Virus record (IMG/VR): IMGVR_UViG_3300031951_000001
Coordinates: 62,001 to 126,000 of that record
Reading direction: 5' to 3' (one strand)
Length of the DNA stretch: 64,000 nt
Below, piece after piece: positions 1 to 64,000 of the stretch. How positions within the stretch are numbered: the first letter of the stretch is position 1; every line of letters begins with the position of its first letter. The notes beneath the pieces were generated by a model. It saw only the letters and a program-made list of their open reading frames with translations, did not search any database and was not told the origin of the DNA. A program made the translations under genes and the position numbers.

Positions 1-103
1 TGGAGAATATTTCTTATCTTTAATAAAACCAACCGAATGGAAACAAGAATTCATTGGTGAGTTTGAACTTGATTCAGATAATAAATGGAAAAAAATATAA
101 ATT

Positions 104-289
104 ATGGAAAATCTATTATTAAAATCAGAACCAGTGGACGCACCTTCTTTTACATTTAGTCTAGAAGAAAAGACAATCATTGTTATTGACTCAAAAGGAT
201 TTAGTTATAAAGGAGAGTTAATTGAAGATGCCGGAGAAGTGTATAATTTATTTAAAAGTTTTTTGGAACAATCATTAAATAACTACTAA
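104..289 (+). CDS. hypothetical protein
   Basis: 61-aa ORF in a tightly packed + strand run; no motif recognised. Confidence 0.55.
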   Translation: MENLLLKSEPVDAPSFTFSLEEKTIIVIDSKGFSYKGELIEDAGEVYNLFKSFLEQSLNNY

Positions 290-300
290 AAATAAAACCA

Positions 301-528
301 ATGGCACGCTATAGAGTATTAGAAATCACAGATAAGTTAATTTATAACGGAAGACCATATTGGGTTATTGAAAAAAAAATACTAGGTCTATGGTGGACTC
401 AGTATTTTGAAGAACATTCAGAGTGGGGAGCAACCTATTATGAAAAAGATAAGGCGATGACCTGGTATGAATATCACTGCGATAATGACTCAAGAATAAA
501 AACCAAAGTAATTGCTCAAAACAAATGA
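301..528 (+). CDS. hypothetical protein
   Basis: 75-aa ORF with A-rich upstream region; ATGA overlap with next gene. Confidence 0.6.
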   Translation: MARYRVLEITDKLIYNGRPYWVIEKKILGLWWTQYFEEHSEWGATYYEKDKAMTWYEYHCDNDSRIKTKVIAQNK

Positions 529-857
529 TGGAAGACCTCAAACATAGATGGGAACAAATTGACGAGGACGATTATGTTGCCAAATATCGTGATATGATGC
601 TCCGAGTTGAAAAGATGGAGGAGCAACAATGGTGGTGGGCGGTTTATAGAGGAAAAGAAGAACTATGTCCCGAGAAACCATTTGCGAGAAAGAAAGATTA
701 TGCGATGAAGATGGCAGAGGAATGTGCCGAGGAAAACATTGAACCATATGTTTCAGATGATTTTCAGATTGGACCGGATGGTGCGTTTGAATATACTGAC
801 GATGAAATATCAGAGTGGGACGGAACATTAATGGACGGACTTGAAGAAGAGGAATAA
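525..857 (+). CDS. hypothetical protein with acidic C-terminus
   Basis: 110-aa ORF coupled to the upstream gene. Confidence 0.6.
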   Translation: MMEDLKHRWEQIDEDDYVAKYRDMMLRVEKMEEQQWWWAVYRGKEELCPEKPFARKKDYAMKMAEECAEENIEPYVSDDFQIGPDGAFEYTDDEISEWDGTLMDGLEEEE

Positions 858-1998
858 GAATATTATTTGGTTAATAATTCTCACATTAAGTGGATTGGTG
901 TCGCTCGCCCAATGTCCTAACGCAAATTTTGAATTTGGTACCTTTACTAACTGGACTGGTAAGAGAGGAACTTGTTGTCCGATTAATCTACCATTTGTAG
1001 GTATATTGGCAGGTAGACAAACAATTGTAAGTGCCGGACTTGACCCCCATTCTTGTGGGGGACTAAACAGAGTATATCAAGGTAATTTTTCGGCAAGATT
1101 GGGTAATGACCAAAACAATTCAAGAGCCGAAGGGTTGTATTATACATTTACCGTAAGCCCCGCAACAACGTTAGTTCAGTATGCTTATGCTGTTGTTTTA
1201 CAAGACCCTGGACATAATGACGGAGCTCAACCAAGATTCCAATCAAGGGTTAGATTATCTAATGGTAGTATTATACCTTGCACAGAATATGTTGTAACTG
1301 CGGGACCTAACCTTCCTGGTTATAATTATTGTATGGAAAATGATATTTTTGGAAATCCAGTACAGGTTGCTTATAGTGATTGGAGGGTTATTTCAATTGA
1401 TTTATCTTCTTATGTTGGACAAAGTGTTACACTTGAATTTGAGACAGGTGATTGTGATTTAGGTGCTCACTATGGTTACGCATATATTGACGCAATATCT
1501 TGTGGACCAATTGAGACAGAAATTTATTATTGTCAAGCAAGTGACTCTATTTTGATTGAGGGACCTGAAGGTTTTGCAACATATGAGTGGGTTGAAACTG
1601 GTGACACAACAAGGGTTATAACAATTCCCCCATTAGTTTATGATACGTTAAATTTAAATGTTACAACTGTTACTGGATGTGAATTAACTCTCCAAATTAT
1701 TTTGGACCCAATTCCACTTCTTGCAAATATTATTTGTGAGGATGTTTGTTTTCCTGATTCTAATAATTTTATTAATCTTACTCCTACCATAGAAGGATAT
1801 AATGTAAAATTTTTATGGGATTTTGACGACGGAAATATATCTGATGATATATCACCAACTCACCAGTACTTGTCACCAGGTGTTTATAATGTAACAATGA
1901 CCGCAAATGTATTAAATACAAACTGCACGGATATTGTAAATTGCGAGGTTGAGGTCTTCGATATTCCTGTAATTCCTGGAATTATTAGTCACGATTAG
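841..1998 (+). CDS. secreted Bacteroidota-type surface protein with C-terminal PKD domain
   Basis: Signal peptide ending SLA-Q; N-domain motifs SARLGN and YAVVLQDPGH; PKD motif FLWDFDDG..PTHQYLSPGVYNVTMT; ends IPVIPGIISHD. Confidence 0.75.
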   Translation: MKKRNKNIIWLIILTLSGLVSLAQCPNANFEFGTFTNWTGKRGTCCPINLPFVGILAGRQTIVSAGLDPHSCGGLNRVYQGNFSARLGNDQNNSRAEGLYYTFTVSPATTLVQYAYAVVLQDPGHNDGAQPRFQSRVRLSNGSIIPCTEYVVTAGPNLPGYNYCMENDIFGNPVQVAYSDWRVISIDLSSYVGQSVTLEFETGDCDLGAHYGYAYIDAISCGPIETEIYYCQASDSILIEGPEGFATYEWVETGDTTRVITIPPLVYDTLNLNVTTVTGCELTLQIILDPIPLLANIICEDVCFPDSNNFINLTPTIEGYNVKFLWDFDDGNISDDISPTHQYLSPGVYNVTMTANVLNTNCTDIVNCEVEVFDIPVIPGIISHD

Positions 1999-2046
1999 TC
2001 TTTTTCAAGATATTTATAGTAGAATAAACTCTAACTATTCTTTACT

Positions 2047-2604
2047 ATGAAAAAACTTATTCTATTTTTTTTGGTTCTACTTCCAGTAACATTACTGGCT
2101 CAATTTACAACTATTAATCCTGATACGGTTTGTATTAACTCTCCGTTTGCAACTTATCAGGTTCCAAATACTCCAAACTATACTTACAATTGGACTGTTT
2201 CAGCACCTGGTGTTTTAACTGCAGGTCAAGGAACAAACGAGATTACCGTTGATTGGTCGGCAGCACCTGCTGGCGGTCCTATAGTAGATGCGATTAGTGT
2301 TTATGCAACAACGCCGGCAGGTTGTGACGGACCTCCGATTACAATGAATGTTTTTATTTTGGAAATATTACCAATTGTTCTACCACTTGATTTTTGTGAA
2401 GGTGACCCTTGTGAAGATTTGGTGGCAACACCAGCTGGTGGAGTATTCACAGGACCAAATATTGTTAACGGTCAGTATTGTCCGCAAACTGCGGGAACTG
2501 AAACGGTGACTTACACCATAACTGAGGCGGGATGCACATTTACTGCGACAGCTGATATGACCGTCTATCCAATTCCTGTCTTGGACAACATTTCTCATGA
2601 CTAA
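2047..2604 (+). CDS. secreted Ig/PKD-like repeat protein
   Basis: Signal peptide ending LLA-Q; YNWTV..GQGTNEITVDW; ATPAGGVFTGP; ends IPVLDNISHD. Confidence 0.7.
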   Translation: MKKLILFFLVLLPVTLLAQFTTINPDTVCINSPFATYQVPNTPNYTYNWTVSAPGVLTAGQGTNEITVDWSAAPAGGPIVDAISVYATTPAGCDGPPITMNVFILEILPIVLPLDFCEGDPCEDLVATPAGGVFTGPNIVNGQYCPQTAGTETVTYTITEAGCTFTATADMTVYPIPVLDNISHD

Positions 2605-2606
2605 TA

Positions 2607-3179
2607 ATGAAACAAATAAAAACACTTTTGTTGTTTTTGTTGGTCATGATTGTTTCAGGACAAGACCAAAAGATAGACATATGCGAAGACGAATCTAAAA
2701 CAGAATATACGTATTCGATAGAGTCTAATACACCAAATACAACATTTTATTGGTACGTAGATGGTATCTATCATTTTGGACAAACCCTGACCGTCAATTG
2801 GGAAACTTATTCTCCTGGAGTCCATACAATTAAAGTTTATGGAAAAAGTGATGGATGTAGGTCAAACCCGATGGAGTTTAAAGTTTTCATTGGGGAATGT
2901 TCTTCAATCTATATTCCAAATGCTTTTACTCCAAACGATGATGGGTTTAACGATACTTGGTTTCCCCAAGGAACAGGATGGGAAAGTATAGAAGTATTAG
3001 TATTTGACAGATGGGGGGTACTTGTATTTAAGTCAGTTGACCCAAAAGGACAATGGATTGGTAACTTTAGAGGTGGAGAATATTACGTTCAAAATGATGT
3101 CTACGAATATAAGGTTACTTGGAAGGGTATTGACCGAGAACCTGAAATAATTTTTGGTCATGTTACAGTTGTTAGGTAA
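2607..3179 (+). CDS. secreted protein with gliding-motility-associated (T9SS type B) C-terminal domain
   Basis: Signal peptide; IYIPNAFTPNDDGFND..VFDRWG..W.G..VY.Y..GHVTVVR signature. Confidence 0.85.
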   Translation: MKQIKTLLLFLLVMIVSGQDQKIDICEDESKTEYTYSIESNTPNTTFYWYVDGIYHFGQTLTVNWETYSPGVHTIKVYGKSDGCRSNPMEFKVFIGECSSIYIPNAFTPNDDGFNDTWFPQGTGWESIEVLVFDRWGVLVFKSVDPKGQWIGNFRGGEYYVQNDVYEYKVTWKGIDREPEIIFGHVTVVR

Positions 3180-3234
3180 AAACATTTGATTTTTCATATT
3201 TGATTTAGTATGTTTATGTCAAATTAATAATTAT

Positions 3235-3468
3235 ATGTCATTACAGAAACTAGTATTTAACACAACAGACAAAACCGCTCGAGTTTTTTCAGCATCAATT
3301 CCGGATGAAGTAGTATTTCATTACGAAAACATATCAACCGTAAAACCTTTGGACGGTTACTATGAAATAATGCAGAGAGTTGATAGCTCAACCGCACCAT
3401 CAGGGTATTCAGCAATTCCCGTATTACGAGTACCGATTGTTAATACAAACATGGTTATTGAGAAATGA
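3235..3468 (+). CDS. hypothetical protein
   Basis: 77-aa ORF coupled to the next gene. Confidence 0.6.
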   Translation: MSLQKLVFNTTDKTARVFSASIPDEVVFHYENISTVKPLDGYYEIMQRVDSSTAPSGYSAIPVLRVPIVNTNMVIEK

Positions 3469-3986
3469 AATATAAAATCATTGTGAGTGGACGTGGCGCA
3501 GAATGCTACGTCCATTCTATTGACGAAAATCAAAAGTCGAAATTGTTTGAGTGTGATGTCGAGAATGACAATTGCGAACACGAAGAAATTATTGAAATAT
3601 TAAATAAAAATGATATCTTCGAAACCGATAATATCTATCTCGGTCCTTACAATGACCCCGAAAATTTTATAATCGAAGTATTCAACGAAAATGAGGTTAA
3701 AGTATGGTCATCAGAAAATGACCATGAATTCAAAGAAGACGAGTACGAGTTTATAATCGGAAAAGAAAATTACCTTATTGTAGAAGATTACACAAAAGGA
3801 CAATTCTTCAATTATGAGATTGAACTTGATGAAGAATTCGATTCTGATAAATTAAAGCCGGTAATTACTGAAGTTATCGATGGGATTGAAATAATCACCA
3901 AAATTAGATATGGTGAAATTGATTTGGAAGTATTTAAAGAATATGGTGATTACTGGAGTAAAGGTATCACATATTATTTATCATGA
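3465..3986 (+). CDS. hypothetical acidic protein
   Basis: 173-aa ORF. Confidence 0.65.
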   Translation: MKYKIIVSGRGAECYVHSIDENQKSKLFECDVENDNCEHEEIIEILNKNDIFETDNIYLGPYNDPENFIIEVFNENEVKVWSSENDHEFKEDEYEFIIGKENYLIVEDYTKGQFFNYEIELDEEFDSDKLKPVITEVIDGIEIITKIRYGEIDLEVFKEYGDYWSKGITYYLS

Positions 3987-4049
3987 GAAAAATACCATTC
4001 TATTTTTATCACATAACAAATATTATTTTAACTAAAATATTTAATATTT

Positions 4050-4868
4050 TTACGCGACGTTAATCTCAAAGTTATCAACTTTGGCAACCGCGTTAGCTCT
4101 ATGTGAGCTAGTACCTCCTCCCGCATTTATATCGGCAAAATATTCCGCAGCCTCTTTTTTGTCTGTAAAGTTTGGGAAAGTTGATGCGGATTTACCTTTA
4201 GTAAAAAATGCGATTGCGATTTTTGCTGCGATTTCAGGGTCATTAACTAAATCTGGATTTTTAACTAACTCATCACCCATACCAATCATTCTACTATATT
4301 TTTCATAATTTTTAATACCGGTTAGTTGGTTGAACCCTCTACCTCTATACGTGAAACCATCGTCTCCACCTTGATTACCAACTGTTTTAGCGTAAACTAC
4401 ATTGAAAAATTTTCTCATATCACTTTTTAATGCGTTTAATTCACTATCACTATATCCGGCCACTCTTTTACCGAATATTTTTCTAATTCTACTATTGGCC
4501 GTGGTTGCGTATGAAACCTCACTTTTAGGTTTGAAATTACATTCCTTATTAATAACTGATAAAATACCTACTTGAGTATAGGGGTTTGTTATACCCGCCT
4601 CATTCATTTTATCTATTAAAAAATTTATATTTTTTTGTTGTTCAGAATCAAAATTACCAACAATTTTCACATCACCGTTTACAGGTGAACTTTTAGTGGT
4701 GCCTGTTTCCGATGGTTTTTCTTCTGATGAGCTTGGGGTTTTGGAGGGTTTCTCAAACATTTTCTTTATTGATAAAGCAAGTGCCTTTTCAATAAAAGAT
4801 TGCTCATTTATATTGTGTAGTTTTTTTATATGACTTTTTTCTTCTTCGGTAATTAATAATTTTCTCAT
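4050..4868 (-). CDS. glycoside hydrolase family 19 (chitinase/lysozyme-like) lytic enzyme
   Basis: DGFTYRGRGFNQLTGIKNY and NPDLV..P..AA motifs; N-terminal leader MRKLLITEEEKSHIKKLH. Confidence 0.8.
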   Translation of the reverse strand: MRKLLITEEEKSHIKKLHNINEQSFIEKALALSIKKMFEKPSKTPSSSEEKPSETGTTKSSPVNGDVKIVGNFDSEQQKNINFLIDKMNEAGITNPYTQVGILSVINKECNFKPKSEVSYATTANSRIRKIFGKRVAGYSDSELNALKSDMRKFFNVVYAKTVGNQGGDDGFTYRGRGFNQLTGIKNYEKYSRMIGMGDELVKNPDLVNDPEIAAKIAIAFFTKGKSASTFPNFTDKKEAAEYFADINAGGGTSSHRANAVAKVDNFEINVA

Positions 4869-4914
4869 TACAACCTTTTTATTATAAATATATTTATAGT
4901 GATAAAGTGATACA

Positions 4915-5304
4915 ATGAAAGTTACGGTAGTGCATCAGGATAAAGACAGAGCCTCAAGAAATAAAGAGGTGTGCGATAGATTTATAAAGTTTTTATTTTC
5001 ACAATATCCTCTAAAACATGACTTAAAGATATTTTTCCTTAAAAATCGTATAGGTGAAATGAGTACCGGCTCCAGAAGTGAAAATCACGTTATTAAAGTT
5101 CTGACCAAAAATAGAATCAATAGAGATATTCTTCGCACATTGGCACACGAGTGGGTACATGAATATCAGATGGATATTATGAAAAGGGAAAGAGGTCAAG
5201 ATATTGGTGGTAAGAATGAAAATGAAGCTAACGCTCTATCCGGCTCATTAATAAAAAAGTTCGAGAAAAAATTCCCGAACTTTGAAGATACGATGTATGA
5301 ATAG
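4915..5304 (+). CDS. HExxH zincin-like metalloprotein
   Basis: LRTLAHEWVHEYQ..ENEANA. Confidence 0.65.
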   Translation: MKVTVVHQDKDRASRNKEVCDRFIKFLFSQYPLKHDLKIFFLKNRIGEMSTGSRSENHVIKVLTKNRINRDILRTLAHEWVHEYQMDIMKRERGQDIGGKNENEANALSGSLIKKFEKKFPNFEDTMYE

Positions 5305-5308
5305 AATG

Positions 5309-5734
5309 TTAGTCGATACTAACAACTTCTAAATCAAAAATCAATTTTTTACCCGCCAAAGGATGATTAGCATCAATTTTAACGGTAGATTCATTAATTT
5401 CAACAATACGAACATTAATTGGTCCATTTGGACCCATTCCCTGCAGCATATCACCAACTGAAACATTTTCCGGAACCTGCTCTTTTGCAATTTCACTAAC
5501 CAACATTTCGTTTACATCACCATAAGCATCCTCACAAGGAATTTCAATGGTTCTTTTTTCGCCAATTGTCATACCAATCAAACCGCTTTCAAAACCTTTG
5601 ATTAGTTGTCCTTGACCTAATTTAGCTTTCAATGGCTCACGACCTTCAGTAAGTGAAGTATCGAAAACTGAACCATCTTCCAATCGACCGGTGTAGTTAA
5701 CCGATACTGAATCTGAATCTTGTATTGTTTTCAT
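5309..5734 (-). CDS. FKBP-type peptidyl-prolyl isomerase (SlyD/FkpB-like, no His-rich tail)
   Basis: VNYTGRLEDGSVFDTS, GQLIKGFE, DANHPLAGKKLIFDLEV. Confidence 0.92.
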   Translation of the reverse strand: MKTIQDSDSVSVNYTGRLEDGSVFDTSLTEGREPLKAKLGQGQLIKGFESGLIGMTIGEKRTIEIPCEDAYGDVNEMLVSEIAKEQVPENVSVGDMLQGMGPNGPINVRIVEINESTVKIDANHPLAGKKLIFDLEVVSID

Positions 5735-5891
5735 ATTGTATTTTTTTAAATAATAAGGTATTTTTTATATTAAACAAACTTTTTATTTGAAATTTTTTAA
5801 TAAAAAAAACTTGTGTGATGACTAAATCGTAGTATATTTGTAAAAATAACATATTTATAATATATAATAATTTTCTAATTCATTTGGGGGA

Positions 5892-6071
5892 ATGACAAGC
5901 GAAAAAATAATGGAAGAAATGTTTCATATTGCCTACAGACACGGTCTTATGAACGAATTACATGAAAGAGCAGGACAAATTCAAAAAGAATATAGTGCTC
6001 CTATTACAACCGCAGTACCACTTGCTTTTCAAGCTATGAGAAAAGAGGGGTTACTTCAGGATGAAGAGTAA
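5892..6071 (+). CDS. small hypothetical protein (59 aa, not in ORF track)
   Basis: MTSEKIMEEMFHIAYRHG..LLQDEE translated by hand; TATATTTG and TATTTAT motifs upstream. Confidence 0.5.
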   Translation: MTSEKIMEEMFHIAYRHGLMNELHERAGQIQKEYSAPITTAVPLAFQAMRKEGLLQDEE

Positions 6072-6346
6072 TTTTCGAGTAAATCATAGGATGATTGAAT
6101 AATCAGTCGTTCTCCGTCAAATCCGGTGTATTTCCAGCATTCTTCAATGACATAATCTAATGAAGTAATTTGAGATTCCTCAAATAATTTAATGTCTGAT
6201 AGATACAACTTACAATCAACCATATAAGATTTTTTGGTTGTACAGTATTTTACGGATAAGACATCAACAATACTGTCTTTACCAAACAATAGCTCAATAT
6301 CTTTGTAGTAAAGATAGTTTAAAAGTATAATGAGGCACCCTTTCAT
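6056..6346 (-). CDS. hypothetical protein
   Basis: 96-aa ORF. Confidence 0.55.
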   Translation of the reverse strand: MKGCLIILLNYLYYKDIELLFGKDSIVDVLSVKYCTTKKSYMVDCKLYLSDIKLFEESQITSLDYVIEECWKYTGFDGERLIIQSSYDLLENYSSS

Positions 6347-6395
6347 CTTTTTTTATAATTATAATAGTAAATAAACCTAACTTAAACAAAAAATA

Positions 6396-6638
6396 ATGAT
6401 AGAATCCACTATTACTCTATTAAAAAAACTTGACAAACGTAAAAAAATTGAAAAAGACTTCGAATGGGTGGTAAAAATCGTGTCATCTAGTGAAAATTTT
6501 AACCATATTGTGATTAGTAATAGGCTTTTTGAGGCTTTTACTCACAAATGGAGAAATCATATGACTGAAAACCAATTAAAGGAGTATAGTTTTACATTTG
6601 AACAAGAAAAAATGATAACAATAGGACATTTTTTGTAG
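6396..6638 (+). CDS. hypothetical protein
   Basis: 80-aa ORF with A-rich upstream region. Confidence 0.55.
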   Translation: MIESTITLLKKLDKRKKIEKDFEWVVKIVSSSENFNHIVISNRLFEAFTHKWRNHMTENQLKEYSFTFEQEKMITIGHFL

Positions 6639-6697
6639 AAAAAGTTGATTTTTAAGTGTTTTAGGACTATTTTTCTCAAAATTACAATATTTATCAA

Positions 6698-6765
6698 AAC
6701 TATCACTCTCATCAGAGAGCCTATATATAGAAAAAGGGACTTAATTTTTGTTAAGTCCCTTTTTT
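6698..6765 (+). ncRNA. candidate small RNA
   Basis: TATTTAT at 6688-6694, hairpin CTCTC-ATCA-GAGAG, then terminator GGGACTTAA/TTAAGTCCC plus T-run; no ATG in between. Confidence 0.35.
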
Positions 6766-6794
6766 CATTAAAAAACTTGCCTTATCTTTGTAAC

Positions 6795-7034
6795 ATGAAA
6801 GCAAAACTAACATTTGATTTAGATGACATCGATGATAAGATGGCTCACGAGCGTTGTGTTAAGTCAACCGACATGGCATTAGTTCTTTGGGAGATTATGA
6901 CCAATTCATACCGTGGTTTAACCAACGGATATGACGAAGATGACTCATATCACAAAGGAGTTGATGCGGTTTATGAAAAACTTCGTGAATTGATGGAAGA
7001 ACATGACATAAATCCACATAATTTAATACGATGA
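6795..7034 (+). CDS. hypothetical protein
   Basis: Start reassigned to the ATG 4 nt after TATCTTTG; begins MKAKLTFDL. Confidence 0.65.
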   Translation: MKAKLTFDLDDIDDKMAHERCVKSTDMALVLWEIMTNSYRGLTNGYDEDDSYHKGVDAVYEKLRELMEEHDINPHNLIR

Positions 7035-7079
7035 GAAAATTTTGGAATAAATTAGTTAAATTTTTTAAAACAGTATCAG

Positions 7080-7625
7080 ATGGTATCGATGAAACACAGT
7101 ATAAAAATGGTTGGGGAAAGCTTTAAAGACATAAAATACGCTGTTAAGCGATTTATTCGAAAAATTAAGAACGTTTTTCGATGGCTTCCCACAATTTGGA
7201 AGGATGAGGACTATGATAGTCACTTCATTAATGAAATATTAATCAAAAAACTCGAACATACCCGAGATTTCTTCTTGTCTGATAATACTCACATCCTTAA
7301 TGCTAAAGAGGTTGCTGCCGAAATTCAGGAGGCAATTGACCGTCTTCACATGACCCGTGATAGTTGGGAGTTTTATGAAGACCCGGCCATGGAGGAGATT
7401 CAGAAGAAGTGGGGGAAGAGTACATTCAATTGGATTCCGACAAATGATGGTACCGGCTCAATGTTTATGGAGATTGAACATGAGAATGTAAAAACTCCCG
7501 AGGATGAGGAACAATACTCAACCGAGTTTAGAGCCACAATGAAACAAGCTCGTAAGGATTATAGAAAAGATAAAAAAGAAGCGTATAAATTCATCGCGAA
7601 GAATATTGATAAATGGTGGGATTAA
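7080..7625 (+). CDS. hypothetical protein
   Basis: 181-aa ORF ending WWD; start uncertain. Confidence 0.65.
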   Translation: MVSMKHSIKMVGESFKDIKYAVKRFIRKIKNVFRWLPTIWKDEDYDSHFINEILIKKLEHTRDFFLSDNTHILNAKEVAAEIQEAIDRLHMTRDSWEFYEDPAMEEIQKKWGKSTFNWIPTNDGTGSMFMEIEHENVKTPEDEEQYSTEFRATMKQARKDYRKDKKEAYKFIAKNIDKWWD

Positions 7626-7636
7626 AAATTAATAAT

Positions 7637-8158
7637 ATGGAATGGTATATTGTAAGAGCACAAGCTAATCGGGAACGTAAAGTTTCAGAACGACTTCTTA
7701 AAGAAGGTGAAAAAGGGGAATTATCTGGAGTATTGGGTAGAGTTGTTGTACCGTTGGAGAAGGTATTTGCCACAAAAAACGGGAAAAAGACACAACGAGA
7801 AAAAGTATTGTTTCCTGGTTATGTATTTGTTGAGACCTCGGCAATTGGGGAACTCAAACAGGTTGTTAAAAAGATTGATGGAGCCACAGGACTATTGTCT
7901 GACAGAGCCGGTAACATCCAAGTTATTCCCGAAAATGAAGTTAGTCGTATGATTGGACTTCACGAAGAGAATAAGGCGAAAGAATTCACCGATATTTTCA
8001 GTATTGGTGATGAAGTTACGGTCGCTGAAGGCCCATTCGCATCATTCAAGGGGAATATTGAACATATTGACAAAGAAAGAGGTAAAATTAAGGTAAATGT
8101 CCTTATTTTTGGTAGACCAACATCAGTTGAACTCGAAGACACACAAATAAGAAAATGA
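7637..8158 (+). CDS. nusG: transcription termination/antitermination factor NusG
   Basis: WYIVRAQANRERKV, FPGYVFVE, KOW motif GDEVTVAEGPFASFKG, IFGRPTSVEL. Confidence 0.93.
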   Translation: MEWYIVRAQANRERKVSERLLKEGEKGELSGVLGRVVVPLEKVFATKNGKKTQREKVLFPGYVFVETSAIGELKQVVKKIDGATGLLSDRAGNIQVIPENEVSRMIGLHEENKAKEFTDIFSIGDEVTVAEGPFASFKGNIEHIDKERGKIKVNVLIFGRPTSVELEDTQIRK

Positions 8159-8841
8159 AGATAACATTCATCAGCGATACTCACAATAAGCACAAACAAA
8201 TACAGGATTTACCTGGCGGTGACTTGCTTATTCACGCTGGTGATATATCAAGTATGGGTCACAAACACGAGATTCAACAATTCTGTAAGTGGTTTGATGG
8301 CTTGACTAATTATTCTGCGGTTGTCTTCATTGCCGGTAATCACGACTTTGGATTTGAGAAACGACCCGAAGAAACTATGGAAATTGTTAATTCATACAAG
8401 TGGATTACATACCTTCAAGACAATCATTTGTCCTTTGGTCCTGATATGGAAACCCTTGTTAAAATTTATGGTAGTCCATGGCAACCTGAGTTTCATAATT
8501 GGGCGTTTAATTTACCAAAGAATGGATGGGAACTTGAGCAGAAGTGGAACGACATTCCTGAGGATACGGACATCTTGATTACTCACGGACCTGCGTTTGG
8601 TATCTTGGATACTGTGGTGGGTCAGTATGATAATCTTGGTTGTGAATTACTAACCAAGCGGATTAAGAAAATTAAACCCAAAATTCATGTCTGCGGACAT
8701 ATACACTCAGGGTATGGTTATGTTTTTGACGGAGATACTCACTTCATAAATGCATCAGTGCTGGATGAACAGTATCAATACACCCAAAAACCTCTAACAG
8801 TAGAGTGGGACCCTGTAACGAATAACTTGGAGTTTATTTAA
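8155..8841 (+). CDS. calcineurin-like metallophosphoesterase
   Basis: SDTH, HAGD, AGNHD, THGP and CGHIH motifs. Confidence 0.9.
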   Translation: MKITFISDTHNKHKQIQDLPGGDLLIHAGDISSMGHKHEIQQFCKWFDGLTNYSAVVFIAGNHDFGFEKRPEETMEIVNSYKWITYLQDNHLSFGPDMETLVKIYGSPWQPEFHNWAFNLPKNGWELEQKWNDIPEDTDILITHGPAFGILDTVVGQYDNLGCELLTKRIKKIKPKIHVCGHIHSGYGYVFDGDTHFINASVLDEQYQYTQKPLTVEWDPVTNNLEFI

Positions 8842-8845
8842 TTTG

Positions 8846-8872
8846 AAACCCCTCAGAAATGAGGGGTTTTTT
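8846..8872 (+). terminator. intrinsic terminator
   Basis: CCCCTCA-GAAA-TGAGGGG followed by T6. Confidence 0.85.
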
Positions 8873-8935
8873 ATTGTCGGTTAATTATAGTAAATCAAAA
8901 AATTTTATAAAGAGTATAATGATATTTATCAATAT

Positions 8936-10528
8936 ATGGATAAAAAAATAAAAATTTTAATTTTATCGTCATTGGTCATAATGTCGGTATTTTTCATGGT
9001 TAAAACTGCGGTTTTAATCGAAATTATATCTAGCTCAAAATTAACAAGAGGAACGGAATATGTTTGTTTTTTATTTTTTATTCCTGTTTTTTACAATTTA
9101 ATTAGACACTACATTAAAACTAATAGGTTATATAATCAGTTTAAAGAATTTGAAAATTTTGTTGATACCTCAGTACTGGTTAGTAAGGCTGATAAGAATG
9201 GTAAGATAACATATGTTAACCAAAAATTCAGTGAAGTGTCAGGGTGGAGTTTAGAAGACGCCGCAGGTAAAGACCACCGAATAGTTAACTCAGGATTTCA
9301 TCCCAAAGAAATGTGGGAGGAAATGTATAAAACAACAATCAAAGATAAAAAAATATGGAATGCTGTCGTAACTAACAAAGCAAAGGATGGTCATCTATAT
9401 TGGGTTGATTCATATATTAAAGCCGAATTTGAAGAAAATGGAGACCTAAAAGGTTTTATGTCAATAAGATATGATGTTTCAGAAGTTAAGAAAAAAGAAC
9501 TTGAGATTAGAAACAGAATGAATGCCATCAATCAATCTAATGCGGTTATTGAGTTTGATTTGAGTGGTAATATAATGTATGCCAATAAAAATTTCTGTGA
9601 TACTATGGGATATACTATGGAAGAAATTGTGGGAAAACATCATAGTATATTTTTAAATGAGGAGTATTCAAAGTCACAGGAGTATAAAGAATTTTGGGAT
9701 ACTTTAAGAAGTGGTGATTTCATATCTGCTCAATTTATGAGAATTAAAAAGAATGGTGATGAAATTTGGTTACAAGCCACATATAACCCAATCTTTGATA
9801 ATGATGGTAAAGTTATTCGAATTATGAAAATTGCGATTGATATTACTGACAAAGTTTTACAATCCCAAGAGATAGAAAAAAAGAATACTTATTTGGAACA
9901 TGCCGCAAAAATATTGAGACACGACATGCACTCGGGTATTAACACTTACATGCCGAGGGGGTTAAGTTCTTTGGAGAGAAGATTAAAAACTGAAGACATT
10001 GAGAATTTAAAAATTGAAGCTCCGATTAAAATGATTAAGGAGGGATTAAGACACTCACAAAAAGTATATAAGGGTGTTTATGAATTTACCAATTTGGTTA
10101 AAAAGGATGTTGTGTTAAATAAAGCTGAATGTAATTTAAGAGACATATTAAATGATTATCTATCATCAACCGCATATCATAGTCAGGTTATTATTGAAGA
10201 ATTACCAACCATAGAAGTTAATGAAGCATTATTCTGTACTGCGGTAGATAACTTAATTAGGAATGGATTGAAGTACAATGATTCTGAATCAAAATTTGTA
10301 AAAATATACATGGAAGGTGATGAGTTAATGGTTCAGGACAATGGACGAGGTATAACTCAAGAAGATTTCGACCACTTATCAAAACCATACACAAGAAAAG
10401 AAGGACAAAAAGAGTCAGGAACTGGACTCGGATTAAACATATGTGTGGCGATATTACAAGAACACAAGTTTTTGGTAAGATGCGAGAAAAATGAGATAGG
10501 AACTAAACTGAAAATAAAAATAAAATAA
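8936..10528 (+). CDS. membrane-anchored PAS-PAS sensor histidine kinase
   Basis: Two N-terminal TM segments; two PAS/PAC domains; H-box LRHDMH, N-box NLIRNGLKY, G1 DNGRGI, G2 GTGLGL. Confidence 0.9.
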   Translation: MDKKIKILILSSLVIMSVFFMVKTAVLIEIISSSKLTRGTEYVCFLFFIPVFYNLIRHYIKTNRLYNQFKEFENFVDTSVLVSKADKNGKITYVNQKFSEVSGWSLEDAAGKDHRIVNSGFHPKEMWEEMYKTTIKDKKIWNAVVTNKAKDGHLYWVDSYIKAEFEENGDLKGFMSIRYDVSEVKKKELEIRNRMNAINQSNAVIEFDLSGNIMYANKNFCDTMGYTMEEIVGKHHSIFLNEEYSKSQEYKEFWDTLRSGDFISAQFMRIKKNGDEIWLQATYNPIFDNDGKVIRIMKIAIDITDKVLQSQEIEKKNTYLEHAAKILRHDMHSGINTYMPRGLSSLERRLKTEDIENLKIEAPIKMIKEGLRHSQKVYKGVYEFTNLVKKDVVLNKAECNLRDILNDYLSSTAYHSQVIIEELPTIEVNEALFCTAVDNLIRNGLKYNDSESKFVKIYMEGDELMVQDNGRGITQEDFDHLSKPYTRKEGQKESGTGLGLNICVAILQEHKFLVRCEKNEIGTKLKIKIK

Positions 10529-10536
10529 AAAAAACT

Positions 10537-10968
10537 ATGATTGATTCAATTTTACTGGTAGATGACGAGGATTTATTCCATTTAGTGTTTGAAGATAGTT
10601 GTTCACTTCTTGATATAACATTATCTTTAAAAAGTTTAAATAGTTCAGATGAGGCAGCCAAATTATTTGAGAAATGGCAATCAAACAGTGCCGACAAACC
10701 TGAATGTGTGTTTGTTGATTTGAATATCATTGGGTCTTCCTTTGATGGTATTGAACTTATTAGAAAGATTAACTTTGAATACGGAAATAATGTTGTGATT
10801 GGAATCATTTCATCATCAAACGAACCTGAAGAACAGGCAAAGGCAATTCAATCTGGTGCTCAATTTTGGATTATAAAATCAGACGAGATTGAACCACGAT
10901 TAGAGGAGTTTAAGAAGGATTACGAAGGATATAAAAATAGAACAGCCCCATTTAAGATTTACAAATGA
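10537..10968 (+). CDS. single-domain response regulator (receiver)
   Basis: ILLVDDED, phosphoacceptor VFVDLN, ISSS, WIIKS. Confidence 0.88.
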   Translation: MIDSILLVDDEDLFHLVFEDSCSLLDITLSLKSLNSSDEAAKLFEKWQSNSADKPECVFVDLNIIGSSFDGIELIRKINFEYGNNVVIGIISSSNEPEEQAKAIQSGAQFWIIKSDEIEPRLEEFKKDYEGYKNRTAPFKIYK

Positions 10969-11648
10969 TAAAATTTACCCCTGAAATAAAAAAAGAATTA
11001 ATTACCTTATCTGAAACAAAAAATTTATTTTTGGAAGGAAACATTGTTAAGGTAATTGATTCTGATGGGGATGATAATTTTAAAGAATACCTTAAAAAGT
11101 GTGGGGAAAGGGATACCGCAAATCGTAAGAAAAGGCTCGATATTACCAAACAAATTCAGACACAAAACAAAGAGCTATCTGACTTAAATGACGAGAATCA
11201 AAAAATATTAGAGGAGTTACAGTCAACCCTAAAAGAAGTTGAGGACTCCAAGATGACATTTGAGGTTCAAAACAGAGAATTAAACGAGTGGAAAGCCGAT
11301 AATATAAGATTAACCGAAGAACTAACAGTTGAGATGGTTAAATCCGAACAGGCGAGAGTGGATGCCGAAAAGGCAAAACAGAATGCTGAAAATGACTTGG
11401 ATGTACTTCAAAAGAAAACTCAATTTGAGTTAATCAATACAATTGTTAGAGTGGCATTATTTGTAATAATCGGTGTTGGTATTACTACCACGGCATTATA
11501 TACTGTTGCGTTATTTACAAACCAAGACACCCAAATAATAGGTTCAACTTGGAGTAATATGTTTGGTATCTTACTTACTAATGCGTTTAGTATAGTCGGA
11601 ACAATAATGGGTGTTAAATACGCATCAGAAAAACCAAAGAAGAATTAG
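10965..11648 (+). CDS. coiled-coil protein with two C-terminal TM helices
   Basis: Long heptad region then two hydrophobic segments; ATGA overlap with the receiver gene. Confidence 0.75.
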   Translation: MIKFTPEIKKELITLSETKNLFLEGNIVKVIDSDGDDNFKEYLKKCGERDTANRKKRLDITKQIQTQNKELSDLNDENQKILEELQSTLKEVEDSKMTFEVQNRELNEWKADNIRLTEELTVEMVKSEQARVDAEKAKQNAENDLDVLQKKTQFELINTIVRVALFVIIGVGITTTALYTVALFTNQDTQIIGSTWSNMFGILLTNAFSIVGTIMGVKYASEKPKKN

Positions 11649-11995
11649 TCATTAGTCATATAATCTTGGAAAATTCTTTTCTCAACAAGATTACCTTCCA
11701 TATCATACATCCACCCTTCGTATTTTCTTCCCTTAACATATTTGACTTGTGATATTTTGATACCGAATGGTGAATATGTAACCCATATTCCATCTTTTCT
11801 ACCCTCATCATAATGACCCACAGAAAATATACTACCATTATCGTAATATGCGGTCCACTCACCGGTTTTTAGATTATTTGATAGATGACCTTTCTGTTCG
11901 ATTTGACCCTTCTCATTTCTAAATAAAACTTCTTCTACTTGTGAATAACCTACAACCTGTAGGAACATAAACACCAAAAAAACAATCTGTCTCAT
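11645..11995 (-). CDS. secreted MORN-variant repeat (YwqK-like) protein
   Basis: Signal peptide; GEWTAYYDNG and GRKDGIWVTY repeats. Confidence 0.7.
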   Translation of the reverse strand: MRQIVFLVFMFLQVVGYSQVEEVLFRNEKGQIEQKGHLSNNLKTGEWTAYYDNGSIFSVGHYDEGRKDGIWVTYSPFGIKISQVKYVKGRKYEGWMYDMEGNLVEKRIFQDYMTND

Positions 11996-12086
11996 AATAT
12001 TAAGGATATATTATAAATAGATTAAGGAAATGTTAAGTAATATTAACAATTTTGACTATCGAAAAATTTAACATACATATTAGTGT

Positions 12087-12326
12087 ATGAAAACAATTCT
12101 TATATCAGTATTTTTTAGAATCATTTTTTTAGATTCACAAACGGACGAAACTTTGACAGGTGTTAAAGTTGAAACTAATCAGGGTGTATATTTTTCTAAT
12201 TTGGATGGTGAAGTTTTTATACCAACAGAGGAAGAAGTTCTATCTGTAAGTTATGTTTCTTACGAAACAAAAAATGGTGTCACCCTTTCGAATGACACCA
12301 TTATGTCTTTGAGTCAAATTCAGTAA
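12087..12326 (+). CDS. small carboxypeptidase-regulatory-like domain protein
   Basis: DSQTDETLTGVKV..SNLDG..VSYVSYE pattern. Confidence 0.55.
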   Translation: MKTILISVFFRIIFLDSQTDETLTGVKVETNQGVYFSNLDGEVFIPTEEEVLSVSYVSYETKNGVTLSNDTIMSLSQIQ

Positions 12327-12329
12327 TTT

Positions 12330-12497
12330 TTACTTTTTGAAAGAATTTTTATACTCCTCGGTACCAAATTTTTTCCATTCCCAATTCCCGTAAAAGTCGG
12401 GATTTTCAACTGAACATTCACCTGAAGATTTGTATTCGGATAAGAACTTATCCGACATTTCTTTGGTGTATCTATTTTTGACCTCAAAATTTTTCAT
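12330..12497 (-). CDS. small hypothetical protein (55 aa, not in ORF track)
   Basis: MKNFEVKNRY..FYGNWEWKKFG; abuts the stop of the upstream gene. Confidence 0.5.
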   Translation of the reverse strand: MKNFEVKNRYTKEMSDKFLSEYKSSGECSVENPDFYGNWEWKKFGTEEYKNSFKK

Positions 12498-13355
12498 TCA
12501 AAACTTATTTACATCACCGTAATTCATGTGTAATTCATCGTGTTCGGCTTTCATCATTTCGTAAGCTCGAGCCATTCGAGTCATTCCGATACCGCCACCA
12601 AATCTTTTGAAGAATTTGTGAGACAAGAATTCTTCCAATTCCTTCTCAACCCTTTCTTTACCAAACAATTCAAACAATTTGGCCGAATAACCACCATTTT
12701 CAATAGTATAGAACATTTCTCTCATTTCATCAACATCACAACTTCTTTCGGCCGAACCAATTGTTTCTTGACCATAAAGAATAACATCCACTTTGTTGAA
12801 TTTATCTCCCTCACCCGACTTCATATTCCAGAATGGGTTTGTTCTAACGGGGAAATTCTGTAATGACACTACACTACCTTTTTCATTCCACATTCTTGTT
12901 TCGTGCTCGTTCTCCAAAATCGGTACACCACCATATTCTTCACAAACATCGTCATAATTCACTTCAACAGGTGAATCAAAACCTAAAAACGCAAGTAATT
13001 CAGATTCTAATTTAAGTAATTCCTTCATACCACCCTTTGACTCGAACTCAAACATTGGGAAGATTAATTCGTGACGACCTGGGATTGGGTCTTTTTCTTG
13101 TCTGTACGATGTTGAGATACAGAACACACCTGGCCATTCAGGATTTTGTAACAATTCATACTCTAACCACATTTGACCTGTTTGTGGTAATGGCCAAATT
13201 TGACCTTGGTACTCAAACGTTGTGATTGAGTGTGGATTCTCACATGCTGCGAGAATTGATAATCTTGATTGGGTCGGAACCTCAAGAAAACCTTTGTTTA
13301 GAAAAAAGGTCCTCATCTTTTGGACCAACTCGTGATAAACTTTTGTGTTTTTCAT
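12498..13355 (-). CDS. stand-alone class IIb aaRS-like catalytic domain (AsnRS paralog; possible asparagine synthetase)
   Basis: Motif 1 FFLNKGFLEVPT, LPQTGQ, motif 2 SYRQE..GRH..FPMFEFE, ETIGSAER, motif 3 GGGIGMTR; no anticodon-binding OB domain. Confidence 0.8.
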   Translation of the reverse strand: MKNTKVYHELVQKMRTFFLNKGFLEVPTQSRLSILAACENPHSITTFEYQGQIWPLPQTGQMWLEYELLQNPEWPGVFCISTSYRQEKDPIPGRHELIFPMFEFESKGGMKELLKLESELLAFLGFDSPVEVNYDDVCEEYGGVPILENEHETRMWNEKGSVVSLQNFPVRTNPFWNMKSGEGDKFNKVDVILYGQETIGSAERSCDVDEMREMFYTIENGGYSAKLFELFGKERVEKELEEFLSHKFFKRFGGGIGMTRMARAYEMMKAEHDELHMNYGDVNKF

Positions 13356-13368
13356 ATTACTTTAGGGT

Positions 13369-13393
13369 AAAAAAAAACCTCCCGAAGGAGGTT
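13369..13393 (-). terminator. leader (attenuator) terminator 13 nt upstream of the AsnRS-like start codon
   Basis: Minus strand AACCTCC-TTCG-GGAGGTT followed by T7; no long upstream minus-strand gene to terminate. Confidence 0.75.
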
Positions 13394-13397
13394 ACGT

Positions 13398-13427
13398 TTA
13401 TTTATTATTTATTAAATTCTTGTTCAT
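13398..13427 (-). CDS. putative Asn-rich leader peptide MNKNLINNK
   Basis: ATG AAC AAG AAT TTA ATA AAT AAT AAA TAA; starts 6 nt after a TATTTAT motif and ends 4 nt before the terminator stem. Confidence 0.5.
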   Translation of the reverse strand: MNKNLINNK

Positions 13428-13499
13428 TTTGAAATAAATACGAGATAAAGTTGAAAAAATAAAGTAATCACTTAAAATTTTTTTTGAGTATTTATTAGT

Positions 13500-14540
13500 A
13501 TGAGAGTTAGATTATCGGAAGAACAATTAAAAAAGTTGATAAAAGAGGATTTGGGAGTGTCCAGAGCGGCATTAGCATATACCAATTTAATCTATTCTAA
13601 ATTAGAATCTGAAGTAAAAGAATTTTTAGACACAAAAAAAAGTGGCAAATACAAATTTACGATTTCAGTAGATGAAATGTCATATATCTATCAATCTAGT
13701 ATGGATGACTTTATCGAATTACCTATTGAACAGATTGAAATTACTCTAACTTTTGTGAGCTCTCCCAGAAAAAAAGCCAATGTTCCATTCACAACTGGTG
13801 GAGCGGCCCAATCAATACAAAAAGAATATCTAAAAGGGTCTTATTTAAAAGAACCATCATTTGAATTACCAAAATATATTTTAGAGGAAGTTGACCAAAC
13901 TATTGTTGCCAGAATGGACCTGTCTGTAGAAATAAGAAGTTCTTATGATGACAGTATGAGTGAATCGGTATTATTTGATTTTAGAGATACGATTACACAT
14001 GAATGTAACCACTTGTATGAATTCTACAAAAGAGCTGAAAGGGGTGCTAAACAGATGAATGTAACTTTAAGTTGGGCTGGTAACAAAAATGTTAATGTAA
14101 AAAGGGAAATTTTCAGTGTTTGGCAAAATTTTATGGATTATGTATATAATTCAGAACCGTATGAGGTTAATGCCAAAGTACAAGAAGCATTTAGTTTGAG
14201 GTCTAGAATGCCTTTTGAAGAATTCAAAAATACAAAGTATTGGAGAGGGGCTAATAACCTAAAGAATTTCAATTCAGATGTGTTTATTGAAACATTATTA
14301 TCTAAAATAGGTGAATTATCACCAGGTAAAGAAGTCAGTATTTTCAATAATCTATATAAGTGGTTTTTAACTGATTACTACAAATGGATGAAACTTCACA
14401 ATGAAAAACCAGCAAGATTCATCGATAACTCAAAAAATTTGGTAGATTTGATTAGTAAATTCCAACCAAGAATCAATAAAGCGGGTGAAACCTTATTAAA
14501 AAAATATATGAGGTTGTATGCTTTAGAACCGGAAATCTAA
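13500..14540 (+). CDS. HExxH zincin-like protein with N-terminal LSEEQL leader
   Basis: THECNHLYE..YEVNA; begins MRVRLSEEQLKKLIKE. Confidence 0.65.
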   Translation: MRVRLSEEQLKKLIKEDLGVSRAALAYTNLIYSKLESEVKEFLDTKKSGKYKFTISVDEMSYIYQSSMDDFIELPIEQIEITLTFVSSPRKKANVPFTTGGAAQSIQKEYLKGSYLKEPSFELPKYILEEVDQTIVARMDLSVEIRSSYDDSMSESVLFDFRDTITHECNHLYEFYKRAERGAKQMNVTLSWAGNKNVNVKREIFSVWQNFMDYVYNSEPYEVNAKVQEAFSLRSRMPFEEFKNTKYWRGANNLKNFNSDVFIETLLSKIGELSPGKEVSIFNNLYKWFLTDYYKWMKLHNEKPARFIDNSKNLVDLISKFQPRINKAGETLLKKYMRLYALEPEI

Positions 14541-14541
14541 T

Positions 14542-14584
14542 TGTCAGATATCCTGACATTTTGTCATACTTTTATTTTTGGCAC
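14542..14584 (+). promoter_or_regulatory. candidate operator upstream of dnaK
   Basis: Overlapping inverted repeats TGTCAG-N5-CTGACA and TGACA-TTT-TGTCA, then TGGCAC. Confidence 0.35.
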
Positions 14585-14657
14585 ATTATTTAATATTTTG
14601 TTGTCGGACTTGATTCCATAAAATAAACAACATATATTTCTTAAAAATAAAAGTTAT

Positions 14658-16523
14658 ATGGGTAAAATTATAGGTATTGATTTAGGAACAACAAATTCGT
14701 GTGTTGCCGTTATGGAAAGCGGCGAACCTGTTGTGATTACAAACAGTGAAGGAAAAAGAACCACCCCTTCAATTGTAGGTTTTGCGAATGGTGGTGAGAG
14801 AAAGATTGGTGACCCGGCTAAACGTCAATCAGTTACTAATCCTGACAAAACAGTTTATTCTATCAAACGTTTCATGGGAGGCAGTTTTGATGAGAGTAAA
14901 AAAGAAATTAAACGAGTACCTTACAAGGTAGTTAAAGGTGACGGTAATACTCCTCGTGTCCAAATTGAAGACAGGAAGTATTCACCACAAGAAATCTCGG
15001 CAATGGTTCTCCAAAAGATGAAACAAACTGCTGAAGATTATTTGGGCGAAACTGTAACAGAGGCGGTTATCACGGTACCGGCGTATTTCAACGACGCTCA
15101 ACGTCAGGCGACTAAAGAAGCTGGTGAAATCGCGGGTCTTACCGTTAGACGTATAATTAACGAACCAACTGCGGCGGCACTTGCTTACGGTCTTGACAAA
15201 CAAGGTAAAGACATGAAAGTTGTGGTGTTCGACTGTGGTGGTGGTACTCACGACGTATCAGTCCTTGAATTGGGTGATGGTGTATTTGAAGTATTGGCAA
15301 CTGATGGTGACACTCACCTCGGTGGTGATGACTTCGATAACGTAATCATTGACTGGCTCGTTAAAGAATTCCAAGATGAAAACGGACTTGATTTGACCAA
15401 AGACCCAATGGCACTTCAACGTCTCCGTGAAGGAGCTGAAAAGGCAAAAATTGAGTTGTCAACTTCACCATCAACAGAAATCAACCTACCTTACATTATG
15501 CCGGTAGATGGTGTTCCAAAACACCTTGTTCGCACAATGACAAAGGCAAAGTTTGAGCAACTTGTTGACAGTTTGGTACAACGTACAATCGCACCGTGTA
15601 AGTCAGCTCTCAAAAATGCCGGTTTGAAACCTGCGGACATTGATGAAATTATCTTGGTTGGAGGCTCAACTCGTATTCCGGCAATCCAAGAAGCGGTTAA
15701 AAAATTCTTCGGTAAAGAACCATCAAAAGGAGTTAATCCTGACGAAGTTGTGGCACTCGGTGCAGCAATTCAGGGAGGTGTACTCGCAGGGGATGTTAAA
15801 GATGTATTGTTACTTGATGTGACTCCACTATCACTTGGTATTGAAACTCAAGGTGGTGTATTCACAAAACTCATCGAGGCAAACACAACAATCCCAACTA
15901 AAAAGTCCCAAGTGTTCTCAACGGCGGTTGATAATCAACCATCAGTAGAGATTCACGTTCTACAAGGGGAGAGAGCAATGGCTCAAGACAACCGAACAAT
16001 TGGTCGTTTCATTTTGGACGGACTACCACCAGCAATGAGAGGTGTTCCACAAGTTGAAGTTACTTTTGACATCGATGCCAACGGTATTATCAATGTATCG
16101 GCGATGGATAAGGCAACCAACAAACAACAATCAATCCGTATTGAATCATCGTCAGGTCTTTCAAAAGAAGAAATCGAAAAGATGAAACAAGATGCGGAAA
16201 TGAACGCAGAGGCGGACAAAAAATCACGAGAAGATGCCGACGCTATTAACCAAGCGGATTCTTTGGTATTCCAATCCGAAAAAACCATGAAAGATTTGGA
16301 GGAGAAGATGACCGAAGAACAAAAAACCCAACTTGCTGAAGCAATATCAGAATTGAAGACATCAATCGCTGAAAAGGATATTGAAAAGGTAAGAAACGGT
16401 ACTGGTAAATTGGCGTTGGTCGCTCAAACGATTACTCAAGGAATTTATAGTCAAGGAGACGAAGGTCAAGTTAGCGACCCTGAAGTTTCAGACGTAGATT
16501 TTGAAGAAGTAAAACCAAGTTAA
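14658..16523 (+). CDS. dnaK: molecular chaperone DnaK (Hsp70)
   Basis: [50 protein letters not shown]. Confidence 0.98.
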
Positions 16524-16533
16524 AAAAAAAGAC

Positions 16534-16560
16534 AAAAATCCCACTTCGGTGGGATTTTTT
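16534..16560 (+). terminator. intrinsic terminator after dnaK
   Basis: ATCCCAC-TTCG-GTGGGAT followed by T-run. Confidence 0.85.
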
Positions 16561-16575
16561 GTTTATATTTGTCAA

Positions 16576-16755
16576 ATGTATTCATTTATAATCTTGTGTT
16601 TGATAAACACTTTTAGCCGTAGATTTTCCGATTATCATATACGTGATGAGAATTGGGTGTCTATAAAAGTGGAAGTTATAAAATTAATTAATGCTTTTTT
16701 TTGGAGCATTCCCATAGTTTTAATAATTTTGTTCATAATAAATCTTTTAACATAA
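16576..16755 (+). CDS. small membrane protein
   Basis: ATG 4 nt after TATATTTG; hydrophobic C-terminus. Confidence 0.45.
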   Translation: MYSFIILCLINTFSRRFSDYHIRDENWVSIKVEVIKLINAFFWSIPIVLIILFIINLLT

Positions 16756-16895
16756 TGAGTAAATTTGTAAGAAAATACGAAGACGAGGACACAATCTCAA
16801 TTTGGACTTATGATTTGGATAAGTTTAAAAATGGACCAGTTTCAGTTGAAACTATTGACAAGAAACCTGAACCCGTTAAGAAAAAAAGAAAATAA
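16755..16895 (+). CDS. small hypothetical protein
   Basis: MSKFVRKYEDED..KKKRK; TAATG coupling to upstream ORF. Confidence 0.5.
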   Translation: MSKFVRKYEDEDTISIWTYDLDKFKNGPVSVETIDKKPEPVKKKRK

Positions 16896-16924
16896 AAAAC
16901 CCCCTAAAAAGGGGGTTAATTTTA

Positions 16925-17197
16925 TTATGATTCTTCTTCGTCTTTTTTCTTATGTTTTCTTGCAGTGAATTTATCAATACTCGCAAGTCCAAGACATCCG
17001 AATGCTAATAACGCAACCGCATCAACCAAATATTCTGCCGGAGCCACATCAACAGTTGAAAAACTGTTGTGATACATGGTTAAACAAAGGGCCACGGAGC
17101 AACCCATACCAACAATTCTTTTTGATGATGGATTTCCCTTTTCATCATTAAAAATTCCTTTTAACCAGAATAATATTTCACCAATTAGTTTTTTCAT
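16925..17197 (-). CDS. holin-like two-TM membrane protein
   Basis: SSKR then two hydrophobic segments and a charged C-terminal tail. Confidence 0.5.
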   Translation of the reverse strand: MKKLIGEILFWLKGIFNDEKGNPSSKRIVGMGCSVALCLTMYHNSFSTVDVAPAEYLVDAVALLAFGCLGLASIDKFTARKHKKKDEEES

Positions 17198-17209
17198 TGT
17201 TTTGTTTTT

Positions 17210-17335
17210 TTATTTTCCTTGTCCTCTGTAAGATTTGGGTTTATTTTCTTTTGGTCCGTACTTTCTTTTCGCCTTCCCTTTTTTTCTAGTACCGAAAGTT
17301 TCTTTAGCACCAACTGCCGATGATGATTTTGCCAT
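17210..17335 (-). CDS. small basic protein ending YRGQGK (41 aa, not in ORF track)
   Basis: MAKSSSAVGAKETFGTRKKGKAKRKYGPKENKPKSYRGQGK; TATTTAT upstream. Confidence 0.65.
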   Translation of the reverse strand: MAKSSSAVGAKETFGTRKKGKAKRKYGPKENKPKSYRGQGK

Positions 17336-17384
17336 AATTTTTATTTTATTTTTGTTTTATTACTTATAAATATTTTCATAAAAC

Positions 17385-17459
17385 AAAAAAGGGGACAGTA
17401 GCGAACTTCCCCTTTTCCTGTTATGTAACATAACGGTCCTAAGACTCCTCTTACGAGGT
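17385..17459 (-). other. multi-hairpin intergenic element ending in a terminator
   Basis: CCTC-GTAA-GAGG, GTC-TTAG-GAC, GTTATG-TTA-CATAAC, GGGGA..TCCCC plus T6. Confidence 0.45.
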
Positions 17460-17981
17460 TTATTTTTCTTTAATTAAAGCTATACATCTTTTCAAATATT
17501 CTTTGGCTCTTGGTGATGGAGTGAACTCGTCATCTCTCGATTGTAATGCCAAAACTCTTTCAATGTCCTTTACAAGTTCGGTACCGTGCTCATTTTCTTT
17601 GTATAATTCTATGACTTTATCCATAGCTTTATTACATTCACCACTTGTTTCATCATAGTAGTTTTTGTTTCTAAATTTGTTAAGGTGATTCATCATTTCA
17701 TAAGATAAATGAGCTCCACCATCGGTAACGTCCTTAAATAATCTCAAATTATTAAGGATACCAATGGTATCAACCATAGAATTGACACCCATACCCCTTC
17801 TCATAACACCTGGAGTGTAATTAACGTAGTTATCGGCCTGACCGACAATCTCATCCAAAGGAATGGTGTTATTAGTTAAACACATTGGTTTGCGTTCTTT
17901 TTCTTTAATTTCAGTTTCTTCTAAAATTCTTTGACGTATTACTTTTCGTAGTTGAGCTTCGTCTATTTTAATTCTTTCCAT
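17460..17981 (-). CDS. hypothetical protein with IKIDEAQLRKVI leader
   Basis: Start reassigned to MERIKIDEAQLRKVIRQRILEE. Confidence 0.65.
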   Translation of the reverse strand: MERIKIDEAQLRKVIRQRILEETEIKEKERKPMCLTNNTIPLDEIVGQADNYVNYTPGVMRRGMGVNSMVDTIGILNNLRLFKDVTDGGAHLSYEMMNHLNKFRNKNYYDETSGECNKAMDKVIELYKENEHGTELVKDIERVLALQSRDDEFTPSPRAKEYLKRCIALIKEK

Positions 17982-18104
17982 TTTTGGGTTACTTTTCTTC
18001 CATAAATATATCGTAACTACCAATTTATTTCATTAACGACATATTTATCGATGTTAGACATGTTAATTGTCGAAACATAAAAAGTAAATGTCCTAACATG
18101 GAAG

Positions 18105-18323
18105 ATGGAGATAGTAAAAACAACTTGGAGAAAAATTTTCGTGGGGAATCTATCAGTCAAATTTCTAATGTTAGGGATGTTTTTCAACCCGTTTGGATTC
18201 GATATAATTCAGTACTACCTTTTATCTTTGACAGGAGATTTGTGGAAAGCAAATTTCGTTTTGTACTGTTTGTCGGTTTTGTCCTTTGGGTTTGCTTTTT
18301 TGTTTCGCAAATATTCTAAATAG
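18105..18323 (+). CDS. small membrane protein
   Basis: 72 aa, hydrophobic, FFNPFGFD. Confidence 0.55.
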   Translation: MEIVKTTWRKIFVGNLSVKFLMLGMFFNPFGFDIIQYYLLSLTGDLWKANFVLYCLSVLSFGFAFLFRKYSK

Positions 18324-18327
18324 AAAA

Positions 18328-18519
18328 TCAGTAATGTTGTATGATTTCTTGAACTGCTCTAGCGGTACCCCAAGAAAAAATTATATATAGTAATTTTCCG
18401 TATATTGGCCAAACGAGTGGATTAAACTCACTTGATAATAGAATTCCGATACAGTACCAAAATCCAAAACCAAATAAGAAGGATACTGATACCTGTGTTA
18501 TAAATTTAAGTAATTTCAT
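18328..18519 (-). CDS. small membrane protein
   Basis: Two hydrophobic segments; TATATTTG upstream on the minus strand. Confidence 0.55.
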   Translation of the reverse strand: MKLLKFITQVSVSFLFGFGFWYCIGILLSSEFNPLVWPIYGKLLYIIFSWGTARAVQEIIQHY

Positions 18520-18571
18520 TTTTTTAGGTTTATATACAAATATAAGGGTATTTATTAATAAAGTTAATATT

Positions 18572-19006
18572 ATGTCTAAAATTGTAAGATTGACAGAATC
18601 TGATTTAAAAAGAATTATCGAAATGGTCTCTTTGGAGATGAAAAAAAACTTAACTGAATCTGTTGAGTCAAAATCAAGAATTATCTATGAAGATGCATAT
18701 GGTAGCGTTGAGGAAACTGATTTTGTGGTCAGTGATTTATTAAGTGAAGCTGAATATAAAGGTAGAAAAGTACAACTTGGTAAAATCATGCAGGGTGACG
18801 TAAAGAAATTCAAAGTTTATGTTAAAAACGATAAAGGTAATGTGGTTAAAGTTAATTTTGGATTTGGGGGCTCGTCGGCCAAAGGTAAAAGAATGGTAAT
18901 TAAAAAAAATAATCCGGCAAGACGTAAATCATTCAGAGCAAGACACAACTGTGACAATCCTGGACCAAGATGGAAGGCCAGATATTGGGCGTGTCGTACT
19001 TGGTAA
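18572..19006 (+). CDS. basic phage protein with RLTESDL leader
   Basis: KKFKVYVK..KVNFG..RRKSFRARHNC..ARYWAC..W; begins MSKIVRLTESDLKRII. Confidence 0.7.
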   Translation: MSKIVRLTESDLKRIIEMVSLEMKKNLTESVESKSRIIYEDAYGSVEETDFVVSDLLSEAEYKGRKVQLGKIMQGDVKKFKVYVKNDKGNVVKVNFGFGGSSAKGKRMVIKKNNPARRKSFRARHNCDNPGPRWKARYWACRTW

Positions 19007-20014
19007 TTACTTATCGTATCTTTTACGGGCGTTTTCTGTTATGAACACAAAATCAGAATATTTGAATGACTCAAGATTTTTTGAATTGGTATAAGACATT
19101 GCCGACCTCAAATAATCCTTAAAGTTTTCAGTCCAACCCGTTAATGAGTATTCGACTTTATTCATCCGATGGACACCCTCGGATGTTTTAATTTTACCTC
19201 GACCCCATTTTTTCTGAACCTCCTTTGTACTCATACCTCTAAACTTTTTGTAGAAATACTTTCTCATAAATGGATATTTTTCCCAAATTTTAGTAGCCCG
19301 TTCTTTGGATAATTTAAACTTACCAAACAACAGAGTATCTGAACATGATTCCAAAGTTTTATTCAACATACCTCCTAACATCACATAGTCGGCACCTAAA
19401 GCAAGGGCTTTAATAATGTCATCATAATTTTTAAAACCACCATCGGCAACAATTTTAGAGTTATAACCCCACTGTTTTTTAATTTCAAAACATTCCTTAA
19501 TCAAAGACGCCATGGGATAATGGACACCAGTATTTGCCGATGTTAAACAACCACTACCACCACCGATACCAACACGAATATATTTTACACCAATCTCGGC
19601 AAATTTTTCATACGTCTTTGGGTTGGCAATATTACCAATCATCAGTTCTCCATATGGGTATTGTTCCATAAATCTTTTGGATAGATTATATAGTTTTTCC
19701 ATATGACCGTTGGCAATATCAACCAGTATTTTTGGTAGTACCGAACACTTGGTATTTACCAATTTCTCAAATTCATCTAATGATATAGATTTGAAACCTG
19801 TATAAGTCGGCTCCATTCCCCTTGGGTAACATAGAACCATGTTTTCTTGCCAAAAATCGATAGAACTTGTGTAATCAATAACAGTATCCATTGGTGACAC
19901 CATAAGGGGTAAATGTTTAGAATCTGTCAAAATATCAATCTCACTACGAGACGAAATTGATGAGATGGTTTCAGGAACCAATGTGATATCTTTGAAATCG
20001 AACTTTTTATCCAT
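19007..20014 (-). CDS. GMP reductase / IMP dehydrogenase family protein
   Basis: SPMDTV, DIANGH, RVGIGGGSGCLT, ADGG, VMLGGML, FRGMS, SAMSY. Confidence 0.88.
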   Translation of the reverse strand: MDKKFDFKDITLVPETISSISSRSEIDILTDSKHLPLMVSPMDTVIDYTSSIDFWQENMVLCYPRGMEPTYTGFKSISLDEFEKLVNTKCSVLPKILVDIANGHMEKLYNLSKRFMEQYPYGELMIGNIANPKTYEKFAEIGVKYIRVGIGGGSGCLTSANTGVHYPMASLIKECFEIKKQWGYNSKIVADGGFKNYDDIIKALALGADYVMLGGMLNKTLESCSDTLLFGKFKLSKERATKIWEKYPFMRKYFYKKFRGMSTKEVQKKWGRGKIKTSEGVHRMNKVEYSLTGWTENFKDYLRSAMSYTNSKNLESFKYSDFVFITENARKRYDK

Positions 20015-20077
20015 ATTATTTGTTTAACACTAAAATATAAGTGAAAAATTATTATTGGTCAAAGAGTATTTATTGAT

Positions 20078-21058
20078 ATGTTAAGTGAAAAATCGATAGA
20101 TAGGATTAATGATATACTAAAGGACCAAACATTCAACTACACTGGAGAAATATTGAGCACTATTGATTGTGATATTGATTTCAAAATTGAGTTGTTAGGG
20201 TATCGAAATATGATAAGAGTGGGTACGGAATACCCATATATGAGAGTCAAAATTATTTTTACAAAGTTTAATGATGATGTTAGTAAATTGATTTTCAGAA
20301 GATTGGAGGAAGTTGGCCCTAATCATAAATTTAATTTTATGAAAACTGCGTTATCCATGAAGTATGGATTAGAAAATTACTTATCTTCGGTGCTACAATT
20401 CTTCGACCCCGAAAATAATCAAAATGTGGTTATAGATGATGTTGAAATACGAGACAAGTTTGAAAGTGACGAACCAATACTAGAACAAAGAATGAGCAGA
20501 CAAGCAACCAGACAAGTAGTACGAGACATTGTAAATGCTTTAAAATTAGGTAAATCAGGTGAATTTTATTTACCTGAAGATGAATCTGGTTTGTATATTT
20601 TTTCTAAATACCCTATTGGATTTACAGTTGAGTTATCATTGAAAAGAACAAAAAAAGTTGATGGTTTTAAAATCAATGCGAATTATGTTCCTGATGAGGA
20701 TGTGATTGAAATAGTCATTATGTTTAATCCTGCCAATTTGTCTAAAAATCTATATGATATCATTGGAGAACTTAATGAAATTATTGCTCACGAATTAGAA
20801 CATGGGGTGCAAACTTACAAAGGTGAATTTGACGGTCACGATGAGGACGATGTTGAAAATTCATTGGAGTATTATACCCAATCTCACGAAATTCCGGCTC
20901 AAGTGAAAGGTTTTAGAAGATTATCAAGTTTGAGAAAACAACCATTTGAACAAATTGTTAGAAATTGGTTTGATACTCACGGAGATATTCACAATTTAAG
21001 TGATGATGAAAAAGAACAAGTAATTGACCAAATTATGGATTATAATAAAACGATTTAA
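20078..21058 (+). CDS. two-domain protein with C-terminal HExxH zincin-like domain
   Basis: IAHELEHGVQ..YYTQSHEIPA; internal ILE|Q junction. Confidence 0.65.
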   Translation: MLSEKSIDRINDILKDQTFNYTGEILSTIDCDIDFKIELLGYRNMIRVGTEYPYMRVKIIFTKFNDDVSKLIFRRLEEVGPNHKFNFMKTALSMKYGLENYLSSVLQFFDPENNQNVVIDDVEIRDKFESDEPILEQRMSRQATRQVVRDIVNALKLGKSGEFYLPEDESGLYIFSKYPIGFTVELSLKRTKKVDGFKINANYVPDEDVIEIVIMFNPANLSKNLYDIIGELNEIIAHELEHGVQTYKGEFDGHDEDDVENSLEYYTQSHEIPAQVKGFRRLSSLRKQPFEQIVRNWFDTHGDIHNLSDDEKEQVIDQIMDYNKTI

Positions 21059-21687
21059 TTACCTCTGAATCGATTTACCATTTTTTTGACAAGTTTGACG
21101 ATACCAATAGAAGATACGGTCAATAATCCAAAGGATGAAATTCTCAAAGCCAACTGTTTTAAATCGGCTTCATCCAATTGACCCGTTTGAGCAATACCGA
21201 TTAGTTTTTCAACCAAAGGAATGATGAATGTGTAGGTCATCATATTAGTTACTTTATGAAATGTCAAATTTAAACTTTCAATAAAAGTTAAAAAACTATC
21301 CTTTAATTCTTTTGCCTTTGTAAAAACCTCCTTAAAATATTCGGATAACCCCTTCTCTTTAATTTTTTCAAGAATTGAGGAAATCATTTTTTTATTGTCC
21401 AAATAAAATGTTGAAATGATTCCAATTAATATTGAAGTTATTTGAGCCGAATTTAATTCAGGAAATTTTCCCTCGATAAAATCTGTCAGAGGACCAACAA
21501 AACCACCAATACTAGCTCCCCAAGTCATCATAAACTGAAGATTAAGTCCCATCTGTTCTTTTGATTCCTTTAGAATTTCAGAGGCCATTTGGTAATTTTT
21601 TTTAATGGTTTCAGCAAAATCATCAGATAAAGATTCTGTAATTAGAACTTTTCTCTGATGTTCTGTTATTAATACTGACATTTTCAT
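21055..21687 (-). CDS. hypothetical protein with VLITEHQ leader
   Basis: MKMSVLITEHQRKVLITES; hydrophobic segments. Confidence 0.65.
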   Translation of the reverse strand: MKMSVLITEHQRKVLITESLSDDFAETIKKNYQMASEILKESKEQMGLNLQFMMTWGASIGGFVGPLTDFIEGKFPELNSAQITSILIGIISTFYLDNKKMISSILEKIKEKGLSEYFKEVFTKAKELKDSFLTFIESLNLTFHKVTNMMTYTFIIPLVEKLIGIAQTGQLDEADLKQLALRISSFGLLTVSSIGIVKLVKKMVNRFRGN

Positions 21688-21732
21688 ATACTAATAAATA
21701 CTTCGAATATATTTATTGGTATAATTTTATAG

Positions 21733-22308
21733 ATGTTAAATCCTGAACTAAAAAAAGGCGATACAGTAATTTGTTACCACATGGAAGACGAGTGGAACAG
21801 TGTGCCACCAGGTACCAAGGGTACCGTAACTGGTAAAAGTAGTTTATTTGGTGATATTCAATATTCAGTAAATTGGGAAAACGGCTCAACATTGGCGTTG
21901 ATTTCATCTTGTGACGCTTGGAAACTAGATAAAGAAAGGGTCGACGAACAAGACGGGTCAAATGAAGTTTTCATGAGAAACATTGACGTATTCAGTTACT
22001 TTAAAATGAAATTTTTCAAAAACTACTTACTTAAATTGAGAGAATGTAGTGCTGTTAATATGTTTCAAGCGGCTCCATTTTTATATATGGGAAAAGATAG
22101 GATGGAATTAGAATTTAGATACCACAGAACGGATAATGAAATTTGTGATGAGGTTTTGGATATGGCTAACATAGCTCAAGCCGAAATGATTTCTGGTGTC
22201 ATCAGATATTTGGAAGATAACGGTAAAGAAGTCGAATTAAGCTCAATTAATCGTTTTATACCTAGATTTGCGACTAAAGTACTTGAGAATTACATGCATT
22301 TAGTCTAG
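21733..22308 (+). CDS. DUF4314-like N-terminal domain protein
   Basis: GDTV..MED..VPPGTKGTV..VNWENGSTLAL. Confidence 0.55.
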   Translation: MLNPELKKGDTVICYHMEDEWNSVPPGTKGTVTGKSSLFGDIQYSVNWENGSTLALISSCDAWKLDKERVDEQDGSNEVFMRNIDVFSYFKMKFFKNYLLKLRECSAVNMFQAAPFLYMGKDRMELEFRYHRTDNEICDEVLDMANIAQAEMISGVIRYLEDNGKEVELSSINRFIPRFATKVLENYMHLV

Positions 22309-22587
22309 ATTAAAGACCCATTCACCATTTACAGGAACCGGAGTAATCTCAATATCTAAAAAAACAGGATTTAAGTCGGACGCGTATAACCCAAGAATAT
22401 TATAATCATAGAATTCTTGTGCTTCACTCTCGGTCATACCATCTCTAACCATCAAAATGTTTATAATTTTGGTTTTAGAGTATAATATTTTTCTACCTGT
22501 GAAATCTTCCACAATTCCGATGATTGCGTTATCTAAACCTGTTAGTAAAACCGCATCTTCGGCGTATTCATGAATATCTATCGTCAT
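22300..22587 (-). CDS. phage hypothetical protein
   Basis: GLDNAIIG..EAQEFYDYNILG..PVF; coupled to rmlC. Confidence 0.65.
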   Translation of the reverse strand: MTIDIHEYAEDAVLLTGLDNAIIGIVEDFTGRKILYSKTKIINILMVRDGMTESEAQEFYDYNILGLYASDLNPVFLDIEITPVPVNGEWVFNLD

Positions 22588-23081
22588 TTTTGTATGTATT
22601 CGTTAAATTCTATAGCAACATTATCTTTATCACTTATTACAAGTTGGTTATTACCCAAGTGAGATTCAACAACCGACTTAACTTCAGGAACACTCATCCA
22701 ATGAACCGAAACTTCGTGTTCTTTTGAATAAATCTCATCCACAAAATAACTTACAATTGTACCCGACTCTAAAGTTAAAAACCCGTGAGCATAATTCTTG
22801 GGGACATAAAGACCTTCACCTTCCTTCAACTCATAAACTTCAACCTCACCTATATTATCACCTGTTAAACATACAATAACATCGATGATTCTACCTTTGA
22901 TTACTGTGATGTATTTTGATTGTCTCCTTGGACCGACTTGGAAATGGAGACCTCTCCATGTATATGGGTTGTCGTTAATGCTTAAATTACTTTGCACCCA
23001 ATTATCTTCTAATTTAATTGGTACGAACGACCCTCTGTTATCTTTGTAAACTGGTTGAGTAAATTTTTTCGGAGTTTTCAT
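22584..23081 (-). CDS. rmlC: dTDP-4-dehydrorhamnose 3,5-epimerase
   Basis: DNRGSF, WVQSNLS, RGLHFQ, LYVPKNYAHGFLTL. Confidence 0.88.
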   Translation of the reverse strand: MKTPKKFTQPVYKDNRGSFVPIKLEDNWVQSNLSINDNPYTWRGLHFQVGPRRQSKYITVIKGRIIDVIVCLTGDNIGEVEVYELKEGEGLYVPKNYAHGFLTLESGTIVSYFVDEIYSKEHEVSVHWMSVPEVKSVVESHLGNNQLVISDKDNVAIEFNEYIQK

Positions 23082-23140
23082 GACAGAAATATAAAAAACA
23101 ATTTAACATCAATCAATATATTTATTATAAAAACAAAACT

Positions 23141-23740
23141 ATGAATTCATATTTTTTCAAGATGACCCAAGCAGAAAAGAATAATATTCTTGACCAACAT
23201 AAAACAGTATATGATGGATACGCCACCCAATACGGCCAAAATAACCAACAACCATTATATGTACAAGATTTGGCTAACGACAAAGGTGGTATAACTGTGA
23301 ATAATAGAGGTGATGTTAAATCATACACAAATATGAATATCAATGAGATGTATTATAGTGTAGATGCCGAAACCGCTCCAGAAGTGTCTTTTGATTTTGG
23401 TGGTCCTGATAGCATGGCCGTTAATATGGAAGAACATGAAGATATGATTGGTGATGGACCAACAGATATGGACCACGGGACATTTGAAGATGATGAAACA
23501 GAAATGTTGGTAGGCCCTGAAGGTGAAATGGAAATATTTGTTGATGATGACGATGAGGATATGGATACAATGAGAGGTCGTTTCTTTGATGACGAGGATA
23601 TGGAATCAGAATGGGATGAGCCAAAATTTGACAAGATTGATTTGTCAAAATCAGATGATATTGACATGGACCAATTGGAACCACTTGAAGAACAAGTTAA
23701 TAAAACATTGGACATGTTTAAAAGAATAATTGGCAGATAA
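23141..23740 (+). CDS. acidic hypothetical protein (possibly head-associated)
   Basis: Very D/E/M-rich; ends LEEQVNKTLDMFKRII; TATTTAT upstream. Confidence 0.65.
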   Translation: MNSYFFKMTQAEKNNILDQHKTVYDGYATQYGQNNQQPLYVQDLANDKGGITVNNRGDVKSYTNMNINEMYYSVDAETAPEVSFDFGGPDSMAVNMEEHEDMIGDGPTDMDHGTFEDDETEMLVGPEGEMEIFVDDDDEDMDTMRGRFFDDEDMESEWDEPKFDKIDLSKSDDIDMDQLEPLEEQVNKTLDMFKRIIGR

Positions 23741-23780
23741 TCTGTATTTTAATTTTTTTTTTAATATTTGTTAAGAAAAG

Positions 23781-24122
23781 ATGGATATTATGGAAATCAA
23801 AGAATTAGTTTCATATAGTGTGAACGAAACGACTCAAACTTTGGATGTTACATTCAGATTAATTGAGGATAGCGATGATGAAATCAGAACAGACCAAATT
23901 GGTTTAGATGAAATAAAGAAATTTGGTTATTCTTTTTTAGATAACGATTCAATTAAATTCAGCGACTTATTTGAGGAAGATGAAGAATATGCCGACTTCG
24001 ATGATTTCGATGACGAAGATGAATATCTTGAAGAATCAATCGACGAAGGAGAAGTGGTTTCTTTTTTGACTGAATATTATTTAGTTAATTCAAGAAATTT
24101 ACCAAACGCAGAATTGTTTTAA
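23781..24122 (+). CDS. acidic hypothetical protein
   Basis: 113-aa ORF. Confidence 0.6.
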   Translation: MDIMEIKELVSYSVNETTQTLDVTFRLIEDSDDEIRTDQIGLDEIKKFGYSFLDNDSIKFSDLFEEDEEYADFDDFDDEDEYLEESIDEGEVVSFLTEYYLVNSRNLPNAELF

Positions 24123-24625
24123 GGACCAATTCTTGTCATCTGTAAGGTTATCGATTTTTGGGATAATTCCGTTTCATCATAATACCATTGACCTGTTGTT
24201 CTCAAGGTCAAGCTTTCAAGACCATCGTCTATAATTTTGAATAAAACTCTACGACCTGGTATATTAAATTCAACATAACCAGGGTCATGTATGGACCAAG
24301 ACGGAATCAAATCGTAGAAATATTTTTCAGACCATTCATACTCACCCCATGGAGTGGGAGTAGGACTAAAACAAACGGCACTATAGTCAAAGTGCCAACG
24401 AGAAGAACCGACTTCAATAAAATCGGTAGGGAAATCAGACAACGTATCAGAGTATATATCACCTGGTAAATAGATACTATCGTTAGGTGACCCAAAACTT
24501 TCATTATTCAAAACCGTAATTTTATCAATAACATACTCACCTGATAGAGTTGGAGTGGTTTGTTCTGCGTATCTATAACAAGAAGTTAGACATACGACAA
24601 AAAATAAAATCAGTGTGTTCTTCAT
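24119..24625 (-). CDS. lipoprotein
   Basis: Lipobox CLTS-C; ATG 6 nt after TATATTTG. Confidence 0.65.
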   Translation of the reverse strand: MKNTLILFFVVCLTSCYRYAEQTTPTLSGEYVIDKITVLNNESFGSPNDSIYLPGDIYSDTLSDFPTDFIEVGSSRWHFDYSAVCFSPTPTPWGEYEWSEKYFYDLIPSWSIHDPGYVEFNIPGRRVLFKIIDDGLESLTLRTTGQWYYDETELSQKSITLQMTRIGP

Positions 24626-24674
24626 AATGGGCAAATATAAATTAAATTTTCTATACTACAAAATATTTATCATT

Positions 24675-24935
24675 ATGTCAATGAATATTGATGATTTAAT
24701 TTTAGTATTTAATAAGTACAGTACTGACACCTCAAAAGAAGAATTTGGGGAACAAGACGCGGCGCCGGCAAGTAGTGGTGGGGCATCATCCGGAGGTGGA
24801 GCTAAACCCGTATACCCCACGGTAACAAAGTGGGAATCAGGTGTTGCCAGAACGGGTCCGGCTAATCAAATAGGTCTTACCAAATGGTCCGAAATCGTCA
24901 AAATAAATAGAGGTAAAGCAAACACTTTATTATAG
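24675..24935 (+). CDS. hypothetical protein
   Basis: ATG 4 nt after TATTTAT; KWESGVARTGPANQI. Confidence 0.6.
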   Translation: MSMNIDDLILVFNKYSTDTSKEEFGEQDAAPASSGGASSGGGAKPVYPTVTKWESGVARTGPANQIGLTKWSEIVKINRGKANTLL

Positions 24936-24966
24936 AAAGATATATTTATTAAAAAACCATTTTAAA

Positions 24967-25875
24967 ATGAACAAAAGACAAATTGCTGAGGAAGAGTTAA
25001 AAAGAGCTCTACTCATGATGAAATACGATAGTCGTAAGACTTTAACTGAAAATATTAACAGTAATCAATTAATTACCGAAATAATTCCTGCCGCCTTTCT
25101 TACGATACCTTGGCTTACCACGTATGGGATTGCCGCGGCTAGCTCAATAGGTGCTTGGATTTACAACACTTCTGGTGGAGGAGATGCTTTTGCAAAAACT
25201 CAAGCGTTTTTTCAAGGATGTAATTCAAATACTAAAAATTTAAAACCCACTTTGGGTAAAAGTGAGCACAGGGCCGCCGCAGATAAAATATATAATGCAA
25301 TTGAGGGGGTGGGAACAACACTTAACGATATAAAATCGGCCTTTTCTGAAATGACAACCGTAGCTGACATTTGTGCTATGTACCAGTACTATAATAATAC
25401 CTATGGTGATTTATATGATGATTTGGATAGTGATATTGATGGGGAAGATTTTAGAAAGTATGTTTGGTCGGCAATAGCCCCGCAAGTTGCTGATGCGGAA
25501 GAAGAATTAAACAAAGTCCAAGCAAATCCTGAAACGACTGATGGTAAAAAAACCGAAGATGGTAAAAAAACCGAAGATGGTAAAAAAACCGTATATACTG
25601 GAGGTTCATATAAAGCATGTACTGGTACATACACTCAAGGATGTAAATCAGAAGCAATTAAAAAAGTTCAGGGTTGTTTAGGTTTAGTTGCCGACGGTAA
25701 ATTTGGACCTAAAACTCAAAAAGCTCTCACCGCTAAAGGTTTTACCGGTGGATTTACAGATGCTGATGTTGATAAGATTTGTAAAGTACAAGCGTCTCCA
25801 GAACCTAAAAAAGACGCAATTGATATGTCGGTTGACACAGGACGTGATGTTGCCGATAATAATATAGCACCTTAA
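24967..25875 (+). CDS. protein with C-terminal peptidoglycan-binding domain
   Basis: IKKVQGCLGLVADGKFGPKTQKAL; N-terminal EEELKRALLMMKYD..LTE. Confidence 0.7.
   Translation: MNKRQIAEEELKRALLMMKYDSRKTLTENINSNQLITEIIPAAFLTIPWLTTYGIAAASSIGAWIYNTSGGGDAFAKTQAFFQGCNSNTKNLKPTLGKSEHRAAADKIYNAIEGVGTTLNDIKSAFSEMTTVADICAMYQYYNNTYGDLYDDLDSDIDGEDFRKYVWSAIAPQVADAEEELNKVQANPETTDGKKTEDGKKTEDGKKTVYTGGSYKACTGTYTQGCKSEAIKKVQGCLGLVADGKFGPKTQKALTAKGFTGGFTDADVDKICKVQASPEPKKDAIDMSVDTGRDVADNNIAP
25540..25591 (+). repeat. 18-bp in-frame tandem repeat, about 3 copies (DGKKTE)
   Basis: GATGGTAAAAAAACCGAA repeated. Confidence 0.9.
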
Positions 25876-25887
25876 AATCAAAAAAAA

Positions 25888-27678
25888 ATGAAAAAAAATA
25901 TTAAAGAACAAGCGGCAGGGGCGGCCCAAACGCAATCAGATGAGGGATTTTTGAAAAATTCGTTGAATGCTTGCTTCAAAATTGACCCTAATACTAATAT
26001 TTCAGGAAAATACGGATGGTTCAAATTAGATACTGACCATACCCAACCTGTAAAATTGAAAGATGGTAGATTCGCAATCAAAGGATTTAAAATAAAATTT
26101 ACTAAAACTGAGGGGGTAAATGAAAACATTTATTTTTTAGCTGACAAAACAGTAGTTAACGCAACAACAGGAAACAAGAAACTTTGGGATTGTACAGAAA
26201 TCGCTCAAACCGCCGGTGTGGCTCAAGACACTACAAATTTAACTCCGGACCAAGGCATTAAGCTTAAGGTCATCCAGTCAAAAGATAAAGGTATAACTAC
26301 CACAAAACCTGAAGATATGACAGGTTGGAAATCGGATACTACATCAATCCCTGGTGTTACTCTTTACAAGCAAACCGCTCTTACAAACATGAGGCCAGAC
26401 CAAATTACAAAGCTAGATGAAGTATTGACTGAGAAGGGATATACTAGAGAAGCCCCGGCTTATGGAACACCTGACTATGAGTATGCGAAAAGCAACCCTA
26501 AGACTTTAGCTGATGTGCTTACCCAATATGATATTACTGAAATAGGTATTACTGATTTAACTACAAGAATATATAGATTAAATGTGACTGATTTGGGGCC
26601 TAAGAAGAAAGAAGATGTAAAAAAAGAGATTAAATCATACAAAAATGCTCCAAGATATACCGCATTAGAATGTAAGACAAATATTGAAAACCTTTATTAT
26701 AATTCACCATCGGCAACAAAAAAACCAAGAAAATTCACACCACTCACTGACGAATATGCTATTGAGGAGGCAAAAAATATCGTAATGGCCTGTATAGCTC
26801 AACAAGGTATTGATGGATTTACTGTTGCAAGAGGTTACGACGCAGGAGTATTTGGGGTAAGCACCGATGACCAAGTTAGACAATTAACTAGAGATAAAGG
26901 AATGTATGGTATAAAATCTATGTACGACAGTTGGAGAACATCCCAAAGAACTGCAAGTAATGAAGGAATTGAAAAAGAATTAAAAAATATTATACGTGAA
27001 AATCTAATCTCAATCCAACAAAACAAGAAAAAAGTTTTAACTGAAGAAAGTAAAATCGTTAAAAATAGATTTAAAATTATTGGTGAAGGTAGAACAATTA
27101 AAGGTAAAAAAGATAGAATTAAGTTAAGTGATGAATTAATCAATGAAATGGTCTACCTTAGTTCTCAAGGTTTTGACAAACAAGTAATTAACGAAGGGTT
27201 TTGGGAAGTTCTTTCTGGATTATTTCCAAAAGGAATAGATTCAATATTTGACACATTCAAGGAAAGAGGAATTGCTTGGTTATTAGAAAAAGTAGGATTA
27301 AATCCTGATAGCTGGTTAGGTAGCGTTTTAGTTACAGGACTAGGCGATGTTGATATCATGGATATACCAAAATTATTTAGTGATTGTAATTTTGCAACTA
27401 AAGTGATTTCAAAGGCAATGGCTGAAGGCACGGTTAGACAATTACAACAAAAATATGCTAGTGATAGCCCACTTGCGGATATATTAAGAAATACCGTAGT
27501 TGAGGTGTTAAGTGATACTGAATTAGGTCAAAAGATTGAATCGGCATTGGGTTCAGTGATATGTCCTTTAATTAGTTCAATATCGGGTAAAATGAAAGAT
27601 GCCGCTGCTAGCATTACGGATAATGCGGTAGGGGCTAAAGAAGATTCAGGTATTTTATCAAAAATTGGATTAAGTTAA
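25888..27678 (+). CDS. large hypothetical protein (possibly virion-associated)
   Basis: 596 aa; internal ELKNIIRE, VLTEE and VINE motifs. Confidence 0.7.
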   Translation: MKKNIKEQAAGAAQTQSDEGFLKNSLNACFKIDPNTNISGKYGWFKLDTDHTQPVKLKDGRFAIKGFKIKFTKTEGVNENIYFLADKTVVNATTGNKKLWDCTEIAQTAGVAQDTTNLTPDQGIKLKVIQSKDKGITTTKPEDMTGWKSDTTSIPGVTLYKQTALTNMRPDQITKLDEVLTEKGYTREAPAYGTPDYEYAKSNPKTLADVLTQYDITEIGITDLTTRIYRLNVTDLGPKKKEDVKKEIKSYKNAPRYTALECKTNIENLYYNSPSATKKPRKFTPLTDEYAIEEAKNIVMACIAQQGIDGFTVARGYDAGVFGVSTDDQVRQLTRDKGMYGIKSMYDSWRTSQRTASNEGIEKELKNIIRENLISIQQNKKKVLTEESKIVKNRFKIIGEGRTIKGKKDRIKLSDELINEMVYLSSQGFDKQVINEGFWEVLSGLFPKGIDSIFDTFKERGIAWLLEKVGLNPDSWLGSVLVTGLGDVDIMDIPKLFSDCNFATKVISKAMAEGTVRQLQQKYASDSPLADILRNTVVEVLSDTELGQKIESALGSVICPLISSISGKMKDAAASITDNAVGAKEDSGILSKIGLS

Positions 27679-27748
27679 GAAACCTCTCGGAGTAGACTCC
27701 GAATGGGATAAACCAATTAAAGAAAGGGGGTATTCCAAATCTAACAGA

Positions 27749-27778
27749 AAGATGTCGAGAGACATCTTTTTGTTTTTT
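27749..27778 (+). terminator. intrinsic terminator between convergent genes
   Basis: AGATGTC-GAGA-GACATCT followed by T-run. Confidence 0.75.
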
Positions 27779-28268
27779 ATATGAAACTCTTTCTGAACTC
27801 TTCCCAAATGAACTCAACCTGAGGATTTACAACATCTGAAAATATTGTGGGTTCATACGGTTTTTTTAACAGTTTCATGCCGGCTTCATCAGGAGTTCGA
27901 TTGTCTTTAAATCTATTACAACTTGAACAACACGTTACCAAATTGGTCCAACCATTTCCACCACCTCTAGATTTGGGGACAACATGGTCCACGGTTAAAT
28001 TCCTTTTACTTCCACAATAAACACATTGGTAATCATCTCGTCTGAAAAGCCGGTGACGATTAATTTTTAATTTGTGGTATCTGAATTTTACGTAATTGAA
28101 TAAGCGTATTATGAGAGGTCTAACAAATGTTTGTAAACCAGCAAGTATTGGCTTTTCGTGAGATTTTAATATCTCCGCCTTACCTTTATTAACCAAATTG
28201 AACCCCTTATAAACGGATGTCACATTAATGGGGGTAAAATCTGAGTTTAAAACTAAAACTTTCTCCAT
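27777..28268 (-). CDS. HNH endonuclease
   Basis: RDDYQCVYCG..LTVDHVVPKSRGG..NLVTCCSSCNRFK. Confidence 0.9.
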   Translation of the reverse strand: MEKVLVLNSDFTPINVTSVYKGFNLVNKGKAEILKSHEKPILAGLQTFVRPLIIRLFNYVKFRYHKLKINRHRLFRRDDYQCVYCGSKRNLTVDHVVPKSRGGGNGWTNLVTCCSSCNRFKDNRTPDEAGMKLLKKPYEPTIFSDVVNPQVEFIWEEFRKSFI

Positions 28269-28378
28269 CTATCCAAATATACAAAATTTATGTCGGATAA
28301 AAAATAACTTGTAAAAAAATAATTTATTTGGTTATTTGAAATATGTTCGTATATTTGTACTCAGGAACAACAACATTT

Positions 28379-28450
28379 GCCCCTGTAAGTAAAGGGATAT
28401 ACTATTTCACTTCTAATGAAATTTTTCTGGTTCGAATCCAGACGGGGGTA
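28379..28450 (+). tRNA. tRNA-Arg(TCT)
   Basis: Acceptor GCCCCTG/CGGGGGT; anticodon arm TTTCA-CTTCTAA-TGAAA; T-arm TCTGG-TTCGAAT-CCAGA. Confidence 0.85.
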
Positions 28451-28495
28451 CTAATTTTTTTTGACTATTGGTTCGAGTTGTGATATTTATTAAAT

Positions 28496-29098
28496 ATGGA
28501 AACCGAACAAAAATTTAAAAAAGAAGATTTATATAAATTAATCTTCGAAGAAAAAAAATCCTACAGAGAAATTGGTAGGATGTACAATGTAAGTGATACT
28601 TACATAAAAAAAATATCTAAAAAAATGGGATTAACTTTAGAAAAAAGAAAGGTTTTCCCTGAAGATTTTGTCCCCCATAATAAAGGGATAAATGAACAAA
28701 AAAATTGTAAGTATTGTAGTAATAATATATCTGAAAATGCCCCTAAAGAGCAGAAATATTGTTCTTTTGAATGTTCGGTAAAAGACAGAACAAAGTTTAA
28801 TTACGAAAACTATTTAAATAATCAAAAAGATTATTGTTATGATAGGAATATTAGTTATTTAAAACCATATTTTCTCGAAGACCAAAACCACAAATGTGCG
28901 ATTTGTGATTTGGAGGATAAATGGAATGAAAAGAAGTTAGTTTTTGTTTTAGACCACATTGATGGAAATGCGTCGAACAATATGAGAGATAATTTAAGAT
29001 TGGTTTGCCCCAACTGTGATTCACAGCTCGATACATTTAAGAGAAAAAACAAAAACTCGGCAAGAAAAGAAAGATATTTGAAAAATTATAAAAATTAA
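28496..29098 (+). CDS. HNH homing-endonuclease-like protein with N-terminal HTH and Cys motifs
   Basis: SYREIGR HTH; CKYC..YCSFEC; CAIC..LDHIDGNASNN..NLRLVCPNC. Confidence 0.85.
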   Translation: METEQKFKKEDLYKLIFEEKKSYREIGRMYNVSDTYIKKISKKMGLTLEKRKVFPEDFVPHNKGINEQKNCKYCSNNISENAPKEQKYCSFECSVKDRTKFNYENYLNNQKDYCYDRNISYLKPYFLEDQNHKCAICDLEDKWNEKKLVFVLDHIDGNASNNMRDNLRLVCPNCDSQLDTFKRKNKNSARKERYLKNYKN

Positions 29099-29099
29099 A

Positions 29100-29480
29100 A
29101 TGAAAAAAACACTAATTACGTTAGTTTTATGTTTACTCACATCACTAACATTTGCCCAAACATGGGCCGCCGCGGTTAATCTTACAATTGGTATTAGAGA
29201 CAACGAGTATTCTAAATTTGCTTGGGGTGAAACAAAACCGGTATCTGACAAACTTCTAATTAAGTTAGAAGGTAGTGATGTTATAGTATATACTGAAGAA
29301 ATTCAGTTCTATCAAACCTTGAATCCCGAATATAAAACTGATGACGGTAATGGTTCATATTGGTATGCGGTTGATGAGGAAATGAAGAGATGTAAAGTTT
29401 ATTTATATTATAGGAATGGTAATGTTCTAATGATTGAATATGATGATGTTTGTATTATTTACGGTATAATTTATAGATGA
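29100..29480 (+). CDS. secreted hypothetical protein
   Basis: Signal peptide ending TFA-Q. Confidence 0.65.
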   Translation: MKKTLITLVLCLLTSLTFAQTWAAAVNLTIGIRDNEYSKFAWGETKPVSDKLLIKLEGSDVIVYTEEIQFYQTLNPEYKTDDGNGSYWYAVDEEMKRCKVYLYYRNGNVLMIEYDDVCIIYGIIYR

Positions 29481-29481
29481 T

Positions 29482-30423
29482 ATGAGAGTAATTGTAACAG
29501 GTGGTGCCGGTTTTATTGGGTCGAGTTTTATTAACTACTTACTTGACCACTACGAATTGGATGTTGTTTGTGTTGATAAAATGACATATTGTGCAAATAA
29601 AGATAACATAAAACATAAAGTCGAGTTTATTGAGAAAGATATCTGCGATATAACTGCCGATGACCTGGGAAGTTATGATTATCTTGTGAATTTTGCGGCG
29701 GAGAGTCACGTAGATAACTCTATATCTAACGGAATGCCCTTTATTAAATCAAACATAGAGGGAACATTTAATCTTTTGGAGGTTGCAAGGAAAAATCCTA
29801 ACCTCATTAAGTTCATTCAAATTTCGACGGACGAAGTTTATGGTGATATGTTTGACTATGGTGTAGGAGTAGAAGCCGATGAGACTTTCCCATTAAAGGC
29901 GAGTTCATATTATTCGGCATCAAAAGCGGCAGCCGACCTTTTAGTCCAAGCTTGCCATAGAACATTCGGACTCCCATATCTTATCACAAGAACTTGTAAT
30001 AATTTCGGAGAACACCAGTATCCTGAGAAGTTCCTACCTAAAATATATCAGTCAATTAAAGAAGGAAAAGAAATTCCACTCTATGGTGATGGGAGTCACG
30101 TAAGAGAATGGATACACTCTGAAGATAACGCAAGATATATCGCTCTTTTAATGTTTTCTGATATTAAAAACGAAGTGGTTAATATTGGTTCGGGGATAAA
30201 ATACTCAAACAATAGAATTATCAATATTATCTATGAAAAAACTGGCGGAAAAGGGGTTAAAATTAAATCGGTCCCCGATAGATTAGGTCATGATAAAAAA
30301 TATTCATTAAACTCTGATAAATTAAAGGATATTTTAGTTAAAATTGGTCAAGTGACTTATACATTACATATTTTAGAATATTTTGATAAATTATATGGAA
30401 GACCCGATAAAATACAAAATTAA
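29482..30423 (+). CDS. rmlB: dTDP-glucose 4,6-dehydratase
   Basis: TGGAGFIG, FAAESHVDNSI, ISTDEVYG, YSASKAA, DRLGHD. Confidence 0.92.
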   Translation: MRVIVTGGAGFIGSSFINYLLDHYELDVVCVDKMTYCANKDNIKHKVEFIEKDICDITADDLGSYDYLVNFAAESHVDNSISNGMPFIKSNIEGTFNLLEVARKNPNLIKFIQISTDEVYGDMFDYGVGVEADETFPLKASSYYSASKAAADLLVQACHRTFGLPYLITRTCNNFGEHQYPEKFLPKIYQSIKEGKEIPLYGDGSHVREWIHSEDNARYIALLMFSDIKNEVVNIGSGIKYSNNRIINIIYEKTGGKGVKIKSVPDRLGHDKKYSLNSDKLKDILVKIGQVTYTLHILEYFDKLYGRPDKIQN

Positions 30424-30586
30424 AAATTCTCATTATTATAAATTTGAGGGTATTGCCCCCGATGGATTTAAGTTAATACCTAATAAAACATTTGAAAGAT
30501 TGTTAGATTTTGACAACTGGAAAGAGTGGAAAACCAACCCCGAAATTTTAGAAAAGTGGATGATTGAGGATACTACAGATAAATAA
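30395..30586 (+). CDS. hypothetical protein
   Basis: 63-aa ORF overlapping the end of rmlB. Confidence 0.5.
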   Translation: MEDPIKYKIKNSHYYKFEGIAPDGFKLIPNKTFERLLDFDNWKEWKTNPEILEKWMIEDTTDK

Positions 30587-30623
30587 ATTTGTGTAATTCA
30601 AATTACTACCGTATATTTGTCAA

Positions 30624-31247
30624 ATGAAAACAATAACAATAACATTATTTATTACAATTTTACTTTCATCTTGTCAATCAAAAGGTGACCACACTTTCCC
30701 ACTTTTAGATAATGAAGAACGCGATAAAATTTATACTAGTGTATCAGAGATACCTGTCACCAAACCTAAATCTTTAAAACCAAGACCTAAGCGAGTTATA
30801 ATTCGGGGGCTCGGTGACTTCAATCAATCAGTATTGGAGCAGGTTGAATCAAATATCGAAGAGTTTTATGGATACGACTGTATTATTGAATCTCCCGTAC
30901 AAACCAATCCCGAGATGTACAGTTCGAATGGAAATAGTTTGGAAATTACAAACTGTATTCCCCAACTCAGACGTGATGGAGTAAAAATGATTTACATCAC
31001 CAATGAAAACTTAGTCGCGGGTGATATGGAATTACGTGGAGGTACTACTTACCGAAGTAATACAGTTATTTTGGAGTCTGGTAGATATAATAAAAAGACA
31101 ATTCTCCATGAGATTGGGCATACTTTAGGACTTGAGCACTGTAATAATATGAATTGTCTTATGGCAATTTATAATGATGACTACGATGTTAATGATTTTT
31201 GTGAAAATTGTAAAAAATTAATTAAAACCGATGAAGAACTTTATTGA
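30624..31247 (+). CDS. archaemetzincin-like zinc metalloprotease lipoprotein
   Basis: Lipobox LLSS-C; HEIGHTLGLEHC..CLM..FCENC. Confidence 0.8.
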   Translation: MKTITITLFITILLSSCQSKGDHTFPLLDNEERDKIYTSVSEIPVTKPKSLKPRPKRVIIRGLGDFNQSVLEQVESNIEEFYGYDCIIESPVQTNPEMYSSNGNSLEITNCIPQLRRDGVKMIYITNENLVAGDMELRGGTTYRSNTVILESGRYNKKTILHEIGHTLGLEHCNNMNCLMAIYNDDYDVNDFCENCKKLIKTDEELY

Positions 31248-31515
31248 TTTAGAATTCAAACCACACCCAAATGGAATGGGTGGTAAATTAGCCCAAATGG
31301 AATTGGGTAATGGATACAAAATATCAGTTGTTGGTGGTGGAAAAGGTTTATACGGGGATGGTGAAAAAACATTCGAAGTTGCTGTGTTTGATAGAGTGGG
31401 AGATATGATTAAACTTGGAGAAAACGACCAAGTTTTGGGATGGCAAACAATTAATGAGGTTAATGAAATTATTGAAAAATTTGATAGTCAACCAATATTA
31501 AAGGTAAAAATATGA
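31231..31515 (+). CDS. phage hypothetical protein
   Basis: NGYKISVV..LYG..FEVAV..VLGW. Confidence 0.65.
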   Translation: MKNFIDLEFKPHPNGMGGKLAQMELGNGYKISVVGGGKGLYGDGEKTFEVAVFDRVGDMIKLGENDQVLGWQTINEVNEIIEKFDSQPILKVKI

Positions 31516-31676
31516 GTAAAGAAGCTAAAGATTTCGCATTTTGGATTCCAACGGTGTATGAACCTTGTGGGCAGCATGATTGGAAATATAGGTACCCAAA
31601 AACATCAGAAGAGATGACAATGTGTTTTACGGTTGAGGAGGTATATAATCATTATACACAAAAAAAGGGGAGTTAA
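31512..31676 (+). CDS. small hypothetical protein (54 aa)
   Basis: ATGA-coupled ORF MSKEAKDFAFW.. Confidence 0.45.
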   Translation: MSKEAKDFAFWIPTVYEPCGQHDWKYRYPKTSEEMTMCFTVEEVYNHYTQKKGS

Positions 31677-31705
31677 AACTCCCCTTAATACTCAAAAATG
31701 AGGTA

Positions 31706-31870
31706 TTATTTATTGGATAATACAGACCAAACAGCACCTACAAAGGTTACAGCCATACCAACAATATCCATGATTTGACCTTCAGATGCTAAACCTTTAG
31801 CGACCAAAATACCACCGATAAAAGTTAGACCGTGTCTAATTAAACCCAAAATTTGTTCTTTTTGTACCAT
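31706..31870 (-). CDS. small holin-like two-TM protein (54 aa, not in ORF track)
   Basis: MVQKEQILGLIRHGLTFIGGILVAKG..VGAVWSVLSNK; TATTTAT upstream. Confidence 0.6.
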   Translation of the reverse strand: MVQKEQILGLIRHGLTFIGGILVAKGLASEGQIMDIVGMAVTFVGAVWSVLSNK

Positions 31871-31949
31871 TATTTTTTGATTAAAGTTTATTTACTATAA
31901 ATATTCGGTTGATTGAGTAAAATTAGTTAGTATATTTGTAACTCAATAT

Positions 31950-32084
31950 AGTCAAGTGGCGGAAATGAAAGAGTACTCTTCAGGCAGACGCGACGCATGG
32001 TTATAGCAGCGTGGGTTAAAAAGCATCGTTTCGATGTGGTTACTATAATGACACCCCGTGAAGGTTCGAACCCTTCCTTGACTA
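31950..32084 (+). ncRNA. expanded tRNA-like RNA (135 nt)
   Basis: Acceptor AGTCAAG/CTTGACT, T-arm GAAGG-TTCGAAC-CCTTC, Leu-type D-arm with insertion, non-canonical centre; own TATATTTG promoter at 31931. Confidence 0.7.
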
Positions 32085-32100
32085 CTAATTTTTTAATAAA

Positions 32101-32217
32101 ATGAAATACAATAACAATACACCTTTCGAAGAATTTATGTATCGTTTTGCGGTGGCTTTCGGAGTAACCGTGGTAGTTTTAAACTTAATTATTTTGGTTT
32201 TTAAGTTGATTGGTTAA
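32101..32217 (+). CDS. small single-TM protein (38 aa)
   Basis: MKYNNNTPFEEFMYRFAVAFGVTVVVLNLIILVFKLIG. Confidence 0.4.
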   Translation: MKYNNNTPFEEFMYRFAVAFGVTVVVLNLIILVFKLIG

Positions 32218-32253
32218 GGTTTTCGCCTTACATTTGCATAAGTTATTTGAAAT

Positions 32254-32337
32254 GCTGGGATGGTGTAACGGTAGCCACGAGGGACTTAAAATCCCTTGGA
32301 CATTGTGTCTGTGCGGGTTCGAGTCCCGCTCCCAGTA
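32254..32337 (+). tRNA. tRNA-Leu(TAA)
   Basis: Anticodon arm AGGGA-CTTAAAA-TCCCT; long variable arm; T-arm GCGGG-TTCGAGT-CCCGC. Confidence 0.92.
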
Positions 32338-32343
32338 CTTTTA

Positions 32344-32417
32344 GTGCCTTTAGCTCAATCGGTTAGAGCAACTGACTCATAATCAGTAGGTCGTAGGTTC
32401 GATTCCTACAAGGCGCA
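32344..32417 (+). tRNA. tRNA(CAT), probably Ile2 (lysidine type) rather than Met
   Basis: ACTGA-CTCATAA-TCAGT; acceptor GTGCCTT/AAGGCGC with C4-G69 and C5-G68. Confidence 0.85.
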
Positions 32418-32448
32418 CGATATTTATATAAACTAAAAACTAAATTTG

Positions 32449-33480
32449 ATGAAAAACGTAACTCTAACTTTAATTGCTTTTTTATTCTCGATAGTTTCGT
32501 TCTCACAATGTGAGAATGATTCGATTAACCCTTATTTTGTTAATTTTGAACCTGAAATCAGCATATCTTGTGATGTTGATTTGAGTGTTATCTTTCCTGT
32601 TGCGTTAGATGAATGTGATGACAGTGTAGAGATTGCATGGTATCAGGAAGTTTCTACTGGTATATGTGAAAACAATTATGATATTTTTAGAGTATACAGA
32701 GCCTTCGATAACTTTGGAAATCAGTCAGTGGAGAGTCAAATGATTCACGTTGTTGACGAGACATCACCACTTTTTATCCCATTTGAAGCTCGTACTGTAG
32801 ATTGTAGTGATTCGATAGTATTCGACGACCCCCAAGTTACAGATAACTGTAGTGATTTTGCTTTAACAAGTTATGACATTATATCTCAAATAGATAGTTG
32901 TACGACTAACTATATTAGAGTTTGGCAAGCAATTGATTTTTGTGGTAATACTTCAATTTCATCACAAACAATTACTTCACAAGATTTAACTCCACCTGTT
33001 ATAACTGGTCAAATTTACCTTGAATTTTCGGACAGTGTAAATATAGATTCTATTTTTATTACAGTAACTGATAATTGTGTCATTCCGGTCATTACTTATT
33101 CAGATGTTGAAACATCAGGAAACAACATTATTAGAACTTACACCGCTACTGACTATTGTGGAAATACATCAACTTTTGAGCAAATTATCCATATTGATGT
33201 TGTTATCCCGCCTGGCGATGATGACGATGATGACGATGATGATGGTAATAATGGTGGCGGAAATTTAGTTGCTATCTGTCATGCTGAAGGTAATGGTAGT
33301 TATCATACTATTTACGTGGCACCACAGGCGGTACCGGCTCACCTTGCTCACGGTGACTATCTCGGTCCTTGTACGGAAATAATTATTGATTGGCAGTCAA
33401 TACTACCTAATAGTGATTTACAAATGAGAGTTATCAAAGGAAAAGACAATAAGTATAAAAAGTTTGTCAAAGTACAATAA
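32449..33480 (+). CDS. secreted HYR-like repeat protein
   Basis: Signal peptide; repeated D.C..R...A.D.CGN.S...Q.I; poly-Asp linker; ICH..AHLAHGDYLGPC. Confidence 0.7.
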   Translation: MKNVTLTLIAFLFSIVSFSQCENDSINPYFVNFEPEISISCDVDLSVIFPVALDECDDSVEIAWYQEVSTGICENNYDIFRVYRAFDNFGNQSVESQMIHVVDETSPLFIPFEARTVDCSDSIVFDDPQVTDNCSDFALTSYDIISQIDSCTTNYIRVWQAIDFCGNTSISSQTITSQDLTPPVITGQIYLEFSDSVNIDSIFITVTDNCVIPVITYSDVETSGNNIIRTYTATDYCGNTSTFEQIIHIDVVIPPGDDDDDDDDDGNNGGGNLVAICHAEGNGSYHTIYVAPQAVPAHLAHGDYLGPCTEIIIDWQSILPNSDLQMRVIKGKDNKYKKFVKVQ

Positions 33481-33498
33481 AGTAACTATATTTGTCTG

Positions 33499-33969
33499 AT
33501 GAAACACAAAATATATCTCGATGACGTAAGAACACCAATCAACCCTGATTGGGTTGTGGTTCGTTCTTATGATGAATTTGTTGAAAAAGTAAGGGAACTT
33601 GGATTTGAGAGCATCGAAGTAATTTCTTTGGACCACGATTTGGGTGATACCGCAATGAATGAATACTTCAATAATGTTAGTCCTAACTATACTTTGGATT
33701 ATACTCATATAACCGAAAAGACAGGTATGGATTGTGCCAAATGGCTTGTTGATTATTACTATGATAATTATAATTTCGCGGAGGACATAATTTCAAGGAA
33801 GAGTAAAAAAATTAATGGAATTACTTTTCCAAAAGTTTATACTCACTCGGCAAATCCTATCGGTTCGGCAAATATTATGGGGTATATTAATAACTTTTTA
33901 ATGAACGAAGCTCAACCACAAGATTGTGTTAGAGTACAAATAGAACACAATGTTGAACACTTTAATTAA
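33499..33969 (+). CDS. cyclic-phosphate-processing receiver-like domain protein
   Basis: YLDDVRTP, VRSYDEF, ISLDHDLG, TGMDCAKWL, HSANPIG. Confidence 0.75.
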   Translation: MKHKIYLDDVRTPINPDWVVVRSYDEFVEKVRELGFESIEVISLDHDLGDTAMNEYFNNVSPNYTLDYTHITEKTGMDCAKWLVDYYYDNYNFAEDIISRKSKKINGITFPKVYTHSANPIGSANIMGYINNFLMNEAQPQDCVRVQIEHNVEHFN

Positions 33970-34105
33970 ACTGTATGTGGTTTTCTGTTTAAGCTTTTAT
34001 GGTTTCATTATAATATCTGAAATCATAAGTAGAAAACTACCTAACACAGGTTATAGTAAATGGTGGAGAAAGTATTTTATGGATGAGTGTGAGAAGTGTG
34101 ACTAA
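33950..34105 (+). CDS. small membrane protein (51 aa)
   Basis: MLNTLIKLYVVFCLSFYGFIII..KWWRKYF; followed by a terminator hairpin. Confidence 0.45.
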   Translation: MLNTLIKLYVVFCLSFYGFIIISEIISRKLPNTGYSKWWRKYFMDECEKCD

Positions 34106-34157
34106 ATGTCACACTTTTTTTTTATTTCATAATATTTATAGATATATTTTTTGCTTA

Positions 34158-34493
34158 ATGGAACAACAAATTTATACTGTGGTAATCACATTGTTAACTG
34201 TTTTAACTTCTACCGCTGCGTGGAGGTATTATGAAAAAAGGATGGTGTTAAAGGCTAAACAAGAACAGGATGTACATAAAGATAGCGAAATGTATCGAGA
34301 TGACCTGAGAGAAAGAGTTGTTAAGTTGGAGACATTGTTAAATGAGTCGGCTAAAGAAAAAGATAAAATGAGAGAAAACATTGTATTATTGACTGCTCAA
34401 GTATCCAAATTAGAAGTGGAAGTTGAATTTTTAAGAAGGGATAACGAAAATCTTCGAGCCGAAAATCATTCATTAAGACAAAGATTGGTATAA
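34158..34493 (+). CDS. N-terminal TM plus coiled-coil protein (possibly lysis-related)
   Basis: Start reassigned to MEQQIYTVVITLLTVL; coiled coil; directly precedes the M23 gene. Confidence 0.65.
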   Translation: MEQQIYTVVITLLTVLTSTAAWRYYEKRMVLKAKQEQDVHKDSEMYRDDLRERVVKLETLLNESAKEKDKMRENIVLLTAQVSKLEVEVEFLRRDNENLRAENHSLRQRLV

Positions 34494-35215
34494 TGACAAA
34501 TTTTTCTTACATAACAAATACCTCTAAAGGTAGAATAACATCCCCTTTCGGTAATAGGGTACATCCTACATTAGGTAAGGTTAAAAAACATTCTGGATTA
34601 GATATTGCTCATCCAACAGGAACTGAAGTACTAGCAATGACCGATGGTGTTGTTATTCAAAGTGAAATGGCGAATAATGCTTGTGGTGGCACAATTGCTA
34701 TAGACCACGGAATGGTTGATGGAAAAAAACTTAAAACCAGATTTTGTCATAATAGTAAATTACTTAAAAAAGTAGGAGATAATGTTAAAAAGGGTGAGGT
34801 AATTGCAATTTCTGGAGGGGGTAAAAGTGATGTTGGTAGAGGTCGCTCAACAGGACCTCATATCCATTTTGAAGTGTATGAAAACGGTCAAACTGTAAAT
34901 CCAAAACCGTATTATGAGGGTTCATCAGTGGGATTAAAATCTGATAGTGAAACTACAACCGATTCAGATACCACAACTGAACCAACCAAACCAATTACCT
35001 CACAATCGAGTGATGAAGATATTGAAAATTTTATAAAATATTTGATTGGTGGTAAGGACATGACAATCGCTCAAAAAAACAAAGCTTTGATGCCACTTGT
35101 TAAACAATTATCACCAGGATTGGCGGATATTTTAAGTTCAGCAATACAAAATGAATCAACGGAATATGTTACAAAATTGACCGAAGATATAAAAAGAATA
35201 AAAAATTTACTTTAA
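34493..35215 (+). CDS. M23 family peptidase
   Basis: ITSPFG.R.HP, HSGLD, STGPHIHFEV, VNP; ends LTEDIKRIKNLL. Confidence 0.9.
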   Translation: MTNFSYITNTSKGRITSPFGNRVHPTLGKVKKHSGLDIAHPTGTEVLAMTDGVVIQSEMANNACGGTIAIDHGMVDGKKLKTRFCHNSKLLKKVGDNVKKGEVIAISGGGKSDVGRGRSTGPHIHFEVYENGQTVNPKPYYEGSSVGLKSDSETTTDSDTTTEPTKPITSQSSDEDIENFIKYLIGGKDMTIAQKNKALMPLVKQLSPGLADILSSAIQNESTEYVTKLTEDIKRIKNLL

Positions 35216-35216
35216 T

Positions 35217-35786
35217 ATGGACTATTTTTCACCAGTAAACGGAGTAGAAGCCGAAGAAAAAACGTTTTCAAAAACAGTAGAATTTAATCCAAGGTCCGAA
35301 AGTACTATACTATCTCCTGTAGACGGAACAGTAATAGACAAAAGAGGTGAAAGTATTAAAATAGAAGGTGATGATGGACATATACTAACTTTTGATAAAG
35401 TTGGTAGAGCGTCGGTCACAAATGGAAGCAGAGTTTTTAAAAAAAGAACTGTAGTAGGATATACCAAATCAGACGATGCTCTTGAGCTTACAATTTTTAA
35501 TGACAAAAATTCTAAAGTGGATGTAAAAAAATATCTAAAAGGTGAAATCGCACCAATTACTACAGGAAATGATAAGACAGGTTCATCGACTGGTAGTAAA
35601 TTATATAAAAGTACAAATGTTACTGATGGTAAAAAAATAAGTGACTACGCTTTAGTACGAGGAGTTGTAAAAGACGTGGCACTGGCCCCATTTACCGCAT
35701 TCCAAGCTCTAACAAAAGAAAGTGTTGAGGAGTCGGAAAAAATCTTAAAGGAACAAGTCGAGAGAATCAAACAATTGATGAAATAA
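35217..35786 (+). CDS. degenerate M23-like protein
   Basis: ILSPVDGTV scaffold without zinc His ligands; ends LKEQVERIKQLMK. Confidence 0.55.
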   Translation: MDYFSPVNGVEAEEKTFSKTVEFNPRSESTILSPVDGTVIDKRGESIKIEGDDGHILTFDKVGRASVTNGSRVFKKRTVVGYTKSDDALELTIFNDKNSKVDVKKYLKGEIAPITTGNDKTGSSTGSKLYKSTNVTDGKKISDYALVRGVVKDVALAPFTAFQALTKESVEESEKILKEQVERIKQLMK

Positions 35787-35800
35787 AAAAAATTTCAGAT

Positions 35801-36074
35801 TTTGCTTGTTCCAGCAATATTTATTCTTACATTTGTAGAGGATTTGACACCTACAGGTGATGAAAGATACTCGGAAGTTAAATCTAAAAAAACTTACAAA
35901 TAAATTTGGTAGAATGAAAAAGTCACCATATATTTGTAAAAGATTTGAGACGGACAACGATTAAGATACAAGTCTCGAATCTTTAAAAAAAAGTTTAAGA
36001 AAAATTTGACAGAACGAAAAATTTGACTTAAATTTGTAAAACAATTCGGAAATGACCGAAGAAGTTCTTTGAAA
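35801..36074 (+). promoter_or_regulatory. three tandem Bacteroidota-type promoters plus boxB/boxA-like site
   Basis: TAnnTTTG at 35828, 35929 and 36029, the last two with TTTG 20 nt upstream; hairpin TTCGG-AAATGA-CCGAA then AGTTCTTTGAAA. Confidence 0.7.
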
Positions 36075-36079
36075 ATTAG

Positions 36080-36925
36080 ATTATCCATCAGGATGTTGAT
36101 GATGAGACCTTAGGGTTGATTCTGAGACAACTGTAAAAGATAATGGGCCGTGTATGGTCCTTAAATAAACTACGAAAGTAGGATAAAGTGACCTCCCCCG
36201 TGTTGAGGAGGTTGCGGTTTCGAAAGGAACTCGAGTACACAAGTGGGATATCACAAGACCTTTAGTACCGAGGGTAACACTGTAGGGAAAGTGGTCAGGT
36301 GACTTGGCAAAGTGGATTGTCAAGTTGAGGTGGGAACACCAACAAGAATAACCCATAGGAATCAAGTAAGAAATGTGGCTTCCAACTACAATATTGCGGA
36401 TTCCAATACAGAAGGGTACTTAAAACCGAAAGGTAAGGTAGAGAACGAGTGGTGTCGCTACTACCCCTAAGGAAGACCTACCAAGGTCTCTTTATGAAGT
36501 AATCTGAAAGTATGGAGATAGGGATATCTCACGGAGTAGTTTAGTATTCTGTCGCTCAAAAGGAGACGGAACTTACGGTGGACCACTACTCTGACACATC
36601 CACGACACAATCTTAAATTATTAAAAAATAATTAAAGGAAAAGTGTCCATCAGGTTTAAGTGAAAGGTCACTACCTAATCACTGGCTGTCAGTGGTACAG
36701 AAAGACCCCAAGTCCGACTGTAGTTTTACGAAAAACCTTTAATCCCGCAAGGATGAACTGGGGTGGCAACCTCGGAAAGAGTTAAGTAATAAGAGAGTAA
36801 CTTAAACCTCAAGGAGTGGTAAACCTAAAAGACCGTGACTGAGAAATACTTCTCAAAAGGAAGTGGATACGAAGGGAAACAATAATCCTTCAAAAGGTTC
36901 TCACAGAAAGCTGTAATCTCAGGCT
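36080..36925 (+). ncRNA. giant structured RNA, probably GOLLD
   Basis: About 845 nt, GC-richer than its flanks, many GNRA-capped hairpins, no credible ORF, directly upstream of a tRNA in a phage; family call from size and context only. Confidence 0.65.
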
Positions 36926-36941
36926 TCGTTTAATCTTACAT

Positions 36942-37014
36942 CGCAACTTAGAGCAGAGGCCAGCTCGTCAGGCTCATAACCTGAAGGTCGGAGGTTCGAA
37001 TCCTTCAGTTGCAA
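36942..37014 (+). tRNA. initiator-type tRNA-fMet(CAT)
   Basis: C1-A72 mismatch; anticodon arm TCAGG-CTCATAA-CCTGA; T-arm GGAGG-TTCGAAT-CCTTC. Confidence 0.85.
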
Positions 37015-37099
37015 CAAATTTACAGGTGAGCTTGTCTCACCTTTTTTTATTCTTATATTTCTTATACCATTCAGGTATAAACAATAATTCTTTTATTTT

Positions 37100-37399
37100 A
37101 TGGAAATGTTTTATTTCACTTTAGGTGTTCTTACGGTTATTGCTCTGACATTAGTTGGGGTGGTAGTTTTGGGAATGGGTAGAGTTCAAAAGCTCCAAAG
37201 AGAAATGCAGAGTTACAGAGAACAGTACAGATGGGATTTTGAAAATAACCATCGTCGTTTTGATGAACAACAGAGAATAACTCAAGAAAGATTCTCGGAT
37301 TTCTACAGAGATTTTGAAAAACTTCACCAAGAATGTACAAGTTACACGGACAAAAGAATTGATAAATTTATTTATCAATACAAAGAGAAAGAAAGTTAA
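37100..37399 (+). CDS. N-terminal TM plus coiled-coil protein
   Basis: 99 aa; hydrophobic residues 4-26. Confidence 0.65.
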   Translation: MEMFYFTLGVLTVIALTLVGVVVLGMGRVQKLQREMQSYREQYRWDFENNHRRFDEQQRITQERFSDFYRDFEKLHQECTSYTDKRIDKFIYQYKEKES

Positions 37400-37430
37400 A
37401 AAGAAAACCCCTCCGAGTGAGGGGTTTTTT
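37397..37430 (+). repeat. 34-bp direct repeat, copy 1 (stop codon plus bidirectional terminator)
   Basis: TAAAAAGAAAACCCCTCCGAGTGAGGGGTTTTTT, identical to 38517-38550. Confidence 0.9.
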
Positions 37431-37505
37431 ATTATTAAAATATTACAAAAAAGTAATACACATTTGAGGTTTTCACCTTATTTATAGATATAATCCCACC
37501 CAATT

Positions 37506-38519
37506 ATGAAAAAAGAAAAAAAAGTCCTTTTTATATTGAAAAAAAGGCAATCGTCCCACCCAAATTATAGTTCAGTATCGTCTGGATTGTTAAACTCCGC
37601 TAAATTCGTATCAGATATGTTAAACAAAAATGGTATCGAATCGAATTTAGTCGAAGTAAATGATAACAACTGTATTGACAGAGAGGTTACCAAATATAAA
37701 CCAACTCATGTAATTATTGAGGCTCTTTGGGTTGTCCCATCAAAGTTTGAAGTTTTAACAAAACTACATCCTAATGTAAAGTGGATTATAAGATTACATA
37801 GTGATATATCATTTTTGGCAAATGAAGGGATTGCAATTGACTGGATATATCAATACACAAAATATCCGAATGTCATTATATCAGCAAATGATTATGATAC
37901 TAATGAAAATTTTTCAGACCTGACAAATAGAGCTTTTTTATATCTACCAAATTATTACCCTGTAGGATTTTTTAACAAAAATAAACCAAAACCATTCTTC
38001 AAAAAAGAATTAAATATTGGTTGTTTTGGTGCTGTAAGACCACTTAAAAATCAGTTGATACAAGCGGTTGCAGCTATTGATTATGCTGACACCTATGGTA
38101 AAAAATTAAAATTTCACATCAATGTTAAAAGAATTGAAGGAAAGGGTGAGCCGGTATTAAAGAATATTCGAGAACTCTTTAAGAACAACCCAAGACACGA
38201 ATTAATTGAATATAGCTGGTTAACTCACGATGAATTTATTGATGTTGTACAATCTATGGACTTGGGGATGCAGGTTTCATTCACGGAGACTTTTAACATT
38301 GTAACCGCTGATTTTGTAAATAACAATATACCTGTTGTTGTGTCAAAAGAGATACCATGGGTTAGTCGATTGTTCCATGCCAACCCATCAAAGGTTGATA
38401 GTATTGTTAGAAGAATGAGGTTAGCGTTGTTATATCCACACACAAGAGTGTTCAATAAGTTAGGATTGTGGTGGTATTCACTGAAATCAGAAAGAATTTG
38501 GACAAAATACTTTTCATAA
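37506..38519 (+). CDS. GT-B fold glycosyltransferase (GT4-like)
   Basis: IRLHS, FGAVRPLKNQ, SFTETFNIV..D..IPVV. Confidence 0.75.
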   Translation: MKKEKKVLFILKKRQSSHPNYSSVSSGLLNSAKFVSDMLNKNGIESNLVEVNDNNCIDREVTKYKPTHVIIEALWVVPSKFEVLTKLHPNVKWIIRLHSDISFLANEGIAIDWIYQYTKYPNVIISANDYDTNENFSDLTNRAFLYLPNYYPVGFFNKNKPKPFFKKELNIGCFGAVRPLKNQLIQAVAAIDYADTYGKKLKFHINVKRIEGKGEPVLKNIRELFKNNPRHELIEYSWLTHDEFIDVVQSMDLGMQVSFTETFNIVTADFVNNNIPVVVSKEIPWVSRLFHANPSKVDSIVRRMRLALLYPHTRVFNKLGLWWYSLKSERIWTKYFS

Positions 38520-38550
38520 AAAGAAAACCCCTCCGAGTGAGGGGTTTTTT
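38517..38550 (+). repeat. 34-bp direct repeat, copy 2 (terminator between the GT and tmRNA)
   Basis: Identical to 37397-37430. Confidence 0.9.
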
Positions 38551-38557
38551 CTTACGG

Positions 38558-38932
38558 TGGAGGTACGGGGAGTCGAACCCCTTCCTACTCATCTTAACTA
38601 CTAAGCCCTACATGTTTAGGTCAACATCGCTTCTCAATGTTCCGAAATATTGGTTTTTGAGCTCTCAAAACCACAAACGAGTTGTGTTTCTTTTCGGGTA
38701 GAAACCACACCACAGTACGAGCTTCTGTTCCAAGGTTGTATGCTTACCGACCCGTTTTGTATCCCAATCCTAGATTAGGCTACTGAAATGTTCTCTTCAG
38801 TACGGATAAGACCAACTGCAGAGAGTTTGTTGATAACGTTGCCGTTTATCGTGTGAACCAGTTTTACAAGGTTAGTTCAGCCTCGACATGCTCCGAGTAA
38901 TTAACTATGCTAGTCAATTCCAAGTTACCCCC
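38558..38932 (-). ncRNA. ssrA: tmRNA
   Basis: 5' GGGGGTAACTTGGAATTGAC; 3' GGTTCGACTCCCCGTACCTCCA with G3-U70; tag frame 38843-38775 after ATAAAC. Confidence 0.93.
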
Positions 38933-39005
38933 ATATTTCAAATAACGTTCTACAAATATATACATAGTTTATTGGTAATCCAAGTATTTATATAAAAAGT
39001 TTTTA

Positions 39006-40067
39006 ATGGAATTATATCAGGCACTTGTACAATTTCGTGATTCGGATATTGACCCTATGTTTGTTAGGGAGGCGGATGATGACAATGTTGTTAAAATAAT
39101 CAAAGTTGCTAAAAATAGAGGTAAATCTTTGGTTGAGCTACGTTTTACCGAAGAGGAGTTTATGAAAATTTTTATTGACGATAAAAATGAATACGGTAAT
39201 AATAGTGCGGTAATTGCCGCTTGTGAAAATAAATATTCAAGTAATTTATTTGTCGACTCATATTGGGGTAGGGACGAAATGAAAGGAGGTTATCCATTTC
39301 ATTATTTTAATGAAGAAAATATGCAGTTATTAAGAAATATTTTAAAATTAGTTAATCCATCACTCGCTAATTTTAACCTTGGTAATACAGAAGACGCTGG
39401 TGCTTTTTTTTCTAGAGTTTTTGAAAGGGAATCTGATGATATTGCGGATTACTATGCGGATTATTATGATGAGGCGCTTAAGGCCGGGTGTTTGGATTAT
39501 GTGAATCGAAAATTATGTGGAAAGTTTGACAATTATGGTATTATGGAAAAAAGTTGTCGAGAACATTATGTAACAACAGTAGATTTTTTAATTGATTTTT
39601 GGGACTCTACAGGAACACCACATGATGAAAGTATTATAGAAATGTTTAAAAATTTTGTATCTAAAAATAATTTGGAGTTTGATGAAGATTTATGGGAGGA
39701 CTATTGGGATTATTGGAGCAGTAATAATTGGGATGGAGATTCATTTAATAAAGAGGTTGATAGAATTTTGGTTAGATTATATGATAGATTAACCGAAGAC
39801 ATGGAACCCGAAGAATTGGAAAACATGAAAAAGGTCTATGTTATGTTGGATAAATTAAATGTTCAAATTGGAAATTGGAGTACATTCCCAAAACAAAAAA
39901 CATTTGGTAAAACGGACCCAAACAAGATTTTTCAAGTTTCTGATTTTGAAGATGGTAAAATAAAAGTTCTTTATAAAAAAGATAAAGGTAACTTTTACGG
40001 TGTGGAAAAAATGTTAATTCCTATAGAAGATTTTGCCAATTTCTTATATCACCCAGAATTATTCTAA
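39006..40067 (+). CDS. hypothetical protein
   Basis: 353 aa, rich in acidic and aromatic residues; TATTTAT upstream. Confidence 0.7.
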   Translation: MELYQALVQFRDSDIDPMFVREADDDNVVKIIKVAKNRGKSLVELRFTEEEFMKIFIDDKNEYGNNSAVIAACENKYSSNLFVDSYWGRDEMKGGYPFHYFNEENMQLLRNILKLVNPSLANFNLGNTEDAGAFFSRVFERESDDIADYYADYYDEALKAGCLDYVNRKLCGKFDNYGIMEKSCREHYVTTVDFLIDFWDSTGTPHDESIIEMFKNFVSKNNLEFDEDLWEDYWDYWSSNNWDGDSFNKEVDRILVRLYDRLTEDMEPEELENMKKVYVMLDKLNVQIGNWSTFPKQKTFGKTDPNKIFQVSDFEDGKIKVLYKKDKGNFYGVEKMLIPIEDFANFLYHPELF

Positions 40068-40109
40068 ATAAATTTTATTTATAAACAATCTTGACCTATC
40101 TTTGTCATT

Positions 40110-40934
40110 ATGACAAGAGACCTAAATTTACTTAAATCAGTTTTATCTGTGCCAACCAAAACTTATCAAGAGGAATTGATGATTGAGTTTTTGATTGATT
40201 GGTTAGAACGAAACAACATTGAATATTCGGTAGACGAACATTGGAATGTTTATGCGACCAAAGGTGAAGTTGATGAGCATTCTTACTATCCTTGCGTTGT
40301 TGCTCACACAGATACCGTACATAACATTGATGTAATCAATATACGTGAGGAGGAATTAAAGAACGCACAAGGTCAGATTCGACCATCTTTGAAGGCGTAT
40401 AATGACTTTGGAAAACCAACTGGTATTGGTGGTGATAATAAGTGTGGAGTTTTTGCTTGTTTGGAATTGTTAAAAGAACTTCCCGTATTAAAGGCGGCAT
40501 TTTTTGTATCAGAAGAAACAGGTTGTCACGGCTCAAGAAAGGCGGACCCAAATTTCTTTGAAAACGTAGGATACGCAATTCAATTCGATGCTCCATTCAA
40601 TTGGATGGTCACTGAATACAGCATGGGAGTTAAATTGTTTGATAAGTCAGACGATTTCTTCAAGAAATGTGATGAAGTCCTGAATGAATCATTTGAAGGA
40701 CGACAAAAATATGGGTCACACCCATACACCGATGTATATGCCTTGAGAAGCAAGTTTGATTTTTCTTGTATCAATATCTCAATCGGATATTATGATTATC
40801 ACACACCTGAAGAATATGTTGTAATCGAAGATGTATTCAGTGGAATTGATGCTGGTAAAAAAATGATTGAAAAATTGGGTAACAAAAAACACAAGGCCTC
40901 AATTGTAAAAGAAAAACAATTTTTGCTTTTTTAG
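40110..40934 (+). CDS. M20/M28-clan zinc peptidase-like protein
   Basis: VAHTDTVH, GGDNKCG, SEETGC, QFD, GYYDYHT.EE. Confidence 0.8.
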   Translation: MTRDLNLLKSVLSVPTKTYQEELMIEFLIDWLERNNIEYSVDEHWNVYATKGEVDEHSYYPCVVAHTDTVHNIDVINIREEELKNAQGQIRPSLKAYNDFGKPTGIGGDNKCGVFACLELLKELPVLKAAFFVSEETGCHGSRKADPNFFENVGYAIQFDAPFNWMVTEYSMGVKLFDKSDDFFKKCDEVLNESFEGRQKYGSHPYTDVYALRSKFDFSCINISIGYYDYHTPEEYVVIEDVFSGIDAGKKMIEKLGNKKHKASIVKEKQFLLF

Positions 40935-40957
40935 GATATTTATTAAAAAAAAATATC

Positions 40958-41347
40958 ATGGCAAAAGTTATTAAACTCACAGAAGCGGATTTAGAAAATA
41001 TTGTAAGAAAAGTAATAGAGGAACAAGAAACCCAAGAAGGTGTTTTTGACCCTTTGGTTAATGCGGCTCAAGGTCTAAAAGGCGTTTGGAGAGGAGAAGG
41101 ATATGACTACTTCAAATATTTGAGCTCATTGAGAGGTTTAACTCGTAAGTTAAAAAAACTTGATGCTCCGAATGTTAAAATAATGACTCAATTAACCGAT
41201 TTGAAAAATAAGGTTACCGTTTCAAAAATGCCAACCGATAAAAAACAAAATCTTATAAATACAATAGATAAAGCGATAGCTCATTTTAACGCCTATTCCG
41301 GATTGATTAATACAATAGAACAGTTAGCATCACAAAAATTAGCATAA
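40958..41347 (+). CDS. hypothetical protein with IKLTEADL leader
   Basis: MAKVIKLTEADLENIVRKVIEEQ. Confidence 0.7.
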   Translation: MAKVIKLTEADLENIVRKVIEEQETQEGVFDPLVNAAQGLKGVWRGEGYDYFKYLSSLRGLTRKLKKLDAPNVKIMTQLTDLKNKVTVSKMPTDKKQNLINTIDKAIAHFNAYSGLINTIEQLASQKLA

Positions 41348-41358
41348 AAAAAGGGGTC

Positions 41359-43389
41359 TTATGACCCCTTCTTCTTTCTTACCTTTTTAGTCTCGATAAT
41401 TTTGACATTACCTTCTTCCGCGACTAACTCATATTCCTTTTCTTCGGATATGTTTCCTTTTAATACTTCTTCAGAAATATAATCTTCTATTTTATCTTGG
41501 ATTGCCCTTTTAAGTGGACGAGCTCCATATGTTTCATCAAAACCAACTTCAGATATTAAATCGATAATTGAATCCGTGAAATTAATTTGATATTTCAAAC
41601 CACTTAATCTTTTAGATAATTTATTCAATTCAATTTTAACAATCTCGGCAATTTGTTCTTTCTTGAGATTATTGAAGACAATTATTTCATCGATTCGGTT
41701 AAGGAATTCAGGTGCGAAGAATTTCTTCAATTCTTTTTTCAATATATCCCTTTTGTATTCTTCTTCAATGTACGTATTTGTTCCAGATTTAAATCCAATC
41801 CCCGTACCAAAATCTTGTAACATTTTAGCCCCAATGTTTGAGGTCATAATAATGACACAATTCTTGAAGTTGATTTTTCTACCCAAACCATCGGTGATAT
41901 GACCATCATCCAATACTTGTAACAGTGCTGAAAAAATATCTTTGTTTGCCTTTTCAATTTCGTCAAACAATACCACAGAATAAGGTTTGTTTTTCACTTG
42001 TTCTGTAAGTTGTCCTCCTTCATCATAACCAACATATCCGGGAGGAGCTCCAATCAAACGAGAGATTGTATGTTTTTCTTGGAATTCAGACATATCAACT
42101 CTGATAAGGCTGTCCTCACTACCAAATATTTCTTTGGCAAGTTGTTTTGCGAGTAATGTTTTACCAACACCAGTAGAGCCCAAGAATATAAATGACCCAA
42201 TTGGTTTGTTAGGGTCCTTGATACCCAAACGATTTCTTCTGATTGATTTTGAAATTTTGATTACCGCTTCTTCTTGACCAATAACTTTTCCTGAAAGATT
42301 TTTCTCTAATTCTGTCAGTAATTTTGTTTCATCGGAGTTTAGTTTTGAGATTGGAATTTTGGTCATATTTGATACAACCTCATATACCAATTCTTCGGTC
42401 ACATCTCGTTTTGATAACAACAAATCACTCTCAAATTTCTTTTTCTCATCTTCAAGTTTTGATAGGATTTTCTTTTCCTTATCTCTCAAATTTGCGGCTT
42501 CCTCATAGTTTTGTTTTTTAACAACATCTAACTTTTGTTGTTTAATATCTTGAGCCTGCTTCTTCAAATCATCAATAATCTCCGGCATCTTAATCTCAAC
42601 TTGACTACGAGCACCAACTTCATCAATGATGTCAAAGGCTTTATCAGGAAACTCACGGTCTGTAATATATCGTTCGGCCAAATCAACGCACAAACTTAAA
42701 ATTGGGTCTGAATATGATACTTTGTGATATGTTTCATATTTGTCCTTTGTATTTTTTAGAATTTGAAGTGTTTCGGCCTTTGTTGCGGCATCCACGACAA
42801 CCTTTTGGAAACGACGCTCAAGGGCCCCATCCTTTTCAAAGTTTTTACGATATTCATCATTGGTTGTTGCCCCAACACATTGAATTTCTCCACGAGCAAG
42901 TGCCGGTTTGAAGATATTGGAAGCATCTAATGACCCCGACGAGTTACCGGCTCCTACAATAGTGTGAATTTCGTCAATGAAGACAATAATATTTGGATTA
43001 CTTTGTAACTCCTCAATAATCACCTTCATACGTTCTTCAAACTGACCACGATACTTTGTACCGGCAACAATTGAAGTCATATCTAAAGATACAATTCTTT
43101 TGTCCTGTAGATTTCTTGGGCAATCTCCTTCAAAGATTTTAATTGCTAATCCTTCGACAATTGCGGTTTTACCACAACCTGGCTCACCAATGATAATTGG
43201 ATTGTTCTTTTTTCTTCTTGAAAGAATTTGAGCTATCCTTGTTATTTCTCGTTCTCTACCGACCACAGGGTCAATTTTACCTTGTTCTGCAAGTTTAATT
43301 AAATCCCTACTAAAATTATCTAGTACAGGGGTACCACTATCACTAGTTTGTTTTGATTTTTTTCCATCATTATCCGCAGATTCTATCAT
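41359..43389 (-). CDS. ClpC/ClpB-family AAA+ ATPase lacking the Clp N-domain
   Basis: Walker A GEPGCGKT and GSTGVGKT; FIDEIH; UVR-like YEEAANLRD; GAPPGYVGY; GARPL. Confidence 0.93.
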   Translation of the reverse strand: MIESADNDGKKSKQTSDSGTPVLDNFSRDLIKLAEQGKIDPVVGREREITRIAQILSRRKKNNPIIIGEPGCGKTAIVEGLAIKIFEGDCPRNLQDKRIVSLDMTSIVAGTKYRGQFEERMKVIIEELQSNPNIIVFIDEIHTIVGAGNSSGSLDASNIFKPALARGEIQCVGATTNDEYRKNFEKDGALERRFQKVVVDAATKAETLQILKNTKDKYETYHKVSYSDPILSLCVDLAERYITDREFPDKAFDIIDEVGARSQVEIKMPEIIDDLKKQAQDIKQQKLDVVKKQNYEEAANLRDKEKKILSKLEDEKKKFESDLLLSKRDVTEELVYEVVSNMTKIPISKLNSDETKLLTELEKNLSGKVIGQEEAVIKISKSIRRNRLGIKDPNKPIGSFIFLGSTGVGKTLLAKQLAKEIFGSEDSLIRVDMSEFQEKHTISRLIGAPPGYVGYDEGGQLTEQVKNKPYSVVLFDEIEKANKDIFSALLQVLDDGHITDGLGRKINFKNCVIIMTSNIGAKMLQDFGTGIGFKSGTNTYIEEEYKRDILKKELKKFFAPEFLNRIDEIIVFNNLKKEQIAEIVKIELNKLSKRLSGLKYQINFTDSIIDLISEVGFDETYGARPLKRAIQDKIEDYISEEVLKGNISEEKEYELVAEEGNVKIIETKKVRKKKGS

Positions 43390-43436
43390 AACTGTTTTTT
43401 TTCTAATAATAACCATTATTTTTTAAAAAAAAAGTT

Positions 43437-43679
43437 ATGGCAATACTCAAAGAAGAAATTATTGGTACAAAGATTATCAACGAGATTCAGTCAAGTAATA
43501 TTAAGAAGACCGAATATGATACTGAAACTAAAAATTTATTGGTGACATTCAATAATGGAGCAATATACGAATATCAGGAAGTACCTCACCAACTTTATAC
43601 TCAATTTAGGATGAGCGAGTCACAAGGTAAGTTTTTTAGTGGAAAAATTGCAAAGGCGTTTAAATACAAAAAATTCTAA
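43437..43679 (+). CDS. KTSC domain protein
   Basis: SSNI..YD..L.VTFNNGAIYEYQEVP..SQGKFF. Confidence 0.85.
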   Translation: MAILKEEIIGTKIINEIQSSNIKKTEYDTETKNLLVTFNNGAIYEYQEVPHQLYTQFRMSESQGKFFSGKIAKAFKYKKF

Positions 43680-43709
43680 CAATTAACTCAACTCAAATAT
43701 TTATGAGTG

Positions 43710-45923
43710 ATGAGTAATTTAAAAAAGATTTTATCAAGTTTTAAGGTTAGAGAATCTTTAAATCCTAAAATTTGGAAAAAAATTGATGGTACGGTTAAAA
43801 TGAATCCAGAAGTTAGGGCAGCCCTTTTGGATATTGCTAATGATTTTATAGAGTACCTTAAAGTTGAAATTGTGGTTACGGATGTAATCATGACGGGGTC
43901 TTTGGCTAATTTTAATTGGTCAAGTTTCTCTGATATTGATTTACACATAGTTGCTGATTTCAGTCAATTTCCTGAAGAACAATTGGACCTTTACAAAGAA
44001 CTTTTTAATCTAAAAAAAACTTTATACAACGACAAACATGATATAACTATTTTTGGTTATGACGTTGAGTTATATGTTCAGAACGAAACCGAATCTCACT
44101 TTAGTAGTGGAGTTTATTCCGTTTTATTTGATGAGTGGTCAAACAAACCAAAAAAAGAAAATGTAAAAATTGATACATCATTGATTAAAACAAAAACAAA
44201 TCAATGGATGGATATTATCGATGGAGTTATTGAGAATGTATCTGACGAACCGATTGATAAGGCAAAACAAATCATCAAAAAATATAAAGACAAACTTAAA
44301 AAATATAGAACTTGCGGTCTTGAAAAACAGGGTGAATATTCTGATGAAAATCTAGTCTTTAAGGCTTTAAGAAGAAATGGGTATATTGAAAAATTACACA
44401 GTTTTGAAGACAAACTTATCGACAAAACTTACACTCTAAAAGAGGCTTCCACATCGATTGGAGGACCATTCAAAACAGATATTGAGAATGGTCCATCAAA
44501 TCACTCCAAAAGAGCATTTGGTAATTGGCAGTCAGATAACGCTTGGGACATATTTGCCCCTCCTGGTAGTGTGGTAAATTCTTACACTGAAGGTAAAGTG
44601 ACTAAAATAAGAAATACTAATAAAAGGTCAGGAAAAGTTTTCGGAACCCAAGTTAGTATTAAAGGCACTGGAGAATATCCTGATATATTTTACACTCACT
44701 TAAAGAATGTAAAACTTAAACCTGGTGATACAGTAAGATTAGGTGATTATATTGGTGAAGTCACAGAATGGTGTAAGGACGAATCATGTAAGGAAATGCA
44801 TGGAGGAACTCACGTACATTTAGGACTTCCAAAAGGAAGACATTTAAGAGAGTTACTTACTAATTCTGATAAAATATTTACGGGAAGCGAGTCTTCATCA
44901 CCATCGAAGGAAGATTCCACCGGACTAGAAATAACACCATCAAAAGAATTATCTGGAACTGAGGAAGTAAATTTTGAAAATTTTGTAGATAAGTTATCTC
45001 AACTGAAAAATTTAATCAAACCTCTAAAAAACCTAAAATCTGAGGGGTCATCGATACCATTTGATTCAAACGTTGAAACATTACAAACCGCTTTACAAAT
45101 TTTAGGTTTTTCACTGCCAAAATGGGGTGTGGATGGTAAGTTTGGTAATGAAACAGAAGCGGCTGTTAAAAAATATCAACAGTCCATTGGGTTAGAAGAA
45201 ACAGGAATAATATCACCATATGATATTGAAAAATTGGTTTCTTTGGTATCGACTACAATAGAAAAGAATCCAGATGCGGTTGGTGATGTACAAAAAACTA
45301 AGGTGGAAACTATGCCTGATGGGCCAAAACCGAATGAAATGTCACCTTCTGAAGTATCATCTACTTCAGATAATGAGTATGCGATAATTAGACCTAATGG
45401 ATACAAAGGAAATAGAGTTCACGTATTATTTGGAGGTGCTCACACTTCAGGTTATTCCCCAAATAGTGCTAAACCACAAAATATTAGAAAATATATTGGT
45501 GTAATGACACCTTATGCAAATAATATTATTATTGTTGTAACTCATCACCAAAACACTTTGGCAAATGTTAGACAATATGTTAAAGAAAAATTTGGTGGAA
45601 TTGTTACGTCTATCGCCGGATTTTCACAAGGAGGCAAGGAAGCTTGGGAACATGCTGACGACAGTACTTTGAGTTTGGTTGGTTTGATTGACCCATCAAC
45701 TTATGAGACAGGTTTAACTTTTGGTTCAAATACTATTCTTTATTGTGACCCTAAAAATTGGGGAACTTCAGGTTTTTATGGTCAAACTAGAAAAAGACTT
45801 GAATGGTATTGTGCGAACAAAAATCAATATGCTGGGCGAGTAGTATGCTTCAATAAAGGAGGTACTCACATGAATTTCGAGATATTAAAATCTTTTTACA
45901 GTCAATACGGAGGTAAGATGTAA
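43710..45923 (+). CDS. multidomain fusion: nucleotidyltransferase + M23-like + PG-binding + alpha/beta hydrolase
   Basis: GSLANFNWSSFSDIDLH; FYTHL..THVHLG; LQTALQILG..VDGKFGNETEAAVKKYQ; AGFSQGG. Confidence 0.75.
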   Translation: MSNLKKILSSFKVRESLNPKIWKKIDGTVKMNPEVRAALLDIANDFIEYLKVEIVVTDVIMTGSLANFNWSSFSDIDLHIVADFSQFPEEQLDLYKELFNLKKTLYNDKHDITIFGYDVELYVQNETESHFSSGVYSVLFDEWSNKPKKENVKIDTSLIKTKTNQWMDIIDGVIENVSDEPIDKAKQIIKKYKDKLKKYRTCGLEKQGEYSDENLVFKALRRNGYIEKLHSFEDKLIDKTYTLKEASTSIGGPFKTDIENGPSNHSKRAFGNWQSDNAWDIFAPPGSVVNSYTEGKVTKIRNTNKRSGKVFGTQVSIKGTGEYPDIFYTHLKNVKLKPGDTVRLGDYIGEVTEWCKDESCKEMHGGTHVHLGLPKGRHLRELLTNSDKIFTGSESSSPSKEDSTGLEITPSKELSGTEEVNFENFVDKLSQLKNLIKPLKNLKSEGSSIPFDSNVETLQTALQILGFSLPKWGVDGKFGNETEAAVKKYQQSIGLEETGIISPYDIEKLVSLVSTTIEKNPDAVGDVQKTKVETMPDGPKPNEMSPSEVSSTSDNEYAIIRPNGYKGNRVHVLFGGAHTSGYSPNSAKPQNIRKYIGVMTPYANNIIIVVTHHQNTLANVRQYVKEKFGGIVTSIAGFSQGGKEAWEHADDSTLSLVGLIDPSTYETGLTFGSNTILYCDPKNWGTSGFYGQTRKRLEWYCANKNQYAGRVVCFNKGGTHMNFEILKSFYSQYGGKM

Positions 45924-45980
45924 AAAAATTTTCATAAAACTGATATATTTATATAAAAATAATTTACACAAAAAAATAAC

Positions 45981-47222
45981 ATGGGAAAATTAAAGCCTAT
46001 TGGAAGTGAAAAACTTCAGGGTATGGACAAAATCAATCGTATGATTGAGATTGCTAGATACAAAGAAAACATACCAAATCCAATCAATGAAGATGCTTCT
46101 GTTGAGTACAAAAAAGTTTTACCTGACGGACATACTTACCGAATTGATAAGGAGAAGAATGGTTATGTAATCGTTAAAGGACTTAATGAGTCTGAAATGG
46201 ATTATATTGAACCAATGAAAAATAGAAAATATTATTCTTCATACTCGCAAGCATTCAAGAGATTGAACTTAATCACCAAAGAAGTTAATAGTTTGGTGGG
46301 TAACGAAAAAAATGTTTCATTGTTCAATGAAGGTGATGAGAAGAAGGATAAAACAAAATATTTCCTGAAAATGGAACAAGCTCCTCCCACCGCGGCTCCC
46401 GCACCGGCACCTGCTCCGGCACCTGCTCCGGCGCCTGCGGAAGTACCGGCTGAAGAACCAGCTCCTGAAATGCCAGAGGAACCAATGGAACCTGAAATGG
46501 ATGCGGAGACTGAAATGGGTGATGAACAAGATGAAGAGATTGTAACTTTCAAAACCATTCAGAAATTAACAGGTAAGTTGGCTCAAAAAATTAGAACACT
46601 TGCGGCTGACGAGGAAAACCCAATGTCATCAAAAGACATTAAGTATGTAATTAATTCTGTTTTATCAGCATTTGATTTGAATTTATTGGATGAAGAAGAC
46701 AGAGATGAAATCATGGGTAAATTCGAAGGTGAAGAAATGGCAGGTGATGAGATGGGAATGGAAGATATGGGTGATATGGGTGATGAAGAAATGCCTGCGG
46801 ATGAAATGGGGGCTGAAGAAATACCTGCGGAAATGATGGAGATGTTTGATGAATATGAATCAGAAGCTCCTGAAGAACCAAGAATGGCTAAAATCAAAGG
46901 TCTTGATGACAAACATTCGTTTGGGGTTGAGGACATGATTGAAGGTTTGTTTAGTGAGTCGAAAGTTGACCAAATCCTGAAAAAATATTTCAATGTAAGT
47001 GAAACTGAAAAAGTAATCACTGAACAAAAGAAAGATAGAAAAAAAGAAATGATTTGGAAAATTAATCAGTTGAGTGAAAATGTGGAACAAGAAGTTATCT
47101 CACGTAAATTGATTAACAAATTTTCTGACGCTAAATTACTTGGCAGAACAAAGAAAAAAGATTTAGTTTTTGAAATAAATGAATCAAAAGTTAGAGTAAC
47201 CCCAAAAGGTGAAATTCTATGA
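45981..47222 (+). CDS. acidic hypothetical protein with Pro-Ala linker
   Basis: 413 aa; (PA)n and E/M/D-rich tracts; several INE/LNE/ITE/LSE motifs. Confidence 0.7.
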   Translation: MGKLKPIGSEKLQGMDKINRMIEIARYKENIPNPINEDASVEYKKVLPDGHTYRIDKEKNGYVIVKGLNESEMDYIEPMKNRKYYSSYSQAFKRLNLITKEVNSLVGNEKNVSLFNEGDEKKDKTKYFLKMEQAPPTAAPAPAPAPAPAPAPAEVPAEEPAPEMPEEPMEPEMDAETEMGDEQDEEIVTFKTIQKLTGKLAQKIRTLAADEENPMSSKDIKYVINSVLSAFDLNLLDEEDRDEIMGKFEGEEMAGDEMGMEDMGDMGDEEMPADEMGAEEIPAEMMEMFDEYESEAPEEPRMAKIKGLDDKHSFGVEDMIEGLFSESKVDQILKKYFNVSETEKVITEQKKDRKKEMIWKINQLSENVEQEVISRKLINKFSDAKLLGRTKKKDLVFEINESKVRVTPKGEIL

Positions 47223-47629
47223 GTTATTTGATTTATGTAAATGAGTTAGGTCCAAACTATAAGGGAGACAACATTTATGAGTTTATTTTCTCGGATAGTT
47301 TAGACGGAGTTTGGGGTGACTCTTGGGAATCAAAACCGTCAAACGGTTACCCATCACCACCGGACTTGGAATTTATAAAAAAGGTAGGAGTTCTAAAAAA
47401 CGATACAATTAGTATGTCAGTTATTCAGAACTCCGATTTTTTTTCTATGATAGACGCAATTGACGGAGTTATTGCCCTATCTTGGGAGAACGATAGTGAA
47501 GAAGTTAATTTCGATACGAAAAAAAGATTAGTTTTTCGTTTCGGAGAAAAAGAAGAAACGGTTAAAAATAAACTTTACGAACGAGATTTAGTATTAGAGT
47601 TCGAAAAAAAAGTGGTTTATGAACATTGA
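47219..47629 (+). CDS. hypothetical protein
   Basis: 136 aa, coupled to its neighbours. Confidence 0.7.
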   Translation: MSYLIYVNELGPNYKGDNIYEFIFSDSLDGVWGDSWESKPSNGYPSPPDLEFIKKVGVLKNDTISMSVIQNSDFFSMIDAIDGVIALSWENDSEEVNFDTKKRLVFRFGEKEETVKNKLYERDLVLEFEKKVVYEH

Positions 47630-48578
47630 AAAAAAGATATTAAGATTATTGGAACATGGGTTCAATACATCTACATTAGCAGACCTGAAACCAAAGCAGA
47701 TTGAAGCGTTATACAATAGATTGGTTGAGGCTAAAGAAGAAAATAAAGAACAGTCAACACCCCAAAATACAACCGCAACAAGTAAAACAATCACATCATA
47801 TGAAGTTAAACCAAATAGTAAAACTATGGTTAATGGACTTGAGGTTGATACTACGGGAGGTAAAACCAGAATAACTCCATTAAAAGAAATAGATGACACT
47901 GAAACCGAGGATATTGCTTTAGCGGTAAGTGAGAAAGACCCTGATTTAGGTTTAGCGATGAGTGAAGACTTAAAAGAAAAATTTGAATCCAAGAAACAAC
48001 AGAAATATTTTTTTGCTAAATGTGGTGATGGTAAAACTAAAGAACAAAAAAAATGGTGTAAAATGGCAAAAGAATTCGCCGATTCTACCAAAAACTTTAG
48101 TAAATTACCTGAAAAAAAAGATGAAACAAATGAAGATTTTTCCTTCAAAAATTATTTAGAAAAGGTTGGAAGTACTATAGCGGGAAATATTGCTAAAGAG
48201 GTTCCAAACTCATTAAGACCAACATTCGAAGGTAAATTGGAAGAAAGTATTATGAACATGGTAAACAAACACATAACACCAAAAATGACCAAAAAAGATT
48301 TTATAAAAACAATCACTGAAGCGGAAAGGGAAGTTGAGACACCTGTTAAACCAGATGTTAAACCTGAAAGACCAAGACCACAAACTCCGTATCAACCGAA
48401 GCATAAACCAGCCCCAAAGGCGGGTGAGAAAGAAGTAGAAACCCCTGTCAAACCTGACGTTAAACCTGAAAGACCAAGACCGGCAACTCCATATCAACCA
48501 AAACATAAACCAGCCCCAAAAGCGGAGGATATCCCACAGTGGATAACATTTGACGCTATTGGTATTAATTTGAAGTAA
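47619..48578 (+). CDS. hypothetical protein with duplicated Pro/Lys-rich tail
   Basis: FESKKQQKYFFAKC; 34-aa tandem repeat. Confidence 0.7.
   Translation: MNIEKKILRLLEHGFNTSTLADLKPKQIEALYNRLVEAKEENKEQSTPQNTTATSKTITSYEVKPNSKTMVNGLEVDTTGGKTRITPLKEIDDTETEDIALAVSEKDPDLGLAMSEDLKEKFESKKQQKYFFAKCGDGKTKEQKKWCKMAKEFADSTKNFSKLPEKKDETNEDFSFKNYLEKVGSTIAGNIAKEVPNSLRPTFEGKLEESIMNMVNKHITPKMTKKDFIKTITEAEREVETPVKPDVKPERPRPQTPYQPKHKPAPKAGEKEVETPVKPDVKPERPRPATPYQPKHKPAPKAEDIPQWITFDAIGINLK
48324..48527 (+). repeat. 102-bp in-frame tandem duplication
   Basis: E(R/K)EVETPVKPDVKPERPRP(Q/A)TPYQPKHKPAPKA twice, with synonymous divergence. Confidence 0.85.
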
Positions 48579-48579
48579 A

Positions 48580-49905
48580 ATGAGCTTTAATCCTAATATG
48601 AAAAAAACTTTAGAGACAAAAACTAAATTGGAAAAAAAATTAGTTACTGAAGGTCTAACAAAAAAAGAAAAAGATACTTTGAAAAAGTTGAAAACAAAAA
48701 TTAATGAAGCTCCAATCGATTATGAAGGTCCTGAAAGAATGGACCCCAATATCGAGAGAAAAATTACAAGTAGAGAAACTCCATTTTCATCTAGTCCGGC
48801 AATGCCAACAGGTGACCGTGATTTCGTTGAATTGGTTTCATCTCAAAGATTTAAAAACTCTGTAGAGAATGTTGGTCGTTATTTAGGAACTACCGCACCT
48901 TTACAAGGTCGTAATCCTTTGATGCAACTTATGGGAATGGCGATGCAATCGCTACAACAAGTTATGAGAATTGAATTCCAGAACAGGGAATATCTCGAAA
49001 GACTGGCAGTTGATTTGGTTAAAAAAGAAATGGGAATTCCTGAAGGAGCAATGCAGTTTGATGCGAAGTTAGTTTCAGGTCCAATGTCTTCGGCTGAAGG
49101 AATGAGAGCCGAACCTCAAACACCAAGTAAGGAAGATGTAAAACAGGCTTTCAAACACCAAGAAGAACTTGAGGATTTTGCCGATGAGTTTGAAAAATTT
49201 AATTTGGAGAAGTCAAAAAGAAGATTTATTAATTCATTGATACAAGGTGCGTCTAAAAAAGGACACTATATGTTTGAGTTGGTTAGAGATGAACTAAATC
49301 GTCTTGACCCGAATTTGGTTAATTTATATGGTGTTAATCAATCGCTTATGGACCATTTATATTGGGTAATGCCTGATATGGAAAGTATGGCTGCTAGCGG
49401 TGGAGGTCAAATGGGGCAAACTAGTGTTGACCCTGAAACAGACCCCCCAACAGTTAAAGCAAGAGCCGCAACTTTTCCACTCCTTATTCACGAATTGATT
49501 AAGGGTGTTTATGAAATATTTGGTACTCACGGATTACCTGATGACCCACGTCAAGCCGAAATGGTTATGGGGTCTGAAGATACATTACCTGCGGAAATAT
49601 GGGATATGAGATTAGGTCCGATATTTTGGGAAAAATTCACCGCGGCATATCCAATTGAATTATTTGATGATGATAAGAAACATATCCAACATTACTTGTT
49701 CATGAGATTTTCTAAATTACCGGCTGAGGACTTTTTCAAATTTGCCAAAGCGGTATTAAACGGAGACCCGGCAGGAACAAAAGCGATACAAAGAATGGTT
49801 GATGAGATTGTTTCTGATTTGAAGAAACAAGAATATGAACAAGAAGCTTCCAAATGGGAAGACGATGATATCGATGACGTAGATTTAAGTAGTTTAGGTC
49901 TTTAA
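48580..49905 (+). CDS. phage protein upstream of terminase
   Basis: 441 aa; KRRFINSLIQG and HELIKG motifs. Confidence 0.7.
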   Translation: MSFNPNMKKTLETKTKLEKKLVTEGLTKKEKDTLKKLKTKINEAPIDYEGPERMDPNIERKITSRETPFSSSPAMPTGDRDFVELVSSQRFKNSVENVGRYLGTTAPLQGRNPLMQLMGMAMQSLQQVMRIEFQNREYLERLAVDLVKKEMGIPEGAMQFDAKLVSGPMSSAEGMRAEPQTPSKEDVKQAFKHQEELEDFADEFEKFNLEKSKRRFINSLIQGASKKGHYMFELVRDELNRLDPNLVNLYGVNQSLMDHLYWVMPDMESMAASGGGQMGQTSVDPETDPPTVKARAATFPLLIHELIKGVYEIFGTHGLPDDPRQAEMVMGSEDTLPAEIWDMRLGPIFWEKFTAAYPIELFDDDKKHIQHYLFMRFSKLPAEDFFKFAKAVLNGDPAGTKAIQRMVDEIVSDLKKQEYEQEASKWEDDDIDDVDLSSLGL

Positions 49906-49958
49906 TTAAAAACCCCCACATTGTTGGGGGTTTAATATTTATATACAAATACAATCTT

Positions 49959-51719
49959 ATGACAAAAGAACAAGTGATGATTGAATACGTTAGGTGTATG
50001 AAGGATACTTCATATGCCCTTCGTACATATCTACAAACCTATGACAATACAGTTTCAAAATACGTTCCTTTGGAATTATTCCCTGACCAGATATCCTTAC
50101 TTGAGGATTATGAGAACTTTAATGAAAACATTGCGTTAAAATATAGACAGGCGGGGGTATCTACGGTGACCGCCGCTTGGATATCAAAAAAACTGGCGTT
50201 CGCTAAAAAAATTAAGCCTGAAAAAATTCTTATAATCGCCAACAAACTTGATACATCTCAAGAAATGGCAAATAAAATTAGGGCATTTATGACACAATGG
50301 CCGTCTTGGGTTGGGATTGATTTTTCAACAGAAAAAGACTCACAGAAACATTATAAATTAAATAATGGTTGTGAGGTTAAAGCCGTGGCAACATCTAAAG
50401 ACGCATTACGTGGATTTACCCCAACGATATTAATATTTGACGAGGCGGCATTTATAGACGCTGACAGTGATTTTTGGGCGGCTTGTATGGCGTCGTTGTC
50501 TACGGGTGGTAAAGTAATAGTTGTATCAACTCCTAACGGATATGACCCAATCTATTATGAAATCTACGACCAAGCATTAAGGAATATGAACGATTTCAAA
50601 ATTTCTGAAATGTATTGGTTTAGAGACCCAAGATATACAAAAGATTTATATCTTGTTAAGACAAAAGACATTATTCATTATCTATTAAATAAAGAAGAAT
50701 ATAATCCTGATGATATTATAAGTTGGGAAAATATACCATTTGAAAAACGAGATTACGTTGAGTTAAAATCAATTATGGACACAGGTTATAAGCCATGTTC
50801 TGCTTGGTTTGAGGGGATGGTTAAGAAACTTAAGTACGACAAACGTAAGGTTTCACAGGAATTGGAATGTAACTTTTTGGGGTCAGGTGATAACGTATTT
50901 GACTCAAATTTGTTACAAAAAGTTAGGGAAAATTATATACGAGAACCACAAAATAAAATGATGGGTAACGCCCTTTGGATTTGGAAAGAACCTGTTATTG
51001 GTCATAAGTATGTGATGGGTGTCGATGTTAGTAGGGGTGATAGTGAAGATTTTAGTTCGTTTCAAATAATTGATTTTGATACTAGAGAACAAGTTGCGGA
51101 GTTTGTTGGAAAACTTCCTCCTGACACCATGGCCGATGTTTGTTACAAATGGGCAAATATGTATTCTTGTTTTGTTGTGATTGATATCACTGGTGGAATG
51201 GGCGTTTCTACCGCAAGAAAAATGCAAGAAATAGGATATAAGGACTTATATGTTGATGGTGTTGATACCGCGAACAAATGGAAGTGGGACCCAAAGGCTG
51301 CTGAAAAAATACCGGGAATAAATTTTAACAATAAACGAGTACAGATTATTGCGGCTTTTGAGGAAGCAATGAGACACGAATTTAAGATTTACAGTAATCG
51401 TTTGTTTAACGAGATGAATACGTTTGTTTATATAAACGGACGACCTGACCACCAAAAAGGTCACCACGATGACTTAATCATGTCAATCGCTATGGCTTGT
51501 TATGTTGCGGAATCTTCATTCTCACAATTAACAAAAGTTACAGAACAGACAAAAGCGATGTTAGAATCTTGGTCTGTCAGTAATAACGATAATGTAAGTG
51601 CTCAAATCGCATTTAATCCGGTAATACCAAATTATACAGATAGAACCAATCAATTTAACGGTAATAATATAACCAAAGATGATTATATGAAATACGGTTG
51701 GTTATTTGGAGGTAGATAA
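49959..51719 (+). CDS. terminase large subunit
   Basis: KYRQAGVST (Walker A-like), LIFDEAAF, STPNG, QELEC, GVDVSRG..DFS, HDDLIMS. Confidence 0.92.
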   Translation: MTKEQVMIEYVRCMKDTSYALRTYLQTYDNTVSKYVPLELFPDQISLLEDYENFNENIALKYRQAGVSTVTAAWISKKLAFAKKIKPEKILIIANKLDTSQEMANKIRAFMTQWPSWVGIDFSTEKDSQKHYKLNNGCEVKAVATSKDALRGFTPTILIFDEAAFIDADSDFWAACMASLSTGGKVIVVSTPNGYDPIYYEIYDQALRNMNDFKISEMYWFRDPRYTKDLYLVKTKDIIHYLLNKEEYNPDDIISWENIPFEKRDYVELKSIMDTGYKPCSAWFEGMVKKLKYDKRKVSQELECNFLGSGDNVFDSNLLQKVRENYIREPQNKMMGNALWIWKEPVIGHKYVMGVDVSRGDSEDFSSFQIIDFDTREQVAEFVGKLPPDTMADVCYKWANMYSCFVVIDITGGMGVSTARKMQEIGYKDLYVDGVDTANKWKWDPKAAEKIPGINFNNKRVQIIAAFEEAMRHEFKIYSNRLFNEMNTFVYINGRPDHQKGHHDDLIMSIAMACYVAESSFSQLTKVTEQTKAMLESWSVSNNDNVSAQIAFNPVIPNYTDRTNQFNGNNITKDDYMKYGWLFGGR

Positions 51720-51784
51720 TATTTATATAAAACCAACAAAATAATATCTATTTAGTTATTATTTGTGGTGATTAAAATTACCCT

Positions 51785-53584
51785 ATGGAGAATAACAATA
51801 ATCAAATTACGGTTTGGCAAAGGTTAACGAGAGCATTTGGTCCAAATGCGTTACTCAACCAGGATTATCCAACCTACAAATTCGATAAGAAGGAGTTACT
51901 TCGCACAACTTCAAAACAAGAATACGATAAAGAGCTGTTACAAGCTCAACAAACTTTTTATTTAGCAAATCAATGGACTAAAATAGAAAGTAATCTTTAT
52001 ACCCAAGCGGTTTATTACGAACCAACAAGATTGGCTTCGTTTTATGATTATGAATCTATGGAATATACTCCCGAGATTTCAGCGGCTTTGGATATCTACG
52101 GTGAAGAGTCAACAACCGTTGACCAGAATGGTTATATGCTTCAGATTTATTCTGAATCAAAAAGAATTAAGGGTATTCTAACCGATTTATTTAACAATGT
52201 TTTAGATATTAACACCAACTTACCTATGTGGACTAGAAACACTTGTAAGTATGGTGATAACTTTGTGTATTTGAAATTAGACCCTGAAAAGGGTGTTGTT
52301 GGGTGTATGCAGTTACCGAACATTGAGATTGAGCGTTTGGAACGTGGTATGCCGGCAAAATCACAGAATGTAGAAGAACCAAAAGAAAATAGAGGGTTAA
52401 GATTTAAGTGGAAAGCAAAGGACATGGAATTTAATTCATGGGAAATTGCTCACTTTAGATTGATGGGTGATGACAGAAAGCTGCCATACGGTACATCTAT
52501 GTTGGAAAAGGCTCGTCGTATTTGGAAACAATTATTGTTATCTGAAGATGCTATGTTGATTTATAGAACATCGAGAGCACCTGAAAGAAGGGTATTCAAA
52601 GTGTTTGTTGGTAATATGGACGATAAAGATGTGGAGGCGTATGTACAACGTGTCGCCAACAAATTCAAACGTGACCAAGTTGTTGACAATAAAACAGGTA
52701 ATGTTGATATGAGATTTAATCAAATGGCCGTTGACCAAGATTACTTTATCCCTGTTAGAGACGCGGCAGCTCCAAACCCAATTGATACATTACCTGGTGC
52801 TCAAAACCTGTCAGAAATTGCGGATATTGAATATATCCAAAAGAAACTTTTGACCGCACTTCGCGTACCAAAAGCATTTTTAGGGTTTGAAGAAGTTGTT
52901 GGTGAAGGTAAAAATTTATCATTACAGGATATTCGTTTTGCTCGCACAATCAATAGAATTCAAAAATGTATGATTGCCGAATTAAATAAAATCGCAATCA
53001 TTCACTTGTTCTTGATGGGATTTGAAGATGAGTTATCAAACTTTACATTAGGGTTAACCAATCCGTCAACCCAAGCAGATTTACTTAAAATTGACGTTTG
53101 GAAAGAAAAAGTTTTATTATATAAAGACGCGGTTACCGCCATCGAAGGTATTGCACCTGTGTCAGTTTCTTGGGCTAAAAAACACGTACTTGGTTTTTCT
53201 GATGAAGAAATTAAACTTGATTTACAACAACAAAGAATTGAAAAGGCAGTTGGTGCAGAATTGACTAACACCGCAACAATCATTACACATACAGGTATAT
53301 TTGATAATATCGATAAATTATATGGTTCTATCACTGGAGGTACTGCGGCTGGAGGAGCACCACCTCCACCACCAGGAGGTGAAGAAATGGGAGGAGCTCC
53401 CCCACCATCTCCACCGGCAGGAGGTGAAGAACCGCCAATTCCCGAGTCGTTTAAGAGGGATAATTTGAAAATTTTACTAGAGAATGATAGTCTAACTGAA
53501 TCAGATAGTTTTATCGATTTATCAAGAGCTAAAAATTCTTTGGGGGAAATTGAGTCTGAATTGTCAAAACTCTTGAGGGATTGA
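51785..53584 (+). CDS. portal protein (T4 gp20-like)
   Basis: EDAMLIYRTSRAPERRVF, DYFIPVR, IDTLPGAQNL, ALRVPK. Confidence 0.93.
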   Translation: MENNNNQITVWQRLTRAFGPNALLNQDYPTYKFDKKELLRTTSKQEYDKELLQAQQTFYLANQWTKIESNLYTQAVYYEPTRLASFYDYESMEYTPEISAALDIYGEESTTVDQNGYMLQIYSESKRIKGILTDLFNNVLDINTNLPMWTRNTCKYGDNFVYLKLDPEKGVVGCMQLPNIEIERLERGMPAKSQNVEEPKENRGLRFKWKAKDMEFNSWEIAHFRLMGDDRKLPYGTSMLEKARRIWKQLLLSEDAMLIYRTSRAPERRVFKVFVGNMDDKDVEAYVQRVANKFKRDQVVDNKTGNVDMRFNQMAVDQDYFIPVRDAAAPNPIDTLPGAQNLSEIADIEYIQKKLLTALRVPKAFLGFEEVVGEGKNLSLQDIRFARTINRIQKCMIAELNKIAIIHLFLMGFEDELSNFTLGLTNPSTQADLLKIDVWKEKVLLYKDAVTAIEGIAPVSVSWAKKHVLGFSDEEIKLDLQQQRIEKAVGAELTNTATIITHTGIFDNIDKLYGSITGGTAAGGAPPPPPGGEEMGGAPPPSPPAGGEEPPIPESFKRDNLKILLENDSLTESDSFIDLSRAKNSLGEIESELSKLLRD

Positions 53585-53603
53585 TATTTATAAATAAAAA
53601 GAC

Positions 53604-54320
53604 ATGGTAAAGTTCGGTTTATTAAAATCAAAGATAGAAAAATTGATGTTAGAATCTTATTCTAACGGAACATTCAAGACTGAAATGAAAAATTTCAAAA
53701 AGAATGTATTGGAAAATAAAAACATTTCAAAACTTTTTTATCTATATGATGAATTGAATTCTAATAAAGGTTTGAATGAATCTATTGTGGATGATTATAT
53801 CTACGAATGTATAACGATATATGAAAATACAATCAATAAGATTAAAAATTCAACCCTTGTTGATTTATCTAATTGGGTGGTTAATGTAAAGTCAGATAAC
53901 AATTACTCTACTATCGACAATCTATTCTCTAATGATGTTCTCACAATTGAATCTAGATTATCTAGCAAAAAATTGATTAAAGAGTCGTTAAAGAAAAAAC
54001 CTGCAGATAAAAAAGAAGTTGTTAATTTACCATTAAGTACTATGGTAAATGTTGCTAATAAAACAATTTCTAATTTTATTGAAAGTTTGAATGAGTCTGA
54101 AAAGAAAGAATTAGTTGATTTTCTTAAGACTGACGATAAAGAATTAGAGGGTAATTTTGAGCAACTAAAAGAAAGTGTCACCAAAAAATTGGAGACAATT
54201 AAAGAGAATGCTGACACAGAAACTAAAAGTAGGATTAATGAAACTTTGGAAAAGGTGGTTTCAGAAAAATACGACAAATTTACTTATTTCAAATTAAAGA
54301 ATCTTAACGAGAATCTTTAA
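53604..54320 (+). CDS. head-module hypothetical protein
   Basis: 238 aa directly after the portal; LNES motifs. Confidence 0.7.
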   Translation: MVKFGLLKSKIEKLMLESYSNGTFKTEMKNFKKNVLENKNISKLFYLYDELNSNKGLNESIVDDYIYECITIYENTINKIKNSTLVDLSNWVVNVKSDNNYSTIDNLFSNDVLTIESRLSSKKLIKESLKKKPADKKEVVNLPLSTMVNVANKTISNFIESLNESEKKELVDFLKTDDKELEGNFEQLKESVTKKLETIKENADTETKSRINETLEKVVSEKYDKFTYFKLKNLNENL

Positions 54321-54505
54321 AAGTCTTTGTTTTTCATTTTCTGAACATACTTGGCCTTTTTCAACATTTTTCTTTTTCTAACCGACTTCTTTTCATACTC
54401 CTTTCTTTCGACGAGTTGACTTGACTGTCGGGTCTTAATCACTTTACTTTTGAGTAACTTTAATGCTCTCTCAATACCGTTTTTATCTACTTTGACAATT
54501 AACAT
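54317..54505 (-). CDS. rpsU: phage-encoded ribosomal protein bS21
   Basis: IERALKLLKSKV..RKEYEKKSVRKR pattern; 62 aa, basic. Confidence 0.85.
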   Translation of the reverse strand: MLIVKVDKNGIERALKLLKSKVIKTRQSSQLVERKEYEKKSVRKRKMLKKAKYVQKMKNKDF

Positions 54506-54599
54506 ATATAATAAATAACGCTTAAATTGAATTTTTTTTGACTACCGATACAAATATACTTATTTTTTTAAAAATAAACATCGGTAAAATGAAAAGTTG

Positions 54600-55061
54600 A
54601 TGAAAAAAGGGAAAACTTCACCAATCGCAGGATTTAAAAATGCGAAGGTGATTTATGGCACGGTAGATTCAGTTGAATTTAAGTCTTTATATTTAAACAT
54701 ACAAACTTGGGTAGAACCAATTGTTGATTCTGATAACTGGCAAAGGGTTGTATTAAATCTAACAAGGTCGATTAAACATACGGTACATGAAATATTAGAT
54801 AGATTAGTCTTTGAGGAAAACTTTATTGTGGATTTAGATTTAAGGTCAAGTGGATTATCTCTAAAGAAAAAATCGTTTTTAAATCTAGAGATAAATTTTT
54901 ATATTAAAAAGAAAGATTTAGATTTTAAATCAAAAAAATTAAAGGATATATTGAAAAAAGTAACCAAGGAAATAATATCAATACACTTCACAAAAAACGA
55001 ATACTTCAAATTTTATTTACGTAAAACCGTCAAACCAAAGGAAACTATACTACAAAGTTGA
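54600..55061 (+). CDS. hypothetical protein
   Basis: YGTVD..SLYLNIQTW..IVDLDLRSSG. Confidence 0.7.
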   Translation: MKKGKTSPIAGFKNAKVIYGTVDSVEFKSLYLNIQTWVEPIVDSDNWQRVVLNLTRSIKHTVHEILDRLVFEENFIVDLDLRSSGLSLKKKSFLNLEINFYIKKKDLDFKSKKLKDILKKVTKEIISIHFTKNEYFKFYLRKTVKPKETILQS

Positions 55062-55085
55062 AAAACAAAGTATTTATTATAAAAA

Positions 55086-55811
55086 ATGAATATGGAAGTT
55101 TTGAAACCCGGACAATCAGGCAAAGGCATTCTAATCGAATACGATGCTGGATACTTATCACCAACTGAAAAACGTAATGTTGATTTGATACATGAGTCCA
55201 AAGGAATGTTGGACCATTCAAAACCATTTGAATTCTACGCAGTACTTCAGAAATTTAACACCCCAAACAGAAACGGAAGAATATATCCTGAAAAAGTATT
55301 AAAGAGAGAAGCCGACAATTATAAGAAAATGATTAACAAGGGTATTGCTTTATCCGAACTTAATCACCCTGAGTCATCACTTGTTGACTTGGACAGAGTT
55401 TCTCATTCAATTAGTGATATATGGTGGGAAGGTCCTGTTCTTATGGGTAAATTAAAATTATTAACTTCACCAGGTTTTCATGAGAGAGGTATTGTATCAA
55501 CCAAAGGAGACCAAGCGGCAAATCTTTTAAGACAAGGTGTTACACTTGGTATATCATCTCGTGGTGTAGGGTCGCTTAAAAAAATTGGGGAACAAAACGA
55601 AGTACAGGATGACTTTGAGTTGATTTGTTTTGACCTTGTATGGTCTCCATCCACTCCTGGTGCTTATCTTTTCACTGAACCTGATGACAGATTTAAGTTT
55701 GAAGAAAACTTGGATGAGGAGAAAAAAATGAAAGCTGAAAGAGAATTTGGTGGCCCAACCGACAAATCGCTTGACTTAATGAAGAAATTGAACGATTATT
55801 TGGGTTACTAA
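55086..55811 (+). CDS. prohead core protease (T4 gp21-like)
   Basis: NRNGRIYP, ELNHP, VSH, GISSRGVGS, FDLV..PSTPGA. Confidence 0.92.
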   Translation: MNMEVLKPGQSGKGILIEYDAGYLSPTEKRNVDLIHESKGMLDHSKPFEFYAVLQKFNTPNRNGRIYPEKVLKREADNYKKMINKGIALSELNHPESSLVDLDRVSHSISDIWWEGPVLMGKLKLLTSPGFHERGIVSTKGDQAANLLRQGVTLGISSRGVGSLKKIGEQNEVQDDFELICFDLVWSPSTPGAYLFTEPDDRFKFEENLDEEKKMKAEREFGGPTDKSLDLMKKLNDYLGY

Positions 55812-55822
55812 AACTCAATAAA

Positions 55823-56032
55823 ATGGACGAAAAATATTTTGTAGCAAAAATTACAACAGACATGCCTGACTCCGAAACAGGTAAAATTAAAAAATTAAGA
55901 CAGGAAAAATTAGTTAAAGGTTATTCACCGACTGATGTTGAAGCAAAAGTGACAAAGGTTTTTGAGAACTATTCGGAAGACTGGAGAATAACAGCTATTG
56001 TAGAAAGTAAAATTGATGAAGTGATAGGATAA
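55823..56032 (+). CDS. small hypothetical protein
   Basis: 69 aa followed by a terminator at about 56055-56082. Confidence 0.7.
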   Translation: MDEKYFVAKITTDMPDSETGKIKKLRQEKLVKGYSPTDVEAKVTKVFENYSEDWRITAIVESKIDEVIG

Positions 56033-56103
56033 TCAAAAAATTATCAATAGTTGTAAAAGGAGGGGAAACCCTCCTTTTTTTTATTCTGATATATTTATCA
56101 GAT

Positions 56104-57060
56104 ATGAAAATTACAATTTCAGAGGGTCAGTATAAGATACTATCAGAATATTTCAAAAGACCAACAGACCCTATTGCCGCTCATATTAGGAAAACATTGA
56201 AAGATGTTTATTCCCCATCTAATTGGGGTAAAATTGAAAACCCTGATGAGGGTTGTGCCACCGATTTTGGGGTCATTGGGGTTTATCAGCATATACCTGG
56301 TAAAGATGAATGGTCGATACTTAACAGATTTGACACCAATACCAAAGTAAGACGAAAAATGGAGTCCTTGTTTCATGAGGATGAACCTGATACTGAATTA
56401 ACTCCTAAAAAATTCATGGAGTGGATTACTCTGAACGCAGAAAGATTATTTAAGGGTCCAATCACTGATGAATTAGTAGAATTGAATAAAACCACAATTG
56501 AGAGGGGAAATCAAAATGAAGATTATGCAATTCAAATATTACAAGAATTTTTCGGTGAGAACGCCAAAATTGTAAGATTTTGTTCTGGTGATATTAGAGA
56601 CACTAGAAAGGGAATGGATATTGCGGTAACTGCGGGTGGTAAAACATTTCACGTACAAGTAAAACCATTTACCTACATAAGAAGTTTGGTTGATAAAGAT
56701 GGTGATACTTTTTTTGAAGTAACATCAAGGGGTTTTGACTCTACAAAATATTCTGAATCAAATGTACAAGTATTTTTATTCGTTGATTTAGATAGAAAAA
56801 GATATGTTGCATTCGCTAATAAGAAAAATAAAATTAGAAAAGTAACAACTGAAATAACAAGGTATGACGAACCGTATCTGTTAAGCAATATAAATTTTGA
56901 AGGTCAAACAAAAGTTAAGTCATATAGAAACACTCCTGTCGAAGACGATATATTCAAAGTCGGAGAAAGAAGATTACAAAATCTAGAATTTAGAAAAGCG
57001 GAAATCGAAAAAATGATTGAGCTTGAAAAACAAAAGTTAGGAAAATCAGGAGAAAAATAA
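56104..57060 (+). CDS. PD-(D/E)xK-like nuclease with ITISEGQY leader
   Basis: GNQNE..D..KGMDIAV..HVQVKP. Confidence 0.55.
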   Translation: MKITISEGQYKILSEYFKRPTDPIAAHIRKTLKDVYSPSNWGKIENPDEGCATDFGVIGVYQHIPGKDEWSILNRFDTNTKVRRKMESLFHEDEPDTELTPKKFMEWITLNAERLFKGPITDELVELNKTTIERGNQNEDYAIQILQEFFGENAKIVRFCSGDIRDTRKGMDIAVTAGGKTFHVQVKPFTYIRSLVDKDGDTFFEVTSRGFDSTKYSESNVQVFLFVDLDRKRYVAFANKKNKIRKVTTEITRYDEPYLLSNINFEGQTKVKSYRNTPVEDDIFKVGERRLQNLEFRKAEIEKMIELEKQKLGKSGEK

Positions 57061-57142
57061 TAAAAAATATTTAGTATCAAAACGAATAATAAAAAATTTT
57101 TATGATTTGATACATATTTATATAGAAAAATAAAAACAAAGA

Positions 57143-58663
57143 ATGGCAAAAGAAAAATCTATTGTTGAAGAAGCAATCCTCCAAATGAAAAATTTGGAAG
57201 AAGCGGTTGCGGAAAATGCAAAAGGAATACTTGCTTCGACTATGAAGGAAGAAATCAAAGAATTAGTAAAAGAATCTCTTAACGAACAAGGCGAAGAAGA
57301 GGTTGACATGGAAGTGGACATGGAAGAACCCGAAATGGAAGATGAGGACGAAATGGACTCAGACGAAATGGATATGGGTATGGAAATGGACACTGATAAC
57401 ATCGAAGATGACGAACCTATCGACTTAACTGACAAATCAGATGAGGAGGTTTTACGTGTTTTCCAATTAATGGGTCCTGATGACCATATCGTTGTTACTA
57501 AAGATGACAGCGGTAACATTAGTGTGAAAGATACTGAAACTGACAAAGAATACATGATTGTTGGTGAAGGAGAAGAATCTGATTACACATCTATGGAAAA
57601 AGACATGTATGACATGGCGGACGACTCAGAAATGGGTGATGCTATGATGGATGACACAATGATGGATGACACAATGATGGAAGATGACGACGTTATTCCT
57701 ATGGAAGAAGAAGAATATCTATCTGAAAAAAGTGTTGAAGACATCGTTAATGACATATTCGATGAAGGTAATGAAGAACAAGAAGAAGGTTACGTCTATG
57801 AAATCGACATGAATGAAGAATCTGACGATGATGAGGATGATACTGATGAGGAATCTGAAGGTATTGTCTATGAAATCGAAATGGATGAAGAAATCGAAGA
57901 GGACATGGATGAATCATATGACCAAGAAAATGAAGGTTACTTGGAAGAAGGTAAAAAATCCACCAGGGCTAAAGGCATGGGCATGGGTAAGGCTTCAAAA
58001 TTCAAGTATCGTAAAAATCCGAATCAAGGCGAAGGGTTTAAAGTTGTTAAGAAAACCGCCAACAAAACTATGGGAACAGGAAGTGCTAAAAAAGGCTTCT
58101 CCTATGACAAGAATGGTGAAAATCTTGACGGCGAATTTAAAATTAAACCAAAAGGCGTTAAGAAGGCGGAAACAAAAGAAGCTGCACGTACATACGGAAA
58201 TGGTTCTAAAGAAGGACGTGGTTTAAGAAAAGGAATCACACCTAACAGAAACTTGAAGTTTGAAAGTGTGGATAGCAGTGAGTTACAACTTCTTCGTGAA
58301 AAGAATGAAGAATACAGAAAAGCGTTGAACGTATTCAGAAACAAATTAAATGAAGTTGCCGTGTTTAATTCAAATTTGGCATACGCAACTCGTTTATTTA
58401 CTGAACACTCAACATCTAAACAAGAGAAAATTAACATCTTGAGAAGATTTGATTCTGTTGAAACATTGAAAGAATCGAAGAATTTGTACAAATCAATCAA
58501 AGATGAGTTGTCAGGAAGTTCTGCTCAACCAATGAATGAGTCAATCGGTCAAGTAATCGAAAAGGCACCATCAACAGGTTCAGCAATCAACTTAATTGAG
58601 TCAAAAACATATGAAAACCCTCAATTCCTGAGAATGAAAGATTTGATGAATAAATTAAAATAA
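57143..58663 (+). CDS. prohead scaffold/core protein
   Basis: Highly acidic centre, C-terminal coiled coil (LNEVAVFNSNLAY), immediately upstream of the capsid gene. Confidence 0.8.
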   Translation: MAKEKSIVEEAILQMKNLEEAVAENAKGILASTMKEEIKELVKESLNEQGEEEVDMEVDMEEPEMEDEDEMDSDEMDMGMEMDTDNIEDDEPIDLTDKSDEEVLRVFQLMGPDDHIVVTKDDSGNISVKDTETDKEYMIVGEGEESDYTSMEKDMYDMADDSEMGDAMMDDTMMDDTMMEDDDVIPMEEEEYLSEKSVEDIVNDIFDEGNEEQEEGYVYEIDMNEESDDDEDDTDEESEGIVYEIEMDEEIEEDMDESYDQENEGYLEEGKKSTRAKGMGMGKASKFKYRKNPNQGEGFKVVKKTANKTMGTGSAKKGFSYDKNGENLDGEFKIKPKGVKKAETKEAARTYGNGSKEGRGLRKGITPNRNLKFESVDSSELQLLREKNEEYRKALNVFRNKLNEVAVFNSNLAYATRLFTEHSTSKQEKINILRRFDSVETLKESKNLYKSIKDELSGSSAQPMNESIGQVIEKAPSTGSAINLIESKTYENPQFLRMKDLMNKLK

Positions 58664-58691
58664 ACTTTAAATTAATAAAAAACCAAACAAA

Positions 58692-60545
58692 ATGGGAGCA
58701 TTATTAGAATCAGGTCTTGTTGGTAACATCGGTCTTAAGCACCTTAAAGTTATCAAAGAAGATACTATCAACAAATGGGACAAATTAGGGTTCCTCGAAG
58801 GTCTTAAGGGCCACCTAAAAGAAAATGTTGCGCAGTTATATGAAAACCAAGCGTCACATTTGATTAACGAAGCAACTTCTGACGGTTCTTCAGGTTCATT
58901 TGAAACTGTTGTATTCCCAATCGTTAGACGTGTATTCTCTAAGTTACTTGCTAACGACATTGTATCTGTACAAGCTATGAACTTACCAATTGGTAAATTG
59001 TTCTACTTCGTACCGAAGATTCAAGGTTATAACAATGGTGTTGGTGGTTCCTCAACCGGACCATTTGACTCAAGTTCAGGTCAGCACTACGCACCTGTAG
59101 GTTCACCTGGTAATTACCCTGGTGACCCAAATTCTGGTTACACTTTGTCAAATGGTTCATACAACGGTACTTATGCTAAAAACCTTTATGATTTATTCTA
59201 TGAAGGCACTGAACCTGGATTGAACCCAGCAGGTCTTTTTGACTATTCAAAAGGTCGTTGGTCGGCAGTAACCACATCAGCTACAGTTGTTGCTTGGTCT
59301 AATGGTACACTAGAACCCGCTCAGTCAGTTTACATCGGTAACAACATAAGAAAAGTTATTATCAGAGTTGGTGGTTTCACTAACACTGGTGTAGGTAAAT
59401 TAATAGCACCTGATGGTAATGAGATTGATACTGAAACTTTCTTGGCTAGTTTGATTGTTTATACTGGTACAGGTATTAGCGCGTCAACAACACCATGTGC
59501 GATTTCTACAGGACCACTTTTGTATAGAGTTGTAACTCAACAGTATGGTAAGGGTATTGTTAGTCCTACCTACACTCCAACAACAACTACTTGGCCTACC
59601 GATGGTGGTGGTGGTACTTATGATAAAGTTTGTGACCAGACAGGTTATATCTATTTAGAAGTTGATTTGTCATGTCCTACATGTCCAACATGTGGTAGTG
59701 ACACTATCGATGGTTACACAGGTGCAACTATCACTAACATTTTCTCAGGTTCAGCATTTAACGTAGCTTGGAGACGTTATGAAGAACTCGAATTCGAAGA
59801 TAAAATCGGTGAAGTTTCTTTCGACCTTGAGTCAGTAACAGTTTCTGTGACTGAAAGAAAGTTGAGAGCTCAGTGGTCACCAGAACTTGCTCAAGACGTT
59901 GCGGCATTCCACAACATCGACGCTGAAGCCGAATTGACAGCTTTATTGTCAGAACAAGTTGCGGCTGAAATTGACCGTGAAATTCTTCGTGACCTTCGTA
60001 AAGGAGCGGCTTGGAATTTACGTTGGGATTACAACGGATGGAGAAGAGTTGCTAATACAACTTCTTACACTCAAAAAGACTGGAACCAAACTTTGATTAC
60101 AGCAATCAACCAATTATCTGCTCAAATTCACAAGTCAACACTTCGTGGTGGAGCAAACTGGATTGTTGTTTCTTCCGAAGTTTCAGCTATCTTTGATGAC
60201 TTGGAATATTTCCACGTTTCAAATGCGTCACCTGAACAAGACCAATACAACATGGGTATTGAGAGAGTGGGTACACTTGCTGGTCGTTACCAAGTATATC
60301 GTGACCCATACTTCCCATCAAACCAAGTATTGATTGGTCATAAAGGTACATCGTTACTTGATACTGGTTACATTTACGCACCGTATGTACCACTTCAATT
60401 AACTCCAACTATGTACAACCCATTCAACTTTACACCTATCAAGGGTATCATGACACGTTACGCGAAGAAAATGGTTAATAACCGTTTCTACGGACGTATC
60501 ACAGTTGATGGTGTACGTACATTTGACTTACAAGAACTTAGATAA
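58692..60545 (+). CDS. major capsid protein (T4 gp23-like)
   Basis: FPIVRRVF, VSVQAMNLPIG.LFY, RKLRAQWSPELAQD, EIDREI, YAPYVPL, GIMTRYA; probable cleavage LINE|A. Confidence 0.96.
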   Translation: MGALLESGLVGNIGLKHLKVIKEDTINKWDKLGFLEGLKGHLKENVAQLYENQASHLINEATSDGSSGSFETVVFPIVRRVFSKLLANDIVSVQAMNLPIGKLFYFVPKIQGYNNGVGGSSTGPFDSSSGQHYAPVGSPGNYPGDPNSGYTLSNGSYNGTYAKNLYDLFYEGTEPGLNPAGLFDYSKGRWSAVTTSATVVAWSNGTLEPAQSVYIGNNIRKVIIRVGGFTNTGVGKLIAPDGNEIDTETFLASLIVYTGTGISASTTPCAISTGPLLYRVVTQQYGKGIVSPTYTPTTTTWPTDGGGGTYDKVCDQTGYIYLEVDLSCPTCPTCGSDTIDGYTGATITNIFSGSAFNVAWRRYEELEFEDKIGEVSFDLESVTVSVTERKLRAQWSPELAQDVAAFHNIDAEAELTALLSEQVAAEIDREILRDLRKGAAWNLRWDYNGWRRVANTTSYTQKDWNQTLITAINQLSAQIHKSTLRGGANWIVVSSEVSAIFDDLEYFHVSNASPEQDQYNMGIERVGTLAGRYQVYRDPYFPSNQVLIGHKGTSLLDTGYIYAPYVPLQLTPTMYNPFNFTPIKGIMTRYAKKMVNNRFYGRITVDGVRTFDLQELR

Positions 60546-60564
60546 TCTTATCTATAGTATAATT

Positions 60565-60593
60565 AAAAAGGGACGAGAAATCGTCCCTTTTTT
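60565..60593 (+). terminator. intrinsic terminator after the capsid gene
   Basis: GGGACGA-GAAA-TCGTCCC followed by T6. Confidence 0.88.
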
Positions 60594-60698
60594 ATTTATA
60601 AATATATTGTAAAAAACATCACATAATAAGTTTATTTTACAAATTGCGTGAATTAGACTATATTTATCATTATTATAATAAATTTTAAAAAACAAATA

Positions 60699-61493
60699 AT
60701 GAAAAAACAAATCTTATTTTTAACCTTAATGATTATGTCGTTATTTACAATGGCCCAAACTTCAGTTCCTGTAGATACGACAAAAACCGGTGGTCTATTC
60801 TACAAACCGGCTAAAAAACAAAGTCCGTTCACAAGTGAATTTGGTATTGCCACATCTAATCTTTGGAGAGGTGTTGATGTAGGTAAGCAACCCGTAATAA
60901 AAATGATTGCGGATTATCAACCAGTAGATTGGTTTACACTAACTTCAGAGGCGAATGTGGTGTATAATCAATTTAAAGATGGTTATGGAAACACAGTGAA
61001 GAATCAAGCAATGTTCAATATCTATAACACTTCTTTAGGCGTTCAGGACATTTACTTTACTCAAAACACTTTTTTACAGAGTGATACAAATTATTTCCAT
61101 TATAATAAAAAAACAACTTCCCACTTTTTAGAAGCGGCTATTAGATATAAGGGTGATGCTAAAAGTAGAATTGACTTTTTAGCAACTTATGTGTTCTACC
61201 AAAACGAAGCTTACAAAAAAGGAGCGGCATATTTTGAAGCAACCTACCACTTGGATTATAACGCGGACCTATTCGTAGGATACGTGACAGGAGAATCCCA
61301 AGTTAATTTCCAACAAAAGGCGGGTTTCACTAATGTCGGTGTTGTTGTTAAAAGAACATTACAATTCTCTAAAACAACTGACGCAAATACAAGACTTACA
61401 ATTATGGTAAATCCTATGTATAAAACGGCAATTGTACCAAACTCAACGGTTGCTAATAGACCTATTACGGCCAATCTACAGATATTATTTTAA
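60699..61493 (+). CDS. putative outer-membrane beta-barrel (TorF-like)
   Basis: Signal peptide; SNLWRG; alternating hydrophobic strands; C-terminal Phe. Confidence 0.65.
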   Translation: MKKQILFLTLMIMSLFTMAQTSVPVDTTKTGGLFYKPAKKQSPFTSEFGIATSNLWRGVDVGKQPVIKMIADYQPVDWFTLTSEANVVYNQFKDGYGNTVKNQAMFNIYNTSLGVQDIYFTQNTFLQSDTNYFHYNKKTTSHFLEAAIRYKGDAKSRIDFLATYVFYQNEAYKKGAAYFEATYHLDYNADLFVGYVTGESQVNFQQKAGFTNVGVVVKRTLQFSKTTDANTRLTIMVNPMYKTAIVPNSTVANRPITANLQILF

Positions 61494-61633
61494 TCTGATA
61501 TAAGATTTTTGATTAAAGGAGGGTATAACCCTCCTTTTTTTTTAGACAAAAATATTTAATCCTTCGACATAAAATCTTATAGAAACAGAATATGAATATT
61601 TATTAAGATATTTATATATGAATTGTTTTTTAT

Positions 61634-62215
61634 ATGAGGTTTATTTTATTCTCGATTTTATTATTTTTACAAATTAGTGTTTTTTCACAGTTAAGAGATT
61701 CGGTCTATGTTAAGACTGAAATTTTTAATATTGTCTATTCTGAAAAATTACAACAACCTAAGTGGGTTGAATATAACGTGATATGTCACGATGGTAAAAT
61801 ATCTAGAAAAGGGTTAGATTTTTATCCTATAAAGGGAATAGTTACTTCTACAAATGAAGATTATGAAAATAATATTTATGATAAGGGCCATCTAGCACCC
61901 GCAGCGGACTTCAATTGTAATCAAGACTATCTAAAACAAACATTTTCTTACTTGAATTGTGTTCTACAACACGAAAGATTAAATAGAGGGGTTTGGAGAT
62001 TACTAGAATCTCGTGAGAGAGAACTCTCAAAACAATATAAGGTATCTGTTGAAATAAGAATTAATTACAGTAAAAATTCAAAAGTCCTGTCAACAGGGGC
62101 CACAGTTCCCGATTCTTTTACTAAGACAATTATGTATAATAATAAAAAAGAAAAATATTTCTTCAAAAATGAAGAACCGAAATCATCTGACCCTAATTTA
62201 TATAGGGTTAATTGA
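61634..62215 (+). CDS. secreted DNA/RNA non-specific endonuclease
   Basis: Signal peptide; YDKGHLAPAADF, TFSYLN..LNRG.W..LE. Confidence 0.9.
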   Translation: MRFILFSILLFLQISVFSQLRDSVYVKTEIFNIVYSEKLQQPKWVEYNVICHDGKISRKGLDFYPIKGIVTSTNEDYENNIYDKGHLAPAADFNCNQDYLKQTFSYLNCVLQHERLNRGVWRLLESRERELSKQYKVSVEIRINYSKNSKVLSTGATVPDSFTKTIMYNNKKEKYFFKNEEPKSSDPNLYRVN

Positions 62216-62248
62216 TGTTTAATAAACAAATAAAATAAAATTAAAAAA

Positions 62249-64000
62249 ATGAAAAAAGTAATCTTATCATTACTGTTTGTTTTCTCATTTATTTTCGGGT
62301 ATAGTCAATACGACTTATCTAAAAATATTGACAGACAAATTATTGTGGTTCCGAAAAAAGGAATGGAACCACAAGCAAAGAATCACTTTAATCAAGGTGA
62401 TACAAAAGTTGTAGTCGAATTTGACCAACTTGGATGGTATGTTGTCCTGATTCCGAATGGTGTAAACCAAGATGAATTTATTAATCAAAACAAAAGTTTA
62501 AGTTTCGTTCAAAATCTTTACAAAGACGAGGCAAGACAGATGCAATTGGATTATATTCCAAACGACGCCGAGTTCACATCTTGTTGGCATCTTAAACAAT
62601 CTACCGATAAGGATATTGATGCGGACGAAGCTTGGGATTTAGTTCCGACCGACAATCCATTTGTTAGTGTTGCAATGTTTGACGGGGGATTGGATTTAAC
62701 TATTCCTGACCTAGTTGGTAATACTAACAGCCCATTTAACGCAGTTAATAGTACAACGTCAATCCCCTATGTGAATTCTTTTGATAAACACGGAACAGCT
62801 TGTTCAGGAACAATTGCCGCAGTAACAAATAATAGTATTGGTGTTAGTAGTGTTGGTAACAACAAAGTAAAAGTAATGCCAGTTAATATTATGTCACAAG
62901 TTTATGATGGAGGTAGTTTTGCTACTTCAGACGTTATTCAAATTAATGGAGTAAATGCTGCAATGGCAAACCCAACTTGTGTTGCAATTGCGATGTCCTA
63001 TGGTGGTTCATCATACTCGGCGTCTCTTGAAGCGGCTTTTAACGCTGCAAGAACAACTGCAAGAGGTGGTAAAGGTATGGTGGTTATGGCATCATCAGGT
63101 AATCAATACTCAGGAACCGCGGCTCAGTATCCCGCAAATTACAATAATGTTTGGGGAATTGGAGCAACTTCTTCAACAGATGTAAGAGCTTCTTTCTCAA
63201 ACTACGGACAAATTTGTGACATTTCAGCACCTGGTGTAAGTATTAGAACTACAGATAGATTGGGAGCTGCAGGTTACGACCCTGGTGATTATCGTAGTAT
63301 TAGTGGAACATCATTTTCGTGCCCGATAACAGCCGCCGCAGCGGCATTTATATTCTATAAAAATTGGGAACTTACTGACGACCAAGTATTACAGATACTT
63401 GCTCAAACATGCGAGAAAGTAGGAGGATATACTTACTCCAACAATCCTACGTGGCCACTCTCAACAAGAAGTAACGAACTTGGATATGGTAGAATTAACT
63501 TGAAGGACGCTATTAATGCCACACCAAACCCTGGTGGAGTAATTCCACCTCCTCCACCACCTCCTACACAAATTCATAATTTTGTTATTAACACTTTAAC
63601 TGTTAATCCAACATCAGTTATCGCTGGTAACAATATTACTATAACGGCGACGATTGCAACTCAAAACCCTACATATCCATCGGTTAATGTAATGACCCAA
63701 CATAGACTATCAACCAATACAACTTGGGGTGATGCTGATGACATTGTAATCGGAACAACTAGTGGTAATCTTGGTGGTGGAGTTGCAACTGATGTTGAAA
63801 CAATTATTTATACTGTTGGAAATATAACAGGGACAAGATATATTATTAGTAGAGTTAATTATATGGGGTCTATTTCAGAAACCGTATCTACAGATAATAC
63901 AAGACAGGCTAGTTTTATATCAAGTCAACCAGCAATTTCAGGAGCCGACTTATCTGCAACCCTTACTTCACCATCAACATCTAGTGTTACAATTTCACCA
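62249..64000 (+). CDS. secreted S8 (subtilisin-like) peptidase, runs off the window end (not in ORF track)
   Basis: Signal peptide; FDGG, HGTACSG, SSGN, SGTSFSCP catalytic motifs; Pro linker then Ig/CARDB-like region. Confidence 0.88.
   Translation, partial: MKKVILSLLFVFSFIFGYSQYDLSKNIDRQIIVVPKKGMEPQAKNHFNQGDTKVVVEFDQLGWYVVLIPNGVNQDEFINQNKSLSFVQNLYKDEARQMQLDYIPNDAEFTSCWHLKQSTDKDIDADEAWDLVPTDNPFVSVAMFDGGLDLTIPDLVGNTNSPFNAVNSTTSIPYVNSFDKHGTACSGTIAAVTNNSIGVSSVGNNKVKVMPVNIMSQVYDGGSFATSDVIQINGVNAAMANPTCVAIAMSYGGSSYSASLEAAFNAARTTARGGKGMVVMASSGNQYSGTAAQYPANYNNVWGIGATSSTDVRASFSNYGQICDISAPGVSIRTTDRLGAAGYDPGDYRSISGTSFSCPITAAAAAFIFYKNWELTDDQVLQILAQTCEKVGGYTYSNNPTWPLSTRSNELGYGRINLKDAINATPNPGGVIPPPPPPPTQIHNFVINTLTVNPTSVIAGNNITITATIATQNPTYPSVNVMTQHRLSTNTTWGDADDIVIGTTSGNLGGGVATDVETIIYTVGNITGTRYIISRVNYMGSISETVSTDNTRQASFISSQPAISGADLSATLTSPSTSSVTISP

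What the first reader, a model, noticed from the sequence alone, without database searches (positions are those of the whole stretch)
43710..45923. Nucleotidyltransferase fused to cell-wall and hydrolase domains: a possible polyprotein
Seen: a Pol-beta-type GS..DxD domain, then TLKE|A, an M23-like domain, a PG-binding domain and a GxSxG hydrolase, joined by S/T/E/P-rich linkers. Cytoplasmic and wall-acting activities in one chain are odd. Inference: the head protease cuts at LKE to release separate injected enzymes.
Basis: partly seen in the sequence, partly recalled or inferred. Interest (0 to 1): 0.6.

Follow-up and report, generated by a model that had tools for sequence, protein, structure and literature searches.

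The report
Phage nucleotidyltransferase fused to wall-lysin cassette
One gene of a 322-kb T4-like jumbo phage joins a conserved phage nucleotidyltransferase to a swappable set of cell-wall-degrading domains, at a spot that looks like a cutting site for the phage's head protease, so the product may be split into two enzymes.

Summary
Window 43710-45923 (+) is one 737-aa ORF with four modules: a Pol-beta-type NTase (1-241), a divergent M23/LytM domain (246-~395), PG_binding_1 (453-503) and a small alpha/beta-hydrolase serine esterase (556-737).

The NTase is a core gene of this phage lineage. In syntenic relatives the same slot (ClpB-like, KTSC, NTase, four unknown genes, TerL, portal) holds either a 244-259-aa NTase alone or an NTase with different tails. 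On the NTase tree the tail was gained, lost or swapped at least 31 times.

The only linker [LI]xE site is T-L-K-E245|A.
- 99 of 100 fused homologues keep it.
- It lies 27 residues before the M23 metal motif, as in about 40 of 53 NTase-less M23 proteins. There it ends a short leader, or only M-I-N-E.
- The genome encodes a T4-type S77 prohead protease, and its capsid protein has L-I-N-E60|A.

Cleavage into two products, not four, is therefore plausible (about 0.5). Packaging and injection are untested. The target has no N-terminal targeting leader. The NTase's own C-terminus partly explains the motif. A separate likely lysis cassette exists at 34083-35215.

The parts
43710..45923 (+). Whole gene, 737 aa: NTase, divergent M23, PG_binding_1 and esterase
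   Evidence: ORF list and translation. 100% match in the window's own 322,372-bp virus record.
43710..44432 (+). Pol-beta-superfamily NTase domain (aa 1-241): an NTase core plus a helical lobe. Catalytic residues G63, S64, D75, D77, E120.
   Evidence: Pfam and PHROG matches. Invariant columns. AF2 model pLDDT 89.6. Foldseek: ANT(9) at E 6e-4, then CD-NTases and TENT5. Profile against PDB: DrrA AMPylase domain at E 0.0016.
44433..44447 (+). Junction T242-L-K-E245|A246: a candidate T4-type prohead-protease site and the fusion breakpoint
   Evidence: It is the only [LI]xE in an interdomain linker, and E245 lies 27 residues before the W-x-SDNAWD anchor.
44445..44894 (+). Divergent M23/LytM domain (aa 246-395): D276 in place of the first His ligand, with D280, H330, H368 and H370 kept
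   Evidence: Pfam 37-40 bits. Alignment with canonical M23 domains. PDB sequence hit to M23 peptidase 5kqb at E 3e-5.
45066..45218 (+). PG_binding_1 domain (aa 453-503)
   Evidence: Pfam E 3.9e-13, 49.8 bits. Endolysin PHROGs and endolysin PG-binding domains of cultured phages match here.
45375..45920 (+). Small alpha/beta-hydrolase serine esterase (aa 556-737): S639, D661, H720; Cys 679, 701, 713, with the 'WYC' (C701) and 'V.C' (C713) cysteines conserved across relatives
   Evidence: AF2 pLDDT 95.5. Foldseek and VIA matches. Only 55 clusters among 1.8 billion representatives. Alignment A3.
55086..55811 (+). T4-type prohead protease (Peptidase_S77), the enzyme that would cut at L-x-E
   Evidence: the genome search with PF03420: 87.3 bits, above the cut-off.
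58692..60545 (+). gp23-like major capsid protein, with L-I-N-E60|A-T-S in its N-terminal region
   Evidence: PF07068 at 215 bits. Site list.
4050..4868 (-). The phage's own GH19 lysin behind a 22-aa leader that ends I-N-E. It shows the leader-plus-wall-hydrolase design in this genome.
   Evidence: Leader HMM E 1e-5. Pfam GH19 28.2 bits against a cut-off of 25.5. PHROG 181 endolysin at E 2e-27.
34083..35215 (+). Likely separate lysis cassette: a 136-aa protein with one TM helix and a coiled coil, then a canonical 240-aa M23 whose C-terminus carries an L-T-E plus 'RIK' tag

Best explanation
This is a mosaic gene. A core NTase of this distant T4-like jumbo-phage lineage is normally a 244-259-aa stand-alone enzyme encoded between a KTSC gene and the head and packaging genes. 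Here it has acquired, in frame at its 3' end, a mobile envelope-lysin cassette: a divergent M23 endopeptidase, a peptidoglycan-binding domain and a serine esterase.

The two halves are functionally independent. The NTase needs cytoplasmic NTPs, and its substrate is unknown (its fold is of the ANT / DrrA-AMPylase kind). The cassette acts on the cell envelope.

The join coincides with L-K-E245|A, the consensus of T4-type prohead proteases. The same [LI]xE boundary precedes the M23 module in relatives whatever lies upstream. My best reading is that the precursor is split there by the phage's S77 protease into the NTase and a 492-aa lysin.

Shown here: the domain identities, the mosaic history, the conserved junction and the presence of the protease.
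Inferred: cleavage (about 0.5), presence of the precursor in the prohead and delivery of the lysin at entry (about 0.3), and the esterase's substrate (an O-acyl group on peptidoglycan or polysaccharide, or a lipid ester).

The confidence given, 0.5, is for the whole statement including cleavage. The mosaic part alone is about 0.85.
For: Domains.

Same slot, with or without a tail:
- NTase alone in P0126's contig and in L008/L009.
- NTase with other tails in L019 and L020.

Architecture census of 239 homologues: NTase alone 114; with M23d-PGB-unknown C-terminal domain 56; with GH19 19; NTase-M23d 13; with esterase 10; also canonical M23 or VanY variants.

On a 206-sequence NTase tree there are at least 12 changes between alone and fused, and at least 31 architecture changes.

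Junction:
- 99 of 100 fused forms have [LI]xE, and 83 of the 90 scored at P1' then have S, A, G or T. Stand-alone forms have E 47, stop 32, Q 25.
- P0018 and P0019 are the same M23d-PGB-esterase cassette without the NTase, behind a 26-aa leader ending L-x-E.
- 48 of 53 NTase-less M23d proteins have [LIV]xE upstream of the metal motif, mostly exactly 27 residues upstream as in the target.
- 31 of 50 esterase-domain proteins have [LI]xE at residues 14-34, against 4.3 +/- 1.9 in controls. Six have a signal or TM N-terminus instead.

Protease and its likely substrates in this genome. The two-site leader pattern occurs in 27 of 347 genes against 4.1 +/- 1.8 in controls, and the set includes the capsid protein.
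Against: The D-K-x-L-S-[LI]-K(E) motif is also the natural C-terminus of stand-alone NTases, many of which stop right there. Part of its conservation therefore belongs to the NTase fold.

[LI]xE at a fixed distance from the M23 metal site, even in proteins that begin M-I-N-E, could instead be the first structural element of the M23d domain.

The target has no N-terminal leader, and the leader HMM does not match the NTase C-terminus. T4-type proteases act inside proheads, so a route into the prohead is missing.

The test on phylogenetically independent pairs had no power: 5 supported pairs.

Head-packaged proteins of myophages are thought to enter the cytoplasm, where a wall hydrolase would be of no use (my own knowledge).

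There is no proteomic or expression evidence.
Confidence: 0.5

Rival explanations
1. The protein stays intact and works as a bifunctional or accessory lysin. The NTase half does its job in the cytoplasm during infection, and the wall-acting half becomes useful only when the membrane is breached at lysis. On this reading the L-K-E junction is a relic of recombination between the NTase's C-terminal L-S-L-K-E and the similar end of a lysin leader.
For: The motif is present in stand-alone NTases. Some M23d proteins begin M-I-N-E, which fits a structural role for the motif. The target has no targeting leader. PG_binding_1 plus a hydrolase is a typical endolysin design, and the PG-binding part matches endolysins of cultured phages.
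Against: P3 and P1 are held to [LI] and E in 99 of 100 fused forms but drift to M, Q or a stop in stand-alone forms. Breakpoints always fall directly after the E, for M23d, canonical M23 and VanY tails alike. A separate TM/coiled-coil gene plus canonical M23, and a leader-GH19 lysin, already exist in this genome. No holin or spanin gene lies beside the target.
Confidence: 0.35
2. The NTase domain acts as a large pro-domain or regulator that keeps the M23 and esterase modules inactive or cytoplasmic until they are released. It would replace the short leader of NTase-less relatives, without any capsid packaging.
For: Leader, signal peptide and NTase are alternative N-terminal elements in front of the same modules. 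Latent M23 enzymes with occluding N-terminal regions are known (my own knowledge of LytM).
Against: The NTase catalytic residues are invariant in fused and free forms alike, so it is an enzyme and not a mere pro-domain. The same NTase fold is also fused to non-wall tails in BFVD, for example an 812-aa 'amidoligase' protein.
Confidence: 0.1
3. The whole chain is a structural virion-associated peptidoglycan hydrolase of the tail or baseplate, with the NTase fold as an adaptor.
For: The gene lies on the strand and at the edge of the head and packaging block. M23 domains occur in tape-measure and minor head protein PHROGs.
Against: The NTase stands alone in many syntenic relatives and sits among replication genes in cyanophages. 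Its catalytic motifs are intact. No tail genes are adjacent.
Confidence: 0.05

Closest known systems
T4 internal proteins and Alt: capsid-targeting sequence plus gp21 cleavage
   Same: A T4-type S77 protease is present. The junction fits the L/I-x-E consensus. Relatives of the tail carry 4-26-residue N-terminal leaders ending in that site, like the 10-20-residue T4 targeting sequences (PMC5694885, PMC3012670). Alt is an injected host-modifying enzyme that is processed at both ends (PMC5694885).
   Different: The target has no N-terminal leader. The candidate site is internal, between two enzymes. The cargo would be wall hydrolases, which are not known among T4 head proteins. Nothing has been shown experimentally.
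Cyanopodophage A4 gp28 and T7 gp16: capsid-packaged ejection proteins with wall-degrading domains
   Same: An M23-type domain inside a head-packaged protein. The M23 region of the target matches the 9k2v 'internal protein' at E 0.012. gp28 carries lytic transglycosylase and M23 domains (PMC12002296).
   Different: Those are podophages, whose ejection proteins build a trans-envelope channel. This phage has T4-type head genes. The sequence match is weak.
Mycobacteriophage LysA and LysB modular lysins
   Same: Shuffled peptidase (including M23), PG_binding_1 and a separate alpha/beta-hydrolase esterase that cuts an envelope ester (PMC3314691, PMC6116114). The esterase model also aligns with Ag85/MPT51 at Z about 12.
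   Different: Here everything is in one chain behind an NTase. There is no Pfam cutinase or LysB match. The host is unknown; nothing here points to a mycolate envelope, and no relative turned up among cultured mycobacteriophages.
ANT-type adenylyltransferases and the DrrA/SidM AMPylase domain
   Same: A two-lobed Pol-beta NTase of about 240 aa. Foldseek best hit is ANT(9) 6xz0 at E 6e-4. The profile hits DrrA 3nku at E 0.0016 across the GS and DxD region.
   Different: TM-scores are only about 0.28 and there is no sequence-level membership. The family is exclusively viral in the ESM Atlas and BFVD. The substrate is unknown.

Membership tests
Pol-beta superfamily nucleotidyltransferase (Pfam NTP_transf_2) | hG[GS] motif, [DE]x[DE] motif and a third carboxylate on a later strand | tested here: met
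   G63, S64, D75, D77 and E120 are invariant in 44 sequences. Pfam 22.2-23.1 bits against a cut-off of 21.
Pol-beta superfamily nucleotidyltransferase (Pfam NTP_transf_2) | NTase core fold | tested here: met
   AF2 pLDDT 89.6. Foldseek hits are all NTases: ANT(9), CD-NTases, TENT5, MNT.
Aminoglycoside NTase (ANT) or DrrA-type AMPylase | Specific sequence or structural membership and a known acceptor substrate | tested here: inconclusive
   E 6e-4 with TM 0.28. E 0.0016 to DrrA. phmmer against PDB found nothing. The acceptor cannot be tested here.
Peptidase M23 (LytM) | Profile match above the curated threshold | tested here: met
   37.1-40.3 bits against a cut-off of 28.7.
Peptidase M23 (LytM) | HxxxD metal-binding motif | tested here: not met
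   The motif reads D276-N-A-W-D280. The His is replaced by Asp in the whole subfamily. Asp could still bind zinc, so activity is uncertain.
Peptidase M23 (LytM) | HxH motif and the catalytic His | tested here: met
   H368, H370 and H330 are invariant.
PG_binding_1 | Profile match above the curated threshold | tested here: met
   49.8 bits against a cut-off of 23.
Alpha/beta-hydrolase serine esterase | Fold, with a GxSxG nucleophile elbow and an Asp and His triad | tested here: met
   Z 14.4 over 172 residues at rmsd 2.9. Foldseek probability 1.0. G-F-S-x-G-G and G-L-I-D-P are invariant. The C-terminal His is present in most sequences but shifts in the alignment.
T4-type prohead-protease substrate or capsid cargo | The phage encodes an S77 protease | tested here: met
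   PF03420 at 87.3 bits, window 55086-55811.
T4-type prohead-protease substrate or capsid cargo | An exposed L/I-x-E site | tested here: met
   L243-K-E245 lies after the last NTase helix, in the low-confidence stretch.
T4-type prohead-protease substrate or capsid cargo | An N-terminal capsid-targeting leader | tested here: not met
   The N-terminus is part of the NTase fold (helix 2-10). There is no conserved [LI]xE near it. Leaders occur only in NTase-less relatives.
T4-type prohead-protease substrate or capsid cargo | Found cleaved in virions | not testable with these tools
   No cultured relative carries the tail, and no proteome is available.
Endolysin of a holin-endolysin cassette | Adjacent holin or spanin gene | tested here: not met
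   The neighbours are KTSC and an acidic 413-aa protein. A TM/coiled-coil gene plus a canonical M23 lies at 34083-35215 instead.

The most novel reading that the evidence does not exclude
This jumbo-phage lineage uses a portable, protease-excisable targeting tag. The tag is an amphipathic helix of the 'x-I-x-R-I-K-x-L-M' or 'L-T-E-S-D-L...' type. It can sit at either end of a protein and is always bounded by [LI]xE on the side of the mature protein. The tag would load dozens of cargo proteins, wall hydrolases included, into the prohead. In the NTase-lysin fusions, the NTase would take the place of the tag, the S77 protease would cut at L-K-E245, and a host-modifying NTase and a lysin would both be delivered at infection.
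Probability: 0.25. Interest if true: 0.8.

Novelty: new variant of a known kind. Interest (0 to 1): 0.6.

Why it matters
If the junction is a real maturation site, this would be a natural two-enzyme polyprotein processed by a T4-type head protease. It would also be evidence that such phages package wall-degrading enzymes.

The comparative pattern turns a guess into a bench test: look for one semi-specific peptide, or make one E-to-Q mutant. That pattern is the same [LI]xE boundary behind a 4-residue stub, a 21-26-residue leader or a 245-residue enzyme.

Independently of cleavage, three things are new or rare:
- an abundant, uncharacterised, virus-only NTase family;
- a rare esterase module, with 55 clusters among 1.8 billion representatives;
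- an M23 subfamily with an Asp in place of the first metal-binding His.

All three are candidates for enzyme discovery.

Tried and rejected
- Megablast of 10 kb around the gene against cultured phages found no match.
- tblastn of the tail against cultured phages matched only the PG-binding domain.
- A leader-bearing 129-aa protein had no match in cultured phages.
- phmmer of the NTase and of the esterase against PDB gave nothing useful.
- The VIA wide search with the NTase model was swamped by generic helical bundles matching residues 151-247 and was uninformative.
- NCBIfam and PADLOC gave nothing for the NTase or the esterase.
- The promoter and terminator scan did not exceed shuffled sequence.
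- The phylogenetically independent-pairs test of 'fused' against 'E at P1' had too few pairs.
- The leader HMM does not match the NTase C-terminal helix, so I dropped the idea that this helix is itself a leader.
- A double-glycine bacteriocin leader reading of '...N-I-G-G' was rejected because GG is not conserved in NTase-less M23d proteins.
- Searching the record behind L008 for the tail was not possible, because the record is not held.
- A literature search for the leader motifs and for an NTase-M23 fusion found nothing relevant.
- No GH24 lysozyme is present in the genome.

Tools not used, and limits kept:
- The reads tools were not used.
- Only genetic code 11 was used.
- The exhaustive protein search was used once, for the C-terminal domain, after Pfam and PDB had left it open.
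- Domains were searched apart from each other, as the operators advised.
Full report
OBSERVATION

Window 43710-45923 (+) is a single 737-aa ORF. It starts at ATG 43710, with an in-frame GTG one codon upstream. The window is bases 62001-126000 of a 322,372-bp IMG/VR virus record with about 34% G+C.

- NTase: residues 48-104 pass Pfam NTP_transf_2 (22.2-23.1 bits, cut-off 21), and PHROG 36119 covers 11-241 at E 4e-41.
- M23: residues 277-373 pass Peptidase_M23.
- PG-binding: residues 453-503 pass PG_binding_1.
- C-terminal third: it has no Pfam family. With an alignment of 33 relatives it folds at pLDDT 95.5 into an alpha/beta hydrolase. The nearest structures are CE1 feruloyl esterases, esterase D/FrmB, cutinase- and PETase-type enzymes and Ag85/MPT51 (VIA Z 14.4 over 172 residues; Foldseek E about 5e-6).

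Key residues:
- NTase: G63, S64, D75, D77, E120.
- Junction: T242-L-K-E245|A246.
- M23: D276, D280, H330, H368, H370.
- Esterase: S639, D661, H720.

THE NTASE

The NTase model has pLDDT 89.6 and shows a Pol-beta core plus a helical lobe. The last helix ends at residue 241, so T-L-K-E sits in the lower-confidence exit of the domain.

Its structural neighbours are weak: ANT(9) at E 6e-4 with TM 0.28, then CD-NTases, TENT5, ANT(6) and MNT. A profile of the family hits the DrrA/SidM AMPylase domain at E 0.0016. In the ESM Atlas and BFVD the family is purely viral. The catalytic residues are invariant in free and fused forms alike. I take it to be an active enzyme with an unknown acceptor.

THE M23 DOMAIN

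The M23 domain is a distinct subfamily. The first His of the canonical HxxxD motif is always Asp, and the other four canonical positions are invariant. Its catalytic competence is therefore uncertain.

THE GENOME

The genome encodes:
- a T4-type prohead protease (Peptidase_S77, window 55086-55811);
- a gp23-like capsid protein (58692-60545);
- a T4-type TerL (49959-51719).

Syntenic relatives have a T4-type portal protein directly after TerL. The matching 599-aa ORF here is 51785-53584; it was not itself scanned.

The nearest cultured capsid proteins come from Microcystis phage Mel-JY01, Flavobacterium phage immuto and Rhodothermus phage RM378, at 36-41% identity. No cultured phage carries the tail of the target.

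RELATIVES: THE NTASE ALONE OR WITH OTHER TAILS

Both states exist, and in quantity. The word search with the full protein found more than 630 relatives. The NTase alone found 3067, most of them 242-259-aa stand-alone proteins at 61-84% identity.

Among the 239 listed sequences the architectures are:
- NTase alone: 114
- NTase-M23d-PGB plus an unknown C-terminal domain: 56
- NTase-M23d-PGB-GH19: 19
- NTase-M23d: 13
- NTase-M23d-PGB-esterase (the target's type): 10
- NTase-M23d-PGB, some on short contigs: 8
- NTase with a canonical M23: 6
- NTase-M23d with a canonical M23: 4
- NTase-VanY-PGB-esterase: 3
- M23d-PGB-esterase without an NTase: 2

Synteny is strict. The order is an M20/M42-like peptidase, a ClpB-like ATPase on the minus strand, KTSC, the NTase with or without a tail, four unknown genes (about 420, 136, 320 and 445 aa), TerL and then the portal protein. 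This order holds whether the slot has the NTase alone or a fused form.

On a 206-sequence NTase tree at least 12 changes between alone and fused are needed, and at least 31 changes of architecture. The target's nearest neighbours include a stand-alone NTase, P0125. The tail is therefore an accessory cassette repeatedly added to, removed from or swapped on a core gene.

More distant phages carry the NTase alone: T4-like cyanophages (among replication genes), Maribacter phages and Lak megaphages.

THE JUNCTION

Evidence against a special meaning. Stand-alone NTases end with the same D-K-x-L-S-[LI]-K motif, often stopping right after the K, or continuing with E plus 3-8 residues, or ending in M-N-Q. 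The motif therefore belongs in part to the NTase.

Evidence for a special meaning.
- In 99 of 100 fused forms, P3 is L or I and P1 is E. Of the 90 forms my script scored at P1', 83 have S, A, G or T. In 106 stand-alone forms the P1 position is E in 47, a stop in 32 and Q in 25, and P3 can be M.
- The breakpoint falls directly after the E for M23d, canonical M23 and VanY tails alike.
- P0022 repeats D-K-K-L-S-L-K-E before a second, canonical M23 domain.
- The target has only four [LI]xE sites. The other three (350, 381, 497) lie inside folded domains.

The independent-pairs test had only 5 supported pairs, so the contrast between fused and free forms is suggestive, not proven.

THE TAIL WITHOUT THE NTASE

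P0018 and P0019 are the same M23d-PGB-esterase cassette at 62% identity. They start with a 26-aa charged amphipathic leader that ends in L-x-E directly before the same T-T-N-I-G-G start.

A search with the M23d domain alone found 58 short proteins. Of the 53 usable ones, 48 have [LIV]xE 22-45 residues before the W-x-SDNAWD anchor. By my count from the printed rows, about 40 have it at exactly 27 residues, the same distance as E245 in the target.

What lies upstream of that E varies:
- only M-I-N;
- a 21-residue '...I-x-R-I-K-x-x-M-G...' leader;
- a 22-residue 'M-K-K-I-I-R-L-T-E-S-D-L...' leader;
- in the target, a 245-residue enzyme.

Where the N-terminal stub is short, an 'R-I-K' tag often sits at the C-terminus instead. 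In 13 of 13 such cases it is preceded by [LIVM]xE.

Among 50 cluster representatives that carry the esterase domain, 31 have [LI]xE at residues 14-34, against 4.3 +/- 1.9 in controls (maximum 12 in 500 trials). Six have a hydrophobic signal or TM N-terminus instead. Together with a conserved Cys pair, this points to an extracytoplasmic site of action for the esterase.

THE SAME DESIGN IN THE TARGET'S OWN GENOME

Across 347 ORFs, [LI]xE is enriched 4.2-fold at residues 7-10 and 2.5-fold at residues 19-22. The two-site pattern occurs in 27 genes, against 4.1 +/- 1.8 at control positions. The set includes the capsid protein and an acidic 506-aa scaffold-like protein. Paralogous families inflate this count.

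Proteins with such tags include:
- a GH19 lysin (window 4050-4868, minus strand);
- a canonical M23 with the tag at its C-terminus (34493-35215) and its 189-aa neighbour.

The capsid protein has L-I-N-E60|A-T-S, close to where T4 gp23 loses its 65-residue propeptide (PMC9958956). That T4 gp21 cuts after L/I-x-E is my own knowledge. That T4 targeting sequences are 10-20-residue N-terminal propeptides, and that Alt is processed at both ends, is stated in PMC5694885. That T4 internal proteins are diverse except for the targeting sequence is stated in PMC3012670.

WEIGHING

The mosaic origin and the independence of the two halves are well supported (about 0.85).

Cleavage at E245 is about even odds.
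- For: the junction statistics, the fixed boundary behind unrelated upstream elements, the tags bounded by [LI]xE at either terminus, and the protease.
- Against: the NTase's own C-terminal motif; the possibility that [LI]xE is the first structural element of the M23d fold (M-I-N-E starts fit that); the lack of any leader on the target; and the requirement that a T4-type protease meets its substrates inside the prohead.

Packaging and injection are less likely still (about 0.3). A head-packaged M23 is documented for cyanopodophage A4 gp28 (PMC12002296), but not, to my knowledge, for T4-like myophages.

The target is probably not the main endolysin. A TM/coiled-coil gene overlapping a canonical M23 (34083-35215) and a leader-GH19 lysin exist elsewhere, and no holin-like gene flanks the target.

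One cut giving two products is plausible and now testable. Release of each domain as a separate enzyme is not supported, and injection is open.

NOVELTY

I found no paper that describes an NTase-M23 fusion or these leaders. JGI's automatic names already show both halves. I rate it a new variant of known kinds: a modular phage lysin and a T4-type protease-processed precursor.

The reads tools were not used. Only genetic code 11 was used.

Noticed in passing
window 4050-4868 (-), 17460-17981 (-), 18572-19006 (+), 40958-41347 (+); own genome G000 28683-42449 and others: A large set of genes starts with a roughly 22-residue amphipathic leader of the 'M-K-K-I-I-R-L-T-E-S-D-L...I-N-E' or '...I-x-R-I-K-x-L-M-G...E' type. 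It has [LI]xE at about residue 9 and about residue 22. 27 of 347 genes show it, against 4.1 expected, in front of unrelated domains. It resembles T4 capsid-targeting propeptides.
   Followed up: partly
window 34493-35215 and 35217-35786 (+): The canonical M23 protein and its 189-aa neighbour carry the 'R-I-K' tag at the C-terminus, each preceded by [LI]xE. The tag therefore works at either end of a protein.
   Followed up: partly
window 34083-34493 (+): A 136-aa protein with one N-terminal TM helix and a long coiled coil (PHROG 2658 'hol-like', E 4e-10). Its stop overlaps the start of the canonical M23. This is a likely lysis cassette.
   Followed up: partly
window 41359-43416 (-) and 40110-40934 (+): A full-length ClpB/ClpC-like double-AAA ATPase (PHROG 4871, E 8e-241) sits next to an M20/M42-like peptidase. 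The pair is conserved beside the KTSC-NTase pair in all relatives examined.
   Followed up: no
window 43437-43679 (+): An 80-aa KTSC-domain protein lies immediately upstream of the NTase in every syntenic relative. It may be a functional partner of the NTase.
   Followed up: no
window 45981-47222 and 47619-48578 (+): The 413-aa product is extremely acidic, with a (P-A)n run and several [LI]xE sites. The 319-aa product holds a duplicated unit of about 33 residues rich in P and K. Both lie between the target and TerL and may be head or scaffold proteins.
   Followed up: no
window 53604-54320 and 57143-58663 (+): The 238-aa and 506-aa products flanking the protease have 9 and 11 [LI]xE sites, mostly L-[KN]-E-[SN]. 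This is as expected for scaffold or core proteins that the protease shreds.
   Followed up: partly
relatives P0028, P0057 and others, C-terminal 140 aa; L019 8001-9944: The commonest tail ends in an unknown domain of about 140 aa with no Pfam match.
   Followed up: no
L008 1536-1973: A relative with a stand-alone NTase encodes SmpB, the tmRNA-binding protein, near this locus.
   Followed up: no
BFVD hits of the NTase model: The same NTase fold is fused to non-wall tails in other uncultured phages, for example an 812-aa 'amidoligase' protein and an 884-aa protein. The NTase is therefore a promiscuous N-terminal fusion partner.
   Followed up: no
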